Source: a virus (lineage: Duplodnaviria; Heunggongvirae; Uroviricota; Caudoviricetes). Taken from it: 64,000 bases of DNA. This document shows positions 1 through 64,000 of the stretch, one piece after another. A program made the translations under genes and the position numbers. Each line of letters begins with the position of its first letter. Within the stretch, counting starts at the first letter, position 1. The DNA is taken from the IMG/VR virus record IMGVR_UViG_3300033804_000036. The stretch is one strand, 5' to 3'. The notes beneath the pieces were generated by a model. That model did not search any database. It worked only from the letters and a program-made list of their open reading frames with translations, and was not told where the DNA came from.

Positions 1-533
1 CTATGGGCTTTTGGCTATATTGCTCTCCTGTCCGTAATGCTCCGCAAGTACGGGCACACACAGGTATGGACACAAGACAGCTAAGACAGTACGAAGGGTT
101 AAGAAAGCTAAGGGTCTCCTGTCTCCAATACTAGACTAACTTTTAACGTGGAACAAACATAAGCGACATGGGCGCGATTGAAACACCGTTAAAAGGACAG
201 TCCGAAGCATTACGATTAGCTTATGAGAGATTGTCTAGCATGATGTGGAAACCTAAACCTTTTTAGCTACTTCTTGGTTCAATTACAATATCCCAACCAC
301 TAGCTTAAACGGTTTTAATCATACTGTTTTGGTCTAGCGGTTTATTCTTGTGTCCATGTGGTTAAGAGAGTAGCCCCACCAAAGCCCTGCGTCACCTAGC
401 CTAGCGAGGGCCTAGAGTCTAGAGGGTGAAGTCCTCTCGAAACAACAGGAGTAGAGAGGTGCAACAGTCTAACGAAGTTTTCCACCTGTGCTTAAACCTT
501 CTCACCAACTAAAAACGAAGAGGGAAAAAGAAA

Positions 534-1055
534 ATGTCAACCGAACAAGAGCAACAGCCTAAGCCTCAAAACGAAAAGTTGGCACAGCCTATTGTGGTCG
601 ATGTGACTGACCACGACATCGTAGAAATGTTTGAACGCCAAAGCGGTTATCGCGCACTTGCAGATGAGAAGCTGAAGCTTTTGAAAGCCGAGGTTCCTGA
701 CGATATTACAAAGCTCGCCGAGGACACAAGCAAGGACAAGGCAACTCTGAAGGAGAACATTCAGAAAACTTCTCCGAAAGATGTCAAGGCAAAACTCACC
801 GCAATTTTGACGAATGAACAGCACATCCGAGATGCTCGCAAACTTGCCTTCAACAGTCTGCCCGAAGTCAAAGTCGCAAAGCTGGAAGCTCAAAGGATGT
901 CGAGAGCTTCACAAGTTTTGGCTCTACGATATGCAACTGCACTTTATCCTGATTGGGGTAAAGCGCACGTTATGGACTTGGCAAACCCGACTGACTTCAA
1001 GATTTTCTCTGAGGCTCATAAGGCTGAACTGAACAGGAAAACGAAGAGCAAATAG
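534..1055 (+). CDS. Hypothetical protein, 173 aa, charged and coiled-coil-like
   Basis: Long ORF. A purine-rich RBS (gaggg) sits upstream. The antisense ORFs are shorter. Confidence 0.5.
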   Translation: MSTEQEQQPKPQNEKLAQPIVVDVTDHDIVEMFERQSGYRALADEKLKLLKAEVPDDITKLAEDTSKDKATLKENIQKTSPKDVKAKLTAILTNEQHIRDARKLAFNSLPEVKVAKLEAQRMSRASQVLALRYATALYPDWGKAHVMDLANPTDFKIFSEAHKAELNRKTKSK

Positions 1056-1155
1056 GCTCAACTCGTTTTCCAATTCGAACCCCCGTTTTTGCCATGTTCC
1101 AATATTCTGAGAGGCTTTAGAATAGCGACATGGAGAAGCCTCAGAGGTGAGAAGA

Positions 1156-1359
1156 ATGTGGATTCTTGTTTGTGAATGCGGAGAGCATATGCACGATGAA
1201 AGAAAAGCCACAGTTGTTAAGATACTCTGGGCAACACATAACCAAACTAAACATGATGGCAAACTCACAGAACAAGATTATTGGTTACGACAGGAACATG
1301 GACAAAACGTAGAGGATTATCTTAACGCTGTAAAGCAAAACATCATCGTGGAAGCATAA
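1156..1359 (+). CDS. Small Cys/His-rich protein
   Basis: aggtga SD then ATG at 1156. The track starts at a GTG at 1147. Contains a CECGEHMH motif. Confidence 0.4.
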   Translation: MWILVCECGEHMHDERKATVVKILWATHNQTKHDGKLTEQDYWLRQEHGQNVEDYLNAVKQNIIVEA

Positions 1360-2169
1360 CCCATTTTGTTTGTGTCCACTATTCCCGATACCTCCAAGCG
1401 GTGTGGATGGATAACGCTAAAATCGGGAATGTGGGAAGGGAGCTAAACAGGTAGAAAACTTTTATCATTCAGCAGAAAATCCTTCGGCTCAAATCGGCAC
1501 TTGGCTTCCCCATGCGGACTTTCCAACTGACAAGAAACTCCTTTTCTCCCAACCTGTTGGAATTGAGACAGGCTACACGTTCTCAAGAGAATTTGTAGTC
1601 CTAGCCAAGACTGCCGAGAGCTAACGAAGGTTCTGCTGAATTGAAAGAATGTGTGTCGCCAGAAGAGATAAGGTCGCCTGTGAAGAACAGGTGCAGGTTC
1701 ACCCGACTGCTTAAAGACCTCTGCTTAAACTGACGAGGAAGCCGTCCTCAGCCACTATGTAGAATCCTGTTCTGTGCAACAGCATAGTGGTGCTGGTAAA
1801 TTCTGTCCGAGGAGTAAGCTCGATTGAGATGGCTGAAACTAGAGGCGGCGATGTTCAAGCGAAAAGTTTGAACCTCCAGACAAGTGTAACTTGTCGCAAG
1901 CACTATGCTCTTGCCGAGATGATGGCAGGATTTGAACCCTCTCAGCAAAAGCCCTAAGCAACAGTGCTCTAGTTAGAAACCGAATTTCCAGCGGTTGCAG
2001 GTATAGCGAAAAAGGGAAACTAGAGAGTCAATGACGCTGGCGGCGTAGGCACATAGGGTGAACGTGCCGAGGTGACCAAAATGTTCTGAGAACTTCTTTA
2101 AAAGGGCGGTAAGTCCGAGAGGACGGTCAATGCGACTGCTAAGAGCTAATCCGCCCTCAAAAGGGTGAG

Positions 2170-2700
2170 GTGATAACTTTGGCTAAATGCTCTTGCGGGG
2201 ATCCGAGACTGAAATTCTTGAACGCAACAACCGCCCGATGTCCACGAGGACACGTCATCGCCATCTCCAGAAACAAAGGCGAAATCACTTCCAAAAATCC
2301 AATAACTCCCTTTCCTTTTTCTCAGGGTGTAGTAATGGGGATAGGTTTTCAAGAGTCGATGCGACAGAGAACCAGAAACTTCTATCGAAGCAGAAGACAG
2401 AGGCAAGTGCAGGGCAAAGGTCACGATCCATGCCCGTTCTGCGGTCAGCCTAAAATGCGGTGGTTCGCAGTGTCCACTGAGATTTGGCGACAGTTCATGG
2501 AGGAATATGCAGATGCTAGAATGTATGTTTTCAGATGCGACAACCACAAGTGCCTAGCCAGAGAAACCACGATAATTCTTAAGACGCCGCCCTTCGAATA
2601 CACAGACGCTTACAACAGATTCGTAGACTACGTAGCACTTGCCCAAACAAAACAGCAACGAATACAGTCTCCGATAATCTTGGAACAAGAAATCCAATAA
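2170..2700 (+). CDS. Cys-rich zinc-ribbon protein, 176 aa
   Basis: gggtgagg SD then GTG start. Several CxxC / CxxxH pairs. Confidence 0.45.
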   Translation: MITLAKCSCGDPRLKFLNATTARCPRGHVIAISRNKGEITSKNPITPFPFSQGVVMGIGFQESMRQRTRNFYRSRRQRQVQGKGHDPCPFCGQPKMRWFAVSTEIWRQFMEEYADARMYVFRCDNHKCLARETTIILKTPPFEYTDAYNRFVDYVALAQTKQQRIQSPIILEQEIQ

Positions 2701-2722
2701 TTCTCCCTCCGTTTTTTCTCTG

Positions 2723-3073
2723 TTGATTGAAGTTAAAGAAAATATTACAGAAGAAGAAGTGGCACAGCTTCTAAAGGATATCAAAGGAAGAAACCAGCAG
2801 GTTCGCGTTCGCCTACGAACCCATTACTTCACAGCAAGCGAAGCTGACATAGATACTTACCCTGAACTCACTTGGGATGCCCTCATCATCACCAAAGACG
2901 CAGCGAGAGAAAAGCGCATGCTTATCGCCCTAGTGAACATTCAAGGCCATGGAAAAGTGTACGAAGTCAACAATGAACTTTACGAAGACGTCGTGTCAGA
3001 CAGAAAGCCAGTCTCAGCCATACGAGAAGGAACATTCATACTTGACTTTGACGACAGCCTAGCAGACCACTAA
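2723..3073 (+). CDS. Hypothetical protein, 116 aa
   Basis: ORF ending just before the next motif. Non-ATG (TTG) start, so the start is uncertain. Confidence 0.35.
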   Translation: MIEVKENITEEEVAQLLKDIKGRNQQVRVRLRTHYFTASEADIDTYPELTWDALIITKDAAREKRMLIALVNIQGHGKVYEVNNELYEDVVSDRKPVSAIREGTFILDFDDSLADH

Positions 3074-3098
3074 CCCTCTTTTTCTCTCGGGTGAGTAG
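3070..3098 (+). promoter_or_regulatory. Intergenic motif copy (T-tract + GGGTGA SD) upstream of the ligase gene
   Basis: taaCCCTCTTTTTCTCTCGGGTGAGTAGATG. Confidence 0.7.
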
Positions 3099-4106
3099 AT
3101 GCGAACAGCAGAGCAGTTGCTTAAAGCAGGATTGATGTTGTGTGACACGCCGACAGTCAAGAGTGCACAGAATCTTACAGTCCCTATCAGGAAATACGAG
3201 AGCAAATTTGATGGCACGAGAGGTAAAGGCGCGAATCTTGGAAACAACCAGATAGAGATCATCGGCAGGGACAGAGGCAACGGTCAGGGAACGTTGTATG
3301 GAACAAGAGGAAACCTTCCAGAACTGAACAAGGACATGCAGAGAGCACCTGCACAAACAGTTTTTGACATGGAAATAATCGGACGCAACGAAGTGGGCAT
3401 CGTAACTTTTTCCATCAGCCAGACACGATGTGCAAACCATAAAGCCGTTCCATCAATTGTAGAGCAGAATCCCATCACGGGAATGTGCTTTGACATTCTG
3501 ATGTTGAGAGGAAAAGAAGTTTGGCAGTTGCCTTATCTGGGACGGAAAGCCATCTTGAAAGAGGAACTCAGCACGGGAGGATATGAACACCTAGAATATT
3601 CTGAGCATTACGACGACGGTCGAGAGTTGTGGAAGAATGTTGAGCAGGGATACATGGAAGGCGTGATTGCAAAAGTGGCGGCAAGCCCGTACACTTTCAG
3701 CAGAGGACCTGAATGGTGGAAGCTGAAGTTTCAACAGGACATAATAGTCGACGTAGTCGGCTACACGGCTGGAAAAAACGCTCGGGAAGGACTTTTCGGA
3801 GCGCTGATCGTCACCAAAGACGGAAAACACATCGGAGAAGTCGGCCCAGGACACTTAGAAAGGTCAGAATCCGAGAAGCTGACCGCTTTTTTGAACGCTC
3901 AACCCAAAATTCCATGTCCATTCCTCATTGACAAGCCATATCAAGCCATCCGAACCACGCTTCAAGCAGACGTGACCTTCCACAGACTCTCAAAATACGG
4001 AATAATGCGGTTCCCGGTGCTGAACAGAACCATCTACCCTCAACAAGTGCAGTTGCAAGACTGTCCGAAGCCGACAACATCACCAATTTCCCCTTTTTCT
4101 GGGTGA
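3099..4106 (+). CDS. ATP-dependent DNA ligase-like nucleotidyltransferase, 335 aa
   Basis: Motif I KFDGTRG, motif III FDMEII, motif IV EGVIAK, motif V WWKLK. An OB-like C-terminal region follows. Confidence 0.72.
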   Translation: MRTAEQLLKAGLMLCDTPTVKSAQNLTVPIRKYESKFDGTRGKGANLGNNQIEIIGRDRGNGQGTLYGTRGNLPELNKDMQRAPAQTVFDMEIIGRNEVGIVTFSISQTRCANHKAVPSIVEQNPITGMCFDILMLRGKEVWQLPYLGRKAILKEELSTGGYEHLEYSEHYDDGRELWKNVEQGYMEGVIAKVAASPYTFSRGPEWWKLKFQQDIIVDVVGYTAGKNAREGLFGALIVTKDGKHIGEVGPGHLERSESEKLTAFLNAQPKIPCPFLIDKPYQAIRTTLQADVTFHRLSKYGIMRFPVLNRTIYPQQVQLQDCPKPTTSPISPFSG

Positions 4107-4113
4107 AAGTAGA

Positions 4114-4293
4114 ATGGAGTTAAAATTAACGAAATCCAAAGGCACTACAACGCTAGTCTTCTACGTCAGCGAACAGAGATACGCAGATGCCGAGAAGCTT
4201 GTAGAAAGCGCTGAACTTAAGGCTGTCTTCCAGAAATTCGGCTTTCCAATCGAAGCGGTAGTAAAATCCTCAGTCAGGGCACTACAACATTAG
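4114..4293 (+). CDS. Small hypothetical protein, 59 aa
   Basis: Motif gggtgaaagtagaATG. Below the ORF-track cutoff. In frame to TAG at 4291. Confidence 0.35.
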   Translation: MELKLTKSKGTTTLVFYVSEQRYADAEKLVESAELKAVFQKFGFPIEAVVKSSVRALQH

Positions 4294-4439
4294 AATGCAA
4301 GAGCTTCTTCCTCCATGTTAACCCCTTCTTTTTTCTCTATGGGTGAGCTTGCGAGGCTCGACTGTCATTGGCAGAAACCATGCCTTAAATGTGTCGTTTG
4401 CCCTGCTCAGTCAGCCCGCAGCCACTCGGGTGAATGTAG

Positions 4440-4805
4440 ATGACGTTTCATCTAGCGTTTAAAGTGACGGAAGTTAGAGAAGACGAACATAACCCTGACC
4501 ACGTCCAACTCTACGCAGTAGTCGAAGCCCCTCAAGAACCCAAACAACAGCAACAGCCTAAAGTAATACAAATCGGCATTCCAGAGAAAGACGACGTATC
4601 CAATTTCGGACAGAAACTCCAAACGTCGCTGACAGAAGCAGGGCTAATGCCACAGCAAAGAAAACGTCCCATAGCGGGAATCAGCCTGTACATCTCAGCG
4701 CACCAGTTCATCCAGCTTGGCAGACCTTCAGTCGGAGACCTCATCAGCATAGACGCGGAAACCCTGCCGAGAGGTTTTGACGCGCCCGCCAAGTCCGAGG
4801 AATAA
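4440..4805 (+). CDS. Hypothetical protein, 121 aa
   Basis: gggtgaatgtagATG motif start. Confidence 0.45.
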   Translation: MTFHLAFKVTEVREDEHNPDHVQLYAVVEAPQEPKQQQQPKVIQIGIPEKDDVSNFGQKLQTSLTEAGLMPQQRKRPIAGISLYISAHQFIQLGRPSVGDLISIDAETLPRGFDAPAKSEE

Positions 4806-4807
4806 CC

Positions 4808-5005
4808 ATGACCCAGAAGGTTGACGGCAAACATCCACAGAAGATTGAAGTCCCACCAGACGGCTGTGACGCATGGCCCCATTGCAACACCTGTCCATAC
4901 CCATGCACGGAAACACAGATCGCCGAGAAAGTCGGCAAAATCAGACAACAACTCATAGCAAATGCTGAAAGACGAAAGAACCCAAACTGGAAGAACGACC
5001 TATGA
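4808..5005 (+). CDS. Small Cys-rich protein, 65 aa
   Basis: ATG overlaps the upstream stop. Contains CDAWPHCNTCPYPC. Confidence 0.35.
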   Translation: MTQKVDGKHPQKIEVPPDGCDAWPHCNTCPYPCTETQIAEKVGKIRQQLIANAERRKNPNWKNDL

Positions 5006-5527
5006 AAGTTCACAGATACGTGATTTGCAATGTCAAACAAGAACACTGGAAAGACGTTGAAGAAGCGTTGATAACCCTAGTTCAAAAAGGAATCATAAAA
5101 ACTACAGATGTCCACACAATGGAAGAAGAGGAAAGAAAATGACTTGGTGTCGTAAGCAGCAGAGAGAAGTCAAAGAATCGGATGAGTGCCTGTTCTGCGA
5201 CGAGTACGAGCCGAACCAATGGGACAACTGGTGCAAACTCAAAAGGAAAAGAATCTAACTTCCGCACCCCCTATTTCTACACAGTTAGGGTAGACCTTTT
5301 CAGTGCAGAATACCCACTCGTGTCCATAGCGCCCATCAGGGTGAATAAATGACAGGCCCAGAATTTTTTCAGACACCGATGGGACGCGACTTCTACGACC
5401 ATACGATGCCAGCGATAGCCAAAGCTTTAACGCGGATAGCAACTGCTATGAAGCAAGACACAAACCTAGCACTTGTCAAATAGCAAATTCTAAATAATAC
5501 TTCCACCTTTTTCTAGGGTGAAGCCGA

Positions 5528-5923
5528 ATGTTGAAGTGGCTTAGGAAACTCCTGCGGTTCAGGAATCACGATAGTTTTCAAAAAACAGAAACTGAAAACC
5601 ATGGGGAAACGGAGAAACGTATTAGAGCCGAGGAAAACCCCAAAGCGATGACGAGCGACACTCCTCCCATTCCCCACTCTACAACATGGCCTAGAAACCC
5701 CACCTTCTCCGAAGTGATTGACCTTTCCCCTGAAAACCTAAGCAGACCTACGAGGCAAAGGCGATTGCCGAACCCTGAACTTCCTTCTAAGCAACTGCAC
5801 AGCCGACCTCTTTCTGAAATGAGTCTTGGCAAACGTGGAATGCACCGATCTAAAGCGTCAACGGCACACCAGAACAGACTGTGGAATCCTAAAGCGAAAC
5901 CTGAAGACCCTGAAGACGACTAA
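5528..5923 (+). CDS. Hypothetical basic, proline-rich protein, 131 aa
   Basis: ggtgaagccgaATG motif start. Confidence 0.4.
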   Translation: MLKWLRKLLRFRNHDSFQKTETENHGETEKRIRAEENPKAMTSDTPPIPHSTTWPRNPTFSEVIDLSPENLSRPTRQRRLPNPELPSKQLHSRPLSEMSLGKRGMHRSKASTAHQNRLWNPKAKPEDPEDD

Positions 5924-5962
5924 TCCCTTTTTTCTTTTTTTTCCGCTTTGGGTGAAGCCGAA

Positions 5963-6688
5963 ATGGTTTTACTGCAGATAGAAGACCTCAGCGTGGAAGT
6001 CAGCAAGAAAAAGCTGAACAGCAACATACTGTTTCCAGAGCCGAAGCCGTATCGGCCGTTGAAGCAGCTTGACGAAAAAGCAAAGGTCATCGACCCAGCC
6101 GACGTAGTTGAATTGCACCGCCAACGTACATACACTCTTCGGGCCGACGGTTCAGTGATTGGAACAACGGCGCAGGTGTCGTACAAGGATGAATGGGTTG
6201 ACAACGAAGGCAAAGTAGCCGACATAATCCTGTGGCTTCTCATGAAAGACGGCAAGCTTGTTCCATCGAAGCAGTACAGCGCCTCCAGGGTCATCACAGG
6301 AATTCTTCAGATCTCGAGGAAGATTGTGGAGAACTGGGTTCCTGAAAGCGTCTACGAAATCTACATCAGCCGCAGAAAATACAACGAAGCTGAATACGGA
6401 CGTATGCAGGCGCTTCTGTTCAAGAAGGCTGAAGAATGGTACGCCAACGACAGGGCTATGCTTGGACAATTCGTCTTCAGAGAGGGCGGCAGACCGTACG
6501 CCATGCTATTGTTCCCATACATCAGGAAGGAAGGCAACACCTGCAAGTTCTGTTTCGTCATGGCGTGCAGCAGAACAAAACAGGAATTCGAGAACCTGAT
6601 GGAGTTCTCAACTGCACTGAGACAGCCGACTGTGCTTCTGGCTGAGGAACCGAACAACGAGGAACTATTGAGAGCAATTGCTCAGTAA
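5963..6688 (+). CDS. Hypothetical protein, ~241 aa
   Basis: gggtgaagccgaaATG. The track ORF begins 15 nt earlier at a TTG inside the motif. Confidence 0.5.
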   Translation: MVLLQIEDLSVEVSKKKLNSNILFPEPKPYRPLKQLDEKAKVIDPADVVELHRQRTYTLRADGSVIGTTAQVSYKDEWVDNEGKVADIILWLLMKDGKLVPSKQYSASRVITGILQISRKIVENWVPESVYEIYISRRKYNEAEYGRMQALLFKKAEEWYANDRAMLGQFVFREGGRPYAMLLFPYIRKEGNTCKFCFVMACSRTKQEFENLMEFSTALRQPTVLLAEEPNNEELLRAIAQ

Positions 6689-6721
6689 ATCCCAAAGCAA
6701 AGGCAGTGGTGCGGAAGCCAA

Positions 6722-6955
6722 ATGACTGGGAGTCTTAGACACTGTGAAGATTGTGGAAAAGCTATAAGCGCGAATGCTTTTGCACATCGAAAACCAAAAG
6801 ACAAATTGGTTTTATTATGTCAAAAATGTAAGCTACATAAACGTACTGGAACTAATAATCCGAATTGGAAAGGCGATGCGGCTACGTACAGAGCAAAAAG
6901 ATATCGCATTACAAAGGCAAAGAATAGACATGTTAAGGGACTACATCATTTTTAA
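6722..6955 (+). CDS. Small HNH-like zinc-binding protein, 77 aa
   Basis: CEDCGK ... AHRKP ... LLCQKCKLHK resembles a degenerate HNH motif. Confidence 0.35.
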   Translation: MTGSLRHCEDCGKAISANAFAHRKPKDKLVLLCQKCKLHKRTGTNNPNWKGDAATYRAKRYRITKAKNRHVKGLHHF

Positions 6956-7012
6956 GCAATAGCTCAGTAGATTCCAAACAATTTCCCTTCTTTTTTCCTG
7001 ATAAAATTATGG

Positions 7013-7231
7013 GTGAAAGAGTTGGTCAAAGTTGGAAAGATTAGACTGTCCGAGGAAGAGGTTCGATTACTAAACATGACTCCTACCAAAACTTGTTGGT
7101 TATGCACCGACATCGCTTCGCGTGTACGTGAAGATGCACAGGGCTATTTTCTGCTTGAAACTGCACTAGACGACGACGGAAAAGCTGAGCATCTGAGACA
7201 GGTAATCGGAAGAGAACCCACAGTAACCTGA
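7013..7231 (+). CDS. Hypothetical protein, 72 aa
   Basis: The start is the GTG inside the GGGTGAA motif. It could instead be the ATG at 7077. Confidence 0.3.
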   Translation: MKELVKVGKIRLSEEEVRLLNMTPTKTCWLCTDIASRVREDAQGYFLLETALDDDGKAEHLRQVIGREPTVT

Positions 7232-7245
7232 GGAGAGGAATAAAG

Positions 7246-7491
7246 ATGAAATACAAAGTTATAGTGAAAATTACAACAGAGGCCAAGGACGCTCAAGAAG
7301 CTGAAAACAATGCGTGGGCTTATCTCTGTCAATGCGATAAAAGCGACGTAGAGTTTGAAGTTCAAGACCCTGAACATGACGAGCAAGGTCACAGAATAAG
7401 AAACCCTAATGCAACACCTGAAGACCAATGTTTTAAGTGTCCAGACAAGTACACTGCTAACTGTACTACGGAGAAATGTTTAGTCGAATAA
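7246..7491 (+). CDS. Small Cys-rich protein, 81 aa
   Basis: gaggagagg RBS. C-terminus CFKCPDKYTANCTTEKCLVE. A frameshifted copy of this tail lies at 20285-20357. Confidence 0.45.
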   Translation: MKYKVIVKITTEAKDAQEAENNAWAYLCQCDKSDVEFEVQDPEHDEQGHRIRNPNATPEDQCFKCPDKYTANCTTEKCLVE

Positions 7492-7516
7492 TCCTCTTTT
7501 TTTGTTGGGTGATAAA

Positions 7517-7750
7517 ATGGACTTTCGAGAGTTAGATGAGGACGGACTTACCATCTGTCCACAATGTAGAAAACACTATAGGCCAGTGTTAGGCGAACGG
7601 CCGAAAGGAGACAACCGACCGGTACAACAGATTTTTCCAAACGCTAAGAAATTCGAATTGGAACAGCTTATTACAGGTATATGCAGCGATGCTTGCTGGA
7701 ACAAGTATCTAGGAATAAGAGCAAGTGCACACACACTCAAACGGGAATAA
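7517..7750 (+). CDS. Zinc-ribbon protein
   Basis: gggtgataaaATG. Contains CPQCRKHY. Confidence 0.45.
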   Translation: MDFRELDEDGLTICPQCRKHYRPVLGERPKGDNRPVQQIFPNAKKFELEQLITGICSDACWNKYLGIRASAHTLKRE

Positions 7751-7777
7751 TTCCTCTCTTTTTTGTCGGGTGAAAGT

Positions 7778-7981
7778 ATGCCGTGGCATGAAACAGAAGA
7801 GATGCACAACGTCAAGACGTTGCTGATGACTATAAACCTGCAAGCTGTCAAAGGAGAAATTCCTATCGACGACTACAACATGTTCCTTGAAAGCCTCAAC
7901 GAAGACATCTCGCCAGAATATCGGATAGTGAAAAAACGCCGTCCAGTCTCATCGAGAACGGTTGTCACCCGGTATCCGTAA
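7778..7981 (+). CDS. Hypothetical protein
   Basis: gtcgggtgaaagtATG motif start. Confidence 0.4.
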   Translation: MPWHETEEMHNVKTLLMTINLQAVKGEIPIDDYNMFLESLNEDISPEYRIVKKRRPVSSRTVVTRYP

Positions 7982-8013
7982 CCTGCCGCCGCAAGCGCAC
8001 GAGGGACTAAGTA

Positions 8014-8280
8014 ATGCCTGCCCTTTACATTCATGAACTCTACGCCAAAGTCTCCAAGGCCCGTGAGTCATGTGCAGGTTCAAAAGTTGCAGACCTGCCT
8101 GTGGTTCTCAGAAATATTCAAGACGCATTAAACTATGCAGTTGCTAATCAGGCGGAACAATCGGTTATAATGAAACTCAACCAAGCATTGTCTCAAGTGA
8201 AAAACGCATCAGTCTGGGAAGACAGACTTCCAGCCGACGACTTACTCTGCGACATAATGAACCATGACCTAACTGTTTAA
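8014..8280 (+). CDS. Hypothetical protein, 88 aa
   Basis: ORF with an upstream purine-rich site. Confidence 0.4.
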   Translation: MPALYIHELYAKVSKARESCAGSKVADLPVVLRNIQDALNYAVANQAEQSVIMKLNQALSQVKNASVWEDRLPADDLLCDIMNHDLTV

Positions 8281-8322
8281 ATTCTTAAATCCTACTTTTT
8301 TCTATTTATGCCGGGTGACAAG

Positions 8323-8544
8323 ATGAGTTATTGGAGATTGCTATGTCTTCTGCCGTTGGCGTACATCATATGGTGGTTCTACGCTCTTTTGACCTGGATT
8401 ATCCCTGCCGCTAACAATCCAATCGGAGGAATCGCTGGAACAACTTGGCTGCAAGTAGTATCAGTCATCCTCTTCTTCTCACTGGGCCTCCTACTGTTGA
8501 TAGTTGCCTTCATAGCTTTCGTCGGAGTACTCATAGCAGATTGA
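8323..8544 (+). CDS. Small membrane protein
   Basis: ccgggtgacaagATG. Two hydrophobic helices. Confidence 0.45.
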   Translation: MSYWRLLCLLPLAYIIWWFYALLTWIIPAANNPIGGIAGTTWLQVVSVILFFSLGLLLLIVAFIAFVGVLIAD

Positions 8545-8656
8545 GTTTCAATCCCTTTTTTTTCTTTGTCGGGTGAAGCGGAGACCGTCCAGTAGGCAAT
8601 TAACGCAACTGCGTAAAACCCGAAAGACTTCATCCGCTCACCATCGGGTGAGAAAA

Positions 8657-8785
8657 ATGAGAAGGAAAAACCCATGCAAGTCCTGTAAAATCGTCCTCTG
8701 CGTTCCCGAAGAAAACGAGAGTTGCGTCCAACGCAGACTTTTCGTAAAGCCAAAACCAACAAAGAAAAAGCATATTCGATACTAG
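8657..8785 (+). CDS. Small zinc-ribbon protein, 42 aa
   Basis: cgggtgagaaaaATG. CKSCKIV ... CVPEENESC. Confidence 0.3.
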   Translation: MRRKNPCKSCKIVLCVPEENESCVQRRLFVKPKPTKKKHIRY

Positions 8786-8809
8786 CCTTTCTTTTTTTCT
8801 GGGTGAATA

Positions 8810-10483
8810 ATGATGAGTTGGATAGCTGAAGAAACCATCAAACGAGTTTGTCAGAACACATGCGTATTCCTCTTGCACACAAGGGACAAGGCTAGAACAG
8901 ACCAGGCTCGGAAATGGATTGTGAAGCTGATGAATGCGAAGGACGGCGAACAATTGACGTTTACCCGCGGACTGGAATTTGACATTCAAAGACAGGAACT
9001 TCTTGACATCGGAAACAAACTGTCAGTAGTAGAACCGTCAACTCTTCAGACCATAGACCAGCAACTGCTGGACGGCGGCACGGCGGCTCAACCTAAAAGA
9101 ACGGCGGTGTTGATACACAATGTTTTCCTGCAAAGCCACGCAGACAGCCTGAGCGATTATCTGGCGGCATGGGCGCAAGACGGCAGAATCTTCAACAACG
9201 GCGGAACAATCACCGTGGTCACAGCCAACGTTTCACTTTTCCCCGAGCCGCTACGGGAAATGTGCCACACCATCAGCCTGTACCCGCCGAGCACTGAAGA
9301 AGAAAGATTAGCGGTTGCACAGCAGGTCGTCAAGAACTTGAAGGACAACTTGAACCCTGTTGAACTGAAGAAGCTGGACTTGAGATTTCCCGCCAACATG
9401 ATTGAACAGTCAAGAGGACTCAGCCCGTCAGAAATGCAGACAGCGGTAATGGAGTCAACCCGCACACTCGGCAAAATCGATCCGGCTAAATTCACGGAAA
9501 TCAAAGCAGCAAAATTCCGCGCTCAAGGTAGAGAATACATGATTCCAACAACAGGCTACGAAGCACTTGCCGTTCCAGAATACGTTAAAGCACTCATACA
9601 AAACGCTGTAGCCATCCCACTGAAAGATCCTGAAAAAGCCAAACGGTACGGGCTGACGCTGCCTAAAGGCATCATCGTTGTAGGGCCGCCGGGAACAGGC
9701 AAGACCGCACTGGCAGAAACATTGGCTTACGAGTTGAAGTGGCCCATGATCAAAGTTGTCGCAGCAGACCTCTACAAATCCCATGTTGGAGAATCTGAAG
9801 CCGCATTGAGAGACTTTTTCCGTGACGTAGAAGCAAACGTGCCATGCGCAGTTTTCATAGATGAAATCGACGCGATACTTCCAGTCAGAGGAACCGTGAT
9901 GGCAACCGACTCAGGAGTCAACAGAAGACTCACAAACGGCATGCTTGAGGAACTAGGCGATTCGCAGAGACGCAGCTTCATAATCGCCGCAACCAACCGT
10001 ATAGGAGACGTGGACCCTGCAGCCGTCAGGCCAGGCAGGTTCGACTACATCGTGCCGATTCTGTATCCAGACCAGAAAGGCCGAATGCAGATAATAAAGA
10101 TACATTGCACCGTACGCAATCACCTGCCGATAGATGACAGCGTCAAAACTGGATACGAAGAACTTGCCAAACTCTCCGCGTGGATGAGCGGCGCCGACAT
10201 AGCTAAATGGTGTCTGGACACAGCCCGGTACGCGATGGAACAGAACCAGTATCCAGTAACCATCGACCACTTCAAAGAAGTCCGCAAATGGACAGACATC
10301 AACGTGACGGAAAGACAGAGAGAACTTGAAGAACTCACATCAGACATGCAGAGACTGAAAAGCGGTGTGAACAAAAGAATCTGGGAGCAGGCCATCGAAG
10401 AATTCACTCAAAGCGGCAGCAAAGACGAAGCAGACAGACTGAAAGCATTCACAGAAGGATTCACTTCAAAAGCAGCAGTCTAA
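8810..10483 (+). CDS. AAA+ ATPase (CDC48/FtsH-type AAA module) with a ~280-aa N-terminal domain
   Basis: Walker A GPPGTGKT, Walker B FIDEIDAI, second region of homology with an Arg finger (VRPGRFDY). Confidence 0.8.
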   Translation: MMSWIAEETIKRVCQNTCVFLLHTRDKARTDQARKWIVKLMNAKDGEQLTFTRGLEFDIQRQELLDIGNKLSVVEPSTLQTIDQQLLDGGTAAQPKRTAVLIHNVFLQSHADSLSDYLAAWAQDGRIFNNGGTITVVTANVSLFPEPLREMCHTISLYPPSTEEERLAVAQQVVKNLKDNLNPVELKKLDLRFPANMIEQSRGLSPSEMQTAVMESTRTLGKIDPAKFTEIKAAKFRAQGREYMIPTTGYEALAVPEYVKALIQNAVAIPLKDPEKAKRYGLTLPKGIIVVGPPGTGKTALAETLAYELKWPMIKVVAADLYKSHVGESEAALRDFFRDVEANVPCAVFIDEIDAILPVRGTVMATDSGVNRRLTNGMLEELGDSQRRSFIIAATNRIGDVDPAAVRPGRFDYIVPILYPDQKGRMQIIKIHCTVRNHLPIDDSVKTGYEELAKLSAWMSGADIAKWCLDTARYAMEQNQYPVTIDHFKEVRKWTDINVTERQRELEELTSDMQRLKSGVNKRIWEQAIEEFTQSGSKDEADRLKAFTEGFTSKAAV

Positions 10484-10517
10484 CTTCCCCTTCTTTTTTA
10501 TGGTGGGTGAATAACAC

Positions 10518-10844
10518 ATGTCAGAACACAGATGCTTCACCATGGGAGAGTTAGACTTTTTCGTTCTCGCATTTAAATGCTCGAAATGTGCTTATGACTT
10601 CTCGACAGATGAACAAACACTTTATGAACTCTACCTCGACATGGTTGCACAGTCAAAGATGCAAGGTGAACCGCAACTAGACAAATATGTTGACCATTAC
10701 AAGCAGGTGCTATTCTGCCCTCTTTGCCATGAACAATTGGTCGCCAGAATAAAATTTACGAAGGTTCACAAGTTTCTCAAAATAGAAGGAGTCACTTATC
10801 CAGTAGAACAAGATGCAACATGGATAGCAATGCACAAACCCTAA
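10518..10844 (+). CDS. Zinc-finger protein, 108 aa
   Basis: ggtgggtgaataacacATG. CSKCAY ... CPLCHEQ. Confidence 0.45.
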   Translation: MSEHRCFTMGELDFFVLAFKCSKCAYDFSTDEQTLYELYLDMVAQSKMQGEPQLDKYVDHYKQVLFCPLCHEQLVARIKFTKVHKFLKIEGVTYPVEQDATWIAMHKP

Positions 10845-11022
10845 TTCCCTTGAAAGAGGAAGCGCATTTGCGAGAACTGAAGAACAGTGTAGACGGAACG
10901 GAACGGCTGATCTTCGATTTAAAAATGGAAATGCAGCATATCATCGAACTAGCGCTCGCGCGCGCTAAATAACCCCTTTTTTTATGGGTGAGAAAACGAG
11001 TAAATTTCGTTCGATAAAGACA

Positions 11023-11685
11023 ATGTTAATTGCGATGTTGGAAGACATACTCTTCATGCATATGAAGTGCTTCAGGACAAAAGCCGCAACGCGGAAGCAC
11101 TGGTCAGCAGACTCTTTCAATACTGACGCTTCAACATACGATAGTGCATACTTAGAATACACCGAAGACACACATCCCATCGTTCTGTCAACTCTGAAAA
11201 AATTCTTAGGCAAGAGCATTCTTGACGTGGGCTGTGGAACAGGCAGCATACTTTCCAAGATGCCTCTTGACGTCTCCAAGTATGGAGTAGACATTTCATC
11301 TAAAATGTTGCATCTGACTAAGCGAAAACTTGGAAGGGTAGAATTGGTTGTTGCTGATTCTGAAAGTCTTCCCTACATCGACGGTGTTTTCAACACGGTA
11401 ACCTGCGTTCTTGCCTACCATCACTTCGTAGATCCTGAAACCGTTACCAAAGAACTGTTCAGGGTTCTCATACCCGGCGGCAGAGCGTTGATAGCAGACC
11501 CATATGACCCCAGCCCTTGGCATCGTCTGCACCACAACATCCTCATGCGAGCATTTTCCACTAGCGGTGACCTACATTTCTACTCGTATAGGGAGATGAA
11601 ATGGCTTATGAAGAAAGCTGGGTTCACATCAATAACATGGAACTCAACAAGTCAGAGGTTCGTAACAACAGGCGTTCGCCCTTAA
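11023..11685 (+). CDS. Class I SAM-dependent methyltransferase
   Basis: ILDVGCGTGS glycine-rich SAM motif, VADSESLP, VLAYHHF (UbiE/COQ5-like). The ATG follows the SD. The track starts at an ATG inside the motif (10984). Confidence 0.7.
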   Translation: MLIAMLEDILFMHMKCFRTKAATRKHWSADSFNTDASTYDSAYLEYTEDTHPIVLSTLKKFLGKSILDVGCGTGSILSKMPLDVSKYGVDISSKMLHLTKRKLGRVELVVADSESLPYIDGVFNTVTCVLAYHHFVDPETVTKELFRVLIPGGRALIADPYDPSPWHRLHHNILMRAFSTSGDLHFYSYREMKWLMKKAGFTSITWNSTSQRFVTTGVRP

Positions 11686-11713
11686 ACTCTCCTCTTTTTC
11701 TGGGTGAAAATGA

Positions 11714-12883
11714 ATGGAAAAGCAACTGCAACTTTTCGACTCTAAACTGAGAAACATTGAGCCGCCAGCAGAACAATCTGAGCAACCGCTACCAAAACAG
11801 GTAATAGTCTTGGAAGACTGTGAACACAGCGAGAAGCGTGTAATCTTGCCGTCAGATAAGAAGCCTGTCGTGTTGCAGGGCATGATAATAGCTCCGCATG
11901 TGCCTAGCGAAAGCAAGTTTGAAGTGCCTGTTGAAGGTTTGTCAGACGAAAAGTTCAACGGATTGAAGAATGAACTGGAAGACCTGTACCCGCCGATTGA
12001 CGAGAACTGGAAACACAAGTATGCTCGAGGCAGAGCTTGGAGAGCGGTTGGAACAAGAGTCGGACGGAATATTGTGGAAGGAGGCGTTCAGCCGGACACG
12101 ATTCAAGACAGAGTGCGAGTCCTGTACGTGCGAATGTTTCCAAGCAGCATCACAAGCTGGCCGTCGTCTATCAGAACCAAAATCTACACGGACATCATTC
12201 CAACAACCTGCTTCGCCCTTGAAAAAGAGAAGAAGGGCAACCAGCACAAAATGACTTTCATCCTGCCCTACAGCAACATTCCACGTTGGATGGAGAAAAT
12301 TGACGAGTTGAACAGGACGGAAGTAGCTAAGCTGAACGCGGCCATCGTGGAGTTTCAGCAGAGCCGAGACTACCAGACCATTGTGGATGTACTGCAAAAA
12401 TGGAACGTGGCAAACGTCTTGGAACACGCAAGCTTTGGCATCGACAACATAACATGGACTTGGCAACCGCTAAGCCTAGACTTTGAAACGGTCAAGCAGC
12501 ATGTTGAAGAAGCATGGAAAAAAGCGTTCGGAGAAGTCGACGCAACCAAAAAGAAGATGATACAAGACTTCATCGAAAACGACATGGCAGCACGCAACAA
12601 AGAGTTTGAACGGTGCATCGAAAACCTACAGGCCAGAATCAAAACCATCACGCTGAGAATCAGCACAAGACGCAAACCTGAAAGACTGAAAGAAGACATA
12701 GAAGCAATCCGGGGCATGGCTTTGAGCATGGGCGCAGAAGAACTTGCAGAAACAGTCTTACAGCCACTACAGGAAGTAATCGATCATCCTGAAAAAGCCG
12801 TGGAACTGTTTGGCACAAAAGAAGTTGACAAGGAAATAGAGGGAAGAATGCAAGCCTTCGTAAAAACCTTCAAAGGCTTTTAA
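11714..12883 (+). CDS. Hypothetical protein, 389 aa
   Basis: Long ORF after a motif copy. No recognisable domain. Confidence 0.5.
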   Translation: MEKQLQLFDSKLRNIEPPAEQSEQPLPKQVIVLEDCEHSEKRVILPSDKKPVVLQGMIIAPHVPSESKFEVPVEGLSDEKFNGLKNELEDLYPPIDENWKHKYARGRAWRAVGTRVGRNIVEGGVQPDTIQDRVRVLYVRMFPSSITSWPSSIRTKIYTDIIPTTCFALEKEKKGNQHKMTFILPYSNIPRWMEKIDELNRTEVAKLNAAIVEFQQSRDYQTIVDVLQKWNVANVLEHASFGIDNITWTWQPLSLDFETVKQHVEEAWKKAFGEVDATKKKMIQDFIENDMAARNKEFERCIENLQARIKTITLRISTRRKPERLKEDIEAIRGMALSMGAEELAETVLQPLQEVIDHPEKAVELFGTKEVDKEIEGRMQAFVKTFKGF

Positions 12884-12941
12884 ACCCCTTCCTTTTTTCT
12901 ATGGGTGAACGTATATATACTCCACTGTTTGACTCATATCT

Positions 12942-13682
12942 ATGCCAATAACAAAGCTAGTGCTAGAATCTGCATGTAAAGAATCATGGGAGCTAGGATA
13001 CATTCTTGGCGTAATATGTGGAGATGGTTTCATCCGTCAACAGCATTACGTCTGCCTGACAACAACCAACAAAGAGTTTGCACTTGCTTTTAATAATGTT
13101 CTCCAAAGATGGAGCGGTGTGAAACCATACTTATATGAATATGACAGAGCAATCAAGGGCAAACCATATCATTACTACTATGCAGGTATTGCATCGAAGA
13201 CTGCAGTAGCAATACTCAGAAATATAGGACAATTCGGAACTTATACATGGAACATTCCCGATATTGTTTCTCATAATAGAGACATGACAAAGGGCTTTCT
13301 AAGTGGGTGGTTTGATTCAGAAGGAAATATTTCTAACTGTTATCTTCACAGAAAGATTAGAGGATTCAGCGTTAACAAGGCAGGTTTACTTCAAGTTAAG
13401 CAGTTGCTTGCGATGTTTAAAATTGAATCATATGTAGGTCTCTTTATGAAGCAGAACTCGAAAGTCTGGACAGATAATCCACGACCATACTATTACATAG
13501 CATTCGAAGGAAGGGAGAAATTAATAAAATTCAAAGATACCGTTACATTTCAACGGCAAACAATGACCGAGAAATTAGCAAAATTACTCCAATCATACAG
13601 AAATATGGACGTAGAAGATGGCAGAATGAAAGGACTGCTCAGTTGTTGGCATAACGAGGGTGAAATAAATAAAGGAGTGTGA
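12942..13682 (+). CDS. LAGLIDADG homing endonuclease, two-motif, free-standing
   Basis: LGYILGVICGDGFI and KGFLSGWFDSEGNIS. A tatatatac TATA-like element lies upstream, where the GGGTGAA motif is absent. Confidence 0.75.
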   Translation: MPITKLVLESACKESWELGYILGVICGDGFIRQQHYVCLTTTNKEFALAFNNVLQRWSGVKPYLYEYDRAIKGKPYHYYYAGIASKTAVAILRNIGQFGTYTWNIPDIVSHNRDMTKGFLSGWFDSEGNISNCYLHRKIRGFSVNKAGLLQVKQLLAMFKIESYVGLFMKQNSKVWTDNPRPYYYIAFEGREKLIKFKDTVTFQRQTMTEKLAKLLQSYRNMDVEDGRMKGLLSCWHNEGEINKGV

Positions 13683-14077
13683 ATGCAATATCGCATTATA
13701 CAATCTATAAAACCTGCATCGACAACATCACGTCTCAGCAGTTGCGCGACGCCATCAACCTTCTAAGCAAACTGATTCCAGGCTCAGAGATAATCTACCA
13801 GAACGAAACCTACCAAGGAGAAACTCAGACGTTTGAAATAGGCATCAAAAGCCGTGAACTTCCGAATGGCATGGGCTTTTCAGTGTGCGACGGCAAAGTC
13901 TACATTCACGGCGACGAATACATGCAGAGAGGCGAGTTTAACAGAATCAAGAAACTCGTGGAGAAAGGCAGTATCTTCGCAGCCAGCAAGATTGCTCAGG
14001 CAGCCAAGAACAACCGCAAAGTCGTCACGAAAACACAGATCGTAGAGTCAGAAATCATCATGGAAGTGGAAGGATGA
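13679..14077 (+). CDS. Hypothetical protein, 132 aa
   Basis: GTG start overlapping the upstream stop (GTGTGA), which suggests translational coupling. Confidence 0.4.
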   Translation: MNAISHYTIYKTCIDNITSQQLRDAINLLSKLIPGSEIIYQNETYQGETQTFEIGIKSRELPNGMGFSVCDGKVYIHGDEYMQRGEFNRIKKLVEKGSIFAASKIAQAAKNNRKVVTKTQIVESEIIMEVEG

Positions 14078-14268
14078 GACGCAAAATCACCTTCAAAATA
14101 AACATTGAAGACGGAACAATCGCAACTGACGCGCAGGGATTCAAAGGGCAAACCTGCATCAAAGAAACAGAGAAGCTTTTAGCCGGGCTAAACGCGAAAT
14201 GTCAGAGTAGAAACCTCAAGCCGGAATGGAACTATGTCGACCAAGAAACAGGAGTCGGACAGTCCTAA
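14074..14268 (+). CDS. Hypothetical protein, 64 aa
   Basis: ATGA start/stop overlap with the upstream gene. Confidence 0.35.
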   Translation: MRRKITFKINIEDGTIATDAQGFKGQTCIKETEKLLAGLNAKCQSRNLKPEWNYVDQETGVGQS

Positions 14269-14391
14269 AGTAGAGTTGGCGATCAGAGGCAGCCAAGTCA
14301 TGGTGATGACTCCCATCAACGAGGCCGAAGAGAAACATTTAGACGAGTGGCTGAAAGATGTTGTAGTAGGCAAATCGAAGGTGCCGTGTGG

Positions 14392-14535
14392 ATGAAACTC
14401 GTGACAGTTCTGATATCTGAAAACGCTCTGGAGCTAATCGACGAACTTGTTAGAGAGAACATCTATCCAAGCCGAAGCTCCGCCATCAGGACAGGAGTGC
14501 AACTGCTACTAAGAAAAGAACATAAATATCCATAA
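14392..14535 (+). CDS. Ribbon-helix-helix (CopG/Arc-like) DNA-binding protein
   Basis: MKLVTVLISENALELIDELV ... SRSSAIRTGVQLL is the RHH pattern. The track ORF starts at an upstream GTG (14347). Confidence 0.45.
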   Translation: MKLVTVLISENALELIDELVRENIYPSRSSAIRTGVQLLLRKEHKYP

Positions 14536-14561
14536 TCTCTCCTTTTTTATTGGGTGATAAA

Positions 14562-14795
14562 ATGAGCGAGAATCCTGAAGCAGATTGGTGGTTCAAAGAA
14601 TACACATTTATGAACGATCTTGTTAAAAAAATCAAAGCGCGTTTACAACAGATAGATGTGTTCACTGTAACCCAAACTCAATATGATATTGCTTGTCACG
14701 ATGTTTTTCGCATGGTTGACCAAGAATTAGACGATCAGGAAACACGCCAAGCGGAACATGCACGACAACTGATAAACAAGAGCGCTCAAAAATAA
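14562..14795 (+). CDS. Hypothetical protein
   Basis: tgggtgataaaATG motif start. Confidence 0.45.
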   Translation: MSENPEADWWFKEYTFMNDLVKKIKARLQQIDVFTVTQTQYDIACHDVFRMVDQELDDQETRQAEHARQLINKSAQK

Positions 14796-14820
14796 CTCTC
14801 CTTTTTTTATGGGTGAAAGT

Positions 14821-15759
14821 ATGTTTGAAGCGGTTCTTGACATTCTTGAGAAAGCAACTAAAAGCGTCGTCAACATAAGCACAATCAAACTTGTCCATCA
14901 AATGTTTCTTCAGCCAGTTCCACAGCAGGGCATAGGTTCAGGAACAATAGTCGACAGTAGAGGATACATACTCACGAATAACCATGTTATCGGCGGAGCA
15001 GACAAGATAAGCGTCACTTTATGGAATGACGAGGTGCTGGAAGGAAACTTGGTGAGTTCATGCGCCGTCCATGACATAGCGGTTGTGAAAGTGTCGCCGA
15101 GAAAAGCTTTAGAAGTTGCAGAACTGGGAGACTCGGACAAGCTGAGAGTCGGCCAAAGAGTCTACGCGATTGGAAACCCCTTCGGCCTTGCAGGCGGATC
15201 ATCAGTGACTGCAGGAGTCGTAAGCGCCGTGAAAAGAACCATAGAAGGACCTCAAAGCGCCTTGATGGAGAATCTTGTGCAGACAGACGCGGCGATCAAC
15301 CCGGGCAACAGTGGAGGCCCGCTTGTAACAGTGGGAGGCAAAGTCATCGCGATAAACACGGCAATCATTCCTTTTGCTCAGGGAATAGGGTTTGCCATTC
15401 CCATAAACGCGGCGAAGGAATGTACAGGCGAAGCCCTCACGGGCAAACAGTCTAACAGACCTTGGCTTGGAATAATAGGCGTAAGCATCGTTCCATCAAT
15501 GCATCTGCATCATTTAGGATTCAATGTTGAACAGGGAATTCTAGTCACAAAAGTTGTGGAAGAAAGCCCTGCTCAACATGCAGGAATCTTGGCTGGAGAT
15601 ATCATTCTCAAAGTAGACAATCATCTGTTACAGAACGTTGAAGACCTCATCAGCGAAACACGCAGCAAAAAAGTCGGCGACAAAATGAAACTTTTAGTAA
15701 TACATGACAAAACGGAAAAAGAAAGGACAGTCGAAGCCATACTAAGCAAAATCCCCTAA
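14821..15759 (+). CDS. HtrA/DegP-family trypsin-like serine protease with a PDZ domain
   Basis: TNNHVI (His), GNSGGPLV (Ser). The C-terminal PDZ reads GILVTKVVEESPAQHAGILAGDIILKVD. Confidence 0.8.
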   Translation: MFEAVLDILEKATKSVVNISTIKLVHQMFLQPVPQQGIGSGTIVDSRGYILTNNHVIGGADKISVTLWNDEVLEGNLVSSCAVHDIAVVKVSPRKALEVAELGDSDKLRVGQRVYAIGNPFGLAGGSSVTAGVVSAVKRTIEGPQSALMENLVQTDAAINPGNSGGPLVTVGGKVIAINTAIIPFAQGIGFAIPINAAKECTGEALTGKQSNRPWLGIIGVSIVPSMHLHHLGFNVEQGILVTKVVEESPAQHAGILAGDIILKVDNHLLQNVEDLISETRSKKVGDKMKLLVIHDKTEKERTVEAILSKIP

Positions 15760-15781
15760 CCTTTTTCTAGGGTGAATTTGG

Positions 15782-16327
15782 ATGGAAGAAGAAAAATTCT
15801 TCATTCGAATAGCTGTAGAACCTTTATGGAAGGATAGAGGCGCTCCCCAAACGGAGTACAGAACGCATGAAAGATACACGCAGCTATACATGCAAGATGG
15901 CATATACAATGTTGGAGTTGGCAATGAAAGAGGATTGCTCAACAACTGGCAATTTAGCAACAGAACAGATGCTGATGGAAAGTTTGACGAATATGTGAAT
16001 GAATGCGGGATGAATGAAGACTTATGGAAAACTGTTCAGGAAGAAAATTCAAAGCTAACGCTGAAGCAGGTGATAGAATGTTACTTTAAGCCAGGCGACT
16101 TCCTCCGCGAAGGCATGGACGCATGGCTTGACCGAATCAAAAAAGAGGCTCATGTTCCATACTGTTATCATAACCTTTACAGCAACTCTTCTGGGTTTCT
16201 GGCAAAAGTGAAAATGTGGAGACGGGCCAAATCGCCGCAGAACGGAGAACCATTCACAGATAAAGTTGAAATCTTCATCGAAAACAATGGTCTAGGACAC
16301 ATGGTTCTACACATGGAAAGCATATAA
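15782..16327 (+). CDS. Hypothetical protein, 181 aa
   Basis: ORF after motif tagggtgaatttggATG. Confidence 0.5.
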   Translation: MEEEKFFIRIAVEPLWKDRGAPQTEYRTHERYTQLYMQDGIYNVGVGNERGLLNNWQFSNRTDADGKFDEYVNECGMNEDLWKTVQEENSKLTLKQVIECYFKPGDFLREGMDAWLDRIKKEAHVPYCYHNLYSNSSGFLAKVKMWRRAKSPQNGEPFTDKVEIFIENNGLGHMVLHMESI

Positions 16328-16359
16328 CTTTCCTCTCTTTTTTGGTTGGGTGAAAAATA

Positions 16360-16566
16360 ATGGGAGCAAACTCTTATGAAGAACTGCTGAAACATGTAGG
16401 ACATAAGATAGTGTGCGTCTGCTATGGACTGCCAACGAAACCTGACAGGAGGAGCTACCTACGCAACACAATCATCAAGAAAGAAGATCAGCCTGCAAAC
16501 GTGGCTGTCGAATGTGAAACTTGCCACGTAGTCCTGATAGATTTCGACAGGCCAGATAAGAAGTGA
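16360..16566 (+). CDS. Small zinc-ribbon protein
   Basis: CVCYG ... CETCH. Confidence 0.45.
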   Translation: MGANSYEELLKHVGHKIVCVCYGLPTKPDRRSYLRNTIIKKEDQPANVAVECETCHVVLIDFDRPDKK

Positions 16567-17027
16567 TAAGCATGAGTCTTGAAGAGTATGGACCGAGCGG
16601 CCATTACGCGAACCAGTGGCCTATTCGCAGTTTGTCAGGACGTATGACTCAGGACAAGGTTTGCGTGTCATGCGGCGTCACGCAGCCACAATGGTCTAAA
16701 GGCAAGTTTTGCAGCCGATGTGGAAGAGAATTCACTAAAGGCCCAGAGCATCCAGCGGTCTATCTGGTCAGTCTACGCGAAGACGGACGCTACGAGTGCA
16801 GTTGCCCAGCGTCGATTTACGGACGCAAAGAACGCGGAGACTGCAAACACATCATTTTCGTCAGGGAACATGAAGCACAAATCCGCGAAGCCATCCAGGT
16901 AACCAGAAGAACAGGCGGAACACAACGGATTGGAAACGACGCGATGGAACTAGACGTGGTGAACGGACGCATCGAACTCATCGAAAACGGACGCAACAAA
17001 GCATTCGCCAACAGCTTCAAACTATAA
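16563..17027 (+). CDS. Cys-rich hypothetical protein, 154 aa
   Basis: CVSCG ... CSRCG ... CSCP ... CKH. ATGA overlap with the upstream gene. Confidence 0.45.
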   Translation: MISMSLEEYGPSGHYANQWPIRSLSGRMTQDKVCVSCGVTQPQWSKGKFCSRCGREFTKGPEHPAVYLVSLREDGRYECSCPASIYGRKERGDCKHIIFVREHEAQIREAIQVTRRTGGTQRIGNDAMELDVVNGRIELIENGRNKAFANSFKL

Positions 17028-17060
17028 ACTTCCCTCCTTTTTCTGTTTTCGGGTGAAAAA

Positions 17061-17249
17061 ATGGACTATTTAGTGCGCGTAAAATTCTTTGCAAATCTTG
17101 GAGAACACGATACAAAAGAAGTATGTAAACAGGTAATAACCGAACTGGGAAACTATGTAGAAATTCCTGACGTTAGCGCCGAAGCGAAAGAACATGGAAT
17201 AGACAAAGTAGACTTCATCACTATCGAAGTTTTTGCGCGTCTTCACTAA
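17061..17249 (+). CDS. Hypothetical protein, 62 aa
   Basis: cgggtgaaaaaATG motif start. Confidence 0.4.
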   Translation: MDYLVRVKFFANLGEHDTKEVCKQVITELGNYVEIPDVSAEAKEHGIDKVDFITIEVFARLH

Positions 17250-17267
17250 CCCCTTTTTTCTTTCTGG

Positions 17268-17627
17268 GTGAAAATGATGTTTGAACGTTTCGCGTTGGAA
17301 ATCGAATACGTCATGCCTGCTGCACCAGATCCACTGCATAACAATTGTTTTCGGGCAGCAATCTGTCTCGCAAAAGACCAAAAGCGCCATAAACTAGTAG
17401 CCGCTGCTCAATTCAACATTAAACAGATACCAGGCGATACCGAACAAACAGCAGCATGGTGGGCAATCAAAGAAGAAGGCGGAATCTACTACCTATACTT
17501 CTATCCTTGGCTGCTTTTGCAAGCAGACCGAAAAAATGAACAACAAAAAGGATGGAATCTAACCACAAACCGTAGATGGACACTGTTAAAAATTCGCCAC
17601 ACATTTCTGCAAATGCTCAAACTTTAA
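17268..17627 (+). CDS. Hypothetical protein, 119 aa
   Basis: ctgggtgaaaATGATG motif start. Confidence 0.45.
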   Translation: MKMMFERFALEIEYVMPAAPDPLHNNCFRAAICLAKDQKRHKLVAAAQFNIKQIPGDTEQTAAWWAIKEEGGIYYLYFYPWLLLQADRKNEQQKGWNLTTNRRWTLLKIRHTFLQMLKL

Positions 17628-17660
17628 ACTTCCCTTTTTTTTCTAACTGGGTGACTAAGA

Positions 17661-17852
17661 ATGCGACCTATCTGGGAATTTCTTGGGATATCATACGAAA
17701 AATACAACAGAACTGTGAACCATACAGGCAAAAAAGGCAGATACCAGCCATGCGGCTTCAAAGGTTGCTCAAAATGGCGTCAAGACGGGTACACACTATG
17801 TAGAGAGCATTATCAAATGTTCATTGCCTGGCAAAAGGCACAAGGAGAATGA
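17661..17852 (+). CDS. Small zinc-binding protein, 63 aa
   Basis: gggtgactaagaATG. CGFKGC ... CREH. Confidence 0.45.
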   Translation: MRPIWEFLGISYEKYNRTVNHTGKKGRYQPCGFKGCSKWRQDGYTLCREHYQMFIAWQKAQGE

Positions 17853-18280
17853 TTCTAATGCCGAAGAAAAAGACGGAGCCGTTGCCGCCTGATCCGACTA
17901 AGACTTTGCCTGAAAACGAGCTTGCACAATTCTTGAAGGACAATGTTCTTCCAGAACAGAAAGAGCAAGTGCGGAAAGACTGCATTAAACACATGTGCAG
18001 AATAATGTTTGAAGCTCCTGAAACCGCTGCTACAGTCAACGTGGAAGACGGCAGGATGAAAGGATTGCTCACATGTTGGCATGACGATTCAGGACAGGAA
18101 CTGGCTGAAGAACTTCTCAGCGCATGCATGTACGCAGCATACACCACGCTGAAAAAAGGCAGTTGCCAACACGTTTACGTGCAGGACTTAGCAGCCGCAC
18201 TCAATCGTAGAGGACTACTTCGAAACGAACAGGGATACGAAGAATTCATAAAAGAAGGCTGCCGATACCTAGACACTTAA
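17849..18280 (+). CDS. Hypothetical protein, 143 aa
   Basis: aaggag RBS. Overlaps the upstream stop. Confidence 0.45.
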   Translation: MILMPKKKTEPLPPDPTKTLPENELAQFLKDNVLPEQKEQVRKDCIKHMCRIMFEAPETAATVNVEDGRMKGLLTCWHDDSGQELAEELLSACMYAAYTTLKKGSCQHVYVQDLAAALNRRGLLRNEQGYEEFIKEGCRYLDT

Positions 18281-18313
18281 CTTCCCACTCCCTTTTTCTA
18301 TTGGGTGAAACAA

Positions 18314-18559
18314 ATGAAAAGAAAGTTTGCAGGCAGAATGTTTGTCAGACGAATCGGAGACAAAGCAATACTGATAGGCGTAATCGACCTGCCCGAGAAA
18401 AGTGATATTCAGACAGAAGCGTTACACAGTTTCCATGGAATGGAAACAAAATTCGGAGACTTCATGCTGACCACAACAGCAGAGATAGAGGACGTCACAG
18501 CCATGGCGAGAGGAGTAACGCCGGATGAACTTCTGACAATGCCGATTTGGAGAACGTGA
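18314..18559 (+). CDS. Hypothetical protein
   Basis: gggtgaaacaaATG motif start. Confidence 0.4.
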   Translation: MKRKFAGRMFVRRIGDKAILIGVIDLPEKSDIQTEALHSFHGMETKFGDFMLTTTAEIEDVTAMARGVTPDELLTMPIWRT

Positions 18560-18825
18560 GAACCCATCGAGTGGGGCCAATGGATTCGAACGGAAGACAA
18601 GGCAACCCGTCGAGTCCTGCGACAAGTCACGGCAAAAGCGAAAGAGGAAGGATTCAACCCTAAACCATCATGGATTATGACGGTTGACCAAGTGCGAGCG
18701 CACCTAGACAAGAAACATCCAGAAAACGCTCCCCACGAACTACCGCTAGGACTTAACGGCATGTACCTGTTAAGATTCGTCAAGCCAAAACCAAATTAAA
18801 CTTCCTTCTTTTTTCGGGTGATTGA

Positions 18826-19089
18826 ATGGGAACATGTCCGAAATGTAAGAAGCAAATAGAAACTCTGATGCGGCTTGAAACTCGAGAATTCAAAGACGTA
18901 GCAACATACGACCCTGACTCAGACACGTTAGAGTATGAACCAGAAGACGAATGGACTGGCAACGGATACGGCAACACGCTCAAAGAAGAATTCAGGTGCC
19001 CAGAATGTGAAGCCGTCCTGTTCACAACGGAGGAAGAAGCAAAAAAATTCTTAACATGGACTGAGGCAGGCGATGGTGATGGAAGCTAG
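18826..19089 (+). CDS. Zinc-ribbon protein, 87 aa
   Basis: cgggtgattgaATG. CPKCKK ... CPECEA. Confidence 0.5.
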   Translation: MGTCPKCKKQIETLMRLETREFKDVATYDPDSDTLEYEPEDEWTGNGYGNTLKEEFRCPECEAVLFTTEEEAKKFLTWTEAGDGDGS

Positions 19090-19239
19090 AACATACAACA
19101 CCGCCAGAGAACGCGTAATTTTAAAACGCATCCTCAGACAGCACAACATCAAGTTTGAAAAAACAGAAACCACGGAAGAACTAAGAAAAGTGGAAACACT
19201 CATCCAGTATGGCGGGATTAATTTCCCTTTTTCTTTTGG

Positions 19240-19566
19240 GTGAAGAACGTGGAAACGCCTGAAATAAACAAGTTGAAAGCTGTTCAGCCGGTAAGCCAGC
19301 AAATCGGAGAGTTTATCCGATGGCTCACAGACGAGAAAAAAATCGTGTTTGCAACATGGCACAACGAGAACGAAGAGGACGAAGAGGAAGAAGGCAGATT
19401 ATGGCCTGAACCTATGGGCGATGCTGCTATCGAGAAACTTCTAGCCGAGTTCTTCCACATTGACCTGAACAAAGTTGAACAGGAAAAACGGGCTATACTA
19501 GAAGACCTTCGAAAACGAACTGGCAAGAATAATCAAGAGACCAGTTACAGCATGGTGAAACAATGA
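19240..19566 (+). CDS. Hypothetical acidic protein, 108 aa
   Basis: The start is the GTG inside the motif. The exact start is uncertain. Confidence 0.4.
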   Translation: MKNVETPEINKLKAVQPVSQQIGEFIRWLTDEKKIVFATWHNENEEDEEEEGRLWPEPMGDAAIEKLLAEFFHIDLNKVEQEKRAILEDLRKRTGKNNQETSYSMVKQ

Positions 19567-20000
19567 ATAGGAAAAGGACGATTATACCACCGCCAAACTG
19601 TCCAGGCTGTGGACAGCCGTTAGACAGAGTTTGCATCTCAACCTACACTACACAGATCTGGAAAGGAGATGGAAACATTGGACGCTATGAAGAAGACCCG
19701 AAATCAGGCGACGCTGAAGAGCGATGTCCATACTGCGAAAGAAAGTATCCATGCGAAAACAAAAAAACTGGAGCAGCCAGTTGCGTGGACGTTGAAATAC
19801 GGAGGAGAGTAGATGCTGATAACGTGACGCCTGCGGACTACGGTTACTGTGAAAACTGTGAAACGTTTTTCGACCTGTGGAAGTACGGCGATCTCGAGAG
19901 CGCAGGACATGCTGGACATCGAGTAAGACAGCCTACACCTGAAGAATTCCGAAACCTTGTGAAATCATGCAAGCAGCACGGATGCTTCAAAGAACAATAA
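19563..20000 (+). CDS. Cys-rich zinc-binding protein, 145 aa
   Basis: CPGCGQ, CPYCER, CENCET. Confidence 0.5.
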   Translation: MNRKRTIIPPPNCPGCGQPLDRVCISTYTTQIWKGDGNIGRYEEDPKSGDAEERCPYCERKYPCENKKTGAASCVDVEIRRRVDADNVTPADYGYCENCETFFDLWKYGDLESAGHAGHRVRQPTPEEFRNLVKSCKQHGCFKEQ

Positions 20001-20019
20001 ACCCTTCTTTTTTTGTTGG

Positions 20020-20328
20020 GTGAAAAATTTGTACATCATTCAATGGATAGAATTTGATGGTAGAAAAATGGATGCGAAAACATTCAGAGAATACTTAGAT
20101 CAGAACCTGAAACGATGCGAATATATTACATCATGGGGAGACGTTTCAACCGACCTCGTTCAAGAAGCTCTGGAACGTTTTTACAGGGAACTTCGACGAC
20201 AAGAAGGATTTGGCACCGGCGAAAGACAAAGAATAAGGCAGTTAATCAAACTTTTCAAAAATGCAGGAGACCCAGACCACAACGCTAAAGAATCAATGCT
20301 ACAAATGCCCAGACAGCGGTACACCTAA
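20020..20328 (+). CDS. Hypothetical protein. Its +1 frame carries a C-terminal tail paralogous to gene 7246-7491, so it may be a frameshifted paralog
   Basis: See the finding for 20285-20357. Confidence 0.35.
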   Translation: MKNLYIIQWIEFDGRKMDAKTFREYLDQNLKRCEYITSWGDVSTDLVQEALERFYRELRRQEGFGTGERQRIRQLIKLFKNAGDPDHNAKESMLQMPRQRYT

Positions 20329-20519
20329 CTGTACGACGGAGAAATGTGTAGTCGAATAACTCTTTCTCTTTTTCTGTTGGGTGACGTAAATGTTTGAGGA
20401 ATTGATAGCAGGTGCATTGACAGCCGCCATCTTCAGCACTGTCGCCTACATAACCATCCATATCGAAAGGCGAAGAAGGTGAACGCATTGACCACAAGAC
20501 CCTAATTTTTTTTGTATGG

Positions 20520-21026
20520 GTGAAAGCTTTTAAACTGAACACTTATAACTGTTATAAGACCGTTATGTGGTTCAGAAAGAAAGCTGAAAAACCTATTGCA
20601 TTAGACCCGCCGAGAACTGTTGGATTAGACGCGCCGACAATGAGCATAATGCGTGAGTTGATGAATGCTTTTCTGGTCAGAACGCCACAGGCAACCATTG
20701 CACCGGAAAGTTGGTTTGGAACCCTCACAACGTCCATTCCTGAAACGCCTGAACAAGTGAAGAAACGCGAGCAGGAAACATCTGAAGTTGACGCTTTCAT
20801 CGAAACCATGGGGCCTGACATCAAAATACAGACTGAAGCCCTCATCAAAGAAGAAATCCGTGAAATGCTCTTGATGGGAGGCAACAGACAACGAATACTG
20901 GAACTGCTGCGGGCTGGCAAAACACCTAGAATCATACGCAAAAAAGAAGGCAGACGCGACCCATTGTTCCTGCAATGGGGCGACGGAATAGCTGACTCGA
21001 TTGAGGAGATGCGAATCCTTGGCTAA
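20520..21026 (+). CDS. Hypothetical protein, 168 aa
   Basis: ORF after a motif copy. The start lies within the motif. Confidence 0.4.
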   Translation: MKAFKLNTYNCYKTVMWFRKKAEKPIALDPPRTVGLDAPTMSIMRELMNAFLVRTPQATIAPESWFGTLTTSIPETPEQVKKREQETSEVDAFIETMGPDIKIQTEALIKEEIREMLLMGGNRQRILELLRAGKTPRIIRKKEGRRDPLFLQWGDGIADSIEEMRILG

Positions 21027-21213
21027 AGAAGAAAAAGAAGTAGTGGTTAACCAATGGATGAACCTGCCAAGCTTCAAAGTGAAGATTCCAGACATTGAAA
21101 TCGAGTTCAGCAGCCCAGACGTGAAAGGCGTGACCAAACGGTTTGACGAAGTGCTGGAGTACCTGAAAGAATTTCTGGATGAAAAAAGAGTGGAAGAAAT
21201 CAAGAAAAGATAG
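21001..21213 (+). CDS. Hypothetical protein, 70 aa
   Basis: Short ORF overlapping the upstream gene end. Confidence 0.3.
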   Translation: MRRCESLAKEEKEVVVNQWMNLPSFKVKIPDIEIEFSSPDVKGVTKRFDEVLEYLKEFLDEKRVEEIKKR

Positions 21214-21222
21214 GGTGAAACA

Positions 21223-21444
21223 ATGAAACTGAAAAGCAAGCTAGTGCTGGCGATGATTATAGTCGGCATAATCCTGATGCTGCTCGGCACCAACGTGGAA
21301 GACTACACCTATGAAATCTTGGCTGTCTTGGCGTTCGTCGCCGCAGTCGTTCTCTACCTGTTCGGCGATGACATACTGCAAACAAAGAAGACAAAGAAGA
21401 CAAAAGCTGTTGCACAGGAGGTGAAGAAGAATGGACCTGTATAA
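21223..21444 (+). CDS. Small membrane protein, NfeD-like partner of SPFH
   Basis: Two TM helices and a Lys-rich tail. Lies directly upstream of, and overlapping, the SPFH gene. Confidence 0.45.
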   Translation: MKLKSKLVLAMIIVGIILMLLGTNVEDYTYEILAVLAFVAAVVLYLFGDDILQTKKTKKTKAVAQEVKKNGPV

Positions 21445-22288
21445 GAAAATCACCATCCTAATAGTCGTAATCGTAATAGTGTGCGTGGTCGTGTGGCTTG
21501 TTGCAAGCAGTTACCAAGCCGTTCCAACTGGATACGAAGGCGTGCTGCTGGTCTACGGCAAACCGTCTGGCTTGCTGGATCCCGGACAGCATATCTTATC
21601 GCCCGTAGGCCAGTCGATAGCACTGGTTAACGTGCAGATATTAAACCTCAGCGCGATAGAAAGCGCGTCAACCAACGACCTGCAGGAAGTCACAACCGAA
21701 ATCACCATAAACTACCAGTACGACGCTGCCCACGCCGACTACATCTACACCAATTTCGCTGGAGACGCCACTGGAATTATCTTCCCGTCTTTAGAAGACG
21801 CTTTGAAAGCGGCAACAGCCCAGTATCAAGCCTCAGAGTTGATCACTCGCCGGGAAGATGCGAAGACTACAATACAAACCATCCTTGCACAGAAACTGCA
21901 GCCTTTCCATATAAACGTCATCGCTGTTTCCATCACAAACTTCAATTTCAGCGACCAATTCCAAGCAGCGATTGATGCGAAGGTTACAGCCGAACAGAAC
22001 GCTCTCGGAGCACTCAACAACCTGACAGTGGTGCAGTACCAGTCGCAACAGCAGGTAATCCAAGCCGAAGCAGCGGCAAACGCCACTGTAACGACAGCCA
22101 CAGCCAACGCGGCGAAAACCATCATCACAGCCAACGCAACAGCACAATCCATAGAACTGATCAACGAACAACTGCAAAGAAGCCCACAATACCTACAATA
22201 CCTAGCCCTATTACAATGGGACGGCAAACTACCGATATACTGGGCTGGCAACAGCACATTCCCGCTGATTACACTGCCAACGCCGTAG
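21431..22288 (+). CDS. SPFH/band-7 (stomatin/prohibitin-like) membrane protein
   Basis: N-terminal TM, then VPTGYEGVLLVYGKP ... PGQHILSPVGQS. An Ala/Gln-rich coiled-coil follows. Confidence 0.7.
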   Translation: MDLYKKITILIVVIVIVCVVVWLVASSYQAVPTGYEGVLLVYGKPSGLLDPGQHILSPVGQSIALVNVQILNLSAIESASTNDLQEVTTEITINYQYDAAHADYIYTNFAGDATGIIFPSLEDALKAATAQYQASELITRREDAKTTIQTILAQKLQPFHINVIAVSITNFNFSDQFQAAIDAKVTAEQNALGALNNLTVVQYQSQQQVIQAEAAANATVTTATANAAKTIITANATAQSIELINEQLQRSPQYLQYLALLQWDGKLPIYWAGNSTFPLITLPTP

Positions 22289-22310
22289 AACATGTTCTGA
22301 AACGTCTCAA

Positions 22311-22378
22311 CCCCTTTTTTTCTTGTTAGAAAACCTTAAATTCTCACTTTATAATAATTATAACGCACGGGTGAAAAC
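22311..22378 (+). promoter_or_regulatory. Motif copy split by an AT-rich TATA-like insert (possible real promoter)
   Basis: cccctttttttcttgtt ... ctttataataattataacg ... cacgggtgaaaacATG. The TTTATAATAATTATAA stretch sits ~30 nt upstream of the ATG at 22379. Confidence 0.4.
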
Positions 22379-22612
22379 ATGGCTATGCTATTTGTTGTTG
22401 ACAAACTCTACGGTGACAAAAGACTCGTCTGGAGAGCAGACGACGAAAAAAGCAAAAACAAGGCAGTAGACGAATTCAAAGATCGCCTGAAACGTGGATG
22501 GCTCGCGTTCAAAATAGACCCGAACAAACCGGGCAACAGAGGCACACAGATAAAAGAATTCGACGAAAACGCTGAAAAAATCGTTATGACACCAGGCGTT
22601 GGCGGAGGCTGA
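22379..22612 (+). CDS. Hypothetical protein, 77 aa
   Basis: cacgggtgaaaacATG with a TATA-like element upstream. Confidence 0.45.
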   Translation: MAMLFVVDKLYGDKRLVWRADDEKSKNKAVDEFKDRLKRGWLAFKIDPNKPGNRGTQIKEFDENAEKIVMTPGVGGG

Positions 22613-23420
22613 AACCATCACCGGCGAACATTGGGAGTCAGAAACGGGTAAAGAACTGGACAAAAAGAAAGACCCGTACGTGCGCATCCAATGGGTAGTT
22701 CCGAAAGAAAAAACTATCACAACGATCTTGACGAAGGAAGGGTTAGCTCGAGATCCTGATCTTGAAAAAACATTGCTGGACTGGCGTGAAAAACGCAAGG
22801 AACTAAAAGAAGACGCTTGCGTACTGAGCCATGCTAAAATCGGAATCAAAGACACCTACATACATATTGAATTCTACAACTGGGAAAAGCCTAAAACAGA
22901 ACAGGACCTTGACGTACTGTTTAGCGTCGTCAGAAACGACCCGGTGAGAACTAAACTGGACGCTTTGAAAACGCTTGGAAAAAACCCGACTTTTCTGCCT
23001 ACCATAACCTGCGCCTCAACAGGCGTCTGCAAATGTTTCACGCCGCCGTCAAAAAACAAAGGACTGAACTGCCGTCACATCGCGTTGCGGTTCAACGTGA
23101 TCTACAGACGTCTCAACACAAAAGAGGGCAGGATGGACATGGCTCCTGAACTCTACTGCAAACGCGCTCATCCAAGCACACTGGGGTTGCCAACTGAAAA
23201 AGACCTGAACTGGGATGTTATAACAGCCGGAACAGCCCTAGTGCTTACTAGCGCAGAACGCAGAATCAAAGACATTGCGAAGGCAATGAAAAACAAGAAA
23301 AAACACGCTGAAATACTTGAGAAATCAAGAGCAAAATTCATCACGCAAATCCGCTCCTTCGAAAAAATGACCGGCTTAAACTTGAATCTGATACCCGCGC
23401 CAAAGGATGTGGCAACATGA
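22599..23420 (+). CDS. Hypothetical protein, 273 aa
   Basis: Long ORF with no ATG near its 5' end (TTG). It overlaps the upstream gene by 14 nt, so the start mechanism is unclear. Confidence 0.4.
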   Translation: MAEAETITGEHWESETGKELDKKKDPYVRIQWVVPKEKTITTILTKEGLARDPDLEKTLLDWREKRKELKEDACVLSHAKIGIKDTYIHIEFYNWEKPKTEQDLDVLFSVVRNDPVRTKLDALKTLGKNPTFLPTITCASTGVCKCFTPPSKNKGLNCRHIALRFNVIYRRLNTKEGRMDMAPELYCKRAHPSTLGLPTEKDLNWDVITAGTALVLTSAERRIKDIAKAMKNKKKHAEILEKSRAKFITQIRSFEKMTGLNLNLIPAPKDVAT

Positions 23421-23713
23421 GTCTATCAGCCCAAGCTGCAACATTTGAGAAGAAACGCAAAGACCTACATCCTGACGGAAAATGGCAGTGTCCCGAATGC
23501 AAAACATGGCACGAATACCCGCATTGGGAAGACCATCATCAGAAAGACAAAGTTGACAAAGCATTCTGCGACGGTTTCTGCAAAGAATCTGACAGCCAAC
23601 ATGAGGTTGATGAAACTGGAACACCCAAGCCCCTTTTTTGCCCTAAATGTGGCTGGCGTGAAGACCGTCTGATAATCATCAAAGCTGAAAAAGGAGAAAT
23701 TGTCTATGCATGA
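23417..23713 (+). CDS. Zinc-ribbon protein, 98 aa
   Basis: CPECKTWHEY ... CPKCGW. ATGA overlap with the upstream gene. Confidence 0.5.
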   Translation: MSLSAQAATFEKKRKDLHPDGKWQCPECKTWHEYPHWEDHHQKDKVDKAFCDGFCKESDSQHEVDETGTPKPLFCPKCGWREDRLIIIKAEKGEIVYA

Positions 23714-24644
23714 GCAATACATCACATGGAGCGGAACAGGAGCACAAACCTGCGGAGGCTACATACAACTCTCAGCTTCAGCCAACAATACAACCACGAC
23801 ACAGTACATTGTTCCGCAAACAGCGCCTACAGGATCGGCTGCAGGTGCATGGGACTATGTCCAGATAGCGGGAACAGCATGCGCTAGAATATGGAAGTTC
23901 TATGAACAGACCACACAACAGTTCTTTGAACCAATACGTGCTTTCGCTGAGTATGGAGAGAAATGGCTGAATGAAAAGTATCAGTACATCCATGATCCAT
24001 GGCATTACATTTACGTTCCAGGACAGGACATTGAAGAATTGTTAGGCATGCAGAATGAGCAGATGAATGATCTTCAGAAGAAAACGTTTGCAACACAGCA
24101 TCTTGCGCCTATCAACGAGTCTATTGAGATTGAAGGAGTCAAAAGAGTTCGAGATCATTTAGTGAAGTTGCTTCATGACGAAGTCTACCGCAATTTCCAA
24201 TTGACCGAAATCAATAAGGTCAACAAGATTCTGGGCTTGAAAGAATGCGTTTGGGATGAGCAGGCGGTCACCAAGAAGCTGGATGAACTTAAGGTCGCGT
24301 GGAATCCGCGTACGGCGTGGAGAGCAAAAGGCTGGCAGTACATTCATGCTCAGGCTGAGAAACGCGCTGAAGAACTTTTCAACGAAGTCTTCACTCCTGA
24401 AGAAGTGCTGCGGCTGAACACGGATAAACGGCTTGTCATCGCGCGCGGCGACCTGATCTTCGAACTGTTGCCATGCGGAGGAATCAACCAGCTACTGCCA
24501 AACGGCGAGAAACAGGGATGGTGCCTAGTCAGCAAAGAATACGGCCTGCCGCTCAAAGACATACTCGTGATGAAGAAACTGATTTTAGAAGCCGCGCCTC
24601 AGATCGTGCTGGAAATCGCGAACAAACGAAGCGCCTTCAACTAG
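23706..24644 (+). CDS. Hypothetical protein, ~312 aa
   Basis: aaggag RBS then ATG. Confidence 0.5.
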   Translation: MHEQYITWSGTGAQTCGGYIQLSASANNTTTTQYIVPQTAPTGSAAGAWDYVQIAGTACARIWKFYEQTTQQFFEPIRAFAEYGEKWLNEKYQYIHDPWHYIYVPGQDIEELLGMQNEQMNDLQKKTFATQHLAPINESIEIEGVKRVRDHLVKLLHDEVYRNFQLTEINKVNKILGLKECVWDEQAVTKKLDELKVAWNPRTAWRAKGWQYIHAQAEKRAEELFNEVFTPEEVLRLNTDKRLVIARGDLIFELLPCGGINQLLPNGEKQGWCLVSKEYGLPLKDILVMKKLILEAAPQIVLEIANKRSAFN

Positions 24645-24647
24645 GAG

Positions 24648-24860
24648 ATGAAAAGGATGGTAACCGTAACCCGATGTAATGTTTGCGGAAAAGACATTCC
24701 AAATGATGAACAGCCATGGCGAGCCTTACTACAATGCACCGTCCCGAATAAAGACTTACATAAACCAGCTACCAACACTTACATACGATTCGATGCCTGC
24801 AACAACTGCAAAGAAAAACTGATTAAAAACCTGCTAATCAAGCCTGACGACGACTGTTAA
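24648..24860 (+). CDS. Small zinc-ribbon protein
   Basis: CNVCGK ... CNNCKEK. Confidence 0.45.
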   Translation: MKRMVTVTRCNVCGKDIPNDEQPWRALLQCTVPNKDLHKPATNTYIRFDACNNCKEKLIKNLLIKPDDDC

Positions 24861-24861
24861 A

Positions 24862-24890
24862 ATTCCCTTCTTTTTTTGGGTGAAAAAGAA
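24862..24890 (+). promoter_or_regulatory. Intergenic motif copy upstream of PCNA
   Basis: aaaATTCCCTTCTTTTTTTGGGTGAAAAAGAAATG. Confidence 0.7.
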
Positions 24891-25637
24891 ATGAAGATGA
24901 AAATAGCTGATTCGCAACTGCTCGTCAAAACAATGTCCGCCATAGGCATACTGGCCAATGAAGGAACGTTCCAGATCGACGCTGACGGGTTCAGGCTGCG
25001 GGCGATGGACCCGTCTCGAGTTGCAATGGTTGATTTTTCATGGCCGAAAACAGTCTTTGAAGAATTTGTCTGCGACACACCGACGAAACTGTGCTTCCAC
25101 ATCGGCGAACTGTTGAAACTGGTGAAACGAGCGTCTAAAAACGAACCAGTCGAATTGTCAACCACGGACAAAGGCAAACTGCAAATTTCCATCGCTGGAA
25201 AACGCAACTTCACCATGCCGATACTGGAAAGCTCAGAAGAAGAAGTGCCAGTGCCCAAAATCACCTTCAATGTTAAAGCCAAAGCAACAGCCGACGGGCT
25301 TCGAAACGCGGTGGAAGACACGCAGGTCGTCAGCGACCACGTTAAGATACTGGCAGAAGCAGACAAACTGGGCTTCACAGCGCAAGGCGACCTTATGGAC
25401 GCTGACATAACACTGCAAAAAACAAGCGACACACTCCTAGACCTTGAAACACAAACCCCGCCGCAGAAAGCCACGTACAGCCTAAGCTACCTGACAGAAG
25501 TGCTGAAAGCAGGAGCAGCGTTAGCCGACATAGTCACTGTTGAGTTTTCCACGGACATGCCGATAAAACTGGACTTCCAAACCAGCAAAGACGGCAAACT
25601 GACATACTACCTAGCCCCACGCATAGAATCAGAATAA
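24891..25637 (+). CDS. pcn: PCNA, the archaeal/eukaryotic-type DNA sliding clamp
   Basis: ~248 aa. Two-domain clamp pattern. The C-terminus YYLAPRIESE is a typical archaeal PCNA ending. Confidence 0.8.
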   Translation: MKMKIADSQLLVKTMSAIGILANEGTFQIDADGFRLRAMDPSRVAMVDFSWPKTVFEEFVCDTPTKLCFHIGELLKLVKRASKNEPVELSTTDKGKLQISIAGKRNFTMPILESSEEEVPVPKITFNVKAKATADGLRNAVEDTQVVSDHVKILAEADKLGFTAQGDLMDADITLQKTSDTLLDLETQTPPQKATYSLSYLTEVLKAGAALADIVTVEFSTDMPIKLDFQTSKDGKLTYYLAPRIESE

Positions 25638-25675
25638 ACAACCTCTTTCCCTCCTTTTTTTCTTGGGTGAAGCTA

Positions 25676-26239
25676 ATGAGCATTGATTGGAACGATATTC
25701 GATACTACGCGGTTCGAGGCGACAATTTCCAGTATGGGTACACGGTTAAACCGCAGAAAGACGGTAAATTCCACGCGGTAGTAGTGAAAGACGAAAATAG
25801 AGTACGCGATATTGCCTGTGGCAGGCGTAAAGTGGCTAAAGCGCGTGCTGAACGATGGTACGACAAGCGAGAGGCCACGCTGAAAAAACAGTTGGAAGCC
25901 GCCCGCGCTAGAAGAGAAATGAAGGAGAAAAACAAGCCTAAACCGACTCCGACGGAAAAGAAAATCAACATGTTGAAAGACAAGATTGCAAACGCTCAGA
26001 AACGGCAGCGGAAACTGTGGGAAGTCAGAAAGCAAGCGAAAAGACGCGAGCGACGGGCACTAAACGCTTGCGAAAAATGGCTCAAGAAAGAACAACAGTG
26101 GACAAAGCAACTGCAGGAACTGCAAAGCAGCACAGACCAACGAGTCACAGCGTTCGTCAGAGAATTCAAGAAAACCGACAGTGGGAGAGCGCCTTCTAAT
26201 TCCTCTTTTTTCTGGGTGAGAAAGGAGAAGCGGAGGTAG
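25676..26239 (+). CDS. Highly basic coiled-coil protein
   Basis: Lys/Arg/Glu-rich with heptad-like repeats. Possibly nucleic-acid binding. Confidence 0.45.
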   Translation: MSIDWNDIRYYAVRGDNFQYGYTVKPQKDGKFHAVVVKDENRVRDIACGRRKVAKARAERWYDKREATLKKQLEAARARREMKEKNKPKPTPTEKKINMLKDKIANAQKRQRKLWEVRKQAKRRERRALNACEKWLKKEQQWTKQLQELQSSTDQRVTAFVREFKKTDSGRAPSNSSFFWVRKEKRR

Positions 26240-26263
26240 GAGTTTCCCTCTTCTCCTACCTCC
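26232..26263 (+). terminator. Perfect 11-bp stem hairpin
   Basis: GGAGGTAGGAG tttccctctt CTCCTACCTCC, directly after the 25676-26239 gene. Confidence 0.5.
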
Positions 26264-26319
26264 AAATAGTGTGGGTGGAAAATTGTTTGTTATTTGCTAT
26301 GTTTGTGAAAAAGAAATCG

Positions 26320-26790
26320 ATGAAGTTTCACGGGCACTGTCGGAACAAGAGATGTGAGGTGACAAGAATGTGTTTGAAAGATAGAAAAATGTTCAATGAA
26401 GAATCTGTCATAGCATACAAGGTATTCTGGAATTACCAGTCAAAACTTTTCTCCCCATGCTACAGCCCATGCAGAATGGGAATGGTTCTGACAAAAGACG
26501 GCAAGTCCGCCCGCGACTACTCAGACGAAGGGTACGTTGAAGGCAAATTGTACGAAACAACATGCGACGAAGGATTCCACGCGTTCAAAAATCTAGCAGA
26601 CGCTAAAGCCTGGACTGACTCTGACGACATAGTTAGAAAAGTCAAGCTGACAGGAACAATTGTCATAGGAACACAGAACCTCAACTCGGGAGAACGAGAT
26701 TGTTTCGCGGCAAGCCAAATGACAATCCTACCAAAAGAAACAAACTGGAACAAAATACAGCACGCGCTACGAAGGCATTGGAGACTGTGA
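26320..26790 (+). CDS. Hypothetical Cys-rich protein, 156 aa
   Basis: tgtgaaaaagaaatcgATG resembles the motif-type start seen at PCNA. The track starts at the GTG at 26269. Confidence 0.45.
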   Translation: MKFHGHCRNKRCEVTRMCLKDRKMFNEESVIAYKVFWNYQSKLFSPCYSPCRMGMVLTKDGKSARDYSDEGYVEGKLYETTCDEGFHAFKNLADAKAWTDSDDIVRKVKLTGTIVIGTQNLNSGERDCFAASQMTILPKETNWNKIQHALRRHWRL

Positions 26791-26835
26791 CATTTGCCCA
26801 ACATGTGGATGCACTACTAACGTGAAGAGGCGAAG

Positions 26836-27459
26836 ATGATGCGGAAACAGGAAGCAGATCGATTGAGGAAACTTGCAAGGTCGTTGGACATTGACTATCA
26901 AGAATTTGACATGCAAGCCTACGATTATCAAACAGTCAAGGCGCAAATGCTGAAACGTGCAGGCGTCACGACTGAAGAAATGCAGAAGAAGCAGCTTCAA
27001 ACCTGGGAGTCTGCTGCAGAAGCGTATGACAACCTGCCGCTTGAACAGAAAATTTACATTTCCGACGACGGAGAATTCACGTTTGAACTTCCAAACTGTC
27101 TTGTGCTAGAGTTCAGACCGCATGATTGGGGATTAGCCGTTAAAATCCTAACGTACTTCTTCAAGGGAAACATGATGCATGTCACTGAAAGACTGTTGGA
27201 TAACAGAAAACTGGCGGCTAGACTTCGTATGCTCTGGTTCATAGGCCATAAAAAAACAACCAGTGGAATATTGGCTGAACTGGAGAAACATAACATTCGC
27301 CCGAGAATACTGAGAAACTCATATCTACGCAGAGACTTCTTGCATTACGCTAACGGAAACATTTACCCGATGAAAACGCGAGACTTCAAAACAATTGTTA
27401 CGAAGCAGTCAATCAAACTGGCTGACAAAGAAGAAAAAATGCAGGCAAAAATGCATTAA
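26836..27459 (+). CDS. Hypothetical protein, 207 aa
   Basis: ORF ending at a motif copy. Confidence 0.5.
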   Translation: MMRKQEADRLRKLARSLDIDYQEFDMQAYDYQTVKAQMLKRAGVTTEEMQKKQLQTWESAAEAYDNLPLEQKIYISDDGEFTFELPNCLVLEFRPHDWGLAVKILTYFFKGNMMHVTERLLDNRKLAARLRMLWFIGHKKTTSGILAELEKHNIRPRILRNSYLRRDFLHYANGNIYPMKTRDFKTIVTKQSIKLADKEEKMQAKMH

Positions 27460-27477
27460 CCCTCTTTTTTCGGGGTG

Positions 27478-27813
27478 TTACTCCGGCATTTCCTCGCGGA
27501 AAAGCTTGTCAAGTTTATCCGCGCATTTCTGAACTTGAACAGCGTGACTGTCAAGATCGCCGATTTCTACACGTGCGAACGGCGCGTCGCTGAAGCCGCA
27601 TGCCAATTCTCTGATAATGTCTAAGCTGTGGCGCGTGCATTCTTGAAGAGGAACTTCTTTCAAACCGTCCTCAGTCATCACGTTGTAATCGCTCACGTCG
27701 TTGACTATGGGCGCTGCATAATCGTTCAGTATCGCGCAGAGTTGAGTCATGTTGCTAAGGTTTCTTGCGCCTGCCCTGTGAATAACCTGTTCCACAGTCA
27801 AAAGCCACACCAA
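27478..27813 (-). CDS. Hypothetical protein, 111 aa. The only minus-strand gene in the 44-kb array
   Basis: Longest ORF in a 400-nt gap between two motif copies. The overlapping + ORF at 27628-27825 is shorter. Confidence 0.4.
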   Translation of the reverse strand: MVWLLTVEQVIHRAGARNLSNMTQLCAILNDYAAPIVNDVSDYNVMTEDGLKEVPLQECTRHSLDIIRELACGFSDAPFARVEIGDLDSHAVQVQKCADKLDKLFREEMPE

Positions 27814-27857
27814 TATCTCTTCTAACCTAAAAGTCTTATAAAAGTTAGGGTGAAAAC

Positions 27858-28151
27858 GTGACGCAAAAAAGAGGTAAAATAATCAGCCGAATCGTATGTA
27901 GAAACATAGTTACACAGAAGCCTCCGCCAGACCCGCCGCCTCCGATGCCAACATGTCCAAACCATATCTACCAGGTTGTACTGATACAGTATGCGGCGAC
28001 ACTGTGGTTTTGTCCTGTCTGCGGAATGCCCTTCGTATCATCTGACTTCAAGAACGATCAGGCCATTGCTAGACGAAAAGAGAAAACTCGACTTGAAAGA
28101 GTTGAACAGCTTAGAAAACTGTACAAGCGACCGCAAACAATCAAAATTTAA
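27858..28151 (+). CDS. Pro-rich zinc-ribbon protein
   Basis: gggtgaaaacGTG. PPPDPPPPMP, CPVCGMPF. Confidence 0.45.
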   Translation: MTQKRGKIISRIVCRNIVTQKPPPDPPPPMPTCPNHIYQVVLIQYAATLWFCPVCGMPFVSSDFKNDQAIARRKEKTRLERVEQLRKLYKRPQTIKI

Positions 28152-28184
28152 AAGCCTCTTCCCCTTTATTTGTGGGTGAACAAT

Positions 28185-28523
28185 ATGGAAGAAGCAATGT
28201 TTCATCTTGGACCGAACCAACGGGAGATTCTTCGCCTTCTTAAACGGCATCCGAACATGACTGAAAAAGAAATCGCCAGCAAAATCTACCATAAACAAGT
28301 GAAAGCCGGAGACAACGAATACACACAAGTCTCACGCAGCCTACGCGGCCTAAAAAAGAAAGGACTTGTAGAAAGAACACCAATCGAAGTAACATGGAGA
28401 CTCACTGGAACTGTAACACCGAAAAAACGAACAGACAAAACATGCCCTAAATGCGGGTTAGTTGTCGATCTATGTGCATGTGCCGAAGAAACTAAGGAAG
28501 CGCAAAGAGAAAAACACCATTAA
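28185..28523 (+). CDS. Winged-helix transcription regulator with a C-terminal zinc ribbon
   Basis: REILRLLKRHPNMTEKEIASKI (wHTH). CPKCGLVVDLCAC. Confidence 0.55.
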   Translation: MEEAMFHLGPNQREILRLLKRHPNMTEKEIASKIYHKQVKAGDNEYTQVSRSLRGLKKKGLVERTPIEVTWRLTGTVTPKKRTDKTCPKCGLVVDLCACAEETKEAQREKHH

Positions 28524-28622
28524 CCTTCTTTTTCATTTTTTGAGAAAGTTTATAAGTCTTATAGTCGTATTAGGGTGGCAGTGTGACTTCGGAAGGGGCG
28601 TACAGATCGTAAGATCGCAGTA

Positions 28623-28682
28623 GAGGGTTAAACTCCCTCCCCCCCCCCAACCAACAAAACTCGACAATGTGGGGGGGTGGCG
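28623..28682 (+). other. Poly-C / poly-G inverted element
   Basis: gagggttaaactCCCTCCCCCCCCCCaaccaacaaaactcgacaatgtGGGGGGGTGG, in a motif-free gap. Confidence 0.5.
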
Positions 28683-28730
28683 TTAAGCGCTATCTCCGCT
28701 CCTTTATCCTTCACACATAAGGGTGAATTG

Positions 28731-28955
28731 ATGAGACCAGTAGAAAGACAGAAAGAAATGTTGCGGCTTTTAGGTGAGTTGTGGGCTAAGTTTCCTGATC
28801 AGCGGCTTGGTCAACTTCTTGAAAACTACGTGTTCTACCAAGGCAAAAGAGGAGACGTGACTAGCCAACGATTGTATCATCAGGAAGACGATGAAACGTT
28901 GAAGATTCTCAAAGCCCAGGTGAAACGTCCGCATGCGCCTGCCGCAATAAACTGA
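28731..28955 (+). CDS. Hypothetical protein, 74 aa
   Basis: agggtgaattgATG. Confidence 0.45.
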   Translation: MRPVERQKEMLRLLGELWAKFPDQRLGQLLENYVFYQGKRGDVTSQRLYHQEDDETLKILKAQVKRPHAPAAIN

Positions 28956-28967
28956 AGGTGAAAAACG

Positions 28968-29360
28968 TTGAGTGAAAGAAAAAGCTTGTTTGAAAGAGAA
29001 CGCGAATGGAATGAGCAACTGCTGAAACTGTACGAAGAAGGAGCGCTTGAAGCTCGCCTTTCCATCAACACTGAATGGACAAACGAGAAAATGCAGAAAA
29101 TAGTGGAGATTCTGAGAAAGGAGAAAATAGACCATTTCACAGTGTCAAGGGCAATCATGCATCCAACCAAAGATGTTGGCCCGGAGAAACATGAAAAGCA
29201 TATAGCTATCTGCATAGTTGCATCTTCCTTCAAGATAGAAGAAGTCGTCAAGAAACTCAGAGAAATCGGGAAAACCGACATTGACGCTATACAAGCAGGC
29301 GCATTCCTGTTCACAACCACGCGTGACCATACCTTCCTCCTCAAAGAGGAAGAACCATAA
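28968..29360 (+). CDS. Hypothetical protein, 130 aa
   Basis: aaggtgaaaaacgTTG start. Confidence 0.4.
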   Translation: MSERKSLFEREREWNEQLLKLYEEGALEARLSINTEWTNEKMQKIVEILRKEKIDHFTVSRAIMHPTKDVGPEKHEKHIAICIVASSFKIEEVVKKLREIGKTDIDAIQAGAFLFTTTRDHTFLLKEEEP

Positions 29361-29383
29361 CCCTTTTTTTGTGGGTGAATTGA

Positions 29384-30835
29384 ATGAGTAGAGAACAGTA
29401 TCGTGAACATCTGGAAATGTTTCAGGCAGTAATGCAAGTGCCTCACGGGGACTTGACAGCCGCGTTGCAGGTGCATAAACAAGTCTGTGACCGCAACCCG
29501 TTGTTTTACGCAAAATTTGCTGTGTGGTTCATGGATAACGGAACAGTGCGAGATCATAAGGTTGCTTTTCTGCAGACGCTTTTCAACGCTAAAGAACCGG
29601 AACTGCGTGAAACTGCTTGGATGCTGCTTCAAGACGCGCCTCTGGAACTGGTTTACCGTGTGGTCGACAAGAAGTATCCACGTTCAATGCGGTCGGCAGT
29701 CATCAACAAACTGGCTAACGAAGACTCGAGGACAATGCAGTTTCAGATTCTCAGAGCCAAGAAACCTTTGAAACGACTTATCAAACGCATGCATGTTCCA
29801 ACGTCAAAGTCTGACAACGAAAACTTGCAGGCCATCGGCAAAGAACTGTTCACTAAAGACACTGAGCTTAGAGCCGTGTTCAAGCAACTGTCAGCAACAG
29901 AAGACCCTGAAGAAATAAAGAAGCTCCTGCAGAAATCCAGGCTGCCCGCCTACATCGCCGTAAGCTCAATCAAAGTTAGAAACCCAAAAGTCATGCGTGC
30001 ATTGATTGACAACATGAGTCCAGCCGAACTTTTGCAGAGCCTCAACACGCTGGGCAGACTGAAAGTGCTGGAGCCGAACATGCAGCCTGTCATGGATAAG
30101 ATTCAACGAGGCATCAACGATAACAGGATACAGGCTATGCGTGTGCATAACATCCGCAAATACCTTGACCCTGAACTTGTGCCGCCAGCCATCTTCGACT
30201 TGCTCAGCAAAGTGACAGTGCAGAAAATACGGAAAGCCGGAAAACTTAAGGGAAAAACAAGCATTCACATCGACCTGTCAGGAAGCATGGAACAGGCCAT
30301 AAAGATTGCTCGAGAAGCAGCTACAACGTTGGCGATGGCGTCAGAAACCCCGCCGACAATCTACACAGCATCAACAACGCCGTCTGAAGTTAAGCCGAGA
30401 ACCTACACTTCACAGGGTCTTGAAGATGCTTTCAGACTGTTAAGGCCGGCAGGCGGAACACCGTTAGGAGCAGGCATAGCGTTGATGAACAGGAAAAACG
30501 AGGAATGCGACACCCTGATCATCATCACCGACGAAGGAGAAAACACTCCGCCGTTCTTCGCAGATGAATACAGGAAAATGAGTTTCAAACCGCAGGTCAT
30601 CATCCTCAGAATACCCACGATTGAAATTTCAACGCTCGGACCGAACCTCAACAACGCAGGCATCCCGTTCGAACAGTTAAACGTGGACAAAGTTGACCAG
30701 TACAGCCTAGACCAGATAGTCAGACTCGTCGGCAAATCACCGTTCGACACAGTCGTAACCATCATGAGCCAAGACCTGCCGCAGAGACCACCGGAACTTC
30801 GCGTGCCAGATTACTGGAAGAAAAAAGAAGGCTGA
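29384..30835 (+). CDS. vWA-domain protein with an alpha-helical N-terminal region (Ro60/TROVE-like?)
   Basis: MIDAS DLSGSM ... GGTPLGAG ... IIITDEGEN. The N-terminal ~280 aa is helical and weakly similar to a TROVE module. Confidence 0.55.
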   Translation: MSREQYREHLEMFQAVMQVPHGDLTAALQVHKQVCDRNPLFYAKFAVWFMDNGTVRDHKVAFLQTLFNAKEPELRETAWMLLQDAPLELVYRVVDKKYPRSMRSAVINKLANEDSRTMQFQILRAKKPLKRLIKRMHVPTSKSDNENLQAIGKELFTKDTELRAVFKQLSATEDPEEIKKLLQKSRLPAYIAVSSIKVRNPKVMRALIDNMSPAELLQSLNTLGRLKVLEPNMQPVMDKIQRGINDNRIQAMRVHNIRKYLDPELVPPAIFDLLSKVTVQKIRKAGKLKGKTSIHIDLSGSMEQAIKIAREAATTLAMASETPPTIYTASTTPSEVKPRTYTSQGLEDAFRLLRPAGGTPLGAGIALMNRKNEECDTLIIITDEGENTPPFFADEYRKMSFKPQVIILRIPTIEISTLGPNLNNAGIPFEQLNVDKVDQYSLDQIVRLVGKSPFDTVVTIMSQDLPQRPPELRVPDYWKKKEG

Positions 30836-30838
30836 GTA

Positions 30839-31096
30839 ATGCCTGAGCGACCGCTAAGGCCAGATGAACTGCTTCGGTTTCTTCAAGAGCATAATACTGG
30901 CAAAGTGTTCATGGCGTTGAAACAGTTGGACAATGAAGGCACTGAACCAAGCCTCCACGATCTTTGCCTACATGAACTTCAAGGCATGGTCGAAGGCAAC
31001 GCTGACATAATCATCCAGCAAGGCAGACAAATCAACGTTCTCAAAGAAGAAATCAAAGACCTCCGAGAAGAACTGAAAGCAATGTTCCATCCCTAA
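30839..31096 (+). CDS. Coiled-coil protein, 85 aa
   Basis: ATG overlaps the upstream stop. Confidence 0.45.
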   Translation: MPERPLRPDELLRFLQEHNTGKVFMALKQLDNEGTEPSLHDLCLHELQGMVEGNADIIIQQGRQINVLKEEIKDLREELKAMFHP

Positions 31097-31150
31097 TCTC
31101 CACTTTTTTAGGGTGAAAGCGATGAAGATTTTGGTCTGAAGGTGAATTAA

Positions 31151-31429
31151 ATGCCGCGGAACATTACTGTTTACGTCTCCGACGAGTTAACCGAAAGAAT
31201 GAAGAAGATGCCTGAAATTAATTGGAGCGAAATATGCAGGCAAGGAATCGAGAAGTATCTTGATAAAGAAGTTGAAAAATCCGAGGAATTGTTCAAAACG
31301 CTGGAAACCCTGATGGCGAAGATAGCAAAATTAGAGTTTGAAGTGCAATTCATCAAAAAAACTATCATACACGAACCGCTTCCACCAGAAAAGCCACAAG
31401 AAGGTGTGGGTGAAAAACATGATGGATAG
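31151..31429 (+). CDS. Hypothetical protein, 92 aa
   Basis: aggtgaattaaATG. Confidence 0.45.
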   Translation: MPRNITVYVSDELTERMKKMPEINWSEICRQGIEKYLDKEVEKSEELFKTLETLMAKIAKLEFEVQFIKKTIIHEPLPPEKPQEGVGEKHDG

Positions 31430-31598
31430 AGAAGATACAAAGCGGATAATGAGAGAATGCTGGAACGATGCAGAAGACATAGTTGGAGGATACACAGAAA
31501 AAGTCAACGCCGTTGCTAAACTAGCGCGGAAAATGTTTGATGCGCGAACATGGGATGGAAAGATGCATGAACATATTTGCAGACATAACAAAAGCTGA
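31419..31598 (+). CDS. Hypothetical protein, 59 aa
   Basis: gtgggtgaaaaacATGATG. Overlaps the upstream gene end. Confidence 0.4.
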   Translation: MMDREDTKRIMRECWNDAEDIVGGYTEKVNAVAKLARKMFDARTWDGKMHEHICRHNKS

Positions 31599-31609
31599 AA
31601 GGTGAGACA

Positions 31610-31813
31610 ATGACAGAACCATTTCATGGGACAGACTCAAAAGTCGTAGGTCCTGTGACAATCAACTGTATGAACAAGGAAGCTCGAGACCTGCTGGACA
31701 TGTTGTGCAAAAAATTCAAAGAAGAACAGAAGAAAGATGTACATGATGTCAACGGATACCAAACGCTTTACTGGGCAGTTCGTTGGTCAGGCTTGATTCA
31801 GCCGGTGAAATGA
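31610..31813 (+). CDS. Hypothetical protein, 67 aa
   Basis: aaggtgagacaATG. Confidence 0.45.
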   Translation: MTEPFHGTDSKVVGPVTINCMNKEARDLLDMLCKKFKEEQKKDVHDVNGYQTLYWAVRWSGLIQPVK

Positions 31814-32610
31814 TGGAAAAAACATTCACGGCCATTGTTTTGCCTGGAGACACTAAAGTCCGAGAATTGACGCCTGAAGGCATAGTTGAATATACGAAGC
31901 TTACTCCGCAATCTGGAATAATCGTCTTTGGCAAACACAAAGATTTTGCAGATCCACTACGATTCGCTGAGCCTCACGAAAGAACAGAATTGTTTGACGC
32001 TCTAAAGCTGCCTCAGGTAACAGTTTTGCCAGTGATGAAAACTTCAAGCTGGTTATGTTTACCGGTCAATCGTAATCAATACGGAAAGTCTGTTAAGGCT
32101 AAGGCGCCGCTTCCATTATTGTTTGAAACCAATCCTGTAAGCATGTTTGACCCGGTGCTTGCTCGAGTCTATAAGCAGCGGCGAACATGGCTGATCTACG
32201 AGGACATCAACGAAAGATTTCCAGCAGGTCAGATAGACTTGCTTCGCACAGCGTTTACATACATGGAAAACATGGGCGGTTACCAGACACAGCCAAAGTT
32301 TGCGTTGCCGAAGGAGCTTCGTGAAGCGTTGGAACTGGCGGTAGCCACTACTGAACGGCCTATTGAACGGATGGTCAAATACGCTTTGAAGCTGGCAGGT
32401 GCTACACTTGTGAAGCTGGAGGACATGGGCAATGGACAATACCGAGTCAACTACCACTACAAAGACTACGACGATTCAGTGATCATCAACGATAAACTGA
32501 CAGTCATCAGTTCAGGAATATGTCTCTCAGGCCGAGACATGGAGCAAGACTTAACCTCAATAGTGTTCGTACTTGATAAAAAACACAGAGAAGATGATAA
32601 CGATGATTGA
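31810..32610 (+). CDS. Hypothetical protein, ~266 aa
   Basis: gccggtgaaATGATG. Confidence 0.5.
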   Translation: MMEKTFTAIVLPGDTKVRELTPEGIVEYTKLTPQSGIIVFGKHKDFADPLRFAEPHERTELFDALKLPQVTVLPVMKTSSWLCLPVNRNQYGKSVKAKAPLPLLFETNPVSMFDPVLARVYKQRRTWLIYEDINERFPAGQIDLLRTAFTYMENMGGYQTQPKFALPKELREALELAVATTERPIERMVKYALKLAGATLVKLEDMGNGQYRVNYHYKDYDDSVIINDKLTVISSGICLSGRDMEQDLTSIVFVLDKKHREDDNDD

Positions 32611-33256
32611 GTGTGCATGTGGATGTGGCGAGACATTTAGACCAAGTATCTACTCAGGCAAAGATGGACAAGTTTGTGCGCGTTTCAAAAGAGGACACGC
32701 TACACATAAATCGTGGAATAAAGGAAAAACCAAACAAGATACACCAAAACTTGCAATAGCAGCGCAAAAAACATCTACAACTCGCAAGAGACTTATTGCA
32801 GAGGGAAAACTGAAAGTAATTCAACGCCCACGTACACTCGAAGAGAGAAAACATCTAAGTGAAGTACGAAAAAGATTATTTGCTGAAGGAAAACTACCGA
32901 CACCTATTGGTTGTCCCGGAAGAAAATCAACTCCCGAAGAACTAAAAAGAAAAAGCGAAAGCATGAAGAAAGCTTGGCAAACAACACGTCAGCATCATGA
33001 TCGAACAGTTGAAGAAACTTGCGCTAGACTTAATTGTCAAGGCTTTAAAACAATTCCGCTTTCAGGTCAGAGATATCAACCTGATGGAATTATCGTTGAT
33101 TTTGAGAATAGAAAAATTCTGGCGCTAGAAGTCGAAAGACAACCCACACCCAAACGAATGAGAGGTTGGAACCCTAGAAAAGACTTTGACGATATATTCA
33201 TCGTTGACATATCAATTCCAAAATGGAGGCAATCATCAAATGAATTTTCATTGTAA
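32573..33256 (+). CDS. Zinc-ribbon / PD-(D/E)xK-like nuclease candidate
   Basis: N-terminal CACGCGE ... CARFKRGH. C-terminal QPDGIIVDF ... ILALEVE resembles a restriction-endonuclease-fold motif. Confidence 0.4.
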   Translation: MIKNTEKMITMIECACGCGETFRPSIYSGKDGQVCARFKRGHATHKSWNKGKTKQDTPKLAIAAQKTSTTRKRLIAEGKLKVIQRPRTLEERKHLSEVRKRLFAEGKLPTPIGCPGRKSTPEELKRKSESMKKAWQTTRQHHDRTVEETCARLNCQGFKTIPLSGQRYQPDGIIVDFENRKILALEVERQPTPKRMRGWNPRKDFDDIFIVDISIPKWRQSSNEFSL

Positions 33257-33378
33257 ACTTAGAGGACACAGATGGGTCCGTACATCGGTGTCTACGCTAT
33301 CAACTACTACGGCGCAAAAGTAACGTGCAAGCGCTGTGGAGAACTGTTAGATGATAAAACTCAGGAGGAAAGACGAGA

Positions 33379-33555
33379 ATGAAGAAACACGTCAAAATAT
33401 TTTACTCCAATCTTGAATCAACCGTAGAACCACTCGAGGAAAAAATCAATGCTTTTCTTGAAGATAAGCCATGGTTTGACATTCTGCCGCCCGTGATGGT
33501 CGGCTGCGCAATGTTTGTCATGGTCATTTATGAGGAGGCTTCGAAGGATGAGTGA
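33379..33555 (+). CDS. Small membrane protein, 58 aa
   Basis: aggagg RBS. Hydrophobic C-terminal helix. Overlaps the E1-like gene start. Confidence 0.35.
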   Translation: MKKHVKIFYSNLESTVEPLEEKINAFLEDKPWFDILPPVMVGCAMFVMVIYEEASKDE

Positions 33556-34255
33556 GAGACAGTTTTTGCATGAGGAACTGTACCGTGGAAAAAACTATGG
33601 TAAACTCAAGGATAAGGTTGTTGTGATGGCCGGATGTGGAGCGATAGGCAGTTGGACTGCCACGTTTCTGGCAAGAATGGGCGTTGCAAACTTTCGGCTG
33701 ATCGACAAAGACCGGATAGAAGACCATAACGTTTCTACGCAGACGTTTCTGCCTGCCAACGTAGGCCAATACAAAACCCGTGCTTTACAGGAACAGCTTT
33801 ATAGGATCAGCAAAGCCAGATGCGAACTGCAACCAGTAGAACTGACAACCCAGAATCTTTCTCTCCTACACAAATGTGATCTGGTCATTTGCACCTTCGA
33901 CAACTCTGCATCACGCCAACTTGTTAAGTCAGCAGCCTTAAGCGAAAAAATAACGCCGTTAACAAAGGTACAAGGACACGACGGCCATGGAAGTTTCATC
34001 GGAGTAATTCAACGTATGTTTCCATGCGTCTTTGCAGGCATGAATGGACAGGAAGCCTACTTCGAAGTTGTGTGGGCTGAAAGCTACAAAGTTCCCAAAG
34101 ACCCAGAACAGGCTGAACTGGACCCATGCGCCTATCCGCTGAGCACGCCGCTTGTCACATCAGTAGCCGCAGCAACCGCCGAAATCGCAGTCCAATACCT
34201 GCTGACAAACCAGAAACTCACATGCAGACAAACACTAAACCAAACAATCTCCTAA
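33548..34255 (+). CDS. E1-like enzyme, ThiF/MoeB/UBA family
   Basis: VVMAGCGAIGSWTATFLARMGVANFRLIDKDRIEDHNVSTQ (Rossmann GxGxxG followed by the DxD region). Confidence 0.7.
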   Translation: MSERQFLHEELYRGKNYGKLKDKVVVMAGCGAIGSWTATFLARMGVANFRLIDKDRIEDHNVSTQTFLPANVGQYKTRALQEQLYRISKARCELQPVELTTQNLSLLHKCDLVICTFDNSASRQLVKSAALSEKITPLTKVQGHDGHGSFIGVIQRMFPCVFAGMNGQEAYFEVVWAESYKVPKDPEQAELDPCAYPLSTPLVTSVAAATAEIAVQYLLTNQKLTCRQTLNQTIS

Positions 34256-34307
34256 CCTTTTTTTCCTGGGTGAACAATCTCCTAACCTTTTTTTCTTGGG
34301 TGAAATT
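34256..34307 (+). repeat. Tandem duplication of the intergenic motif (2 x ~26 nt)
   Basis: caatctcctaacctttttttcctgggtgaa followed by caatctcctaacctttttttcttgggtgaa. Confidence 0.7.
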
Positions 34308-34928
34308 GTGCCTAAAATAACGAAACGCTCCTACAGAATTAACAAGAAAGACATCGAGTTCACTATTGCTTACAGTCTTAAAGATCAAGAATTCTACATT
34401 ACACTGCCTGATTGGATGGCAGGTCTTTTACAAACTGAAAGACTTGGCGCTAAGACACAATGGGATGTTGAACAAGCCTTAGAACAAGCCGTTAAAAAAT
34501 ACGGCAACCTGACGAAACTAGAGGAAAAAGTCATCTTCTACACTTTCAAGTCTATGATTAGAGAGCTAAACTTTGAAGATGACAACGCAGCGCAGGGGCT
34601 GGATGAAATGTGCAGTGAAGGCGTGGCACTTGATTTGTGGTTCAGAGTAGGCTATGTCGTCAGAGACCCAACGGAAAATAGAGAAATATATCTCACTGAA
34701 GAACACAAATGCCCGCGAGGGGCAGGGGTTTTCGCCGCACTTGAATATCAATGGTGCCATTACATGACGTACACTCCAGAACGTGAACAATTTTTCCTAG
34801 CATTTCGAGAATGGCTGATCACTGGCATAGTAAAAATGGGCAATTTCTTTAAGGAAACCGAATTGCCAGTCTTAATGGATGAATTGGTACGCAACCGCAA
34901 AGCTTTACCGTTCAAAGATTCTACATAA
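34308..34928 (+). CDS. Hypothetical protein, ~206 aa
   Basis: GTG start after the duplicated motif. Confidence 0.45.
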   Translation: MPKITKRSYRINKKDIEFTIAYSLKDQEFYITLPDWMAGLLQTERLGAKTQWDVEQALEQAVKKYGNLTKLEEKVIFYTFKSMIRELNFEDDNAAQGLDEMCSEGVALDLWFRVGYVVRDPTENREIYLTEEHKCPRGAGVFAALEYQWCHYMTYTPEREQFFLAFREWLITGIVKMGNFFKETELPVLMDELVRNRKALPFKDST

Positions 34929-34948
34929 TTTTTCTGTTGGGTGAAAAA

Positions 34949-35671
34949 ATGTCTGAATATCCAAAGATTGAAACATTGTTTGACCGCGACCCGAAAACGG
35001 TCAAGGTTGACGAAAGCAAAATTCGACTGCCAGAGTTTCTAATGGTAAGCAAATGGTACGTCACAGAGAAAATTGACGGAACAAACGTACGGACTGATTT
35101 CAAAACCAAATGGGAACCAACTGGAAAGTTTCTAAGTCCAAACCAGCCTGTTGTTCAAAATGCTGGTCGCGTGGTAGAAGTTGCGGGCAGAACTGAAAAT
35201 GCGCAGATGCCGCCGTTTCTCTATCGGTTTCTGTCCGACACTTTCACTCTGGAAAAATTGCAGCAAACATTTCCAGATCTTGAACCTCATATCACCGTAA
35301 CAATTTACGGCGAAGGTTACGGACCAAAAATTCAAAGCGGAGGTAACTATCGCAAAGACATTGCGTGTAGACTTTTTGACGTGAAAGTTGGTTCGTGGTG
35401 GCTTGAACCTGACAACATCGACAGTGTAGCTCGGAAGCTGGGCATTCAAACTGTTCCGTTGATTTCGGAAGCCATGACCATTGAAGACGCAGTCGCATTC
35501 GTCAAGAATAAACCGCAATCCAAAGTTTCAATGCAGGAATATGAAGGCATATGCAAAGACGGAAAATATCCATCAATAGAAGGCATAGTAGCAAGGACTA
35601 CACCGCTATTGTTGCGACGCAACGGCGAAAGACTAATGTGGAAACTGAAATGTAAAGACTTCAAACTCTAA
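34949..35671 (+). CDS. ATP-dependent RNA-ligase-like nucleotidyltransferase (Rnl family)
   Basis: Motif I KIDGTNV, motif IV-like EGIVAR, motif V WKLK. Confidence 0.62.
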   Translation: MSEYPKIETLFDRDPKTVKVDESKIRLPEFLMVSKWYVTEKIDGTNVRTDFKTKWEPTGKFLSPNQPVVQNAGRVVEVAGRTENAQMPPFLYRFLSDTFTLEKLQQTFPDLEPHITVTIYGEGYGPKIQSGGNYRKDIACRLFDVKVGSWWLEPDNIDSVARKLGIQTVPLISEAMTIEDAVAFVKNKPQSKVSMQEYEGICKDGKYPSIEGIVARTTPLLLRRNGERLMWKLKCKDFKL

Positions 35672-35752
35672 CTTTTTCTATGGGTGATAAGATGAGTGTT
35701 GTAAATCTTGGGGAAACAGTGGGAGTGGCTGAGACAGTTCTACGTGGACATG

Positions 35753-36133
35753 CTTCAAACTGTTGAGAGATCTCAGATGGACAGTAGAGAACGAGGCTTT
35801 TTCATAGTGCAGAACGAAGGCAGGTTTCCAGTCCGCACGAAAGTCCAAGTTGGCAACGGCGGCCAGGTTGTTCTCAGAATGAAGAGTTTAGAACCGTTTC
35901 TAACGGTGGAAAGCAGGTTGATGAGCTTCCACACGCACTGTTTTGGAAGCGGTGCACCAAGCAGGACCGATGGAGATACAGCCATCGCTCTTGGAGAAGA
36001 ATACACGGTCATAGGCTACCCAGCGATAAACAGAAAAGCAACAACGGTGCTAAGTCTACCCCGTATCGTAGTGTGGCAAATCACGAGTAAACAGGGCAGG
36101 TTCTTTAATGCAAAACGAATCTTCAAATTCTGA
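35753..36133 (+). CDS. Hypothetical protein
   Basis: ORF in a different frame from the short motif-initiated peptide at 35691. The start is uncertain. Confidence 0.3.
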   Translation, partial: LQTVERSQMDSRERGFFIVQNEGRFPVRTKVQVGNGGQVVLRMKSLEPFLTVESRLMSFHTHCFGSGAPSRTDGDTAIALGEEYTVIGYPAINRKATTVLSLPRIVVWQITSKQGRFFNAKRIFKF

Positions 36134-36335
36134 CAGGTCCCGTCTAATCCTGGAAGCGTTGGAGCGTAAACCTCTTTCAGGCAAAGAGGTACAGGCAGCC
36201 ACCAGTCTCCCTCTTCCCACTGTTTACCGGTATCTGGGTGAACTGCAAAAAATCAGGTTCATCATCAAAGACAAAGGAACCTACGCGTTGACAGACCGTG
36301 GAAGACAACTGTTGGAAGTGCTAGAAAAAGAGTGA
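36108..36335 (+). CDS. Winged-helix DNA-binding protein
   Basis: LILEALERKPLSGKEVQAATSLPLPTVYRYLGELQK. Confidence 0.45.
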   Translation: MQNESSNSDRSRLILEALERKPLSGKEVQAATSLPLPTVYRYLGELQKIRFIIKDKGTYALTDRGRQLLEVLEKE

Positions 36336-36795
36336 AAGGTCAGGAACAGGCATCTGCTGATCCAAAACTCGCTGTTTCTGCCAAGCCCTGTAAAGAGTAA
36401 GCCGCATGTTAGCGTCCTTCAACATTTCAAACAGCCGCGTCCTATCCTTCTTCAATCCTTCACCATATTCCTTCGACAACCCGAGACGCGTCTCAAAAAG
36501 TTTCACTGTGTCCAACAGACACGTTTCAGTTACCGTTTTCGGCTTGTCTAATATCCATCACCAACAAACAAAGGGAAAAGAGAGGTAAGTTTGAGTATGC
36601 GTAAAGTGGGAGTGCGTTCAGTTCAACATTTTGGCAATTGAATTTGTACGCACGTCCCGAGGACGCATCGACATCTTATAGGTGGAGGTTCCTTATATAA
36701 TTTTCCCTTTTTTCTCAATTAATGAGAATCCAGGCAAACTGTTATATATGTGAACAACAGATGTGAAGGGTGATGCGTCAAAAACGAGGGCGTAC

Positions 36796-36872
36796 AGACA
36801 ATTAGCTCAACCTGGTTGAGCATTGGCCTATAGAGCCGAAGAATGAGGGTTCAAATCCCCCATTGTCTACCA
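36796..36872 (+). tRNA. tRNA with an AUA anticodon (Tyr-like) and CCA encoded. The only + strand tRNA
   Basis: Acceptor AGACAAT/ATTGTCT, D-arm GCTC-aacctggtt-GAGC, anticodon arm TTGGC-CTATAGA-GCCGA, T-arm GAGGG-TTCAAAT-CCCCC, then A-CCA. Confidence 0.55.
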
Positions 36873-36921
36873 AAAAACACGCTCTCGTTACTCACGCATA
36901 ACATTAACAAGGGTGAAAAAT

Positions 36922-37113
36922 ATGGCGAGATTGAAAATTGTTCAGGGCGCTGACAAGACAGACGTGGAAGTTCCCGAGGACATGTTGCACGCAAGCGATG
37001 AACAGGTTATAAGCTACATTCACGAGACTCTCCACAGAGAACTGGCTGAAAACACTGTTATCGAAAGAACTTCCGAAGCTATAATCTGCCATCCGTCAGC
37101 AGTCTACGGATAG
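36922..37113 (+). CDS. Hypothetical protein, 63 aa
   Basis: gggtgaaaaatATG. Confidence 0.4.
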   Translation: MARLKIVQGADKTDVEVPEDMLHASDEQVISYIHETLHRELAENTVIERTSEAIICHPSAVYG

Positions 37114-37149
37114 AAAGCCTTATAACCGTTTCTTTTTCTGTATATAGCT

Positions 37150-37629
37150 ATGAATTGGGGATATGTGGCAGGCTTCTTTGATGGAGAAGGTTGTTTAACT
37201 TTCTCATATGAAAGTAAGCAAGTAGCTCCAAGAATTGAAATATCAAACTGTAACTCGGATACATTAGAAGCACAAAGAACTTTTACAGGTAACTTAGGTC
37301 ACATAAACCCGTATAAGCCGCGACGTAGACATAGTGGCTTACTCCCGAAATACACAAAGAATACCCGACCGATTTGGCGATGGGACATTGCTCATCGCGA
37401 CGACGTACAAACTTTCCTTGAAAACATAAAATCCTTTCTTATCATTAAGAAAGATTTGGCTGAGCTAGCACTCGTAATAATCGCAAATAATGACTACTCC
37501 AAATGTTCACATAAACTTCACAGAGTTGACCAGAAGAAATTCGACGCAAATATTGGAAAGAGGAGAAGACCTGCAAGGAACTTGGTAAAGAGTATAAAGT
37601 GCATCCAATGGCGATTCAAAAATTCATGA
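37150..37629 (+). CDS. LAGLIDADG homing endonuclease, single motif
   Basis: MNWGYVAGFFDGEGCL. A tatatag TATA-like element lies upstream, where the GGGTGAA motif is absent. Confidence 0.65.
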   Translation: MNWGYVAGFFDGEGCLTFSYESKQVAPRIEISNCNSDTLEAQRTFTGNLGHINPYKPRRRHSGLLPKYTKNTRPIWRWDIAHRDDVQTFLENIKSFLIIKKDLAELALVIIANNDYSKCSHKLHRVDQKKFDANIGKRRRPARNLVKSIKCIQWRFKNS

Positions 37630-37704
37630 TTAGGTACAATATCCCGAGGCGCAAAGCTGCCAAATTTAAGCGGCAACTTCCTCTTTTTTCTGTTGGGTGA
37701 AATT

Positions 37705-38034
37705 ATGAACAGAATTCAAAGAAAAAGAACAAAAGGATGGAAGATGTCGCCCAACACAGTATATGTTGGGCGGCCTACTAAATGGGGAAATCCATGGACG
37801 ATAAAGGAATATGGACGCGAAGATGCTTTGAGACTATATGAATCTTGGTTACGTGAGGAAATCTTACTTGACCCTGACTTTCTTGAGCCGCTCAAAGGCA
37901 AAGACCTTGCCTGCTGGTGCCCGCTTGACAAACCATGCCACGCCGATGTTATCCTGAAAGTCTTAGGCGAAAAGCCTAACATTGGCTTTCCTGACTACGG
38001 TTCTCCAATCGAATCTCCAAATCTAGGAGGATAA
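37705..38034 (+). CDS. DUF4326-like protein
   Basis: gggtgaaattATG. GRPTKWGNPW ... CWCPLDKPCHADVI. Confidence 0.45.
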   Translation: MNRIQRKRTKGWKMSPNTVYVGRPTKWGNPWTIKEYGREDALRLYESWLREEILLDPDFLEPLKGKDLACWCPLDKPCHADVILKVLGEKPNIGFPDYGSPIESPNLGG

Positions 38035-38062
38035 CCCCTTTTTTTCTAGGGTGAGGTGAAAA

Positions 38063-38248
38063 ATGAGGCTAGGATTCAACATAGGAGCTTTCCTTGTGGG
38101 TTTCGGCACACCAGCGTTCGTTTACGGTGTTGTCGAATGGTGCTCACAGAAGCCACGTGTATTCTACCTAGTTGAAATGGTTGTGGGACTTTCTGTAACT
38201 GCAGCAGGATTTCTCTTGATATATGCTTCGGAGAAAAGAAAGAAATGA
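38063..38248 (+). CDS. Small membrane protein
   Basis: Two TM helices. Confidence 0.45.
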   Translation: MRLGFNIGAFLVGFGTPAFVYGVVEWCSQKPRVFYLVEMVVGLSVTAAGFLLIYASEKRKK

Positions 38249-39042
38249 CAAAGTTCACGTTTGACAAGTTCAGCTTTGACATCGACAAGTCTTTCCTGAA
38301 GCTTTCACTGCTGCTGGTTGTCAGCGGATCCCATGCTTACGGATGGCCTACTGAAGCAAGCGACTTGGATGTACGCCATGTTTTCGCCCCTGAAATCAGA
38401 CAGGCACTCAGCATATTCTACAAATGCAAGACAGAACAGCGTAAAGAAAAACATGAGGAAGGACTGATTGAATTCACAACCTATCCGATTCAGCCTTTCC
38501 TCGGGCTGCTCGCTAAAGGCAACGGAAACGTGCTGGACAACCTTTTCGAAGCCACAGGACCGCCGCAGCCAGTGCTTTACGTTGACAAACCGAAAGTTGT
38601 GGAATTGCAGAAAATAGTTCTTGATCATCTGCACAAAGGGTTTCTGATGCACTGCACCGGGTACGACACTCATCTGAAGAAAGACATGGAAAACGAGACG
38701 AGGCTAGCGCGGTACGGCAGAGAGAAGCTGCTGCTTAACAGGTACAAGATTCTGCTGGAAGGACTGATCCTCGCCAACTACGGCGAAGTAGTCTACAATC
38801 TCAGGAAACAACACGAATACATAAAGACGCTCTGGTGCATTGAACTACTAGAAGATTACCAAGCAGGCAGGCCGTTTCTCGCGTTTCTCGGCAGAAGAGC
38901 AAACCAAGAAGCAACACTTGAAGTTGAGCAACTGCATAGTCGACTGGTAAAGTTGACGGAAACAATAAAGTGGCCTACCGCAGGGCAAAGCACCATCGAC
39001 GTTCCCTTGGACAGATGGTTAATCAATCACTATCTCCCCTAA
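38245..39042 (+). CDS. Pol-beta-superfamily nucleotidyltransferase
   Basis: VSGSHAYGWPTEASDLDV (GS ... D.D). Substrate unknown. Confidence 0.55.
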   Translation: MTKFTFDKFSFDIDKSFLKLSLLLVVSGSHAYGWPTEASDLDVRHVFAPEIRQALSIFYKCKTEQRKEKHEEGLIEFTTYPIQPFLGLLAKGNGNVLDNLFEATGPPQPVLYVDKPKVVELQKIVLDHLHKGFLMHCTGYDTHLKKDMENETRLARYGREKLLLNRYKILLEGLILANYGEVVYNLRKQHEYIKTLWCIELLEDYQAGRPFLAFLGRRANQEATLEVEQLHSRLVKLTETIKWPTAGQSTIDVPLDRWLINHYLP

Positions 39043-39062
39043 TTTTTTCTAAGGTGAACAAT

Positions 39063-39284
39063 ATGGAAAACCCGTTTGTCTGCGAAAAATTCTCGGATTT
39101 TTGGCGGCTGATTGCAATAGAATTCAGCCCTATTTGGGTAAACGTTCCTTTTGATGAAGATCCTGACCACGAAACCTGTCCCTATTGCGGTTTGGTTGGG
39201 TCTTGCATGTGTGACATGATTGCCGAAGAAGAACTTGACCCTGAAGGGTTAGGACTAGAAGAAGACTATGGATACGTCTATTGA
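39063..39284 (+). CDS. Cys-rich small protein
   Basis: aaggtgaacaatATG. CPYCGLVGSCMCD. Confidence 0.4.
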   Translation: MENPFVCEKFSDFWRLIAIEFSPIWVNVPFDEDPDHETCPYCGLVGSCMCDMIAEEELDPEGLGLEEDYGYVY

Positions 39285-39443
39285 ACATGAATTATGTGGA
39301 TACTCAAACTGTTTTCGGCCATTCTACAAGATGTGCGGTTTCATGCCATGCTGCAAACTTCATTATGAACATCCTAAGAAATGGGGTGAAGACGGGCAAA
39401 CATTTACAGGTTCAGTCTTTGTAAAGGCGTAAGGGTGAATAAC

Positions 39444-39698
39444 ATGGATCAGAAAGAGTTGCAGAGAAAACTGGCAAACAGCACTGACATAGAAGGCATG
39501 GTCACCTGCGGAGAATGTATCTGGTCATGCTGGCACAGATGGACATGGTACTGCGTCAACCCGCTGATCATGCATGAAATCGAATACGCAACGATAGAAA
39601 AGAACCGGCTTTGCGGCCATTTTAAAAAGGCAGAGTTTGAAGTACAGTACCGATTTGACGTGAATCTCGAACAACAGGACGAGGATGATTTCAGATGA
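39444..39698 (+). CDS. Cys-rich hypothetical protein
   Basis: agggtgaataacATG. Confidence 0.4.
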   Translation: MDQKELQRKLANSTDIEGMVTCGECIWSCWHRWTWYCVNPLIMHEIEYATIEKNRLCGHFKKAEFEVQYRFDVNLEQQDEDDFR

Positions 39699-39924
39699 GT
39701 GAACCACCATGCGTGAAATGTAAACAAACTATGCCTGAAGAATGGCTGAAACAAAACTGCCCATGCGCGGAAAGAAAGGCTTGGGAAGCTAATCAGGAGA
39801 AAGAAAATGAAGGAAGAAAGAGAAGAAAACATAGACCCTGAAGAAGATGATCCCACAACTGATCTGTTGGCGGAGGAAGAAAATGCCGAACTGCAAAGGC
39901 GCGAATAGTTTCAGGGGTGACAAC

Positions 39925-41301
39925 ATGAACAACCTTTTGCTTCAAACAGATTCGTACAAGCAGTCGCATTGGAAACAGTATCCACCAGGAACAACCAACA
40001 TCTACAGCTACTTCGAAAGCAGAGGAGGAGAATATCCTGAAGTGGTTTTCTTCGGCCTACAATATATTCTGAAACGATACTTGGAAGGACAAGTGGTTAC
40101 AGAAGCCAAAATCGAAGAAGCCGAAAAAATCTGCGCCCTCCATTTCGGCAGTGAAGACCTGTTCAACAAAGACGGCTGGAACTATATTCTCGATGTCCAT
40201 GGTGGCAAACTTCCGCTTTCAATCAAAGCGGTCCCTGAAGGAACAGTTGTGCCAACCCATAACGTGCTGGTAACCGTGGAAAACACAGATCCTAACGTGC
40301 CTTTCCTAACCAATTTTGTAGAGACTCTTCTAGTGCAAACATGGTATCCAAGCACAGTAGCCACATTGTCACGACACATCAAACAACTGATAAACAGGTA
40401 TCTGGAAATCACTGGTGACCCGTCCTTAATCGACTTCAAACTACACGACTTCGGCTTCAGAGGAGTATCTTCAACAGAAAGTGCTGGTATAGGCGGCTGC
40501 GCTCATCTAGTCAACTTCAAAGGCACAGACACAATGGCGGCGCTGATGATCGCCAGAGAATACTACCATTGTGAAATGGCAGGCTTCAGCATTCCAGCAG
40601 CAGAACACAGCACCATGACCGCATGGGGAAAAGACCATGAAGTAGACGCTTTCCGCAACATGCTACGCAGCTACCCGAAAGGCACAGTCGCCGTCGTCTC
40701 CGACCAGTACGACATTTACAAAGCATGCGCAGACCTCTGGGGAACCCTGCTTAAACAAGAAGTTCTGGAAAGAGACGGAGTCCTAGTTATCCGGCCAGAC
40801 AGCGGCAACCCGCCTGAAGTTGTCTTGAAAGTAATCAGCATCCTCGGCGAACATTTCGGCTACTACAAAAACGACAAAGGCTACAAAGTCCTGAACAACC
40901 ACGTTCGAGTGATACAGGGAGACGGCGTTGACGAGCAGATGATAGAAAAAGTTTTGAAAACCTTGGAACTGAGCAGATGGAGCACGGACAACATTTCATT
41001 CGGCATGGGCGGCGGCCTCCTGCAGAAACTTCACAGAGACACGCAGAAATTCGCGTTCAAATGTTCAAACGCCGTCGTCAACGGAGAACAACGCCTAGTC
41101 TTCAAAACTCCTATAACAGACCCGGGTAAAAACAGCAAGGCTGGACGACTTAAACTGGTCAAAAGCAACGGCACATACATAACCGTTCCCGAATGGGCTG
41201 ACAGGTACGGGCCAGACCGGCTTGTGCAAGTTTTCCTCAACGGCTACGTCACTACAAAATATTCTATGGACACAATCAGGGAACGGGCCAAAATAAGGTG
41301 A
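39925..41301 (+). CDS. nadV: Nicotinamide phosphoribosyltransferase (NAMPT/NadV-type)
   Basis: aggggtgacaacATG. N-terminal LLQTDSYKQSHW, GG ... LSIKAVPEGTVV, ~460 aa. Confidence 0.8.
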   Translation: MNNLLLQTDSYKQSHWKQYPPGTTNIYSYFESRGGEYPEVVFFGLQYILKRYLEGQVVTEAKIEEAEKICALHFGSEDLFNKDGWNYILDVHGGKLPLSIKAVPEGTVVPTHNVLVTVENTDPNVPFLTNFVETLLVQTWYPSTVATLSRHIKQLINRYLEITGDPSLIDFKLHDFGFRGVSSTESAGIGGCAHLVNFKGTDTMAALMIAREYYHCEMAGFSIPAAEHSTMTAWGKDHEVDAFRNMLRSYPKGTVAVVSDQYDIYKACADLWGTLLKQEVLERDGVLVIRPDSGNPPEVVLKVISILGEHFGYYKNDKGYKVLNNHVRVIQGDGVDEQMIEKVLKTLELSRWSTDNISFGMGGGLLQKLHRDTQKFAFKCSNAVVNGEQRLVFKTPITDPGKNSKAGRLKLVKSNGTYITVPEWADRYGPDRLVQVFLNGYVTTKYSMDTIRERAKIR

Positions 41302-41513
41302 TGCAAACGGATAAGTTAAGATGGTTCGGCTGCATACTTCTCGGCATTGGACTTTTCATCTACGCCGTAGTTACTATGTTTCTTCTCGTCGGCGGATCAA
41401 GCTCGTTTACCCCTACTGAATACATACGAAGACTGGCAAACATCACTCTTTTCGCAGCAGTATTCACAGGGCTAGGCGTCGTAGCCGTGATTTTCGGAGA
41501 TGAAAAGAAATGA
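41298..41513 (+). CDS. Small membrane protein
   Basis: Two TM helices. ATGA overlap with the upstream gene. Confidence 0.45.
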   Translation: MMQTDKLRWFGCILLGIGLFIYAVVTMFLLVGGSSSFTPTEYIRRLANITLFAAVFTGLGVVAVIFGDEKK

Positions 41514-41767
41514 GAACTTGGAAAAAAACTTGTCCTTCCTGCGGCAAAGAATTTGATGCAAAACGAAAAATCCAAACATACTGTTCGAGACAATGTTCAG
41601 GAAAAGCCACGGGAAAAGCCACGGGAAAAACGGCTCATAAACATCATGTCTGCGAAAACTGCGGCAAAAAATATCTATGCGATGACCCTGCCACCTGCAA
41701 GCTTCCCGTAAGATACGGCACCTGCAGCCTCAATTGTGCTATTGAATGGAACAAGAAAAACCAATAA
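41510..41767 (+). CDS. Cys-rich zinc-binding protein
   Basis: CPSCGK, CSRQC, CENCGK, CSLNC. Confidence 0.45.
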   Translation: MRTWKKTCPSCGKEFDAKRKIQTYCSRQCSGKATGKATGKTAHKHHVCENCGKKYLCDDPATCKLPVRYGTCSLNCAIEWNKKNQ

Positions 41768-41796
41768 TTTCCCTCTTTTTCTGTTGGGTGAAAAAC

Positions 41797-42027
41797 ATGG
41801 TAACAAAAAAATTCTGCGATGTTGAAGGCTGCGATGAAGAAGCGTTTGAGTCTGTCGACGTCTGCTACGGCTGGCTAGAGAGCCAACAAAGGGAAGGAGA
41901 ACCAGAAAAGAAATTCGAACGTTTCGAGCAACCAGACGTGGGAAAACGAGACCTATGTTTCAAACATTACAAACTCTGGTGTGCAGCAACCTACACGGTA
42001 ATTCAAGGTGAAAAGAAAAATGAGTAA
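41797..42027 (+). CDS. Hypothetical Cys-containing protein
   Basis: gttgggtgaaaaacATG. Confidence 0.45.
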   Translation: MVTKKFCDVEGCDEEAFESVDVCYGWLESQQREGEPEKKFERFEQPDVGKRDLCFKHYKLWCAATYTVIQGEKKNE

Positions 42028-42739
42028 GAAAATGTTTGGGTTCATAACTGAAACGTGGAATCCGATTGTGCATGAATGTCCGCATAAATGCAAGTATTGC
42101 TGGGCTAGAATGTTGAAGAGGGGCAAGCTGAAGCTGACGCCTAGATACGCGGACGGCAAGGACAAGCTGATCGAAAAGGAACTGGGTAAACGCTGGAAGA
42201 AAGGCGACTTCGTCTTTGTCTGCGACATGTGCGATCTCTTCGCGCATAACATGCCTGACACGTGGATTCGCCGAGTCCTAGAGACAATCATGAACTCTCC
42301 AGACGCAACATTCCTGTTACTGACAAAGAATCCAGAGCGATTCTGGTTTTTCCGCAGTATCATACCGAGCAACTGCATACTGGCAACAACGATAGAATCC
42401 AACAGGCATGACATGAACATCAGTTCCGCCCCGGCCCCGCACCTCAGATTCTACTCGATCCTCACCGAAAACTACCCGAGAAAAGCCGTTGTAGTCGAAC
42501 CTATCATGGACTTTGACGAAGGCATATTCATCAGTTGGTTCAGTCAACTACGCGGAAAACTCGAGTTTGTAGTGGTCGGCTACGACAACTACAACGCGCA
42601 TCTCCCCGAACCCACATTGGCTAAAACAGAACAGTTCATAGAAGACTTAAAAACCATGGGCTTCACAGTCTACACTAAGACGATACGCAAAAGCTGGAAA
42701 GAACTTGAACAAGAAACTGCAGGGCAAAATAAGTCCTAA
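42020..42739 (+). CDS. DUF5131 (phage Gp37/Gp68) family protein with a Cys triad
   Basis: aaggtgaaaagaaaaATG. TWNPIVHECPHKCKYCWA. Confidence 0.6.
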   Translation: MSKKMFGFITETWNPIVHECPHKCKYCWARMLKRGKLKLTPRYADGKDKLIEKELGKRWKKGDFVFVCDMCDLFAHNMPDTWIRRVLETIMNSPDATFLLLTKNPERFWFFRSIIPSNCILATTIESNRHDMNISSAPAPHLRFYSILTENYPRKAVVVEPIMDFDEGIFISWFSQLRGKLEFVVVGYDNYNAHLPEPTLAKTEQFIEDLKTMGFTVYTKTIRKSWKELEQETAGQNKS

Positions 42740-43093
42740 AGCAGCATGCATAGAATGCGGAAAAGAAATCATACAGGTAGCAGGGATCTGGCGACATACA
42801 GACCTAAACACGGACGGCCACGCAGCAAAACCCATAAACACCAAACCACTCCGAAAACATTCCGCCGAAACATAATAGTTACACTATAATGGGTGTAACA
42901 ACTACCCGCTTTTTTGGGTGATTCAAACGACTGAAAAATCTTTGCGTGATTTCAAAACTGTCGACGAACTCACTGCGGAAATCAAACGCATGAACGAGAC
43001 AAACCCTGCCTGCCATCTTGACGGAACATGGCGAAGACGAATGAAAAAACTTAATCAGAAACGTGAACGTTTAGAAAACGAGAAGGTGAAATA

Positions 43094-43510
43094 GTGGAAG
43101 AATTAATCATTGAAGTCCGCGCTGCAGACGTTCTAGAAAAAGTGAAACAGCACAGAAAACGCTACCAGAAATCGTACGCAGCATTGTTGAGAGCATTCGA
43201 CAGGAGAGCCATAGAATACCAGAAGAAATACGAGGAATTCCGCCGAACCACCACCGCCAACGAGCAAGGAAAAGAGCCTGAAGCACCGCCGAAACCAGAA
43301 AACCGCACTAAAGACTATGATTTCTACATACAAATGTTAACGTCACACACTGCAACAACCATCAAAATTTCAGAAGCCCTGTTCAAACGGCTTTTCTACG
43401 ACAAATGGGACTGGACATACCAACACCATCACGCACTAATGTTCTACGCGAAAGCCGGAGGCCCAGGAAGCGCAGACCTAGCAACAATGGCAAGCGCATA
43501 CGAACGATGA
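43094..43510 (+). CDS. Hypothetical protein, 138 aa
   Basis: aaggtgaaataGTG start. Confidence 0.4.
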   Translation: MEELIIEVRAADVLEKVKQHRKRYQKSYAALLRAFDRRAIEYQKKYEEFRRTTTANEQGKEPEAPPKPENRTKDYDFYIQMLTSHTATTIKISEALFKRLFYDKWDWTYQHHHALMFYAKAGGPGSADLATMASAYER

Positions 43511-43560
43511 TTTCGTGTGTACGATTCCTTTTTATACTTCCCTTTTTTTGGGTGAAGAAT

Positions 43561-43866
43561 ATGGATGAAAACAAACATGAACATGACAGATTCCTTTACT
43601 CAAAAGATGGCAAACTCCATTTCGGCTGTATAAATCCGTTTTGCGGTCATGGCGACCCTGCTCTGCCTAATCATTGGGAAATACCAATGGAAACAAAGTC
43701 AATAAGCATAATTTCTGCAAAACACGACAAAGAACATAGACTTTTAAGCTTTGAAATCAGATTCAAGGTAGATGTTGGAAGATTCAAGAAAGATGATGTT
43801 ATCCAGCTACCGTGTACCGACAATTTAGAATGTTGTAAAATAACATTTGGACAACTTTTCACCTAA
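43561..43866 (+). CDS. Hypothetical protein, 101 aa
   Basis: tgggtgaagaatATG. Confidence 0.45.
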   Translation: MDENKHEHDRFLYSKDGKLHFGCINPFCGHGDPALPNHWEIPMETKSISIISAKHDKEHRLLSFEIRFKVDVGRFKKDDVIQLPCTDNLECCKITFGQLFT

Positions 43867-43898
43867 CAAACTCTTCCTTTTTTCTGCTGGGTGAACGT

Positions 43899-44069
43899 AT
43901 GGTCTCAGAAGGAAAAGCAAGACTGTTCAAACGCAAAGACGGCAAATACCTCATATACATACCAGTTGACTTCGCAGAAGACAGCATGTTCCCCTTCAAA
44001 GGCTCCGACTCTGTAGCGTTAAAAGCCGTCTTCAACAAAGACGAAATAATCCTCAGAAAATGGAAGTAG
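43899..44069 (+). CDS. AbrB/SpoVT-like small DNA-binding protein (tentative)
   Basis: ctgggtgaacgtATG. ARLFKRKDGKYLIYIPVDFAED. Confidence 0.35.
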   Translation: MVSEGKARLFKRKDGKYLIYIPVDFAEDSMFPFKGSDSVALKAVFNKDEIILRKWK

Positions 44070-44111
44070 AAACATAACAGCCAAACATCAACCTCCCCTT
44101 TTTTCTTTCGG

Positions 44112-44438
44112 GTGAAAAACATGAACATTCGTAGGAAGTGGAGACTAAGACTTCGCAGAGGCATGAGGATAGCCATGATGAAATATGGAGCAACATTAAT
44201 TGAATGCCCAAACTGCCACCTACAGGTTCCTCATTACCGCGACGGAGTAACAACATGCCTTGCCTGCGGCGCAACAATTGAAGGTGACTTAAACGCAAGC
44301 GCTGAATACACAGCTAACAACATAACATCAACTCCAGAAGGAGCAACAGCAAAAATCAACCTCCCATCAATCAGACCAAACGAAACTCTCAAAGTAAACG
44401 TAACGTTCCGACTGAAAGAGAAACCAGACGGAAAATAA
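44112..44438 (+). CDS. Zinc-ribbon protein
   Basis: cgggtgaaaaacATG. CPNCHL ... CLACG. Confidence 0.45.
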   Translation: MKNMNIRRKWRLRLRRGMRIAMMKYGATLIECPNCHLQVPHYRDGVTTCLACGATIEGDLNASAEYTANNITSTPEGATAKINLPSIRPNETLKVNVTFRLKEKPDGK

Positions 44439-44504
44439 CCCTTCTTTTTTCTTTCGGGTGAAAAACTTTTAAGTAGAAAACTCCCTAATCATCTTCGGAG
44501 AGCC

Positions 44505-44735
44505 ATGAGCAACTGCATAGGCCACCTGTACGAATATTATTCTCATTTCACCCTCAACCAAAACGATTTGTCAATCATGCGTAAATGGGTAACATGCACC
44601 TGCTACTGCCCACGCTGCAACGTCCACCACAACTGTTTCAGGCCAGAATACTGGATAGAATCAGACTCAAAAAACAACCCGCCATGGTGCTGTAAAAAAA
44701 GAGAATCTCCCCGGCAGGAATCGAACCTGCACTGA
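44505..44735 (+). CDS. Cys-rich protein, 76 aa (doubtful)
   Basis: First ATG 40 nt after the last motif copy. Its 3' end overlaps a tRNA-like fragment. Confidence 0.25.
   Translation: MSNCIGHLYEYYSHFTLNQNDLSIMRKWVTCTCYCPRCNVHHNCFRPEYWIESDSKNNPPWCCKKRESPRQESNLH
44708..44735 (-). other. Orphan tRNA 3' fragment (T-arm + acceptor 3' strand)
   Basis: tccccgg-GCAGG-aatcgaa-CCTGC. No matching 5' acceptor strand was found nearby. Confidence 0.4.
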
Positions 44736-44769
44736 AGGAAAATCGCTGGCTAAGAAAAGAGGAAATGAG

Positions 44770-44841
44770 TCCTCTCACATGGATTCGCACCATGACTTCT
44801 TGGTTTACGGCCAAGTGTGCTAACTACTACACTATGAGAGG
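44770..44841 (-). tRNA. tRNA-Tyr(GTA)
   Basis: Hand fold: acceptor cctctca/tgagagg, T-arm catgg-attcgca-ccatg, anticodon arm cttgg-tttacgg-ccaag (RC loop CCGTAAA). Confidence 0.55.
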
Positions 44842-45224
44842 CTGATTTCGTATTTCAGTCCAAATTTATTCTCGATATAATGTGCGGCATTGCAAACATG
44901 ACACAGCACGTTAAACTCGTTTTTTCGTTGTTCTCGAAGAATACTTCTAAGTAATTGCCAATATCCGTGTGTTTTCTGATCTTTATGTCCTCCGAGGTTA
45001 AGGTGATTGATTTCCAACACGGCGAAGACGGTACATCCACATCTTGCGCATTTTGCTCCGCCGAGGTATTCAAGCACCTTTAACTTCAAATTTTGTTTGG
45101 CTCGGCTGTCTATGATGTGTTGTTTTTCAGGATTTTTCTGTCTCCATTTTTTCACGTAGTCACGATTGAACTCTCTCATATAGGTTCGTCGTTTGTCCTT
45201 GTCTTTGTATCTATCGTGTGGCAT
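44832..45224 (-). CDS. HNH endonuclease
   Basis: CARCGC ... EINHLNLGGH ... CHVCN. Paralog of 48099-48470 and 48850-49263. Its 3' end overlaps the 5' end of tRNA-Tyr. Confidence 0.65.
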   Translation of the reverse strand: MPHDRYKDKDKRRTYMREFNRDYVKKWRQKNPEKQHIIDSRAKQNLKLKVLEYLGGAKCARCGCTVFAVLEINHLNLGGHKDQKTHGYWQLLRSILREQRKNEFNVLCHVCNAAHYIENKFGLKYEISLS

Positions 45225-45258
45225 AACAGATTAATAATATCTGTTATGCTATATACCC

Positions 45259-45828
45259 TTATGCTACGGGGAGTCCTACAACCGAAGTTATGATCCAGAT
45301 CTTGTCAGAAGTTGCCAGTGGCGATGGCACAGTGTACGTTTTAATCCAGAAAGTCACAGTGTAGTCGTCATAGTCGAATTTGCAGCCTGTTTTTTCTTCT
45401 TCGTTCATCTTGACAAAGACATCGTAGAATCGTCTTTGAAGTTCAGGATCGTCTTTAGACGTGACACGCAAAGTTTTGCCAGACGCCAAATGCAGCACAT
45501 TCTTCGCGCAGTTGCGAATGAACCCGTCAATCTTGTCCTTGTTCTTCGCCCGTATCCAACCGCTTTTGAACACTCGACGAACCTGAAGTCGCTTGTCAAC
45601 TTTTGCGAGCAGAAGGCTGATTTCCCCTTCAGCGTTGAACCTTGCAGAAACCAATGTAGGCCGCTGGAACTGTCCTCTACTCTCCTTAACAGGATACATA
45701 GGCGTCACTTCTTCAATGTAAACACCGAACCCGCCAAACAAGTATCTCAGATATTTGGCGTTGTCACTGTACACTAGAAACTTCGTCACCTCCTTGGGCA
45801 AATCCAAACCTTTCGAACTCACTTTCAT
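45259..45828 (-). CDS. Hypothetical protein, 189 aa, in the tRNA array
   Basis: Perfect GGAGGTGA SD before the ATG. Lies between tRNA-Pro and the HNH gene. Possibly a nuclease. Confidence 0.5.
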   Translation of the reverse strand: MKVSSKGLDLPKEVTKFLVYSDNAKYLRYLFGGFGVYIEEVTPMYPVKESRGQFQRPTLVSARFNAEGEISLLLAKVDKRLQVRRVFKSGWIRAKNKDKIDGFIRNCAKNVLHLASGKTLRVTSKDDPELQRRFYDVFVKMNEEEKTGCKFDYDDYTVTFWIKTYTVPSPLATSDKIWIITSVVGLPVA

Positions 45829-45845
45829 TCACCTCCGTATATTAT

Positions 45846-45938
45846 ACCTATGAATGGGGAATAAGGGATTTGAACCCTTGACCACGACGTTTCTTGAGAT
45901 TATCTTCCCAAGCGTCGGATGCTTAGTCCAAGCTACAC
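45846..45938 (-). tRNA. tRNA-Pro(TGG) with a ~16-nt intron
   Basis: Acceptor ggggaat/attcccc, T-arm aaggg-atttgaa-ccctt, anticodon stem CGACG/CGTCG enclosing loop CTTGGG plus intron. Confidence 0.55.
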
Positions 45939-45993
45939 CAATTCCCCACAGATTTTATTATTTTGTGATTTTATTATTTTCTGATTTTATTAT

Positions 45994-46105
45994 TGGCGGA
46001 GCAGCCGGGATTTGAACCCGGGCCGTACGATTACTGCAGACGGAAGTTTGCAACTATTTCTTCCGTCTTAGACAGTCGCACATCCTACCGCTGGACCACT
46101 GCTCC
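45994..46105 (-). tRNA. tRNA-Asp(GTC) with a ~38-nt intron, CCA encoded
   Basis: Acceptor ggagcag/ctgctcc + G + CCA. D-arm GTCC-agcggta-GGAT. Anticodon stem TGCGA/TCGTA. Intron hairpin GACGGAAG ... CTTCCGTC. Confidence 0.6.
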
Positions 46106-46162
46106 CTCGAGCGCGGTTTTCATGTTGTTTTTCCATCTTTTGAATTCCCTCGAGCGCAGAGA

Positions 46163-46234
46163 GGGCCGAGGGCGGGAGTCGAACCCGCATCCCAGGATTC
46201 ACAGACCTGTATCCTACCGTTAGCCTACCTCGGC
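46163..46234 (-). tRNA. tRNA-His(GTG) with G-1 encoded
   Basis: Acceptor GCCGAGG plus an extra 5' G pairing the discriminator C. Loop CTGTGAA. Confidence 0.65.
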
Positions 46235-46342
46235 CACTGTGTATGCCTTGCTGAACCAAGTCAGCTAGGGCTTCGGTCCCAATGGAGTTTTACGCTAGCT
46301 TATCCTAAGCCTTCCTTAATGGTTCTGGCATTTAGGCCACAG

Positions 46343-46415
46343 TGGAGAGGATGGGAATTGAACCCATGATAACGGCCTCTTCAGGACCGCGCCTTCCCTC
46401 TTGGCGACCTCTCCG
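46343..46415 (-). tRNA. tRNA-Phe(GAA)
   Basis: Acceptor ggagagg/cctctcc. Anticodon arm CGGTC-CTGAAGA-GGCCG. Confidence 0.6.
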
Positions 46416-46417
46416 AG

Positions 46418-46490
46418 CGCCGCCCGATGGAGTCGAACCATCACCTTCTGGCTCAACAGGCCAGCGCACTACCATTTATGCTAAGGCGGC
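46418..46490 (-). tRNA. tRNA-Asn(GTT)
   Basis: T-arm gatgg-agtcgaa-ccatc. Anticodon arm ctggc-tcaacag-gccag (RC loop CTGTTGA). Confidence 0.6.
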
Positions 46491-46494
46491 ATAG

Positions 46495-46568
46495 TAGGCG
46501 AGGGGCGACTCGAACGCCCACTACCGACTTATAAGGACGGCGTGCACAGCCACGTACACTACTCGCCC
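46495..46568 (-). tRNA. tRNA, anticodon unresolved (possibly TAT)
   Basis: Clear T-arm gggcg-actcgaa-cgccc and a 7-bp acceptor. The anticodon arm has a mismatch. Confidence 0.4.
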
Positions 46569-46592
46569 ACTTGTGGTGCGTTACGCACCGAG

Positions 46593-46663
46593 TGCACTCG
46601 GCGGGAATTGAACCCGCGTCTCCGCCATGGCAAGGCGACATCTTACCACTGGACCACGAGTGC
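46593..46663 (-). tRNA. tRNA-Gly(GCC)
   Basis: Perfect acceptor gcactcg/cgagtgc. Loop RC TTGCCAT. Confidence 0.55.
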
Positions 46664-46667
46664 TTGG

Positions 46668-46783
46668 GGCCGGTGGAGAGATTTGAACTCTCATCTTGCT
46701 GCTTACTCGGCAGGTACATGCTTACGATCTGCGTAAGGCGCTGCTTACAATGCAGGCGCTCTAACCATTGAAGCTACACCGGC
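46668..46783 (-). tRNA. tRNA-Thr(TGT) with a ~42-nt intron
   Basis: Acceptor gccggtg/caccggc, T-arm gagag-atttgaa-ctctc. Loop ATTGTAA. Internal hairpins. Confidence 0.5.
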
Positions 46784-46787
46784 ACAG

Positions 46788-46861
46788 TGGGGATACTTGG
46801 ATTTGAACCAAGATCAACGGTTCTGGAGACCGCCATGCTAATCCGTTGGCACCATATCCCC
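46788..46861 (-). tRNA. tRNA-Trp(CCA)
   Basis: Acceptor ggggata/tatcccc. Anticodon stem cggt/accg. Loop RC CTCCAGA. Confidence 0.55.
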
Positions 46862-46890
46862 TTTTGCCTCAGAGATTCATCACAGGCGGA

Positions 46891-47038
46891 TAGGCGCGGA
46901 AGGAGTTGAACCTTCGTTAATTGCTTTCTTGGTTCCATGCTGGGGTGTCATCCCTCTTACCACGCCACGTCTACGTTTCCGACTAGCGACCAACACGAAA
47001 CTTGTAAGGCAAATGTCCTACCGTTAGACCACGCGCCT
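46891..47038 (-). tRNA. tRNA-Val(TAC) with a ~77-nt intron
   Basis: Acceptor aggcgcg/cgcgcct, T-arm gaagg-agttgaa-ccttc. Loop CTTACA plus intron. Confidence 0.45.
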
Positions 47039-47045
47039 GCTATGG

Positions 47046-47320
47046 TAGCCCCGGAGAGAATCGAACTCTCGTCATCGGCTTTCTCCAGCGTTATCGGAAG
47101 AGGCTGACACCAGCACGGTTTCTGCGCACCGTACCGCACGCTCCCCAGTACCGACACTTCCTGGGACTTAGGTTAGGCACATACCTCCTTTGCCGACGCA
47201 TCCAAAGGCTTATGCCCTCGTTAAGACACACCTCTTAGTCGCCCACAGAGGATTCTGGTACTACCAGAGCGTCAAAGTCTTTCAGAGGCCGACATCCTTT
47301 TCCAGTTGGACTACGGGGCT
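47046..47320 (-). tRNA. tRNA-Gln(CTG) with a ~200-nt intron
   Basis: 3' half 47047-47079: acceptor agccccg, T-arm gagag-aatcgaa-ctctc, stem TCGGC. 5' half 47281-47320: cggggct acceptor, D-arm GTCC/GGAT, stem GCCGA, loop CTCTGA. Confidence 0.5.
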
Positions 47321-47459
47321 GCGAAACTAGACGCGCTCAACCTCAGGGAACTAACAACGTGCCATAAGGCAAAGGCTCTTTTTGTAGCCACGTTCTGTTG
47401 CCCTGCTTGTACTGGCTACCATCGGATATGTCATCTAGTTTTCTTCAGGCGCGTCGGAG

Positions 47460-47530
47460 TGCAGGATCCGCGAGTTGAACGCGGGTCTTAGCCTTGGAGG
47501 GGCCACGTCCTACCACTAGACTAATCCTGC
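47460..47530 (-). tRNA. tRNA, anticodon uncertain (loop CCUCCAA; Gly-TCC with C33?)
   Basis: Perfect acceptor gcaggat/atcctgc, T-arm ccgcg-agttgaa-cgcgg. Confidence 0.45.
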
Positions 47531-47548
47531 AAGTAGACTGCCTGCAAG

Positions 47549-47620
47549 TAGGCGTGGTCGGGGTTGAACCGACACATACAGCTTATCAGACTGTTGTGCA
47601 GACCAGCTACACCACACGCC
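47549..47620 (-). tRNA. tRNA-Ile(GAT)
   Basis: T-arm gtcgg-ggttgaa-ccgac. Anticodon arm acagc-ttatcag-actgt (RC loop CTGATAA). Confidence 0.55.
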
Positions 47621-47624
47621 CATA

Positions 47625-47771
47625 TACAGAGGAGAGGATTTGAACCTCCGTTCTCAAGGTTTCTCGCATCTCAATCGGCTAGGGATGCACGGCTAGTTCC
47701 TAGCAACCATCTAACGTGCTTCCATGAGATGTTATGAGCCTTGCGGGATAGCCTGACTACCCTACCTCTGT
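47625..47771 (-). tRNA. tRNA-Met(CAT) with a ~72-nt intron and an A1:U72 acceptor
   Basis: Acceptor acagagg/cctctgt. Anticodon stem caagg/ccttg. Loop CTCATAA. Confidence 0.5.
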
Positions 47772-47783
47772 TCGTTATTTTGG

Positions 47784-47929
47784 CGCTGGGTAGCGGATTT
47801 GGACCGCTGGTACCTTTTTGGGGTACATCAGATTTCTGCGGCCTCCATTCGAGTTACGCCCTTGTGAAGCGTTCAAGTCTCGTCTTGCCCATAGCAATCT
47901 GACGCATTAAGCCGCTCTGCCAACCCAGC
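47784..47929 (-). tRNA. tRNA-Ser(GCT), type II, with a ~58-nt intron
   Basis: Acceptor gctgggt/acccagc. Variable-arm hairpin GTACC-ccaaaaa-GGTAC. Anticodon stem TCAGA/TCTGA. Loop TTGCTA. Confidence 0.5.
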
Positions 47930-47947
47930 ACTTATATTTTTTGGTCA

Positions 47948-48108
47948 TAGTGGGGGTGGGATTCGAACCCACGCGTTGGCCCCTACGGGAAGAGGTTTCT
48001 CACAGGCTGAACAGTCGTTCTTAGCCGTCCTTAGCATCGAGCCTACGACTTGAGCTTCGAGCTTTAGTCTTAAGCCTCTCGCTTTCAGCCATGCTTAGCT
48101 ACCCCACT
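47948..48108 (-). tRNA. tRNA-Leu(TAA), type II, with a ~72-nt intron
   Basis: Acceptor agtgggg/ccccact. Variable arm TCCCGTAGGGG. Anticodon stem AGAGG/CCTCT. Loop CTTAAGA. Confidence 0.5.
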
Positions 48109-48470
48109 ACATTGTCTGGCAACCATTTTATGTCCCAATGATCTTCAATACCTCTTAACCTTGTCAAACAATGCCACGCATTGCATACTCTACAGGTTAG
48201 TTCCAGTTCATCTTTGTTTTGTTTTCCGTTCAGTATCGCAAAGTAGAATGCTCTTCGTGTCTGCCACTTCTTCCTTTTATGTCCGCCTCCGTTCTTATGG
48301 TTAATTTCCAAAGCTTCGGATATATCGCAACCACAATACACGCATTTTCCTCCAAGGAAAGCAAGCACGCGTTTTCTGAGCATCCGTCCATATTCGGCTC
48401 TTTGTAGTCTTCTTTTTCTTTGCCATTCTTTTTGATAGACTCTGTTTACTTCTCTATCAGCGTATGGCAT
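48099..48470 (-). CDS. HNH endonuclease
   Basis: CVYCGC ... EINHKNGGGH ... CRVCN. Overlaps the 5' end of tRNA-Leu. Confidence 0.65.
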   Translation of the reverse strand: MPYADREVNRVYQKEWQRKRRLQRAEYGRMLRKRVLAFLGGKCVYCGCDISEALEINHKNGGGHKRKKWQTRRAFYFAILNGKQNKDELELTCRVCNAWHCLTRLRGIEDHWDIKWLPDNVVG

Positions 48471-48520
48471 GAAAGAGGATATGGGTTCGACGGTATTAAG
48501 GTTATTGTTGAACCTTGTGG

Positions 48521-48642
48521 CGGATCCGGCGGGATTTGAACCCGCGAGTGGGAGCTATCCCTGCCCATTGTTTAAGGGGATCAGGCTTAAAGGGTTCAGG
48601 CTTCGCTGTCTCCTGCCTTAGACCTTACTGGGCGACGGATCC
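48521..48642 (-). tRNA. tRNA, intron-containing, anticodon unresolved
   Basis: Perfect acceptor ggatccg/cggatcc, T-arm gcggg-atttgaa-cccgc. Middle contains repeated GGGGATCAGGCTT / GGGTTCAGGCTT. Confidence 0.4.
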
Positions 48643-48650
48643 ATGTTTGG

Positions 48651-48816
48651 CGGGTGCGGAGAGATTTGAACTCTCGATCTGGAGGTTTCTCCAGTTCCTA
48701 ACTTTCGTAGCGTCAGGCTATTTCGGGTAATATCAACCTATCGAAGCATCAGGCTCTCAGAAGCTTCAGGTTTCTTTAGGAACCTCCTGCCTTCTTCCGA
48801 GCTAGGCGACGCACCC
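48651..48816 (-). tRNA. tRNA-Arg(CCT) with a ~90-nt intron
   Basis: Acceptor gggtgcg/cgcaccc. D-arm GCCT/AGGC. Anticodon stem GGAGG/CCTCC. Loop TTCCTAA. Confidence 0.5.
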
Positions 48817-48820
48817 TTGG

Positions 48821-49407
48821 TGGTCCCTCCGGGATTCGGACCCGGCTCGTTAGGTATGAAGTCTGATGTTTCGATATATCGTGGTCCAATTCCACTTCAG
48901 GTACTTCATGCAGAAGTGAACTCCGATGTGACACCAGTAGCATAGACGAACCCATTCGTCTGGTTCTAACAGTGCACGACGGAGTTCCGCTAAGGAATAA
49001 CTATGCTTTTTTCCATCTTTTCTATGGAGACTTAGTCTGTATTTACTGTTATCGCAGAGGATACACTTAGTTCCCCATACGATATCTCTCTGTTTCTTTA
49101 ATGTCTCCTTATACTGTCGTGTGCATTCGTTATTTGCAATTCTACGCTCCTCGAGGTTCTGTTTTTCACGTTTAATAGTAGTTCGCGTTGGAAGACCAAG
49201 TTTTTTCCTCTTGTACCACTCTCGTTGGTAGGTTCGTTTTGTTTCTCTATCTTTGAAAGGCATGAACTACTTATGGTTTTGAACCCTTATTAGTCTTTCG
49301 AACCCATCAGATGTCTTCCGTTCTGGATGAAAGCATCGTCCTCTCGTTGAGAGCCTAACATCCTTAGACGGCAAATTGTGCCTTTGTCCAGAATAGACTA
49401 AGGGACC
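48821..49407 (-). tRNA. tRNA-Glu(CTC) split by a ~490-nt intron enclosing an HNH gene. A second short insertion near the D-arm is possible
   Basis: 3' part 48822-48854: acceptor ggtccct, T-arm ccggg-attcgga-cccgg, stem ttagg. 5' part 49347-49407: stem cctaa, loop CTCTCAA, acceptor agggacc. Confidence 0.45.
48850..49263 (-). CDS. HNH endonuclease inside the putative tRNA-Glu intron
   Basis: CILCDN ... SLHRKDGKKH ... CYWCH. Same strand as the tRNA. Confidence 0.6.
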   Translation of the reverse strand: MPFKDRETKRTYQREWYKRKKLGLPTRTTIKREKQNLEERRIANNECTRQYKETLKKQRDIVWGTKCILCDNSKYRLSLHRKDGKKHSYSLAELRRALLEPDEWVRLCYWCHIGVHFCMKYLKWNWTTIYRNIRLHT

Positions 49408-49411
49408 GAGA

Positions 49412-49484
49412 GCGAGGTGCACGATTTGAACGTGCGAATATCGGTGTTGCGGACCGACGTGTTAACCATACTTCACCAACCCCG
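49412..49484 (-). tRNA. tRNA-Cys(GCA)? (loop CCGCAAC has C33)
   Basis: T-arm gcacg-atttgaa-cgtgc. Anticodon stem tcggt/accga. Confidence 0.45.
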
Positions 49485-49492
49485 CTTGAATT

Positions 49493-49586
49493 GTGGTGGA
49501 AGCTGGCGGATTCGAACCGCCGATCTTCTGCTGTTTTGGGATTGTTGTCCTTGCAAAGCAGTTGCTCTACCTCTGAGCTAAGCCCC
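49493..49586 (-). tRNA. tRNA-Ala(TGC) with a ~19-nt intron, CCA encoded, G3:U70
   Basis: RC reads GGGGGCT-TA-GCTCagaggtaGAGC-A-ACTGC-TTTGCA[intron]A-GCAGA ... GGCGG-TTCGAAT-CCGCC-AGCTTCC-A-CCA. Confidence 0.6.
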
Positions 49587-49780
49587 CATTAAAAACGGAT
49601 GCAAGGGAAATTCAACGTGGACTTAACCGCTTTTACTGGGCGGCTGACGCTTCAGAGTCTTGTGTTTTATGCTGTGGTCTACTCAGGCGGTTTAATCCGC
49701 CCTCCTTACATGAGAAGACTATAGACCCTTGCATGAAACACATTTTCAGTCCACTTAGCTTCAAGAGTGGCAGTTTCATG

Positions 49781-49930
49781 TATTTAAGGTTTGTGTGGAC
49801 AGGTTGTCCGATGGAAAATGATGGATTTGGTCGGACTTGTCCGGAAAAAGTCCGATATTTGACGGTGATACGTGGAAAGCAAAGCTTTTAAGCTGAACCT
49901 TGTTATAAGTGTTATAAGTGAAGGAGGACC
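49781..49930 (+). promoter_or_regulatory. Promoter/operator-like region with dyad repeats and a tandem 9-mer
   Basis: tatttaagg (TATA-like). GTGGACAGGTTGTCCG, GGTCGGACTTGTCCGG, GTCCGATATTTGACGG. Tandem GTTATAAGT x2. Then a GGAGG SD before the 49934 ATG. Confidence 0.45.
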
Positions 49931-49933
49931 AAC

Positions 49934-50134
49934 ATGGCTCAAGGGTTCACTCTCAAAGAAGACGTTCGCAAACTCATGCCTGAAAGGATTGCCAAGCTTG
50001 AAACGCTGTTCAAAGTTGCCCAGGACTTTGTGCGTGTGAACTATGTCTGCAAAGAGGTTTACGACAGGAACATAAAGATCCTCGCCACGATGAATCAACT
50101 CATTGAACTGGAAAAAATGGAGCGGAAAGGGTAG
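49934..50134 (+). CDS. Hypothetical protein, 66 aa
   Basis: aaggagg SD. Preferred over the overlapping antisense ORF. Confidence 0.4.
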   Translation: MAQGFTLKEDVRKLMPERIAKLETLFKVAQDFVRVNYVCKEVYDRNIKILATMNQLIELEKMERKG

Positions 50135-50307
50135 TAGTCGGGTGCAGGGTCCGATTTTGCGGGTTGCGCCGCCAAAGTTGGTTCTCCCCCTGTGCCTGAT
50201 TACTATCCCTGCTCAAAATGGGCGCGTAGCTAGTTCGGACATTTACTCTTTTAGTTGAAATCAGTTATAAATCTTGCTAGACAAATAGGGTTTGGAAGGC
50301 GAAAACT

Positions 50308-50862
50308 GTGTCGTCACAAGTTCAGTACAGTCGAACTGAAGGAGAATTGACGAGGGCGCAGGTTCGTCTGCTGGACCAGAGGACTAGAGGGGTTATTGGA
50401 CAGGCAGAGTTTGAAAGGCGGGCGCGTCGTTCAGGTATAAAGAATCCTGAACGTTTGCTGGGCGAGTATCAGCGTGGCGAGATACAGTGGCAACTGCCAG
50501 TGCCTTTGTATGTTAACGTGGAGTATGTGCGGTATTACAAGTATGAAGATTCAGATCAGCCGCGTTATAAATGGAGGCATTTTGAAGCTCGAGGCGTTTT
50601 CACTGTTCCGTCAGGGGTGGATCCGAATAAAGCTTCTATTCTAGATTATATTGCAGGGTTGATGGATGATGCCATGAACAAGCTGGGCATTGGCATCGAC
50701 GAGTTTCCGGACAGAGGCTGGGAGCCGAAGGAGGGCGGTGAGCCAACGGGGACGACGAGCAGCAGTTTCTCATCCAGCGTGCCCATAATGATTAATGATG
50801 TGCGGCGAGGCTACCTTTACGGCAGCCGTGCGTCAGTGGAGGAAGACGAGTTTGAAGAGTAG
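50308..50862 (+). CDS. Hypothetical protein, 184 aa
   Basis: Long ORF with a GTG start. Confidence 0.4.
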   Translation: MSSQVQYSRTEGELTRAQVRLLDQRTRGVIGQAEFERRARRSGIKNPERLLGEYQRGEIQWQLPVPLYVNVEYVRYYKYEDSDQPRYKWRHFEARGVFTVPSGVDPNKASILDYIAGLMDDAMNKLGIGIDEFPDRGWEPKEGGEPTGTTSSSFSSSVPIMINDVRRGYLYGSRASVEEDEFEE

Positions 50863-51232
50863 ATGGCGGGACAAACGTATCGGCATCGACTTGGACCGGC
50901 CAAGTCAACTGCGGCTGCTTGAAACCGTTGTCAACGCTAGAAACATGTTTCCAAAGTCAAAGATAGAGGTGAAAGCAACCGCACACGGCTTTCACATCCG
51001 CATCTTCAAAAAACACAGTGTAAAAGCCAATTTGGAAGTGCGTAGAATGCTGGGAGACGATCCTATGCGTATAGCGATTGACGAGAAACGGTTAACATGG
51101 GGACTAAGTTCATGGATAGACACGCTGTTCACGTTCAAAAGACAAAACGGCGTCATAAGTATGGAAGAAGACTGCAACATCTGGGCTTTGCCATTCGCGT
51201 CCAAGCTTCCATGTAGAAAGGTGAAAGCATGA
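50795..51232 (+). CDS. Hypothetical protein, 145 aa
   Basis: ORF overlapping the upstream gene by 68 nt. The start is uncertain. Confidence 0.3.
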   Translation: MMCGEATFTAAVRQWRKTSLKSRWRDKRIGIDLDRPSQLRLLETVVNARNMFPKSKIEVKATAHGFHIRIFKKHSVKANLEVRRMLGDDPMRIAIDEKRLTWGLSSWIDTLFTFKRQNGVISMEEDCNIWALPFASKLPCRKVKA

Positions 51233-51272
51233 CTGGAAAACCTCAAATAAAATTAAACGAATTCGGGAAGAT

Positions 51273-51611
51273 GTGTATGATGCACTGAAAAAACTTGATG
51301 AGGAGAGGGTTTTGACTGTTGGTGTTCCGTCGGAATTCAAAAGCACGTTGGAAAAAGCAGCCAAAAAAGAAAGCCTGTGTTTGCGAGAATACATAGGCGT
51401 TCATTTTTCCGAGTTGTTAATGCAAGAAAAAATAGAAGTACGTTCAGAGCAGGTTACAAGTAACGGGGTCACAGGCATAGAAAAGGTGCATCCCTGGCCA
51501 ATAGAGCCAGACCCAATTGAAACTGTGATTGAAGGACGCATGAAAGCCTTCCTAAAAAGCTTCAAGAAGAAAAAAGTCGGAAAGCCCTCTGGAGTCACTG
51601 AGGTATCATAG
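51273..51611 (+). CDS. Hypothetical protein, 112 aa
   Basis: ORF. Possible RHH-like N-terminus. Confidence 0.35.
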   Translation: MYDALKKLDEERVLTVGVPSEFKSTLEKAAKKESLCLREYIGVHFSELLMQEKIEVRSEQVTSNGVTGIEKVHPWPIEPDPIETVIEGRMKAFLKSFKKKKVGKPSGVTEVS

Positions 51612-51667
51612 GGTTGTGTTTGTCAACCGATCTGAACTTTCGACGCTGATGAAGTGCCAGAGAAGGA

Positions 51668-52492
51668 CTAGAATCGTTGTCCAGAAGCAACTTGGCCGCA
51701 ATAGTCGCATTGCTGTCCCGAACAGGAGTCACATGTGAAACGGCGGGAGCCTGTTCGTAGCGCAGCCCGCATTTCTCGGATGCATTTTCCAACTTTTTTC
51801 AGTCGTTGCCAAAACTGGATTTCTTCTTCGTTCACCATGGCTTTCAAGTCGTTCTGGTTTATTGACAGGTCAAAGCCGCCGGTTGTAAAGTAGGCGGCTC
51901 TGCTGTACGCGCATCCGCTTCCCAGCATACGCTGGCTTGCAGGCCAAAAGTCGGAAATATCAACTGTTGACGTTATGCTTCCTTCGCCGTAGATGGTTCG
52001 GAGAGCATGAAACAGATCATCGTCTATCCATGCACTACCACTCACGCCTACAACCTGCGGATCCTCGAAATGTCTGAGCAGCAGATTCACAAAGTTTGTG
52101 CCGTAATACGAGTCACCATCCACGGCGACAACGATGTCTCCGTCAACCTGTCGAAGCGCAGTGTCTATAGCCGTGAGTTTTCCGCGTGGAGCAGTGATGA
52201 CCCTGTCAGCCATTTCCTCTGCTACGTCGACTGTTCCATCTGTGCTTTCGCTGTCAACCACGACTATTTCAAAGTTGTCAGGGTAGGCAACGATTATGTT
52301 CTGGTTCCAGAGTGAACATAGAGCTTTTTCAACGTATGCAGCCTCATTCAACGTCGGCATCAACACTGTAACCTTGCCAATCTTACTCATGTCAGCCAAG
52401 CTAGCGTCCGTCACGTTCACCGAATTCGTCATTCGCGAATGCGAAACGGCTAAGCCTGCAAGTGTGCCGAGGGCAAACAGAGCAAGAGACAT
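51668..52492 (-). CDS. Family-2 glycosyltransferase (Dpm1-like) with an N-terminal signal anchor
   Basis: VLMPTLNEAAYVEKAL ... EIVVVDSESTDGT ... VDGDS (DxD). Confidence 0.7.
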   Translation of the reverse strand: MSLALFALGTLAGLAVSHSRMTNSVNVTDASLADMSKIGKVTVLMPTLNEAAYVEKALCSLWNQNIIVAYPDNFEIVVVDSESTDGTVDVAEEMADRVITAPRGKLTAIDTALRQVDGDIVVAVDGDSYYGTNFVNLLLRHFEDPQVVGVSGSAWIDDDLFHALRTIYGEGSITSTVDISDFWPASQRMLGSGCAYSRAAYFTTGGFDLSINQNDLKAMVNEEEIQFWQRLKKVGKCIREMRAALRTGSRRFTCDSCSGQQCDYCGQVASGQRF

Positions 52493-52842
52493 CTGCTATC
52501 AATAAAACTTTTATCCTAAAAGGTTTAAGAGTGTATCGGAGAACCAACAGGTGCCGAAGCTTCTGTTCATTAATGAGAATGCTGTTCTCATCCAATGCGA
52601 GTATGTTCCAATGTACAGCAACGACGAACAAGCGCAGTTAACTCAGGCCGCCGTGGTTGCAGGAAATATTTGTCGGCCAAAATGCGGATACTGGCGAGAT
52701 GCGGCCTTAAAGAATGAAACAGCTAGGAACAAAAGCAACGGACAAAGAGAATTCAAACTAATCTGCCTTCACCCAACCTCGCCCTATCTGCCTGAAACAA
52801 TAAAGAAACTTCGAGAAACAGGAAACATATAAAAAAAGGGAT

Positions 52843-53166
52843 TTAGGTTGGATGAGGCGTGGCTGCGGGGGTTGGCGTAGTTTTTGGACTTGCTGCCCCG
52901 GCGATTCTGTTGCCGAGGACGTCGATGCCTGCTCCACCTAAGAAGGCAGCTACGGCGAACAGAACGAAAGATGCAGTTCCAAGATCCACGTTGACAAGCG
53001 CGGTTGACGAAAAAACTGCGCCTGCAAGCACGGCTCTCAGCATTGACGAAGTGAATTTTCGAGCGTTGAAGACCTCTCCTGAGTCAAGCCAGCCTAATGC
53101 GGCGGAGAATAATGCGCCTGCTATGGCAAGTATGACGAAGACTGCTGTTTGTATATCTGTCAGCAT
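52843..53166 (-). CDS. Small integral membrane protein
   Basis: Three hydrophobic helices. Confidence 0.45.
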   Translation of the reverse strand: MLTDIQTAVFVILAIAGALFSAALGWLDSGEVFNARKFTSSMLRAVLAGAVFSSTALVNVDLGTASFVLFAVAAFLGGAGIDVLGNRIAGAASPKTTPTPAATPHPT

Positions 53167-53258
53167 TGTTGGTTCTCCATTACTGTATTAGCAGAGGTTG
53201 GATAAAATAGTTTCTGGTCTACTAAAAAAGGGAGAAGAAAAAATAGTTAGGAGGCTTC

Positions 53259-53732
53259 CTAAGCAGCCACCTTTTTGACCTCTGCGTCCATCACAGCGTC
53301 GAAGAATTCTAGAAGCCAGCCGATTACTTTAGCGCCGACGCCGATGATAACTACGCCGATAATCCATGTGAGTCCCGCTTGGATCACAGAGTTCATCGTG
53401 TAGGTTCCTGCGCTGAAGTAGGTGAACCAGACGATGAGGCTGAACAGCAACGCAACAAAGACTGCTAAGAGGTCCCATATTTTCCTCAAGCTTTCACCTC
53501 CAAGTTGGCTCTCCATGTAGAAACTGTGTCTTACACGCTTTTTAAGGCTATCTAAAAACAGATTGGAACCAAAAACTGTTATAAACGCTATAACAGCGCA
53601 GAGGGATTGAAAAGTTTTTAAATCGTTTAATACAAAAGAGTAGTTGGAGAACCAGATGGCTGTCAACGTAAGCATTATGAACGATGAAACAGTAGCTGTC
53701 TTCAACACTGTATCCGCGATTTTTCTGTTCAT
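53259..53732 (-). CDS. Integral membrane protein, 157 aa
   Basis: Four predicted TM helices. Confidence 0.5.
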   Translation of the reverse strand: MNRKIADTVLKTATVSSFIMLTLTAIWFSNYSFVLNDLKTFQSLCAVIAFITVFGSNLFLDSLKKRVRHSFYMESQLGGESLRKIWDLLAVFVALLFSLIVWFTYFSAGTYTMNSVIQAGLTWIIGVVIIGVGAKVIGWLLEFFDAVMDAEVKKVAA

Positions 53733-53756
53733 TCTATTTCATCGGAGAGAAAAAAC

Positions 53757-54251
53757 ATGCAAGTTGATGTTAACCTCATCATTTCAATCATAGGTGCCCT
53801 TGTCGGGGTAGGCGGCTTCTTATTGGCATACGTCAAATATATTCGGGGCCAAGAAAATAGGATATCGTGTTTAGAAACAAGAAGCCAGGACATCGGCAAA
53901 GACATGGCTGATGTTAAAGGAAAACTTGATTCAATTTTGAAAAGTGAGGAGGATAAGGGAGAAAGGATAAAAGCTCTTGAAACAAAAATGGAGTTGTGGT
54001 GGACGGCTGTGCAGGCAACTGCTATTAAAATGCTGAAACATCCGACTGCACGTCGAAGAGACGAACTGTTGGACAAGTTGGACAGCAAACAGATAACGAT
54101 GGCGGAGATGGAGAAACTGAAAGATCTGTTGAGATGTGACGTGACAAGCAAGAAGAAAGACTCGATTTACGCCGCCATGGTTGTTGCTCGTCTGGACATG
54201 CTGCTCTACGACATGAAAAAAACTGCGGGTTTATCGGGAAATAATCAGTAG
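53757..54251 (+). CDS. Membrane-anchored coiled-coil protein
   Basis: N-terminal TM IISIIGALVGVGGFLLAYV, then heptad-rich. Confidence 0.5.
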   Translation: MQVDVNLIISIIGALVGVGGFLLAYVKYIRGQENRISCLETRSQDIGKDMADVKGKLDSILKSEEDKGERIKALETKMELWWTAVQATAIKMLKHPTARRRDELLDKLDSKQITMAEMEKLKDLLRCDVTSKKKDSIYAAMVVARLDMLLYDMKKTAGLSGNNQ

Positions 54252-55007
54252 AAGGGCAGCGCCGAGGCCGATAGGTATCAGTGTTCCTAAATTCAGTGTA
54301 GGAGGCGGCTCCTGGTAAATGCCTGTTGGCGTAATCACCATGAAGTTGTCGCGGTCGTTTGCAAGCTGTGTTAGAATAGAGTCTGCCATCGAATCTTCCT
54401 GTCCTAGCCAGTAGTTCCACCAGTAATTGTAGCGGTCGATAGTGTCCTGGTAGATTTGCTGCGGAGTCTTGCCCAGAATAGTCGAGTAACCAGTAGCTAA
54501 GCCAGCGTCAAAGAAGGCTTTCGCGTAGGGGTCGTTGAACGTGCATTTTTCGTCAGCCGGCGGATCGTCTGAAGACGGCGGGTTCACGTAGTCAGGATGA
54601 TAATTGAAAGTCCAGTCGGCAGCGTAACCGAAGTAGACTGGACAGGTTTTAGCAACCATGTCAGGCCCAAGGGTTGTAGCCGTGTGACAGGCCCACAGGT
54701 AGCTCGGAATTCCAGACGCAAGGTCGTCGTTTACTCCTGCCTGCAAAAGTATTTCCATGTCCATGCCAGTGAAAACTGTTTCGTTTCCATGTCCCATGCC
54801 GATGAAAAGACTTGGCTTCTTCTCGATTTCAGCCGTGAAAGTTGTTTCTCGCGCTGGCAAAGTGAGATCGTCATTGTAAAGTTCTGTGACATTGTACCCG
54901 TTGTCTTTCGCATATTGAACAAGCTTGGTTCCGAAGGTAGAAAGGTAAGTGCTGGCCGTGTCGAATTCTCCGGCTCTGGAGATGAGCGCTGTTTTAGGCG
55001 TAGCCAT
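54231..55007 (-). CDS. Secreted/surface protein with a C-terminal TM anchor (sorting-signal-like)
   Basis: Ends LGTLIPIGLGAALLLIISR. Contains GHGN and WACH, a possible His/Cys dyad. Confidence 0.45.
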   Translation of the reverse strand: MATPKTALISRAGEFDTASTYLSTFGTKLVQYAKDNGYNVTELYNDDLTLPARETTFTAEIEKKPSLFIGMGHGNETVFTGMDMEILLQAGVNDDLASGIPSYLWACHTATTLGPDMVAKTCPVYFGYAADWTFNYHPDYVNPPSSDDPPADEKCTFNDPYAKAFFDAGLATGYSTILGKTPQQIYQDTIDRYNYWWNYWLGQEDSMADSILTQLANDRDNFMVITPTGIYQEPPPTLNLGTLIPIGLGAALLLIISR

Positions 55008-55301
55008 TTATCCGCCAGCCGAACCGGTTACTGTTGGGTGAAGCTGAGATATTTTGCGGATTTCCATCGCTATCAGTTTTTTGCCTATGTCCGTGAGAGC
55101 TTGGATTTCTCTGATTTGGTCTGCGTAGCTTAACGCTATTTCTTCCATAGTGTCCGGGTCTTGCATGTGCAGCAGGATGTTGTTTAACTGTTCAGACGTC
55201 ATGGTGGCAGCGTTGGCCTGCATTCGTTTAAGCACTAGAGTCTGAAGTTTAGTCCAGTCGACAGAGTCACTGATGTCGCTGACTGTAGGTGCGCTTGCCA
55301 T
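55008..55301 (-). CDS. Hypothetical protein, 97 aa
   Basis: ORF abutting the next gene. Confidence 0.4.
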   Translation of the reverse strand: MASAPTVSDISDSVDWTKLQTLVLKRMQANAATMTSEQLNNILLHMQDPDTMEEIALSYADQIREIQALTDIGKKLIAMEIRKISQLHPTVTGSAGG

Positions 55302-55341
55302 TTAGCTCTCCAATAGAATCATTGGTGAAGAGAGTTTAAAA

Positions 55342-55581
55342 CTATTTTGGAGGCACAAGCATGTCAACGATTTGTTTGCCTAAAGCCGAGTTGTTTGTGA
55401 CTTCTCTGATAGCATCGTTGTAACTGAGAAGATCAGTTCCTGAAGGATGCGGTATAGTTGGCAGAGTGCGCAGGTGCTCAGACATGCTTTGAGATTTAGT
55501 TCTTAGAAGCTGAAGGGCAGTATCACGCCGTTGCGAATCTGTTTGAGAACTCATTTTAATCTCCAGTACAGATTGTACCAA
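55342..55581 (-). CDS. Hypothetical protein, 79 aa
   Basis: ORF. Confidence 0.35.
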   Translation of the reverse strand: MVQSVLEIKMSSQTDSQRRDTALQLLRTKSQSMSEHLRTLPTIPHPSGTDLLSYNDAIREVTNNSALGKQIVDMLVPPK

Positions 55582-55647
55582 TCACCTTTTTAAGTTTTTA
55601 CAGCAAAGAAACCTATTGGAGAATCAACGGCGCAGTTGGATGGTTAA

Positions 55648-57996
55648 ATGAGTTCAGCGTACACGATGCTGGAAGCATGCGACGACAATGGAGATGGCGG
55701 CAGTGACGACTCAACGAGTGGGAACAATTGGCTTTCACAGGTTTTCACAACTGGAGCCACAGCACAAATGGTTCGGGCAATCAGAGTGAAGCTTGCGAGG
55801 GGTGCAAGTACATCAGGTAACGTAACAGCCAGCATCCGAGCAACCTCAGGCGGAAAACCAACGGGTTCGGACCTGAACAGCATAACTGGAACTATCCCCA
55901 TCTCGAGTTTATCAACTTCTGCCGCATGGTATTTCATCTATTTCAGTTCGGGAGAATCGCTTTCAGCCAGCACTGCATACGCAGCGGTGTTAAGGGCCGA
56001 CAACATAACCTACTGGTATGACGATGCCTCCAGTTCATATTCAGGCGGAAGCATGTGTTACAGTTCAGACGGTGGAAGCAGTTGGACAAACTCTGGTTTT
56101 CCAACTCAGTTTGAGATTTGGGGAGATCCTCTCGTCATCGCAGAAAGAGCCAGCGTCACCGACAGCTTGCTGAAAAGAAGAGCTTGGGTTCAGCAGTTAG
56201 CGGAAACAATGAAGGCATACGACAATCTTACAATGTACAAGGGCTACCTCTTCAAGTTAAAAGAAACGCTTGCATTCGTCGACTCAGAAACCACATGGAA
56301 AGCACTACAGAAAACATTGACGGAAACACTACGATTCATCGACTCGGAAACTGCACAGAAAGCACTACAGAAAACATTGACGGAAACACTACGATTCATC
56401 GACTCGGAAACTGCACAGAAAGCACTACAGAAAACATTGACGGAAACACTGCCAGTCATCGATAGTTTATCAGCTTCTAGGATAATGTCCAGATCACTGA
56501 ACGAAACGCTGGCGTTCTACGACGCTGAAACAACGTCGAAGGCGACGCAAAAAACACTGACGGAAAATCTGCAATTTATTGATTCTCTAGTTGCTTCCAG
56601 GATTATGTCTCGATCGTTGATTGAAACACTAGGATTCGTCGATTTACTGTCAGCGTCAAAAGCCATACAAAAATCCTTTGTAGAGACGGAAATGCTGGCG
56701 GTTGTCGACAACTTGGTAGCCTCAAGATCAATGACTAGATCACTGAGCGAAACGCTGGCGATGATCGACGGTCTAACTCCGTCAAAGGCAGCGCAGAAAA
56801 CACTGACAGAGACATTGCAACTTGTTGATGTGCTAGCAACATCGAAGGCGGCACAGAGAATGCTGATTGAGACGTTGCAGATCATCGATTTGTCGTCGCC
56901 TGCAAAAGCATTGCAGAGAACGTTGGCGGAAACCACAACCTTCATCGACTCTTTGAGCCTATCAAAGGCTCAACAAAAACTGCTTGCGGAGATCATGTCG
57001 TTTGTCGATGTAGAATCTGCTTCAAAAGCACAACAGAAAACATTAGCGGAAACGCTTCACATCATCGATAGTTTATCAGCTTCTAGGATAATGTCCAGAT
57101 CACTGAACGAAACGCTGGCGTTCTACGACGCTGAAACAACGTCGAAGGCCGCTCAGAAAACTCTAACCGAAACACTGGCATTCATCGATAACTTAGCGTC
57201 CTCAAGGATAATGAGCCGATCATTGAGCGAGACGCTGGCGTTCTACGACGCTGAGACAACATCGAAGGCGGCGCAAAAAACACTGACGGAAACACTTCTT
57301 TTAATTGACAGCTCGGTAACGTCGAAAGCACTGCAAAAAACACTATCGGAAATGCTTGTGCTTTACGATATATTCTCAGCAAGTCGCGCCTTAAGAAATC
57401 TAGTGGTGCTGATCGAAACACTACCGTTTGTTGATACTCTGACTCTGATGAAAGCGACACAGAAAACACTGACAGAGACAGTTGTGCTCTACGACATAGG
57501 AATAACGTCGAAGGCGATACAGAGAATGCTAGCCGAGATGTTGCAACCCCAAGATGTGCTGTCACAACTCAGAGCCATGCAGAGACTGCTGACAGAAACA
57601 CTGCAAATTACCGACATCTTGTCACCCGCGAAAGCGTTGCAGAAGACTTTGACGGAGACACTGCCAGTTTATGATGCCCTGATACAAAGCAAAGCACTTC
57701 AAAAAACGTTAACGGAAACATTCCAGATATATGACGCTCTTCTGAAAGGACTGCCGAAGACTATAACGATACTACTTGCGGAGAGTCTGCCATTTTATGA
57801 TTCGCTGTTTATACCCCATTACGGCATCGTCATATCAGTTCTTCTGAAAGAAGCTCTGACCATCGCTGACATGTACAGCGCTATTTATTACGAAGGATGC
57901 TTAGACTATAATTACATGGTGAGCGTTTTCAACATGCTTAGTCAGTTGGCAGGCGGAAAATCCATCGCAAGAGAACTGGAGCGGAGAGATCCTTGA
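55648..57996 (+). CDS. Large repeat protein (782 aa) with ~35 imperfect 20-aa repeats (fiber/surface-like)
   Basis: Repeats TLxETLxFxDxLxxSKAxQK. The N-terminal 200 aa are non-repetitive and Ser/Gly-rich. Confidence 0.6.
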   Translation: MSSAYTMLEACDDNGDGGSDDSTSGNNWLSQVFTTGATAQMVRAIRVKLARGASTSGNVTASIRATSGGKPTGSDLNSITGTIPISSLSTSAAWYFIYFSSGESLSASTAYAAVLRADNITYWYDDASSSYSGGSMCYSSDGGSSWTNSGFPTQFEIWGDPLVIAERASVTDSLLKRRAWVQQLAETMKAYDNLTMYKGYLFKLKETLAFVDSETTWKALQKTLTETLRFIDSETAQKALQKTLTETLRFIDSETAQKALQKTLTETLPVIDSLSASRIMSRSLNETLAFYDAETTSKATQKTLTENLQFIDSLVASRIMSRSLIETLGFVDLLSASKAIQKSFVETEMLAVVDNLVASRSMTRSLSETLAMIDGLTPSKAAQKTLTETLQLVDVLATSKAAQRMLIETLQIIDLSSPAKALQRTLAETTTFIDSLSLSKAQQKLLAEIMSFVDVESASKAQQKTLAETLHIIDSLSASRIMSRSLNETLAFYDAETTSKAAQKTLTETLAFIDNLASSRIMSRSLSETLAFYDAETTSKAAQKTLTETLLLIDSSVTSKALQKTLSEMLVLYDIFSASRALRNLVVLIETLPFVDTLTLMKATQKTLTETVVLYDIGITSKAIQRMLAEMLQPQDVLSQLRAMQRLLTETLQITDILSPAKALQKTLTETLPVYDALIQSKALQKTLTETFQIYDALLKGLPKTITILLAESLPFYDSLFIPHYGIVISVLLKEALTIADMYSAIYYEGCLDYNYMVSVFNMLSQLAGGKSIARELERRDP
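56250..57800 (+). repeat. Imperfect 60-bp tandem repeat array inside the repeat-protein gene
   Basis: Recurrent acattgacggaaacactacgattcatcgactcggaaactgcacagaaagcactacagaaa units. Confidence 0.7.
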
Positions 57997-58117
57997 CGCG
58001 AACGACAAAATCCAATTTTGACCCAGTGGTCGCCAAATACAAGGCTACGTTAACTGGCAAGTCTATTGCAAAAGCTTTGGAGCAAAAGTTAAATGGATAA
58101 GGCTTGAAGCATAACAT

Positions 58118-59194
58118 ATGAAGAAAATCGTGCTAACTTGTTCTGATTTTGATTTTGAAAAATTAAAAAAGCAGAAAGCATCTGACGGGTTTGCAGCGGC
58201 AACATGGGAGAAATGGCTGCTTAGCAAAGGCTCTTCTGGTTTAGAATTGACTGAAACTGAGCAATGCCATATCGGAACAAAAACTATGCATACGTTGTGG
58301 TGGAAAAACATCGGACACAACCTTGCATATATCAGGCGGAAAGACACTAGAAGCTTACGGCAGCTTGCCAAAATCAAATCGGAAGGCCCAGCAGTTGTTG
58401 TCGGGGCTGGACCGAGTGTGTGGCAGCATAAGCATCTTGATGTGTTGAAAAACAGCGGTTATAGAGGAATTGTCGTCGCATGCGATAAAATGCTGAAACC
58501 TCTGCTGGAACATGGAATCGTCCCGAACTATGTTATGACGGTTGACGGGACAGAACTCATAATTCCCTTCTACAAGAACAAAGCGTTCAGAGAACATGTA
58601 AAAGACATAAAAGTGCTGTTGCATTTCACGGCAAACCCGAAGCTTGTAAGATATCTTTACCGGCTTAAAGCAGACATTTACTGGTTTATCATTCATACAG
58701 AAATGATCTTAACGCCGGAAGATGCGGCGATGCAGTCTGTCTGTATGACCATGACAAAACACAACCCAGATGGCTTGCAAACAATTGTTTCAGGCGGAAA
58801 CGTCGGCGTTGGAGCATGGGCATTCAGTTGGGTGGTATTGAAAGCGAACCCTGTTATTTTAATTGGATATGACATGGGATATCCTGAAGGAACAAACCTT
58901 CACACAACCTATTATTACAGCGCGTTAATGAATAAAACTCAGGAACAGATAGCTGACTCGACAGCGGCGTCGCTTACAGTAGCTACACAATACCAGAAAG
59001 AGTATAATCCTGCCTTCAAATGTTGGGCGTACACCGACGTTGTTTTTCGACAGTATAAAGCAATTTTCGGTTCGTTTCTTTCCCATTCACCGGCAAACGT
59101 TACTACCATCAACTGTACTGAAGGCGGGACCCTGCATCATCCCAGACTTCAACATGCAACACTGGCTGAAACACTAAAAAAATACAGGGTTTAG
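58118..59194 (+). CDS. DUF115 / MAF_flag10-like protein (nonulosonic-acid glycosylation accessory factor)
   Basis: AVVVGAGPSV ... GIVVACDKMLKPLLEHGIVPNYVMTVD resembles DUF115/MptE-like. Confidence 0.5.
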   Translation: MKKIVLTCSDFDFEKLKKQKASDGFAAATWEKWLLSKGSSGLELTETEQCHIGTKTMHTLWWKNIGHNLAYIRRKDTRSLRQLAKIKSEGPAVVVGAGPSVWQHKHLDVLKNSGYRGIVVACDKMLKPLLEHGIVPNYVMTVDGTELIIPFYKNKAFREHVKDIKVLLHFTANPKLVRYLYRLKADIYWFIIHTEMILTPEDAAMQSVCMTMTKHNPDGLQTIVSGGNVGVGAWAFSWVVLKANPVILIGYDMGYPEGTNLHTTYYYSALMNKTQEQIADSTAASLTVATQYQKEYNPAFKCWAYTDVVFRQYKAIFGSFLSHSPANVTTINCTEGGTLHHPRLQHATLAETLKKYRV

Positions 59195-59769
59195 CCTGAG
59201 GTGCACATGCAGAACGCCCAGACAATCGTCAATTTATCAGTAGAGGCTATACCAACCGGGGTGAATGTTGCCGCGGCAAACCATGAATTCCAGGCATCAC
59301 TGCAGCAGTAGGTTGCAACACTGTAAGTTGCCGCGTTGCCCACGGCTAATACGGCACCGCCGACACTTGACAATCCCGCCGTCAATCCAGTGAAGCTGAA
59401 AGTTGCGCAGAGATACCATGAGAAACTGCCTGTCGTCCCAGCTCCACCCATGTTAAGTCCTGCGGAAGCGTTGAAGGCGGAGAGTGCACCAAAGTATCCT
59501 GAGATAATCATGCAGCCTGCCGTGCAAAAAGCTGTTGCGTTTGTAGCGCTCGCACCCATTCCGGTGGTGCTGGACCAGATGTAGATGTACCTAGCTGATG
59601 GAAGTGCAGCCCCGTTCATCAACGCGCTTCCTATGCTGCTTAACTGGTAGGTAGAGATCACGTTGTGTCTGGTGCAAGTGTATTTAATGTTGCCGTCGCC
59701 GTCAACAATAGTTACGGTTACGTTGCCGTTTAAGCCTCGCAGATAACCTGATAATGGACCGACTGACAC
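59191..59769 (-). CDS. Gly/Ala/Ser/Thr-rich low-complexity protein (surface/structural?)
   Basis: 192-aa ORF convergent with the DUF115 gene. Confidence 0.3.
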   Translation of the reverse strand: MSVGPLSGYLRGLNGNVTVTIVDGDGNIKYTCTRHNVISTYQLSSIGSALMNGAALPSARYIYIWSSTTGMGASATNATAFCTAGCMIISGYFGALSAFNASAGLNMGGAGTTGSFSWYLCATFSFTGLTAGLSSVGGAVLAVGNAATYSVATYCCSDAWNSWFAAATFTPVGIASTDKLTIVWAFCMCTSG

Positions 59770-59817
59770 GTTGGTTCTCCGAATACCCCTTTTGTGTTAG
59801 AAAGGTTATAAAGTTTT

Positions 59818-60099
59818 TTATTCGTCGCTAGGAGCGCCGGGTGTTGGTTCAAGAGCAAGTATGAGTCTTTTTCCAGAATTCACTTCTAGCTGGGATACGT
59901 ATCGTTTTCCACATTTAGGATTGGTGCAACCAAAAATAACGGGTATGACTTCGGCACCGCAGCTTAAACAGTATTTAAGCGGTTGCACATCAGCCGCGAA
60001 CATTGGCGTGCTCTTCGAACTGTCATAGATCACTTTTCCGTTACGCACCAGTTTTACGTACACTCGCTCTCCGAGAGGAGGTACTCCTTGTTCTGCCAT
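59818..60099 (-). CDS. Zinc-ribbon protein, 93 aa
   Basis: CLSCGAE ... CTNPKCGK. Confidence 0.4.
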   Translation of the reverse strand: MAEQGVPPLGERVYVKLVRNGKVIYDSSKSTPMFAADVQPLKYCLSCGAEVIPVIFGCTNPKCGKRYVSQLEVNSGKRLILALEPTPGAPSDE

Positions 60100-60128
60100 T
60101 TCTATCAGTCATACTTCTGTCTTAAAGA

Positions 60129-60542
60129 TTATAAGGTTTTAGGCTTGGCAAGAAAACCGTCCGTCAATATCCCGTAAGTATGCGACCCGTCTTTCTGCGT
60201 TCCATCATTTGCAACATACGGCACATCGTTGTTCGTAACGTACCAGCGAATCCATCTTCGAGCAACAAGCGGCGGATTAAAAACGTACGGCTGGTTAATT
60301 TGGATTTCATATTGGTATTGACGAATGAACCCGTCGACGTTCAACTCTAGAATTGACCGAGTGGCAGGCGGGTTGCTGCCTTCAAACCAGTCACAAGCAA
60401 TCCTTTCAACAAACCCAGTGTAGCCGCCTGTTCCTTCTATAGCCATATCGAAAACTTTCTGCTGTAGCACACCAGAGCCGACAAGAGCATACGCGAAAGG
60501 ATCTGGAAATTGGATACGCTCAATTTCGGGCGTGACAGACAT
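60129..60542 (-). CDS. Hypothetical protein, 137 aa
   Basis: ORF. Confidence 0.4.
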   Translation of the reverse strand: MSVTPEIERIQFPDPFAYALVGSGVLQQKVFDMAIEGTGGYTGFVERIACDWFEGSNPPATRSILELNVDGFIRQYQYEIQINQPYVFNPPLVARRWIRWYVTNNDVPYVANDGTQKDGSHTYGILTDGFLAKPKTL

Positions 60543-60545
60543 ATT

Positions 60546-60761
60546 CTACCTCCGAGAATAGCCTGTATCATGTCTGAACCTAGACTCGTCACCCTCACTT
60601 ACTGTAGCAGAAGACGTTTGGCTCGCGTTAAGCTGAGCTTGCGCTTGGGCTTGAAGATTCATCTGTTTCATAACAACAGCCGCCGTTATTGATGATGCTA
60701 CACCTGCAACTACGGCCATAAGCAGCCACACTCGGATGTCGTCATGCCAGGCGCGGGCCAT
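60546..60761 (-). CDS. Small membrane protein
   Basis: TM helix. ATGA overlap. Confidence 0.35.
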   Translation of the reverse strand: MARAWHDDIRVWLLMAVVAGVASSITAAVVMKQMNLQAQAQAQLNASQTSSATVSEGDESRFRHDTGYSRR

Positions 60762-60768
60762 TTATCTT

Positions 60769-60984
60769 TCACTTCTTTGAGCTAAGCAGCGCGTACAGTC
60801 CGAGTAAGCCGACTACAGCCACGATGCCGATGACGATTAGACCGGTTGTGTTGATTTCTGGCAGTTGAAAAATCGGCTGCGATTGTGTGTACTGCTGCAC
60901 AGGCAGGGGTTGTTGAGGGGGAGCAGTTACTTCAGCACGCGTTCTAGTTTGAAAATAGTGTTCAGGAGTATCTCTGATTGCCAA
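60769..60984 (-). CDS. Small membrane protein
   Basis: C-terminal TM helix. Confidence 0.35.
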   Translation of the reverse strand: MAIRDTPEHYFQTRTRAEVTAPPQQPLPVQQYTQSQPIFQLPEINTTGLIVIGIVAVVGLLGLYALLSSKK

Positions 60985-61005
60985 GTGGGTTCTCCATGTA
61001 ACAGT

Positions 61006-61662
61006 TTATTCTGCAGGTTTTATAAAAGTTTGCTCGGTGCCGTTGGAAAGCAGTTTCCGAGTTTCCTGTGCGCCTATGCAGAACAGAGCATCAAGAATGG
61101 ACAGGTCCTTCTCGAACGGGCCGTCAGTCAACTGTTTATAGACTGGATGAACAAACACTTCACGAAGAGGTTCACCGTTCAGTTTATCCATTAAAACAGG
61201 AATCGCTCGCGAAACAGACCAGGATGTAAACTGGGTTTTCGTATAGAAAGGTTGCACGTGTTTGCCCATCAGTTCAGCAGCCCACATTGTTGTCTGCAGG
61301 TTTAACGGTTCGAGGAGAACATTGGGAGATTCAATGTAATATTTGATTTCGTCAAAATAGTCTCTGAAGAAAGGCGCTTTACTGTAGTCCAGTTCTATTG
61401 ACTTGAGAAAGTTCTTCCGCCAGTTTTGAAGGTTGTCAATCACCATTTCGCAGAGTGGTTTGTTGCAGGGTCTTTTCACGGCAACTGCTAACTGCTGAAT
61501 TCCCGATTCTGTTTTAACCCGGCATCTGCTCTGTCTGCTGCGGGGAAGGAAAATGGCGTGGTCAACTACAACCCATATGTTAGAGTGTAGAAGCCCGAAG
61601 AAAAAATCCATTGGAGGAAAGAATTCGGGCGCATGAAAAAACAGTATGTTACTTATGCCCAA
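61006..61662 (-). CDS. WbqC-like family protein
   Basis: PEFFPPMDFFFGLLHSNIWVVVDHAIFLPRSRQSRCRVK resembles WbqC. Confidence 0.5.
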   Translation of the reverse strand: MGISNILFFHAPEFFPPMDFFFGLLHSNIWVVVDHAIFLPRSRQSRCRVKTESGIQQLAVAVKRPCNKPLCEMVIDNLQNWRKNFLKSIELDYSKAPFFRDYFDEIKYYIESPNVLLEPLNLQTTMWAAELMGKHVQPFYTKTQFTSWSVSRAIPVLMDKLNGEPLREVFVHPVYKQLTDGPFEKDLSILDALFCIGAQETRKLLSNGTEQTFIKPAE

Positions 61663-62599
61663 GGGTCAGAGCCTTCCTGCGAAGGTTGTCATCCAACGGG
61701 ATGCTGTCCAAGATTGCAGCGATACGTTTTGAACCGCCGGTCACTGTTGCAGGAACATTCAAACCCTTGTTACGTGATCCTATCTGCACATGCTTCTGTT
61801 CATCGTCAATTGTCGGCAGTTCATAATAGAAACTGCTGCTGTTGCCAATGGCCCGTCGACAATTCTTCAGCAGACTGAAAAACTGTGGTCTAGGCAAATT
61901 GGCTGTAATCACCTTCACATACTGGCCAGAATATGATTTGCCCGGGTCTTCAGCTTCATATTCCATTTTTAATCGGTTGAGGTATTCGTCTATTATCTCG
62001 TGGTTCCTGTCTTTGTTGCCTGCAACCCAGACGACGAGAGGGGAAGTTTCAATAGTTTTCAATGTTTCTTCAAGGTCTTTCCTCGTGTTTTCCTCCGACA
62101 CAGGGTCAGGGTGCAGAACGACCAGGTCAAACGGTTCGTTAGGCGTGATAGAATCGTCTAGTACGATACCGTCAAACGCTGTGGAGCCGACGACAAAGAT
62201 TCTCCAGCATTCCTCTCCCAACGCCATAAGGTTCAACTTGTGTTCAGGCATATTGCAAAACATGATGTGGCTGAAACAGGAAATAACTCGCCGATTGATG
62301 TCGTCAGGATGGTTAGCCATGTTGTTGCCCGCGTGAAAATGACACACTACGTAACCCTGATGGAAAGCTCGGGCGGCCACATAGGTGATTTCAAACCTGT
62401 CGCACGGAACAACAACTATGTCAGGCTTGAAATAACGCAGGTAAGCGTCAAAGCCGCTGACAACCTCTGGAACAGCATCCGTAGCATCATAGAAAAACCA
62501 TTTAGCATCCACAGTTCCGAGACTTTTCAACTCAGCCATCACAGGCTCAAGCAAACCACGCTCAGCCCTATCAGACGACACAACAAGTATCTTTCTCAT
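61649..62599 (-). CDS. neuC: UDP-N-acetylglucosamine 2-epimerase (hydrolysing), NeuC-like
   Basis: KILVVSSDRAERGLLEPV ... VVCHFHAGNNM ... ISCFSHIMF. Confidence 0.6.
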   Translation of the reverse strand: MRKILVVSSDRAERGLLEPVMAELKSLGTVDAKWFFYDATDAVPEVVSGFDAYLRYFKPDIVVVPCDRFEITYVAARAFHQGYVVCHFHAGNNMANHPDDINRRVISCFSHIMFCNMPEHKLNLMALGEECWRIFVVGSTAFDGIVLDDSITPNEPFDLVVLHPDPVSEENTRKDLEETLKTIETSPLVVWVAGNKDRNHEIIDEYLNRLKMEYEAEDPGKSYSGQYVKVITANLPRPQFFSLLKNCRRAIGNSSSFYYELPTIDDEQKHVQIGSRNKGLNVPATVTGGSKRIAAILDSIPLDDNLRRKALTLGHK

Positions 62600-62883
62600 T
62601 CCTCTTTTGCTCCAATACCAACGTCGATGGTGGAGACAGCCGCTCTGAGAGCAAGTATTCCAGCACTGCCTACCTCGAAATGAAAAATCTTGTCGTACCT
62701 GCCATCCTTACGTTCCTTCCACCCACAGATAGCTAGACCTCTTCTCACTGGAGAACAAGACAACAACCCTTCACATTCATCAAAATAAATACGGAAAACT
62801 AGTCCACAGCCTTTAAGAATTTCATTGGCTGATGCTACAGTTTTTTTACAGATGGGAATAACCTTTTCTAGATTCTCACTCAT
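62596..62883 (-). CDS. Hypothetical protein, 95 aa
   Basis: ORF between neuC and neuB. Confidence 0.3.
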   Translation of the reverse strand: MSENLEKVIPICKKTVASANEILKGCGLVFRIYFDECEGLLSCSPVRRGLAICGWKERKDGRYDKIFHFEVGSAGILALRAAVSTIDVGIGAKEE

Positions 62884-62899
62884 GCCTAAGTTGGCTCTC

Positions 62900-63715
62900 C
62901 TAGATGCGCGTGCGCTGAATACGCTCTATGAGTCCCACTTGCTTAATAAAAGTTGCCAGTTCATCAAACGTAATTGACACGGCCGCGTCGATTGGCGGTG
63001 GTTCATCCTCGATTTTGCCTGTTTTGTCAATGGTAAATGATGCATTGATAGTGTGCGCGGGAGGAAATCGAACGTGTTTTTCCAAGTAAACTTCCTTATG
63101 AACATGGTTGATGGCGAAAGCCAAATCGAAAAGAGTGTGTGGAAAATGGCTGCTGAAACCTTTACAAACGCATGCCCGTTCAAGGTTGAAGTCTTCAGGT
63201 TCAGGCGGATACTTTGGAATGCAATACATCATGAAAACGCGGGCGTTGTACGCTAGCATCGGGTCTATCGGAAGTTTCTGGAGGCTTATCAGCACAGGTT
63301 TTCCCGTGTCCATCGCCTTGTCAATGAGAGGTTTGTTTTCATTGTCTTTGAATCGAATCTTGATAGCATCCGCATATTTGTTGGCGATGTTAACAGCTTC
63401 CAGATACATCGGCGTAAGTACAAACTTCAATCCAAGTCGAGAGGCATGCTCATGGAGGTCAGCCACATTCTGCTCGGTAAGAATCAATTTTTGTAGTCGA
63501 CTTCGCAGTGGAGATTCTTTAATAACATCTTCATTGAAAAGCTGAAACTTTACACCCCATGCCCCTGCTTCCTTAGAAGCGAAAATCATCTGCTGTGCAA
63601 CATCTAACGGGTAGTCTGGCTTTTCCCAGTTAACCCCAATCTCCGCCACTACATGGCAGGGCAAAGTTTCTCTACTTCCCTTGATCGCTGGACCCAGCGA
63701 TAATATGCGGGCCAA
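62900..63715 (-). CDS. neuB: N-acetylneuraminate (nonulosonic acid) synthase, NeuB-like
   Basis: VVAEIGVNWEKPDYPLDVAQQMIFASKEAGAWGVKFQLF. TTG start. Confidence 0.7.
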   Translation of the reverse strand: MARILSLGPAIKGSRETLPCHVVAEIGVNWEKPDYPLDVAQQMIFASKEAGAWGVKFQLFNEDVIKESPLRSRLQKLILTEQNVADLHEHASRLGLKFVLTPMYLEAVNIANKYADAIKIRFKDNENKPLIDKAMDTGKPVLISLQKLPIDPMLAYNARVFMMYCIPKYPPEPEDFNLERACVCKGFSSHFPHTLFDLAFAINHVHKEVYLEKHVRFPPAHTINASFTIDKTGKIEDEPPPIDAAVSITFDELATFIKQVGLIERIQRTRI

Positions 63716-64000
63716 GTTAATTTGTAATATTTTCTCAAAAAGTTATCTTGTTTCTTTTTCTCTTTTCTGTTCACGTTCTTTCTCCTCCTCCAAATGATTA
63801 CCGAAAGGTCTGCCGCAGGTGGCGCAAGTTAAAATTTCGTATCGCTTTCTCCTGCTCGGTCTGCCTCTCACGGTATCACCCAGGAGATTTGTGCGAATGG
63901 TTCTGTTGATTGAAGATAGGGAATCAATGCGCCTGCTATTAGAAAATCGTATTCAACCTCGAGATCAATGCTTCTTTCAGCAGGCATCATGTAACCGTAG

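Follow-up and report, generated by a model that had tools for sequence, protein, structure and literature searches.

The usual explanation for viral tRNAs is codon supply, and a more recent one is escape from defences that cleave tRNAs; under both, it is the anticodon that is conserved. Phage tRNAs that evade nucleases, or replace the tRNAs that nucleases target, have been described (PMC10264068, PMC11555353). In the published cases of evasion, the anticodon is kept and flanking positions of the loop are changed. Anticodon shifts through remolding or recruitment of tRNA genes were reportedly described by Saks et al. in 1998, and there are mitochondrial and eukaryotic cases. A tRNA fold may also serve as a processing signal, as at the 5′ end of Haloferax 5S rRNA, where tRNase Z acts, in MALAT1 mascRNA and in mitochondrial tRNA punctuation. 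Free-standing homing endonuclease genes occur in phage tRNA regions, for example T4 segB and the genes of the T5 F-Tfl enzymes. To our knowledge, linkage of a ubiquitin-like (Ubl) protein to a tRNA gene has not previously been described. Adenosine is encoded at position 34 in wobble tRNAs that are substrates of TadA or ADAT2/3; such I34 tRNAs decode Arg codons and, among eukaryotes, those of the TAPSLIVR boxes, and are not known from the split Tyr/stop box. Archaea are reported to have no A34 tRNA genes, from which I34 arises, and A34 that is left unmodified prefers U as its partner (PMC8072771, PMC11066159); I34 accepts U, C or A (PMC8072771).

Here we describe a tRNA gene with the anticodon AUA in a virus-derived stretch of DNA of 64,000 nucleotides (IMG/VR record IMGVR_UViG_3300033804_000036; the whole stretch is referred to as the window). 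In this gene and its relatives, a strongly constrained tRNA is least conserved at its anticodon, and the gene is tied to a ubiquitin-like gene in an RNA-repair cluster.

Results

ARAGORN identified a 77-nt tRNA with the anticodon ATA at exactly 36796–36872 on the plus strand, and Infernal aligned positions 36796–36869 to the Rfam tRNA family RF00005 with a score of 59.7 bits (E = 2e-10; the gathering score is 29). In the RF00005 alignment, A, U and A occupy positions 34–36 of the loop CUAUAGA, which contains G37. The molecule is a class-I tRNA with the cloverleaf, 7-nt anticodon loop with U33 and T loop that define the family. Its acceptor stem AGACAAT/ATTGTCT forms 7 bp beginning with A1-U72, the D stem is GCTC/GAGC, the variable loop has 5 nt, the T loop is TTCAAAT, the discriminator is A73, and CCA is encoded; the T stem contains an A50·C64 mismatch. 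The Logan assembly L003, made independently, contains the identical tRNA (no mismatch in 19,186 nt), which rules out an assembly error as the source of A34. The initial annotation had read this gene as a textbook plus-strand cloverleaf with encoded CCA and the anticodon AUA, and had called A34 tRNAs rare; the two programs and the second assembly bear out the reading of the gene, and the rarity also holds. The gene at 36796–36872 is a real tRNA gene, and the large virus-like element that carries it has archaeal-type features; we have high confidence in the description of the gene, its unit and its orthologues as a whole.

Six related metagenomic lineages (L004, L011, L014, L016, L017 and L019) have the tRNA at the corresponding site, between the same leader and trailer, and their copies scored 42–58 bits on Rfam tRNA; six of the seven family members, including the window copy, scored 55–60 bits. 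The comparison thus comprises only seven distinct tRNA sequences. Compensatory changes were found in all four stems across the seven lineages. C32 and U33 are invariant, the T loop is kept, and G37 and A38 are mostly kept. In contrast to this constant framework, no unpaired stretch varies more than columns 34–36 (3, 4 and 3 states), and the variability of the anticodon equals that of the variable loop. The anticodon is AUA in the window, GUA in L004 and the identical L012, GAA in L011, CUG in L014 and the identical L015, ACU in L016 and CAA in L019, and L017 has an 8-nt loop (CUGGAAGA). A34 therefore occurs in two of the seven versions, and the AUA of the window is one substitution from the GUA of L004.

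The copies of the window and L011 share the anticodon stem TTGGC/GCCGA with different anticodons, and those of L016 and L017 share CAAAC/GTTTG with different anticodon loops. The end of the leader, GGGCGTAC, is invariant in all orthologues, and the trailer, A1 and the T loop are common to them. These shared elements, together with the identical stems around different anticodons, indicate homology rather than independent insertion. The family's most canonical copy is that of the window, with A1-U72 and ACCA encoded at its end; A1 and A72 are mismatched (A1·A72) in five lineages, and CCA is encoded in three. The 50:64 mismatch of the T stem is present in the window and L004 copies, and L017, with its 8-nt loop and acceptor mismatches, looks partly degenerate. 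In an eighth lineage, L013, most of the tRNA has been lost and only its ends survive, but the trailer and the downstream 63-amino-acid (aa) gene are kept. Thus, the tRNA is dispensable. The identity between the window and L014 is mosaic (94% in an upstream hairpin versus 68% in the tRNA).

Because the cloverleaf is kept but the anticodon differs in almost every lineage, an ordinary tyrosine tRNA or a stop-codon suppressor is unlikely. Further, the CAA (Leu) and ACU (Ser) anticodons stand on a body with a short variable loop, which SerRS is not expected to charge. Archaeal LeuRS is likewise not expected to charge such a body (PMC9976931). It follows that not every orthologue can be an ordinary replacement decoder.

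The tRNA family pattern and the family of the 63-aa protein had no match in the 185,579 species genomes of GTDB. Exact-pattern searches with the tRNA or the leader returned nothing from IMG/VR or the GTDB genomes, nor did protein-guided searches of IMG/VR and genomes with the 63-aa protein and the LAGLIDADG protein described below, and no DNA or protein match was found in GenBank phages. A scan of JGI metagenomes returned only a duplicate of L004. The RNA-ligase relatives L005–L010 are non-syntenic and have no tRNA at the corresponding site.

The tRNA is flanked by a 5′ leader (36770–36795, plus strand) and a 3′ trailer (36873–36899, plus strand). Positions 36773–36778 and 36783–36793 of the leader pair with positions 36879–36889 and 36894–36899 of the trailer, forming a helix of 11 bp and 6 bp split by a 4 × 4 internal loop. 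The minimum free energy fold of 36768–36905 had a z-score of −4.84, and RNAalifold detected compensatory pairs at columns 231:372 (UA in five sequences and CG in two), 243:362 and 244:361. A bulge-helix-bulge (BHB), by which the tRNA would be excised like an intron, has two 3-nt bulges on opposite strands with a 4-bp helix between them; this possibility was rejected on the geometry of the stem. A T-box-like leader that senses tRNA was also rejected, as any alignment column matched the cognate codon in at most two of the seven sequences.

A TATA-like box (TTATATAT, 36742–36749, plus strand) lies approximately 25 nt before the leader helix begins and is kept in relatives as TTATATAT, TTAAATAT or TATAAATA (alignment A5). 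No sigma-70-like promoter was found in the region, and the box is a putative archaeal promoter. Between this and another TATA-like box is a perfect palindrome (TTCTCAATTAATGAGAA, 36712–36728), whose arms TTCTCA/TGAGAA are kept in relatives (columns 167–183 of A5). The palindrome is a putative operator, possibly for the winged-helix protein encoded upstream, and the unit of leader, tRNA, trailer and 63-aa gene would be transcribed from the TATA-box promoter under this operator. Further upstream, a conserved hairpin of approximately 72 nt (36597–36668, plus strand; z = −2.98) shows compensatory changes at columns 61:110 (GC in four sequences, and CG, UA and AU in one each), 62:109 and 63:108. 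Its G·U pairs fit the plus strand, and it matched no Rfam family. Long-range pairing of this element with the trailer was dropped, as a local hairpin and a separate leader-trailer helix fit the data.

Directly downstream of the tRNA in every case is an open reading frame of 63 aa (ORF63; 36922–37113, plus strand), preceded by the Shine-Dalgarno sequence GGGTGAA at 36911–36917. The product is a candidate beta-grasp protein of the MoaD/ThiS/ubiquitin-like type with an invariant C-terminal Tyr-Gly. The leader, the tRNA, the trailer that pairs with the leader and the Ubl-like gene form a conserved two-gene unit in which the tRNA comes first. Directly upstream of this module, and also in L016 and L017, is a gene for a winged-helix regulator of 75 aa (HVO_A0261_N/HTH_45; 36108–36335, plus strand; Pfam E = 5e-10). 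The unit is set among genes for an E1-like enzyme, a JAB-like protein, an RNA ligase, an RlaP nucleotidyltransferase, DUF4326 and NAMPT. The ThiF/E1-like adenylating enzyme (33515–34255, plus strand; Pfam E = 1e-27; PADLOC E1-E2 models E = 3e-19) is conserved in L004, L011 and L017, and the ATP-dependent RNA ligase (PF09414) is encoded at 34937–35671 on the plus strand. The RNA ligase, RlaP, DUF4326 and NAMPT classes have been linked to viral RNA repair and to NAD/ADPr counter-defence (PMC9503650). A protein of 141 aa (35708–36133, plus strand) contains the JAMM/MPN+ motif HxHx7SxxD (HTHCFGSGAPSRTD) and is a weak candidate for a JAB isopeptidase: the Prok-JAB profile matched the motif region with an E value of only 0.28, a PDB profile search was empty, and the AF2 model was poor (pLDDT 53).

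An insertion of approximately 520 bp (37129–37652, plus strand) follows ORF63. It contains an ORF at 37150–37629, starting MNWGYVAGFFDGEGC, for a single-motif LAGLIDADG homing endonuclease (motif GYVAGFFDGEGC at residues 4–15), which matched PHROG 5046 with E = 1.5e-14 and Pfam LAGLIDADG_3 with 21.7 bits, just below the cut-off of 22.5. In the syntenic relative L004, the insertion is absent and no endonuclease gene lies between ORF63 and the next gene; no gene of this type was called beside ORF63 in the other relatives that were fetched. The motif and this presence/absence polymorphism mark it as a LAGLIDADG homing-endonuclease gene. It starts 280 bp downstream of the tRNA, and the insertion lies downstream of ORF63 rather than adjoining the tRNA. 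The LAGLIDADG gene near the tRNA had been recognized correctly in the initial annotation, and its suggestion of a mobile insertion holds for this gene but not for the tRNA, which occupies the same site in six relatives that lack the endonuclease. An island of 36.3–37.65 kb free of the GGGTGAA motif had also been proposed, but the motif is present there, as the ribosome-binding site of ORF63. At the right edge of the insertion, a short stretch (VHPMAI, about 37601–37620) may, on weak evidence, be a remnant of the 3′ end of ORF63. HNH-like ORFs are scattered through the minus-strand tRNA cluster of the window.

The element encodes several archaeal-type features, namely a BHB tRNA intron, a class-I tRNA-Tyr with C1-G72, PCNA and the HVO_A0261-type winged-helix protein, and its gene content thus suggests that the host is probably archaeal. 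The true BHB is in another tRNA of the window (45994–46105, minus strand). The tRNA-Tyr(GUA) with C1-G72 belongs to the cluster and has an odd loop, CCGUAAA (C33 and A37). Given an archaeal-looking host and the reported absence of A34 tRNAs from archaea, I34 and ochre suppression are unlikely. Further, a motif search detected the deaminase motif HAE...PCxxC in no frame of the window. Stop-codon usage, which had been proposed as a check on suppression, gave no sign of it: TAA made up 38 of the 68 stop codons, the largest share, and 85–91% of the window outside the tRNA cluster was covered by standard-code ORFs, a normal density. In an archaeal cell, A34 would remain unmodified, and the best match of the tRNA would be UAU (Tyr), the less used of the two Tyr codons in the element (162 versus 312).

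The Tyr identity of archaeal and eukaryal tRNAs depends on C1-G72 (PMC9976931, PMC5370408), and the archaeal set also includes A73, G34, U35 and A36 (PMC9976931). In the window tRNA, A73, U35 and A36 are present and there is no long variable arm, but C1-G72 is replaced by A1-U72 and G34 by A. The lack of C1-G72 and G34 makes charging with Tyr doubtful, and the earlier label "Tyr-like", which was based on the anticodon alone, is not upheld.

Discussion

From the gene context, we tentatively propose, at somewhat less than even confidence, that the gene encodes an accessory tRNA in a virus-host conflict over tRNAs. The tRNA would provide a spare or decoy anticodon arm, and point mutations would adjust its anticodon to the particular tRNA species that is depleted or cleaved by the host. 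In the virus of the window, the loop would be of the Tyr type, with A34 escaping enzymes that recognize G34-U35, and the nearby RNA-repair genes would serve the same purpose. The adjacent RNA ligase, RlaP, DUF4326 and NAMPT genes and the odd-looped second tRNA-Tyr favor this role, all of them as context. Like the T5 tRNA-Tyr that counters Retron-Eco7 PtuAB (PMC11555353) and the tRNAs of the anticodon-loop mutation hypothesis (PMC10264068), this is a viral tRNA that has a non-canonical anticodon loop and lies next to genes for RNA repair. However, in our family the anticodon changes and the positions that frame it are fixed, the reverse of the known cases; moreover, the host appears archaeal and charging is doubtful. 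Also at odds with a conflict role are the CAA and ACU orthologues on an unfit body, the A1·A72 pair in five lineages, the dispensability of the tRNA, the missing Tyr elements of the window copy and the small number of distinct sequences.

A close rival, which we regard as unlikely but substantial, is that the tRNA shape is a processing or stabilizing signal. RNase P and tRNase Z would excise the tRNA and thereby set the 5′ end of the ORF63 mRNA, the leader would stay paired to the trailer, and the anticodon, having no role, would drift. This reading accounts for the fixed place directly upstream of ORF63 in every lineage, the covarying leader-trailer helix, an anticodon no more constrained than the variable loop, the ACU and CAA triplets incompatible with the tRNA body, and A34 in two orthologues although cellular archaeal tRNAs avoid it. 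As in known tRNA-like processing elements, a tRNA fold directly precedes a gene in one predicted transcript and the anticodon is unconstrained. However, those elements differ from this family, in which a full canonical tRNA (55–60 bits) with a conserved U-turn framework stands in a long leader-trailer helix. A pure signal would not need C32, U33, G37 and A38, nor does it fit with the CCA encoded in three lineages, the trailer and ORF63 of L013 without an intact tRNA, or the absence of a BHB motif.

It is improbable that the gene is an ordinary codon-supplementing tRNA-Tyr that reads UAU by a Watson-Crick A34-U pair and that the host TyrRS charges in spite of A1-U72. The loop CUAUAGA does equal the archaeal tRNA-Tyr loop CUGUAGA (as in tRNA-Tyr of M. 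jannaschii) with G34 changed to A. The presence of A73, U35 and A36 of the archaeal Tyr set (PMC9976931), the canonical form of the window copy and the GUA of the syntenic L004 copy are also consistent with such a function. Nevertheless, C1-G72 and G34 are missing, whereas the cluster tRNA-Tyr of the same virus has C1-G72 and already supplies a GUA anticodon; UAU is the rarer Tyr codon of the element, and orthologues have changed to non-Tyr anticodons.

A constant body with an anticodon diversified between viruses could also be a purpose-built viral adaptor, a long shot that may take two forms. In the first, the tRNA may be used or charged through its acceptor end (A1·A72/A73) regardless of the anticodon, and each virus may redirect or jam one chosen sense codon, UAU in this case. 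In the second, the tRNA may work with the co-transcribed Ubl-like protein and the neighboring E1-like enzyme; for example, the E1 might move the C-terminal Gly of the Ubl onto the 3′ end of the tRNA, a chemistry like that of aminoacyl-tRNA synthetases, yielding a protein-tRNA conjugate. The locus resembles Ubl-E1-JAB and sulfur-carrier systems (MoaD/ThiS/TtuB with a ThiF-type E1; archaeal SAMP/UbaA) in its candidate beta-grasp protein ending in Gly and in the ThiF-like and JAMM-motif genes conserved near ORF63. It differs in that ORF63 ends in Tyr-Gly, not Gly-Gly, and in that no orthologous tRNA has U34, the usual target of thiolation; no E2 or thiolase partner for ORF63 was found. Either form, if true, would represent a new way for viruses to manipulate translation in archaeal hosts.

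Relaxed selection, with a pseudogene in the making and AUA as a neutral G34-to-A mutation of a former tRNA-Tyr, appears very doubtful. The loss of the tRNA in L013, the 8-nt loop and acceptor mismatches of L017 and the 50:64 mismatch of the window and L004 copies would fit such decay, but in the seven lineages compensatory changes preserve the pairing of all four stems, neither the T loop nor U33 varies, and six of seven copies retain 55–60 bits.

It is highly improbable that the tRNA, along with the LAGLIDADG gene, belongs to the cargo of a mobile island or marks an integration (att) site. The endonuclease gene is indeed an insertion 280 bp downstream, L013 retains only the ends of the tRNA, and the identity between the window and L014 is mosaic. 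However, the tRNA stands at the same site in the six relatives without the endonuclease gene, and the insertion lies beyond ORF63; in this respect, the arrangement also differs from T4 segB and the T5 F-Tfl genes, which it otherwise resembles as a homing-endonuclease ORF near a tRNA gene that is present or absent between syntenic genomes. The duplication expected of an attachment-site tRNA did not appear either: the 26 nt at the 3′ end of the tRNA had no second copy in the window even with up to three mismatches, flanking repeats were short and at chance level, no integrase was found among the Pfam-scanned neighbors, and the GTDB genomes gave no match. Least likely of all, and barely credible, is that A34 is deaminated to I34 so that the tRNA reads UAU, UAC and UAA as a Tyr-inserting ochre suppressor. 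The encoded A34, shared with TadA and ADAT2/3 substrates, and the ability of I34 to pair with U, C and A (PMC8072771) speak for it; against it are an archaeal setting in which A34 tRNA genes are reported absent (PMC8072771, PMC11066159), a window without a deaminase motif, TAA as the most used stop at normal coding density, and unrelated sense anticodons in the orthologues.

As in tRNA remolding, a homologous tRNA gene has here changed its decoding identity by point mutation of the anticodon. Known shifts are rare, however, whereas the seven orthologues contain six triplets and an 8-nt loop, with Leu and Ser triplets unfit for the body and A34 in two copies. If the pattern holds with more sequences, it would point to a job of the full tRNA that is independent of the anticodon, to a decoy or replacement tRNA that is rapidly retargeted in the conflict between archaeal viruses and their hosts, or to Ubl/E1 chemistry linked to tRNA.

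The tRNA gene

The tRNA gene at 36796-36872 (+) is 77 nt long and was assigned the anticodon ATA by ARAGORN. It scored 59.7 bits (E 2e-10) against the Rfam tRNA model, for which the gathering score is 29, and the loop CUAUAGA was aligned with A-U-A at positions 34-36. As read from the sequence (+ strand), the acceptor stem is AGACAAT/ATTGTCT, the D stem GCTC/GAGC, the anticodon stem TTGGC/GCCGA and the T stem GAGGG/CCCCC with an A50·C64 mismatch; the T loop is TTCAAAT, the discriminator is A and CCA is encoded. This bears out the initial annotation of a real cloverleaf tRNA with an AUA anticodon and an encoded CCA. L003, an independent Logan assembly, is identical to the window over 19,186 nt, and A34 is thus not an assembly error.

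The LAGLIDADG gene noticed near the tRNA is also real (37150-37629). The tRNA had been placed in an island lacking GGGTGAA, but this motif is present at 36911-36917, where it serves ORF63 (36922-37113, +) as Shine-Dalgarno sequence. ORF63, the next gene after the tRNA, encodes a predicted beta-grasp MoaD/ThiS/ubiquitin-like (Ubl) protein. GGGTGAA occurs at 52 sites in the window versus 7.7 expected, 48 of them on the + strand; it is a ribosome-binding motif a few bases 5' of start codons, complementary to the 3' end of 16S rRNA.

A conserved leader, tRNA, trailer and ORF63 module

Syntenic loci were fetched using the neighboring RNA ligase and then ORF63 as handles, which yielded seven other lineages. 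The tRNA occupied the same position, 45-90 nt 5' of ORF63, in six of the seven, and all six shared the invariant leader end GGGCGTAC and the common trailer CGCTCYYGYNACYCAYRCA. RNAalifold and single-sequence folding paired leader with trailer in the window (36783-36793 with 36879-36889, and 36773-36778 with 36894-36899; z -4.84), and compensatory changes were present in these pairs across relatives. The fold of this helix ruled out a bulge-helix-bulge (BHB) motif. A conserved TATA-like box (36742-36749) lies approximately 25 nt 5' of the leader helix, and a conserved perfect palindrome (36712-36728) lies 5' of the leader. Further, a hairpin of approximately 72 nt (36597-36668, +) 5' of the putative tRNA promoter was conserved in seven loci, with compensatory changes and + strand G·U pairs; it matched no Rfam family.

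Similarity within the module was mosaic. In the module alignment, the upstream hairpins of the window and its relative L014 were 94% identical and their tRNAs 68%, while the L014 tRNA was closest to that of L019 (85%), which suggests recombination within the module. In L014 (464-490), and likewise in L015, an additional small hairpin, UUCCCGCAAGGGAA, separates the CCA end of the tRNA from the trailer helix. The spacer between the winged-helix gene and the conserved hairpin (36336-36585) is a site of lineage-specific inserts: that of the window spans approximately 250 bp and holds a 64-aa ORF on the - strand (36321-36515) together with a terminator-like hairpin (36507-36523), that of L011 (7300-7480) holds a different small Cys-rich + strand ORF, and that of L004 has neither.

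The anticodon differs among orthologous tRNAs

The anticodon was AUA in the window (CUAUAGA), GUA in L004 and L012 (CUGUAAA), GAA in L011 (CUGAAGC), CUG in L014 and L015 (CUCUGGA), ACU in L016 (CUACUGA) and CAA in L019 (CUCAAGA); L017 has an 8-nt loop, CUGGAAGA. All seven intact copies scored as tRNA (42-58 bits). These copies are homologues, not independent insertions: leader, A1, D arm and T loop are common to them, their acceptors are of one sequence family, and identical anticodon stems carry different anticodons (TTGGC/GCCGA in the window and L011; CAAAC/GTTTG in L016 and L017).

Structural alignment of the seven copies revealed compensatory substitutions in every tRNA stem and invariant C32, U33 and T loop. 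Among unpaired stretches, columns 34-36 varied most (3, 4 and 3 states), and A34 occurred in two copies. At 1:72, five lineages had mismatched A·A, and A-U occurred only in the window. No triplet covarying with the anticodon was found elsewhere in the module. This purely comparative evidence, from seven metagenomic sequences, shows a structurally constrained tRNA within a conserved leader/tRNA/trailer/Ubl unit, the anticodon being unconstrained or diversifying.

In L013 the tRNA is reduced to its ends and the anticodon is lost. Its acceptor strands (AGACAAT...ATTGTCA) and trailer are kept (330-420), the D and anticodon arms are gone together with some of the T arm, and an upstream ORF extends into the remnant. 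ORF63 is kept beside it; the tRNA is therefore dispensable for ORF63 retention.

Probable archaeal setting and gene neighborhood

Coding is strongly one-sided across the window, which encodes a DNA ligase, a PCNA-like clamp, an AAA ATPase, NAMPT and RNA-repair genes. An array of approximately 20 tRNA genes (44700-49600, -) is interspersed with small Cys-rich HNH-like ORFs. Many of the tRNA genes contain introns, 16-201 nt long, some of them outside the canonical positions. One member (45994-46105, -) folds into a textbook BHB, in which two 3-nt bulges are separated by a 4-bp helix and flanked by helices. The array tRNA-Tyr(GUA) (44769-44841, -; 73 nt) is class I with C1-G72 and A73; its loop, CCGUAAA, is odd, with C33 replacing the near-universal U33, plus A37. 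Other members include a tRNA-Ile(UAU), a tRNA-Asn with G37 in place of the usual A37 (46417-46490, -) and a Gln(CUG)-like tRNA with A1-U72 and an insert of approximately 200 nt (47043-47320).

A relative encodes PCNA, the regulator adjoining the tRNA (36108-36335, +) belongs to the HVO_A0261 winged-helix family, and no sigma-70-like promoter was found near the tRNA, where a TATA-like box is conserved. Together with the BHB and tRNA introns and the C1-G72 tRNA-Tyr, these features point to an archaeal host. No relatives were found among GenBank phages, and those in IMG/VR were two distant records (L001 and L002) linked via RNA ligase.

ORF63, which would be transcribed together with the tRNA, encodes a strongly conserved protein of 63 aa, with 68-78% identity among close members. 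The family is tiny (11 proteins at 90% identity; 13 clusters at 50% identity, all of 61-66 aa) and almost always ends in Tyr-Gly, except for one homologue ending in YGDE and one in YGD. Conserved 5' of the module are genes for a ThiF/E1-like protein (33515-34255), an RNA ligase, the winged-helix regulator and p141 (141 aa; 35708-36133, +), which has an exact JAMM motif HxHx7SxxD (HTHCFGSGAPSRTD) and weak profile support. ThiF/E1-like protein, p141 and ORF63 form a candidate viral Ubl-E1-JAB triad (33515-37113). DUF4326, RlaP and NAMPT genes lie 3' of the module. A published account (PMC9503650) connects DUF4326 and NAMPT-type NAD+ metabolism with NAD/ADPr conflicts between virus and host, and it connects viral RNA ligases and nucleotidyltransferases with the repair of tRNAs cut by nucleases; RlaP, named here from its Pfam family, is not mentioned there.

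Possible roles of the tRNA

Transcription probably begins at the TATA box, with the palindrome serving as operator; RNase P and tRNase Z would then process the transcript, and A34 would stay unmodified. Our tentative best guess is an accessory tRNA in a conflict over tRNAs. Its anticodon arm would be a spare or a decoy that point mutations retune, and the loop offered by this virus would be of the Tyr type, A34 replacing G34. This reading fits the repair genes next to the module and the unusual loop of the array tRNA-Tyr.

The main rival, which we consider less probable, is a tRNA-shaped signal for processing or stabilizing the Ubl mRNA. Such a signal accounts for an anticodon that is free to vary and for the pairing of leader with trailer; it explains less well why C32/U33/G37/A38 are conserved and why CCA is encoded.

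An ordinary tRNA-Tyr reading UAU is doubtful. Archaeal Tyr identity comprises A73, C1-G72, G34, U35 and A36 (PMC9976931). The window tRNA lacks C1-G72 and G34, whereas the array tRNA-Tyr has both, and the earlier label "Tyr-like" was based on the anticodon alone. UAU is the minority Tyr codon in this element (162 vs 312). The CAA and ACU orthologues have a short-variable-loop body, and SerRS is expected to need a long variable arm. Archaeal LeuRS needs one too (PMC9976931), and thus these versions should not be charged according to their anticodons. A tRNA gene in decay, as the remnant in L013 might bring to mind, is more doubtful still for the seven intact copies with their compensated stems.

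An attachment site or island cargo, as initially proposed, is very improbable. The LAGLIDADG gene is missing in syntenic L004, where ORF63 runs directly into sequence equivalent to window 37653 onward; the endonuclease gene is therefore a separate insertion of approximately 520 bp 3' of ORF63, while the tRNA belongs to the module conserved in six relatives. No second copy of the tRNA 3' end was found in the window, flanking repeats were at chance level, no integrase was present among the scanned neighbor genes, and the tRNA-ORF63 module had no match in GTDB genomes. The right edge of the insertion (37598-37630) reads VHPMAI in another frame and resembles the ORF63 C-terminal VHPxA[IV]YG, with weak statistical support; it may be what is left, in degenerate form, of the original 3' end of ORF63, in which case ORF63 would be the homing target.

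Least probable of all is the suggested I34 ochre suppressor. According to reviews, archaea have no A34 tRNA genes, from which I34 derives, and A34 left unmodified prefers U, pairing modestly with C and only weakly with A or G (PMC8072771, PMC11066159). In the window, no recognizable deaminase motif is encoded and TAA is the commonest stop codon (38/68); outside the tRNA array, 85-91% of the sequence is covered by ORFs in the standard code.

Taken singly, tRNAs in viruses, anticodon shifts and homing endonucleases close to tRNA genes are already known, and we found no description in the literature of the features of the tRNA-ORF63 module combined. This combination comprises six triplets and one 8-nt loop across seven orthologues, A34 in two of the versions within a setting of archaeal type, the A1·A72 mismatch that recurs among lineages, covariation in the helix of leader and trailer, and a fixed linkage of the tRNA to a Ubl-like gene.

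Follow-up and report, generated by a model that had tools for sequence, protein, structure and literature searches.

A predicted nicotinamide phosphoribosyltransferase gene carried on an archaeal virus-like element

Introduction

A 64-kb stretch of DNA catalogued as viral (hereafter the window) contains a gene resembling those for nicotinamide phosphoribosyltransferase (Nampt, also known as NadV), which raises the questions of whether the gene encodes a genuine enzyme of this family, on what kind of element it resides, and how its product could contribute to NAD+ synthesis when no NMN adenylyltransferase (Nmnat) is recognized beside it. One of the major ways in which bacteria resist viruses is to deplete NAD+, and the reconstitution of NAD+ by phages is a recently established counter-strategy. 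To our knowledge, almost nothing is known about conflict over NAD+ in archaea. The most widespread NAD-salvage gene of phages is nadV (PMC9503650), and the phage pathway NARP2, which consists of Nampt and Nmnat, reconstitutes NAD+ and defeats defences that act by depleting it (bioRxiv 10.1101/2024.02.11.579819).

The initial annotation read the locus as a true Nampt/NadV gene, an auxiliary gene of a mobile archaeal element that resembles a virus, without an Nmnat partner. This core reading is borne out by the equivalog model NF006629, by models of the related PncB-type enzymes and by the searches for partner genes that are reported below.

Results and Discussion

Gene model and family assignment

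The NAMPT gene lies on the + strand within an enclosing open reading frame at 39847..41301. Homologue support places its start at the ATG at position 39925 (MNNLLLQTDSYKQSHW...), and the same start position is found in a 91%-identical relative (P0003) and in the JGI gene call (P0001). This start is favoured over the ATG codons at 39847 and 39883 because it is preceded by the Shine-Dalgarno-like sequence AGGGGTGA (Table 1). The coordinates, N-terminal motif and length of the protein had all been given correctly in the initial annotation.

Table 1. Location of the NAMPT gene, its putative ribosome-binding sequence and other features of the element
Feature	Position	Strand	Evidence and remarks
PCNA sliding clamp	24876..25637	+	Pfam PCNA_N and PCNA_C
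ATP-dependent RNA ligase	34937..35671	+	Pfam RNA_ligase PF09414, E 4e-13; PHROG 548 RNA ligase
DUF4326 protein	37693..38034	+	Pfam PF14216, E 2e-25; PHROG 464; NAMPT neighbour
RlaP-family Pol-beta nucleotidyltransferase	38245..39042	+	Pfam PF10127, E 4e-13; PHROG 388 nucleotidyltransferase
Shine-Dalgarno-like sequence	39913..39920	+	4 nt 5' of the ATG at 39925; read from the sequence
Nampt/NadV (nicotinamide phosphoribosyltransferase)	39925..41301	+	458 aa plus stop; Pfam, NF006629, PDB matches, catalytic residues, dN/dS
DUF5131 protein (phage Gp37/Gp68-like) with CxxxCxxC motif	42008..42739	+	Pfam PF07505; 75% identical and syntenic in L002

The encoded protein has the full-length domain architecture of the family, in which NAMPT_N (PF18127, residues 3-100, E 9.5e-42) is followed by the type II phosphoribosyltransferase barrel NAPRTase (PF04095, residues 171-415, E 2.1e-57). 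The NadV-type equivalog model NF006629 of NCBIfam matches residues 2-457 of 458 with 618.8 bits, against a curated cut-off of 405 bits, and PHROG 448 (nicotinamide phosphoribosyl transferase) scores 539 bits. The human and rat NAMPT structures in PDB are matched over their full length with 521-535 bits, and identity to the rat protein is 54% over the full length; the Pfam, NCBIfam, PHROG and PDB scores are all far above chance.

Residues were mapped onto rat NAMPT through the 2g95 alignment, and all residues checked are kept. The conserved positions, with the equivalents in the window's protein in parentheses, include D16, Y18 (Y11), F193 (F176), R196 (R179), D219 (D202), H247 (H228), R311 (R290), D313 (D292), G353-D354 (G332-D333), G383-G384 (G362-G363) and R392 (R371), as well as K400, K415 and K423. 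In solved NAMPTs, H247 is the site of autophosphorylation, D219 confers nicotinamide selectivity and Y18/F193 stack on the ring; R196, R311, D313, G353-D354, G383-G384 and R392 bind PRPP and NMN.

Domain architecture, equivalog score, identity and structure scores against the rat enzyme, the conserved residues and the Nampt-type residues G364 and K368 (see below) together identify the predicted protein as a genuine, intact, full-length Nampt/NadV, in agreement with the initial annotation. A nicotinate enzyme of the PncB type, the reading that the initial annotation had set against its own, is ruled out, as the corresponding models give 39 bits (NF006696, cut-off 503), 38 bits (NF009131, cut-off 330) and 36.5 bits (TIGR01513, cut-off 297).

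Relatives of the gene and selection

The initial annotation had left it to phylogeny to place the protein between phage NadV and cellular enzymes. The model scores speak clearly against a grouping with PncB-type proteins, and the protein does not group with bacteriophage NadV either: six phage NadV proteins that were fetched and aligned are at most 55% identical to the window's protein, and 2,020 of 2,020 matches in phage databases fall below 60% identity. Beyond the 91%-identical protein, the nearest relatives are chromosomal NAMPTs of Micrarchaeota and proteins from other uncultivated virus-like contigs, which at 65-68% identity form a loosely resolved cluster. In a neighbour-joining tree with 100 bootstraps, the window's protein and P0003 pair with 100% support and the deeper nodes receive only 8-29%, so we claim no donor lineage for the gene.

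The closest cellular homologues, which are chromosomal genes of Micrarchaeota (DPANN; e.g. P0009-P0012), are 68% identical over the full length and fall in the same loose cluster of the tree. They adjoin housekeeping genes (SecY, SRP54, TBP, CysRS), whereas the window's gene stands in the context of a mobile element whose PCNA indicates Bathyarchaeia, a different lineage. No named Bathyarchaeia homologue occurs among the best 120 matches. On three virus-like contigs (L013, L074 and L075), NAMPT proteins 65-68% identical to that of the window are encoded amid small co-directional orphan genes. NAMPT is the only gene that these contigs have in common with the window, apart from a ThiF gene near NAMPT in L074 that weakly matches the window; RlaP is absent from all three, and L013 and L074 carry a Nudix gene adjoining or near NAMPT, unlike the window. 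The NadV of a bacterial nrtR-nadM-nadV-prs salvage operon (L006, P0041) is 66% identical to the window's protein; there the gene sits with those for a regulator, an NMNAT-Nudix protein and PRPP synthetase, whereas the window's NAMPT is alone amid unrelated viral genes.

Scans with NAMPT against genome contigs returned bacterial homologues only, at ~52-53% identity (Acidoferrum), and scans against metagenome contigs returned unlabelled contigs of similar ~52-53% identity, in both cases via one shared peptide word; neither set of matches was informative. NAMPT, the AAA ATPase and PCNA had no relatives in scans of IMG/VR, where DUF5131 matched two loci at 35%. Seven proteins of 658-793 amino acids (P0004-P0008, P0015 and P0019), with high bit scores at ~55% identity, were considered as intein-bearing close relatives; this idea was dropped, as they are tandem head-to-tail NAMPT copies from eukaryote-like transcript data.

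The NAMPT gene is under purifying selection, with dN = 0.052, dS = 0.60 and dN/dS = 0.086 in comparison with its 91%-identical relative from another sample (L002). Its GC content is 48.1% (GC3 53.8%), and its codon usage correlates with that of the other + strand genes at 0.84. An independent Logan assembly shows this same arrangement of genes around NAMPT, as does the second sample, in which the NAMPT protein is 91% identical. Matching composition, recurring arrangement and low dN/dS indicate that the gene is an established, functional part of the element.

Partner genes and proposed role

No gene for Nmnat, a Nudix protein or PRPP synthetase (Prs) was found in the window and the 10 kb beyond it by Pfam (open reading frames of at least 55 amino acids), a motif scan and phmmer, a search that covered 74 kb of the 90-kb source contig, of which the remaining at least ~8-16 kb could hold a partner gene. 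In none of these reading frames did a CTP_transf_like or Nudix match reach E <= 1e-3, and the best E-value that phmmer returned for NMNAT, NadM-like and Nudix queries was 0.24. These results, from the search for Nmnat and Nudix partners that the initial annotation had recommended, agree with its observation that no Nmnat was obvious.

We consider it likely that the predicted Nampt is active and, on an archaeal virus-like element, makes NMN for a host Nmnat, which would keep NAD+ up during infection. The gene stands within a block of small genes that all point in one direction. Its product would join nicotinamide and PRPP to form NMN, a reaction probably promoted when the enzyme uses ATP to phosphorylate its own conserved histidine (His228, equivalent to His247 of the mammalian enzyme), and the host Nmnat would convert NMN to NAD+, giving a two-step route from free nicotinamide to NAD+. 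We propose that both this Nmnat and PRPP are supplied by the host because the element appears to be without genes for NMN adenylyltransferase, Nudix and PRPP synthetase. Such a route could maintain NAD+ in infected cells by offsetting the action of defence systems that cleave it, or simply by raising the supply.

The NadV of Vibrio phage KVP40 (NARP2) is likewise a virus-borne auxiliary Nampt of the PRPP type. It shares its domain architecture and catalytic residues with the window's protein, and its expected product is also NMN, which feeds NAD+ reconstitution. A KVP40-like Nampt (Vibrio phage Va3) is 44% identical to the window's protein. However, KVP40 pairs NadV with NatV (Nmnat-Nudix) and NARP2 hosts are bacterial, whereas the host of the window's element appears to be archaeal, and of the two NARP2 components only the virus-encoded PRPP-type Nampt was found, with no Nmnat or Nudix in the 74 kb searched of the 90-kb contig. 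A lone Nampt is atypical, since Nmnat is also present in 94% of the bacteriophage genomes that have a KVP40-type Nampt (bioRxiv 10.1101/2024.02.11.579819).

A selected, intact Nampt on an element with a Bathyarchaeia-like PCNA suggests that NAD+ supply is contested or limiting in these abundant sediment archaea too, and it provides a concrete enzyme for testing; other uncultivated virus-like contigs and DPANN chromosomes carry related NAMPT genes. Knowledge of the enzyme family and pathway is unchanged by this gene, and the gain is incremental because NAMPT is already listed among the auxiliary genes of DPANN and CPR viruses (PMC12647753). As phages are also known to carry NAMPT-type genes, the find is solid but fairly ordinary.

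Nature and host of the element

Searches with Pfam and PHROGs in 74 kb, including the large unknown reading frames, found no capsid, portal or terminase gene, so that the viral status of the element is read from its gene content only. An element of another kind, be it plasmid-like, extrachromosomal or integrated, or a mis-binned cellular fragment, in which NAMPT would be an ordinary cellular salvage gene, would fit this lack of virion and packaging genes, the failure of NAMPT, the AAA ATPase and PCNA to find relatives in IMG/VR, the chromosomal location of the closest cellular NAMPTs and the large glycan-biosynthesis cluster at the right end. We nevertheless regard such an origin as unlikely. 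No ribosomal, tRNA-synthetase or central-metabolism genes occur in the 64 kb, and about 80% of the reading frames are small orphans in long co-directional arrays. The recognizable genes are typical viral cargo: 17 tRNA genes, two LAGLIDADG endonucleases, DUF5131, RlaP with RNA ligase, PCNA and an ATP-dependent DNA ligase. An AAA+ ATPase of the element matches gp08 of Acidianus tailed spindle virus over its full length, and is the only gene that the two have in common. The virions of archaea-specific viruses are usually missed by profile searches. A resemblance to Ro60/VWA noted by eye for the 483-aa protein at 29384-30835 found no Pfam support even at E <= 1.

More than 100 cellular PCNAs match that of the element at 64-67% identity, and those with names belong nearly all to Bathyarchaeota/Bathyarchaeia. 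We regard the element as archaeal because of this Bathyarchaeia-like PCNA and its intron-bearing tRNAs; PCNA points to Bathyarchaeia as the probable host lineage, an assignment from one gene. Micrarchaeota were considered as hosts from the presence of the closest cellular NAMPTs on Micrarchaeia chromosomes and were rejected in view of the match of PCNA to Bathyarchaeia; a close NAMPT match by itself therefore does not indicate the host.

Neighbouring genes and probable RNA repair

The Pol-beta nucleotidyltransferase that the initial annotation noticed just upstream of NAMPT is real and is a member of the RlaP family: its match to PF10127 reaches 50 bits (gathering cut-off 23) and covers only profile positions 21-144 of 249, and an RNA ligase gene, likely its partner, lies 2.6 kb upstream. 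The nucleotidyltransferase has an intact GS...DxD motif, as read from the sequence, and is 85% identical and syntenic in L002. Biochemically, RlaP repairs RNA by adding nucleotides to 3' ends, and it is associated with RNA ligases (PMC12776372). From this biochemistry and the nearby RNA ligase, the protein is better read as an enzyme of RNA repair than, as the initial annotation hinted, a substitute for the missing Nmnat; it is probably an RNA-repair enzyme and unlikely to be an NMNAT. The second neighbour, DUF4326, belongs to a rhodanese-phosphatase clade with a proposed function in processing (ribose-linked) phosphates on ADP-ribose derivatives (PMC9503650), and its functional link to NAMPT is conjectural. 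Downstream, DUF5131 is kept next to NAMPT within this virus group, as seen in the window and L002. We know of no link between DUF5131 and NAD.

The NAMPT could mainly serve these RNA-repair and ADP-ribose genes and not defence evasion, keeping up NAD+ for RNA end healing of the Tpt1/KptA type (host-supplied) or for the handling of ADP-ribose derivatives, with the RNA ligase, DUF4326 and RlaP as candidate partners. These three genes and NAMPT lie on one strand within 5 kb of each other, early-gene islands of large phages link NAD+/ADPr domains with RNA repair and NAD salvage according to comparative genomics, and KptA is common in archaeal cells and could be co-opted (PMC9503650). However, no NAD-consuming enzyme (KptA, ART, Sir2, Macro or NAD-dependent ligase) was detected on the element, on which both ligases are ATP-type, and NAMPT adjoins RlaP only in the close relative L002, with L013, L074 and L075 being without RlaP, which leaves this role quite improbable.

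It is very improbable that RlaP, or another uncharacterised protein of the island formed by RNA ligase, DUF4326, RlaP and NAMPT, adenylylates NMN, which would constitute a new archaeal-virus pathway of NAD+ reconstitution without a HIGH-motif NMNAT. In both the window and L002, the RlaP gene adjoins NAMPT in the same orientation, and the catalytic motif of the window's copy is intact; yet the RlaP enzymes characterised so far have only RNA 3' ends as substrates (PMC12776372), known NMNATs are all HIGH-motif Rossmann-like proteins and none has the Pol-beta fold (PMC9503650), and outside the immediate virus group the adjacency is not kept and related viral NAMPTs pair with Nudix.

Distinction from Namat

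In the phage pathway NARP1 (SPbetaL1, Bas63), Namat joins nicotinamide directly with ADP-ribose pyrophosphate to form NAD+, a one-step route that would not require NMNAT and would account for its absence here. Namat and Nampt are homologous, with Pfam domains and a catalytic core in common (PMC12774641), including the phosphorylated histidine that is also present in the window's protein, and most phage annotations of 'NAMPT' are really Namat (bioRxiv 10.1101/2024.02.11.579819). That the window's protein is Namat-like is nevertheless extremely improbable: the window and its 10-kb extension yielded no Adps/Prs-like gene (no Pribosyltran or Pribosyl_synth match; best Prs phmmer E-value 5.4), the beta1-beta2 loop is short as in bacterial Nampt in the structure-match alignment, and identity is 35% to the homologues of Staphylococcus phage GH15 and Mycobacterium phage Bromden, both linked to Adps, against 54% to rat Nampt. 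The adenine-binding selectivity clamp of Namat consists of the SCH-helix aromatics F392/Y396 of SPbetaL1 (PMC12774641). At these positions the two Adps-linked homologues have F and F/H, whereas the window's protein is without the aromatics and carries G364 and K368, matching G/A385 and K389 of human and rat Nampt.

Identification of an intact NAMPT gene

The initial annotation had placed a NAMPT gene at 39925-41301 from its N-terminal motif and length, and these particulars held. The open frame on the plus strand spans 39847..41301, and the NAMPT start within it lies at 39925 (MNNLLLQTDSYKQSHW), an ATG supported by homologues, since both the identical 458-aa JGI gene call (P0001) and a 91%-identical relative (P0003) begin there. 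An SD-like sequence, AGGGGTGA, is found at 39913-39920, 4 nt upstream of this ATG, and position 1 of the NAMPT_N profile aligns with residue 3 of the protein. Strong matches were obtained to Pfam NAMPT_N (E 9.5e-42) and NAPRTase (E 2.1e-57), to the NadV-type NCBIfam equivalog NF006629 over residues 2-457 (618.8 bits against a cut-off of 405), to PHROG 448, nicotinamide phosphoribosyl transferase (539 bits), and to the solved structures of human and rat NAMPT over their full length (521-535 bits) and of Xanthomonas Nampt (498 bits). The alternative named in the initial annotation, a PncB-type nicotinate PRTase, is rejected, as three such models give 36-39 bits against cut-offs of 297-503.

Residues 10-482 of rat NAMPT were rebuilt from the alignment to the structure, and the sites known from human and rat NAMPT structures were mapped onto the window protein. 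All mapped sites are conserved: rat D16, Y18, F193, R196, D219, H247, R311 and D313 correspond to D9, Y11, F176, R179, D202, H228, R290 and D292, and rat G353-D354, G383-G384, R392, K400, K415 and K423 to G332-D333, G362-G363, R371, K379, K394 and K402. R311 and the phosphorylated histidine also appear in the Namat and NARP2 papers (PMC12774641; bioRxiv 10.1101/2024.02.11.579819).

The GC content of the gene (48.1%, against 45.5 ± 3.4% for the other plus-strand genes) and its GC3 (53.8% against 47.9 ± 7.8%) both lie within one standard deviation, and in codon usage it correlates with them at r = 0.84, one of the highest values in the window. The same gene order recurs in an independent Logan assembly (L001, SRR10854783), where the NAMPT protein is identical, and in a close relative from a different JGI sample (L002), which shares the tRNA region and whose NAMPT, RlaP and DUF5131 proteins are 91%, 85% and 75% identical. 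Between the window and L002, NAMPT has a dN of 0.052 and a dS of 0.60, and the ratio of 0.086 therefore indicates strong purifying selection. The gene is neither an assembly chimera nor a decaying passenger, and the Nampt is intact and selected, with a complete active site.

Distinction between Nampt and Namat

Most phage genes called NAMPT actually encode Namat, the NARP1 enzyme, whose substrate is ADPR-PP and which is always found alongside a Prs-like Adps (bioRxiv 10.1101/2024.02.11.579819). Namat is set apart from Nampt by an adenine 'selectivity clamp' that has aromatics at SPbetaL1 F392/Y396 (PMC12774641), and is only 33-36% identical to human Nampt (PMC12774641; bioRxiv 10.1101/2024.02.11.579819). 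In contrast to NARP1, the window has neither the aromatic clamp nor an accompanying Adps. The clamp positions hold G364 and K368, the Nampt state, whereas the Adps-linked homologues of the phages Staphylococcus GH15 and Mycobacterium Bromden have F and F/H; identity is 54% to rat Nampt versus 35% to the GH15 and Bromden proteins; and no Prs/Adps gene was found in the window or in the 10 kb past its right end (L015). Because of these differences Namat identity is rejected, and the protein is predicted to be a PRPP-type Nampt.

Origin of the NAMPT gene

All 2,020 phage records matching the window NAMPT are less than 60% identical to it, the best reaching 53-55%. Its nearest non-self relatives (65-68% identity) are of two kinds, chromosomal genes of Micrarchaeia and genes on virus-like contigs. 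The former (P0009-P0012) are flanked by SecY, SRP54, TBP and CysRS, and the SRP54 on a Micrarchaeia NAMPT contig is 79% identical to Micrarchaeia proteins. Among the latter, L013 carries DNA ligase, NAMPT, Nudix and Band7 genes, L074 has JAB, ThiF, endonuclease V and NAMPT followed directly by Nudix, and in L075 the NAMPT lies amid small orphan ORFs. Bacterial NadV proteins follow closely, with 66% identity for one from an nrtR-nadM-nadV-prs operon and 64% for that of Flectobacillus. Seven other matches (P0004-P0008, P0015 and P0019) are ORFs of 658-793 aa with head-to-tail tandem NAMPT copies, partly from marine eukaryote transcript collections; reading the sequences accounted for bit scores that had seemed inflated.

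A neighbour-joining tree of 121 sequences joins the window protein to P0003 at 100% bootstrap. Support falls to only 29% for their sisters P0014 and P0089, each of which lies on a virus-like contig, and to 8% for the surrounding 27-member cluster, which includes Micrarchaeota sequences. Outside this cluster lie the six NadV proteins of bacteriophages and both Namat sequences. Given the tree and the identities, the window NAMPT appears to belong to a cellular-type Nampt radiation of DPANN/CPR-like organisms and uncultivated viruses, outside the known bacteriophage NadV lineages. No Bathyarchaeia-named homologue occurs among the 120 best matches, which is compatible with a NAMPT that is not native to the presumed host lineage.

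Phages are well established as carriers of Nampt (PMC9503650; bioRxiv 10.1101/2024.02.11.579819), and NAMPT is already among the auxiliary genes of DPANN and CPR viruses of acid mine drainage (PMC12647753); a survey of Bathyarchaeia viruses makes no mention of it. Three aspects are modestly new: the probable link to Bathyarchaeia, the absence of a partner gene from ~74 kb and the apparent place outside the bacteriophage NadV lineages.

Search for partner genes and proposed NAD+ route

The initial annotation saw no obvious NMNAT partner and proposed a search for Nudix as well; our searches bear out this absence. Among 123 non-overlapping window ORFs of at least 55 aa, Pfam (E <= 1e-3, concatenated queries) detected no CTP_transf_like (NMNAT), Nudix, Pribosyltran/Pribosyl_synth, PnuC, NadR, Sir2, Macro, ART or KptA domains. 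Scanning by regular expression for the HIGH-NMNAT motif and for the Nudix box, a method of limited sensitivity according to positive controls, gave one match, which crosses a stop codon. Phmmer searches of all stop-to-stop ORFs of at least 35 aa in the window and L015, with Myxococcus phage Mx1 NMNAT, two other HIGH NTases, the Nudix proteins of L013 and L074, NadM-like and Prs as queries, gave a best E-value of 0.24. The absence covers ~74 kb of the 90.4-kb source contig, not the whole element; in contrast, NAMPT occurs with Nudix on L013 and L074. NadV is the most widespread of the phage salvage genes (PMC9503650), and because 94% of KVP40-type Nampt phages also carry Nmnat (bioRxiv 10.1101/2024.02.11.579819), a Nampt without a partner is atypical by phage statistics.

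From the biochemistry of the family, Nampt would join nicotinamide and PRPP, the latter supplied by host Prs, into NMN, which host NMNAT would adenylylate to NAD+, a putative two-step route from nicotinamide. To our knowledge, NMNAT is essential in all cells. Nicotinamide is what Sir2/TIR-type NADases release, and ADP-ribosyl transfer yields it too. In bacteria, Nampt with Nmnat (NARP2) defeats Thoeris, DSR, SIR2-HerA and related defences and lifts NAD+ even when no defence is present (bioRxiv 10.1101/2024.02.11.579819). Either counter-defence or plain NAD+ supply would fit as the purpose.

Genomic neighbourhood of NAMPT

RlaP stands for 'RNA ligase-associating Pol-beta'. The RNA ligase, DUF4326 and RlaP genes are grouped together on the plus strand (see table). 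The Pol-beta NTase that the initial annotation noted just upstream of NAMPT is present, and is best read as a putative RNA-repair enzyme, because the two characterised RlaP members extend damaged RNAs at the 3'-OH by one or two NMPs, which enables tRNA repair (PMC12776372), an RNA ligase lies nearby, and adjacency to NAMPT recurs only in L002 and is missing from the other virus-like contigs whose NAMPTs are related. Its closeness to NAMPT is no evidence for a common pathway. Across jumbo phages, RlaP and RNA ligases have matching distributions (PMC7824862). When the tRNA array is added, the three genes look like a kit for RNA (tRNA) repair that would counter anticodon nucleases of the host. 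Since the clade of DUF4326 was proposed by Iyer et al. to act on ribose-linked phosphates of ADP-ribose derivatives (PMC9503650), the neighbourhood appears to resemble the NAD+/ADPr and RNA-repair early-gene islands of large phages. The DUF5131 protein downstream matches 'radical SAM mobile pair' models weakly.

Features of the window
Feature	Coordinates	Strand	Remarks
AAA+ ATPase	8810-10483	+	Acidianus tailed spindle virus (Bicaudaviridae) gp08, 95% of length, 27.5% identity
LAGLIDADG homing endonucleases, free-standing	12942-13682, 37150-37629	+	GC 37.8% and 39.0% vs element 45.5%
PCNA	24876-25637	+	64-67% identical to >100 cellular PCNAs
227-aa ORF	32573-33256	+	no family match
ThiF/E1-like protein; JAMM protein	33515-34255; 35708-36133	+	near each other
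RNA ligase	34937-35671	+	PF09414, PHROG 548; same strand as RlaP NTase
tRNA genes	44769-49587; 36796-36872	-; +	dense array, 17 by Rfam; ARAGORN finds 12
Long tRNAs	45855-45947, 45997-46105, 46668-46783, 46891-47038, 47948-48108, 49497-49587
DUF4326 protein	37693-38034	+	rhodanese-phosphatase clade
RlaP-type Pol-beta NTase	38245-39042	+	PF10127, 50 bits, cut-off 23; PHROG 388
NAMPT	39925-41301	+	458 aa
DUF5131 (phage Gp37/Gp68-like) protein	42008-42739	+	CxxxCxxC motif CPHKCKYC; conserved 3' neighbour of NAMPT in virus group
GT2	51668-52492		listed with glycan cluster
782-aa repeat protein	55648-57996	+	mostly ~20-residue repeats (…SKALQKTLTETL.F.D…)
Glycan cluster, nonulosonic-acid type	58118-63715		continues into L015 1-10000

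Nature of the element

The window carries PCNA, an ATP-dependent DNA ligase, an AAA+ ATPase, a SAM methyltransferase, two LAGLIDADG endonucleases, an HtrA-like protease, a Band7 protein, ThiF, several wHTH/RHH regulators, 17 tRNA genes and a nonulosonic-acid-type glycan cluster, cargo of a typical mobile-element/viral kind. Small orphans, arranged in long co-directional arrays, make up most of its ORFs, and genes for ribosomal or central housekeeping functions are absent. Neither Pfam nor PHROG revealed a capsid, portal or terminase in the window or L015, and queries with NAMPT, AAA ATPase and PCNA found no relatives in IMG/VR. We infer that the element is archaeal and virus-like, and probably linked to Bathyarchaeia. 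Those PCNA relatives that have names are Bathyarchaeota/Bathyarchaeia, except for two with bacterial labels that are probably mis-binned, and identity to haloarchaeal virus PCNAs is only 25-28%; the clamp is unusually host-like for a virus and is the sole host clue found. The AAA+ ATPase, the only gene common to the window and Acidianus tailed spindle virus, hints faintly at a relationship to the large spindle-shaped viruses of Thermoproteota.

Six of the 17 tRNAs carry insertions of 20-90 nt, since they span 91-161 nt yet match the whole 71-position tRNA model; these are presumably archaeal-type introns. A similar tRNA array is present in L002. Both LAGLIDADG genes are probably recent selfish invaders, the second lying just past the tRNA at 36796. 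The 141-aa JAMM protein has the exact motif HTHCFGSGAPSRTD (HxHx7Sx2D), with Prok-JAB reaching only E 0.28, and may form a ubiquitin-like modification module with ThiF; the otherwise unrelated L074 has JAB and ThiF (1732-3280) a few genes upstream of NAMPT. The glycan cluster, which may glycosylate virion or host-surface proteins, encodes MptE-like, WbqC, UDP-GlcNAc 2-epimerase-like and NeuB proteins, then a CMP-sugar synthetase-like CTP_transf_3, a DegT aminotransferase and two Flg_new_2 surface-repeat proteins. The 782-aa protein is fibre-like; its gene contains 3.2 near-identical 60-bp copies at 56274-56462, and its single, weak match is to a PHROG without assigned function. Finally, the 227-aa ORF is foreign to the element by composition, its GC3 of 25% being lower than that of any other gene in the window (mean 48%).

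Follow-up and report, generated by a model that had tools for sequence, protein, structure and literature searches.

A window of 64,000 nucleotides (64 kb, the whole stretch of DNA analysed here) carries a compact minus-strand cluster of tRNA genes in which many genes are interrupted and small HNH endonuclease genes lie among them. This locus raises the questions of whether the interrupted genes could yield tRNAs, how their insertions arose, and what kind of replicon would carry nearly every tRNA in less than 5 kb. The evidence points with good confidence to a large archaeal virus-like element whose tRNA gene array carries bulge-helix-bulge (BHB) introns and mobile HNH genes.

Results

Within 44770-49587, the Rfam tRNA model gave 16 minus-strand matches at the gathering score and 18 at E ≤ 1, and ARAGORN with intron search found 19 tRNA genes. 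We then spliced the genes in silico with boundaries set by cloverleaf and BHB geometry, after which ARAGORN recognised 22 of 22 genes (49587-44770), representing all 20 amino acids: Ala UGC, Cys GCA, Glu CUC, Arg CCU, Lys UUU, Leu UAA, Ser GCU, Met CAU, Ile GAU, Gly UCC and Gln CUG in the first half, and Val UAC, Trp CCA, Thr UGU, Gly GCC, Ile UAU, Asn GUU, Phe GAA, His GUG, Asp GUC, Pro UGG and Tyr GUA in the second (Table 1). The initial annotation had described a near-complete array of about 22 genes, which was borne out, and about 19 amino acids, a count that rises to 20 because one gene left unresolved is tRNA-Lys with two introns; a supposed 23rd gene consists instead of the remaining 5' and 3' ends of a tRNA-Tyr gene that was disrupted. 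Three paralogous HNH ORFs and one further ORF are present as it described. Its identity elements, G3:U70 in tRNA-Ala and an encoded G-1 opposite C73 in tRNA-His, are both correct and support a functional-looking array, while CCA, rightly noted there for Ala and Asp, is likewise part of the Glu, Arg, Lys, Ser, Gln and Thr genes. Related arrays occur on more than 10 metagenomic contigs, and those labelled L are used for comparison below.

Table 1 Features of the tRNA array and its inserted genes, with intron position in the tRNA and BHB helix scores (H, central helix).
Feature	Position	Strand	Description
tRNA-Ala(UGC)	49497..49587	-	G3:U70; CCA encoded at 49496-49494; Rfam 57 bits
Ala intron	49551-49533	-	19 nt, 37/38; strict hBHBh': H TTTG/CAAA 4/4, h 4, h' 3
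tRNA-Cys(GCA)	49411..49485	-	no intron; C33, U73; Rfam 54.3 bits; ARAGORN
tRNA-Glu(CUC)	48821..49407	-	CCA encoded; ARAGORN Glu(ctc) after splicing
Glu intron 1	49383-49364	-	20 nt, D arm; H GGAC/GTCT 4/4, h' 4
Glu intron 2	49347-48856	-	492 nt, 37/38; 35-nt leader 49347-49313 and 457-nt HNH element 49312-48856
HNH gene 3	48850..49263	-	137 aa; lies within Glu intron 2; final two codons (ACC TAA) enter 3' exon
tRNA-Arg(CCU)	48651..48816	-	CCA encoded; ARAGORN
Arg intron	48776-48687	-	90 nt, 37/38; H TTCC/GGAG 4/4, h 5, h' 2
tRNA-Lys	48521..48642	-	CCA encoded; two alternative anticodon mini-exons; Rfam 33.5 bits
Lys mini-exons	48594-48588; 48579-48573	-	CCCTTTA, giving UUU; CCCCTTA, giving CUU
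Lys UUU path introns	48609-48595; 48587-48557	-	15 nt, 30/31; 31 nt, 37/38
Lys CUU path introns	48609-48580; 48572-48557	-	
HNH gene 2	48099..48470	-	123 aa; free-standing between tRNA-Lys and tRNA-Leu; stop codon in tRNA-Leu 5' end
tRNA-Leu(UAA)	47948..48108	-	class II; A1:U72; Rfam 41.3 bits
Leu intron	48068-47997	-	72 nt, 37/38; H CTTA/TGAG 4/4, h 6, h' 1
tRNA-Ser(GCU)	47784..47929	-	class II; CCA encoded; ARAGORN
Ser intron	47891-47834	-	58 nt, 37/38; H TTGC/GCAG 4/4, h 9, h' 2
tRNA-Met(CAU)	47625..47771	-	A1:U72; Rfam 47.2 bits
Met intron	47732-47661	-	72 nt, 37/38; H 3/4 (A35.C mismatch), h 5, h' 7
tRNA-Ile(GAU)	47549..47621	-	no intron; Rfam 60.7 bits
tRNA-Gly(UCC)	47460..47530	-	no intron; C33; Rfam 61.3 bits
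Conserved non-tRNA element	47322..47462	-	7-bp terminal stem GACGCGC/GCGCGTC; variable middle
tRNA-Gln(CUG)	47046..47320	-	A1:U72; CCA encoded; ARAGORN after splicing
Gln intron	47281-47081	-	201 nt, 37/38; H CTCT/GGAG 4/4, h 7, h' 2
tRNA-Val(UAC)	46891..47038	-	Rfam 51.1 bits
Val intron	47002-46926	-	77 nt, 37/38; H 3/4, h 4, h' 12
tRNA-Trp(CCA)	46788..46861	-	no intron; Rfam 55.8 bits
tRNA-Thr	46668..46783	-	repeated anticodon modules TGT, CGT, AGT; CCA encoded; Rfam 45 bits
Thr UGU path intron	46745-46704	-	42 nt, 37/38; H 3/4, h 4, h' 4
Thr CGU path introns	46749-46727; second	-	23 nt, 33/34, H CTGC/GCAG 4/4, h' 5; second 19 nt
tRNA-Gly(GCC)	46593..46663	-	no intron; Rfam 63.8 bits
tRNA-Ile(UAU)	46495..46568	-	no intron; empty site of L028 HNH intron; Rfam 49.3 bits
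tRNA-Asn(GUU)	46418..46490	-	no intron; Rfam 63 bits
tRNA-Phe(GAA)	46343..46414	-	no intron; Rfam 59.5 bits
tRNA-His(GUG)	46164..46235	-	encoded G-1 (46235) opposite C73; Rfam 55.8 bits
tRNA-Asp(GUC)	45997..46105	-	U37; CCA encoded; Rfam 52.4 bits
Asp intron	46069-46032	-	38 nt, 37/38; H CTGT/GCAG 4/4, h 7, h' 9
tRNA-Pro(UGG)	45855..45947	-	Rfam 42.7 bits
Pro intron	45906-45891	-	16 nt, 37/38; H CTTG/CAAG 4/4, h 5, h' 3
ORF189	45259..45828	-	189 aa; between tRNA-Pro and tRNA-Tyr; stop codon in 5' remnant of resident tRNA-Tyr
Resident tRNA-Tyr 5' remnant	45259..45273	-	CTCCCCGTAGCATAA; equals first 15 nt of intact tRNA-Tyr in L027, L025, L028
HNH gene 1	44832..45224	-	130 aa; inserted in resident tRNA-Tyr; stop codon within incoming tRNA-Tyr
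tRNA-Tyr(GUA), incoming	44770..44841	-	class I; C1:G72, C33; Rfam 62.4 bits
Resident tRNA-Tyr 3' remnant	44706..44730	-	T arm and acceptor strand, GCAGGTTCGATTCCTGCCGGGGAGA; then T run

Twelve tRNA genes are interrupted by 14 introns of 15-492 nt, exceeding the at least 11 tRNAs with archaeal-style introns of 16 to ~490 nt first proposed. BHB motifs at the exon-intron junctions, set beforehand as the check on that proposal, are present, and the 4-bp central helix (H) is perfect at 11 of 14 junctions, compared with chance frequencies of 1.3% when the boundaries are shifted a few bases and 1.8% for randomly chosen pairs (binomial P ≈ 2 × 10−17); the Met, Val and Thr introns have one H mismatch each. 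Orthologues in L025 without introns agree with the predicted junctions for Val (61/72 identical) and Asp (including U37), and intronless L025 Ala matches the spliced junction, whereas L028 Ala has the same intron as the window. Conversely, the L028 orthologue of tRNA-Ile(GAU) holds an intron that is absent from the window gene, as read from the sequence. A Pfam scan of the 82 window ORFs, with ~26 kb of the parent contig lying outside, detected neither a splicing endonuclease nor RtcB, and splicing can therefore reasonably be taken to depend on host enzymes.

The largest intron, in tRNA-Glu, is composite. Its 457-nt inner element has a complete central helix (GAAG/CTTC, 4/4) with bulges ACA/ATA and h' 7, while the outer intron has H 3/4 and would rely on nested two-step excision. 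The L028 tRNA-Glu has no intron 1 and no 457-nt element, its sequence closing up precisely at the predicted cut sites, and the 35-nt intron is retained there. HNH gene 3 within this element had no significant family match, the only hit being PHROG 8060 (E 0.0065), whereas its paralogues matched PHROG 2255 HNH endonuclease (gene 1, E 2e-8) and PHROG HNH families (gene 2, E 4e-5 to 1e-3). The best structural match of the three was the phage T5 HNH nickase (Foldseek, not significant), and a promoter-like sequence lies upstream of each of these small genes.

Homologous HNH genes occupy BHB introns of eight other tRNA genes in relatives, three of them with matching empty sites. They include Arg-UCU in L001 (H 4/4, h 5, h' 9), Gly-UCC in L004, Thr-UGU in L009, Pro-UGG in L010 and Val-UAC in L011, as well as Arg-UCU in L009, for which the junctions were read from sequence only and carry no helix score. 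Comparison of filled with empty alleles places the junctions at the predicted cut sites for window Glu (empty in L028), L009 Thr (empty in L001) and L028 Pro (empty in L027), and likewise the L028 Ile-UAU orthologue has an insertion of ~443 nt with an HNH ORF at 37/38, where the window gene is empty. The segment at ~48514-48111 that holds HNH gene 2 is missing from the syntenic L028 array, and close relatives vary in which tRNA genes hold which introns. By these sequence comparisons, the HNH family, found inside BHB introns at 37/38 or free-standing between tRNAs, behaves as a mobile element, and the elements are mobile BHB introns with a putative HNH homing-type endonuclease, of which we found no earlier report in the literature.

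Comparison with relatives shows that the middle part of the resident tRNA-Tyr has given way to HNH gene 1 joined to a foreign tRNA-Tyr. HNH gene 1 is missing in L025, L027 and L028, where tRNA-Tyr directly follows ORF189. The 3' remnant agrees with the L027 tRNA-Tyr 3' end and is complementary to the 5' remnant, and no single deletion restores a cloverleaf. The incoming gene is of another sequence type than the resident Tyr (L027, L025) and resembles the Tyr of L001-type arrays.

Judged from gene structure, tRNA-Lys (UUU/CUU) and tRNA-Thr (UGU/CGU) appear to provide two anticodons each by alternative splicing. Both spliced Lys forms were called tRNA-Lys by ARAGORN, and H is 4/4 in all four introns. 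L028 has conserved the two Lys cassettes, and L025 contains both loop sequences; at pair 31:39 the two window cassettes have C:G and the two L028 cassettes G:C, as does L025 when read from the sequence. The TGT and CGT modules of tRNA-Thr are conserved in L028, and their order is swapped in L025.

Two other parts of the array are shared with relatives. ORF189 had no recognised domain and no match in Pfam or PHROG, and homologues with 53-99% identity hold the same array position in the four relatives checked for tRNA-Pro, L024, L025, L027 and L028. The non-tRNA element, without an Rfam match at E ≤ 1, is almost identical to that of L028 over ~65 nt at its 5' end (two differences within this block) and ~30 nt at its 3' end, whereas the middle differs. 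Within the tRNAs, C33 stands in place of the near-universal U33 in Tyr, Gly-UCC, Cys and Lys, and U37 occurs in Asp. C33 recurs in the Cys gene of L001 and is kept in L025 Gly-UCC; these deviations could mean reduced function, though they are conserved in relatives.

The window has archaeal virus-like gene content (PCNA, ATP-dependent DNA ligase, NAMPT, RNA ligase, RlaP and LAGLIDADG), with PCNA matching solely haloarchaeal viruses at 24-28% identity, and relatives encode PolB, RNR and MCM. About two thirds of the window ORFs had no family match. An archaeal host is well supported by PCNA, the ATP-dependent ligase, the class I tRNA-Tyr with C1:G72 and the BHB introns, and from gene content alone we infer that the element is a virus. 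The T5-like phage parallel drawn at first thus holds as a functional analogy but not as membership.

Discussion

It is highly improbable that the long ORF-bearing introns belong to the self-splicing group I type found in tRNA genes of bacteria and phages. tRNA anticodon loops are well known to host group I introns that carry HNH or GIY-YIG genes (PMC3984707), but no group I model matched at the Rfam gathering score in the window or in L001/L003, the introns without their ORFs leave only ~50-70 nt, too little for a ribozyme core, and textbook hBHBh' ends place 3-nt bulges exactly at junctions confirmed by empty sites. We also consider it unlikely that the array is decaying, invaded by selfish endonuclease genes and introns that left many interrupted genes (Glu, Lys, Thr and perhaps others) as pseudogenes. 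The resident tRNA-Tyr was indeed destroyed, and the nested Glu excision with its imperfect outer helix, the mismatches in Met, Val and Thr, and the unusual C33 and U37 would fit such decay; yet all 22 spliced products form recognised cloverleaves, perfect H helices occur far beyond chance, exons are conserved among relatives of differing intron content, and both the compensatory 31:39 change in tRNA-Lys and the conservation of C33/U37 speak for selection, while decay would cost the sole copy for 18 of 20 amino acids. Considerably harder to set aside, if still short of an even chance, is the reading that tRNA-Lys and tRNA-Thr each yield a single tRNA, the second anticodon copy being an inert relic of duplication or recombination among adjacent isoacceptor genes. 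Short direct repeats flank other insertions too (AACGAG at the Glu intron, for example), the second intron of the window Lys CUU path is weak (h' 0), the Thr paths have H 3/4, and conversion could homogenise repeats. Against this, a loop copy differing solely at position 34 occurs in four genes where ~0.3 would be expected by chance, always as a U34/C34 pair for the same amino acid; flanking H helices are all 4/4 in Lys, Glu and Gln; both cassettes are kept in L028 and L025, with 31:39 covarying in both; and arrays with two-cassette genes have no separate second-isoacceptor gene.

The array could also be the own tRNA cluster of a cellular archaeal chromosome, a plasmid or a Borg-like extrachromosomal element, which we regard as rather improbable, though less so than decay. 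Among the genes recognised in the 64-kb window, none encodes a capsid, portal or terminase protein, so a plasmid-like element is possible, and distant HNH relatives occur in Thorarchaeota MAG contigs beside housekeeping genes such as PGK. The window itself, however, has 64 kb without housekeeping genes and with mostly unmatched ORFs, its NAMPT matches PHROG 448 (E 8e-162), and it carries DUF5131, RNA ligase with RlaP, several homing endonucleases and nucleotide-sugar genes, a set typical of large viruses. The syntenic relatives form contigs of their own (16-110 kb) that carry PolB, RNR and MCM, and nearly every tRNA occurring once within 4.8 kb is a viral pattern.

For the virus-like element with mobile BHB introns that we favour, a cycle can be proposed in which the HNH enzyme would cut the tRNA allele of a co-infecting relative where this allele is intron-less or of foreign type, and repair would copy the HNH gene together with its BHB-forming ends. 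Excision from the pre-tRNA by the host endonuclease would make the insertion tolerable: the BHB introns would be cut by the archaeal tRNA splicing endonuclease and the ends rejoined by a ligase, both presumably the host's. By analogy with large phages, the 22 genes, at least one tRNA per amino acid, may sustain viral translation when the host's own tRNAs run short, do not match the codon usage or come under attack.

tRNA content of the array

We set the exon boundaries of the array genes by combining the cloverleaf with bulge-helix-bulge (BHB) geometry and spliced the genes in silico, after which ARAGORN called 22 of 22 sequences as tRNAs with the expected anticodons. The dense, near-complete array described in the initial annotation is therefore real, and its estimate of about 22 genes holds, while its count of about 19 amino acids was too low, as the spliced set covers all 20. 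In the unspliced sequence, the Rfam tRNA model RF00005 gave 16 minus-strand matches above the gathering score and 18 at E ≤ 1, with cloverleaf and anticodon in place, and ARAGORN found 11 genes without and 19 with intron search. ARAGORN's own anticodons were wrong for intron-bearing genes (Ser for Pro, Asn for Asp, Pyl for Gln), and Val, Ser and Ala were miscalled as Cys; the manual cloverleaf and BHB analysis was used instead. One gene that had been left unresolved is now assigned to tRNA-Lys with two introns. Reading this gene as Arg(GCG) with A33 yields no BHB (H 1/4, where H is the central 4-bp helix), and a strict BHB across its middle yields no cloverleaf, while the two-intron Lys solution fits every count.

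The identity features noted earlier are all present: G3:U70 in tRNA-Ala, an encoded G-1 opposite C73 in tRNA-His, and encoded CCA in Ala and Asp, to which Glu, Arg, Lys, Ser, Gln and Thr can be added. Three paralogous HNH-type ORFs and one further ORF of 189 aa lie among the tRNAs, again as described. Codon usage in 32 window genes agrees with some of the anticodons (AUA, ACA, GGA/GGC, AAA) and disagrees with Glu(CUC) and Arg(CCU), which read minor codons.

C33 replaces the near-universal U33 in four tRNAs (Tyr, Gly-UCC, Cys and Lys) and is kept in relatives (Lys and Cys of contig L001, Gly of L025), as is U37 of tRNA-Asp in L025; these bases might change recognition by anticodon nucleases or modification enzymes. 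Outside the array, a single isolated tRNA on the plus strand (Rfam, 59.7 bits) has the loop CTATAGA, hence anticodon AUA, with A1:U72 and an encoded CCA; it is identical in the related contig L024 and sits between the RNA ligase and RlaP genes. An A34 tRNA that would read Tyr codons is very unusual. The array also holds a 140-nt element that no model identifies as a tRNA. Compared with L028, about 65 nt of its 5′ end and 30 nt of its 3′ end are nearly identical and the middle differs; these end blocks are better conserved than the adjoining tRNAs, and the terminal stem has 7 bp. It may be a novel small RNA with its own variable insert.

BHB introns

We found 14 introns of 15-492 nt in 12 genes, so that more than half of the array genes are interrupted; the earlier figure of at least 11 intron-bearing tRNAs stands, and its range of 16 to ~490 nt needed slight correction. 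Eleven of the introns occupy the canonical 37/38 site, the exceptions being Glu intron 1 (D arm), Lys intron A (30/31) and an alternative Thr intron (33/34). Exon bases -6 to -3 were paired with intron bases -6 to -3, with one 3-nt bulge made of the last two exon bases and the first intron base, and the other of the last two intron bases and the first base of the next exon. At junctions set from the cloverleaf, H was perfect in 11 of 14 cases and had a single mismatch in the other three (Met, Val, Thr), compared with perfect helices in 1.3% of controls whose boundaries were shifted by at most 6 nt and in 1.8% of positions drawn at random from the region (binomial P ~ 2e-17). The junctions thus carry the two 3-nt bulges, 4-bp helix and predicted cut sites of BHB motifs, which bears out the expectation of archaeal-style introns. 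A BHB-like motif between tRNA-Phe and tRNA-His was rejected as within chance for a whole-region scan.

Relatives with syntenic arrays (L025, L028), located via the 189-aa ORF, support the predicted junctions independently, because their intronless orthologues equal the predicted spliced products at the junction: Ala, Val and Asp in L025, including U37 of tRNA-Asp, and the D arm of Glu in L028. Precise removal of the introns may give functional tRNAs, and we assume that a host splicing endonuclease and RtcB would do the cutting and joining; neither an EndA-type endonuclease nor RtcB was detected among the 82 window ORFs. Self-splicing of the ORF-bearing introns is excluded, because Rfam group I intron models, which describe the P3-P9 ribozyme core, matched nothing in the window or in L001 and L003, and the non-coding part of these introns amounts to no more than 50-70 nt.

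Relatives also carry insertions that the window lacks, namely a long D-loop intron in tRNA-Met and introns in Ile-GAU and Gly-UCC of L028, and T-loop insertions in tRNA-Gln of L028 and tRNA-Asp of L027. Intron content turns over fast within the virus group. Two gene-free stretches of L001 hold halves of tRNAs, interrupted by very long insertions, as well as BRE/TATA-like boxes in repeated copies (CCGTAAGNNTTAAATA), and further interrupted tRNAs probably remain unannotated there.

Features of the window, and of related metagenomic contigs, discussed in the text (h and h′, helices flanking H)
Contig	Feature	Position (strand)	Details
Window	LAGLIDADG protein	12942-13682 (+)	246 aa
Window	Rnl-type RNA ligase	34937-35671 (+)	PF09414
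Window	Lone tRNA, anticodon AUA	36796-36872 (+)	
Window	RlaP nucleotidyltransferase	38245-39042 (+)	
Window	tRNA array	44770-49587 (-)	
Window	Resident tRNA-Tyr, last 25 nt	44730-44706 (-)	
Window	tRNA-Tyr	44770-44841 (-)	C33
Window	HNH gene 1	45224-44832 (-)	
Window	Resident tRNA-Tyr, first 15 nt	45273-45259 (-)	
Window	189-aa ORF	45828-45259 (-)	
Window	Rejected BHB-like motif	46331-46243 (-)	h 8, H 4/4
Window	Alternative Thr intron	46749-46727 (-)	33/34
Window	Non-tRNA element	47322-47462 (-)	Between tRNA-Gly(UCC) and tRNA-Gln
Window	tRNA-Gly-UCC	47460-47530 (-)	C33
Window	HNH gene 2	48470-48099 (-)	
Window	tRNA-Lys	48642-48521 (-)	C33
Window	Lys-UUU path, removed	48609-48595 + 48587-48557 (-)	
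Window	Lys-CUU path, removed	48609-48580 + 48572-48557 (-)	
Window	Rejected strict BHB in tRNA-Lys	48618-48577 (-)	
Window	HNH gene 3	49263-48850 (-)	
Window	Glu intron, leader	49347-49313 (-)	35 nt
Window	Glu intron, inner element	49312-48856 (-)	457 nt
Window	tRNA-Cys	49411-49485 (-)	C33
L001	Gene-free stretches	4624-6099, 8078-8540	
L025	124-aa ORF	7997-8371	
L027	tRNA-Asp, T-loop insertion	409-511	
L028	Introns in Met, Ile-GAU, Gly-UCC; T-loop insertion in Gln	7246-8130	
L001	Arg-UCU, HNH-bearing intron		37/38, 527 nt; H 4/4, h 5, h′ 9
L004	Gly-UCC, HNH-bearing intron		37/38, 443 nt; H 4/4, h 5, h′ 5
L009	Arg-UCU, HNH-bearing intron		37/38, 407 nt (ARAGORN); junctions read from sequence, no helix score
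L009	Thr-UGU, HNH-bearing intron		37/38, 504 nt; H 4/4, h 5, h′ 3
L010	Pro-UGG, HNH-bearing intron		37/38, 398 nt; H 4/4, h 5, h′ 4
L011	Val-UAC, HNH-bearing intron		37/38, 472 nt; H 3/4, h 5, h′ 5
L028	Pro-UGG, HNH-bearing intron		37/38, 451 nt; H 4/4, h 5, h′ 1
L028	Ile-UAU, HNH-bearing intron		37/38, ~443 nt; H CTTA/TAAG 4/4, hand-read

HNH genes inside and outside introns

HNH gene 3 lies within the 37/38 intron of tRNA-Glu(CUC). A single canonical BHB fails for this 492-nt intron (H 0/4), and a nested solution, confirmed by L028, takes its place: a leader followed by an inner element whose ends fold into an H of GAAG/CTTC with ACA and ATA as the 3-nt bulges and an outer helix of 7 bp, and whose predicted 3′ cut coincides with the start of the tRNA-Glu 3′ exon. 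In L028, ~84% identical in this region, the 35-nt intron is the only one in tRNA-Glu; the inner element and the 20-nt D-arm intron are both missing, and the gaps fall exactly on the predicted cut sites. The leader also contains GCTTTCA, a Glu-UUC-like loop copy, and the neighboring GAAG strand pairs perfectly with its CTTT and at 3/4 with the resident CTCT; GCTTTCA may be left over from a UUC cassette, or may stem from a donor exon whose sequence was copied along in homing.

Homologous HNH genes recurred in 37/38 BHB introns of other tRNAs in related contigs (see table), and empty sites were found for several of them. The L009 Thr intron is missing from an intronless allele in L001, with the junction at the BHB-predicted site, the L028 Pro intron from L027 (one mismatch), and the L028 Ile-UAU intron from the window. 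Together with window Glu versus L028, these sites show presence and absence at the same position with precise boundaries, as mobile introns do.

HNH gene 2 is free-standing, and the whole ~404-nt segment is missing in L028, where tRNA-Leu directly follows tRNA-Lys. In L025, L027 and L028 an intact tRNA-Tyr beginning CTCCCCGTAGCATAA follows the 189-aa ORF, and comparison with these contigs identifies two fragments around HNH gene 1 as a disrupted tRNA-Tyr, the resident gene being reduced in the window to its two ends. Attempts to restore a working tRNA from these halves by any single deletion gave implausible calls only. The intervening DNA holds a TATA stretch that looks like a promoter, HNH gene 1, and a second tRNA-Tyr, whose sequence (CCTCTCA...) is of another type and similar to the Tyr of L001-type arrays. 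Given the filled and empty intron sites, the absence of gene 2 in L028 and the Tyr replacement, the HNH family appears to move in two modes, inside BHB introns and as free-standing cassettes, in the case of gene 1 together with a replacement tRNA. The distribution suggests that the enzymes would cut intron-less alleles and so trigger copying.

An MPxKDRE..R.YQREW motif at the N terminus and a core of the form CxxC...H...CxxC(H/N) are common to the three window proteins, and in an alignment of seven members C67, C70, H87, C108 and C111 were invariant, giving the zinc-binding CxxC pairs that flank the catalytic His and the Asn/His motif of HNH enzymes. Genes 1 and 2 matched PHROG HNH families (E 2e-8 and 4e-5), and gene 3 had no PHROG HNH match below 0.001; none of the three matched Pfam, nor did an HNH profile match PDB sequences. 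The AlphaFold model of gene 3 (pLDDT 86.7) had HNH proteins as its best Foldseek matches, though not significantly so, and the best structural match of the HNH protein was a T5 HNH nickase; the predicted fold would be that of an HNH enzyme. A BRE/TATA-like motif at the start of L001-type HNH introns (AAGNNTTWWATA) is absent from the window. A LAGLIDADG protein is also encoded in the window, where one of the smaller ORFs gives another, weaker LAGLIDADG match, so that endonucleases of at least two unrelated families are present on the element.

Genes with two anticodon cassettes

tRNA-Lys holds two near-identical units, AAGCCTGA(A/T)CCC(T/C)TTAA, and can be spliced along two paths, one giving Lys-UUU (GGAGC-CCUUUAA-GCUCC) and the other Lys-CUU. 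All four helices H are 4/4, and ARAGORN called both products as tRNA-Lys. The L028 gene keeps both cassettes, with good motifs on both paths (H 4/4; h 6; h′ 3-4 after the first step), and both loop sequences are present in L025. In L025, a 124-aa ORF apparently separates the loop copies of UUU and CUU type, which would place an ORF-bearing intron between the two cassettes. tRNA-Thr likewise carries TGT and CGT modules, with UGU reached via a 42-nt canonical intron and CGU via a strict BHB intron at 33/34 plus a 19-nt intron; both modules occur in L028, and their order is swapped in L025. Scanning all introns for an anticodon-loop copy that differs at position 34 only, where ~0.3 matches are expected by chance in the window introns, revealed the design in two further genes: tRNA-Glu of L011 (UUC/CUC modules, all H 4/4) and tRNA-Gln of L014 (UUG/CUG modules; extra intron with H 4/4, h 3, h′ 2).

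We consider it about an even bet that such single genes yield both U34 and C34 isoacceptors via alternative BHB cis-splicing; the alternative is that the second anticodon copies are inert remnants of duplication. Consistent with function, the Lys pair 31:39 is C:G for both window cassettes and G:C for both in L028 and, as read from the sequence, in L025, a compensatory change involving both cassettes. The mini-exons of Lys, Glu and Gln are each bordered by perfect 4-bp BHB helices, and position 34 of every two-cassette gene faces an intron G, able to pair with U or C. No separate gene for the second isoacceptor exists in the window array or in that of L011, and the L014 contig is too short to judge.

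Element context and host

Besides the array, the window encodes PCNA, ATP-dependent DNA ligase, ThiF, DUF5131, an AAA ATPase, sugar-nucleotide enzymes and NAMPT (PHROG 448, E 8e-162), and about two thirds of its ORFs had no match. Relatives encode PolB, ribonucleotide reductase, dCMP deaminase and MCM. PCNA matched haloarchaeal viruses only (24-28% identity), and no match came from exact look-ups of window proteins or from scanning IMG/VR with PCNA or the tRNA-Ala sequence. An archaeal affiliation is well supported by PCNA, the BHB introns and the C1:G72 pair of the class I tRNA-Tyr. The element is presumably a virus, but we label it an archaeal virus-like element because no major capsid, portal or terminase was recognized in the 82 window ORFs by Pfam or in 62 of them by PHROG; the window is 64 kb of a 90,405-nt parent contig, and the ~26 kb outside the gene search leave room for a virus.

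An Rnl-type RNA ligase lies close to RlaP in the window, and the pair, which belongs to an RNA repair pathway, is also present in L024, L028 and L029. This suggests virus-encoded tRNA repair, consistent with host attack on tRNAs. Distant HNH relatives (30-34% identity) occur in two Thorarchaeota MAGs as HTH fusions in cellular contexts, a weak hint at the host. Another hint comes from Asgard lineages of wetland soil, in which 92-95% of tRNAs contain introns (PMC11291895).

Discussion

The best-supported reading is a viral tRNA array with mobile, endonuclease-bearing introns that would be spliced by proteins, in overall agreement with the initial annotation's view of a viral-type tRNA set with archaeal introns and HNH genes. 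By this reading, as inferred from sequence, the array would be expressed, its tRNAs spliced and aminoacylated, and its endonucleases active. The open-access literature searched yielded no description of HNH genes located in BHB introns, of intron-rich tRNA arrays in archaeal viruses, or of anticodon choice by alternative cis-splicing.

Known systems share parts of this arrangement. The tRNA clusters of the large phages T4 and T5 are likewise dense, one-strand arrays with small endonuclease genes between tRNAs. The T5 tRNA region has HNH nicking endonucleases. In the T4-type region the homing endonuclease gene is that of SegB (PMC13096335). The window tRNAs differ in being archaeal-type, with class I Tyr and BHB introns, and in being interrupted in more than half of cases, and endonuclease genes of the window group also lie within protein-spliced introns. 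Group I introns in anticodon loops of bacterial and phage tRNAs are also mobile and carry an endonuclease ORF, but they are self-splicing ribozymes, whereas the window introns lack a ribozyme core and their ends form BHB motifs. Archaeal rRNA introns of the I-DmoI and I-PorI type, such as those in 16S genes of Thermoproteales, encode LAGLIDADG homing endonucleases (PMC4496867). They are BHB-spliced, as predicted for the introns here, and likewise carry a homing endonuclease gene and are polymorphic in presence, but they occupy cellular rRNA genes, while the window group combines viral tRNA genes, HNH enzymes and hopping between tRNA species.

Among archaeal viruses, the haloarchaeal tailed virus HGTV-1 also has a near-complete set, with 34 tRNA genes, one of them with an intron, a number called exceptionally high for an archaeal virus in 2026 (PMC13532342). 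HGTV-1 is a high-GC halovirus without tRNA-His, whereas 12 of 22 window genes are interrupted, including by non-canonical, nested and HNH-bearing introns, and the window PCNA is only 24-28% identical to halovirus PCNAs. Intron-rich tRNA genes, often with several introns per gene at non-canonical positions, are known from Thermoproteales and from the Asgard groups Atabeyarchaeia and Freyarchaeia (PMC11291895, PMC4090602). Those introns are short, lack ORFs and lie in cellular genes, in contrast to a mobile element whose intron content varies between close relatives.

The two-cassette genes recall split tRNAs. In the split and tri-split tRNAs of Nanoarchaeum and Caldivirga, isoacceptors share halves, so that, as proposed here, one tRNA piece is reused for two isoacceptors and BHB cleavage precedes joining. 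Split tRNAs are joined in trans from separate transcripts, while the window genes hold two mini-exons in one gene, for which we propose alternative cis-splicing. Intron A of the window tRNA-Lys sits at the same 30/31 position at which a split tRNA-Lys(CUU) is known (PMC4090602).

These results widen the known cargo of archaeal viruses to a complete 20-amino-acid tRNA set outside the haloviruses. Expression of the array would rely on the tRNA splicing of the cell, tying viral translation to host RNA processing and offering a new handle for host prediction. With an HNH endonuclease and with filled and empty sites in close relatives, BHB introns in tRNA genes appear to be mobile. For about twenty years it has been an open question by what route tRNA introns spread in archaea and what makes them so abundant in certain lineages, and viral arrays could be both testing ground and vector. 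If the two-cassette genes do yield two isoacceptors, the anticodon of a tRNA would be set through alternative cis-splicing, the first such case and a categorically new mode that would expand decoding capacity in a compact viral genome.
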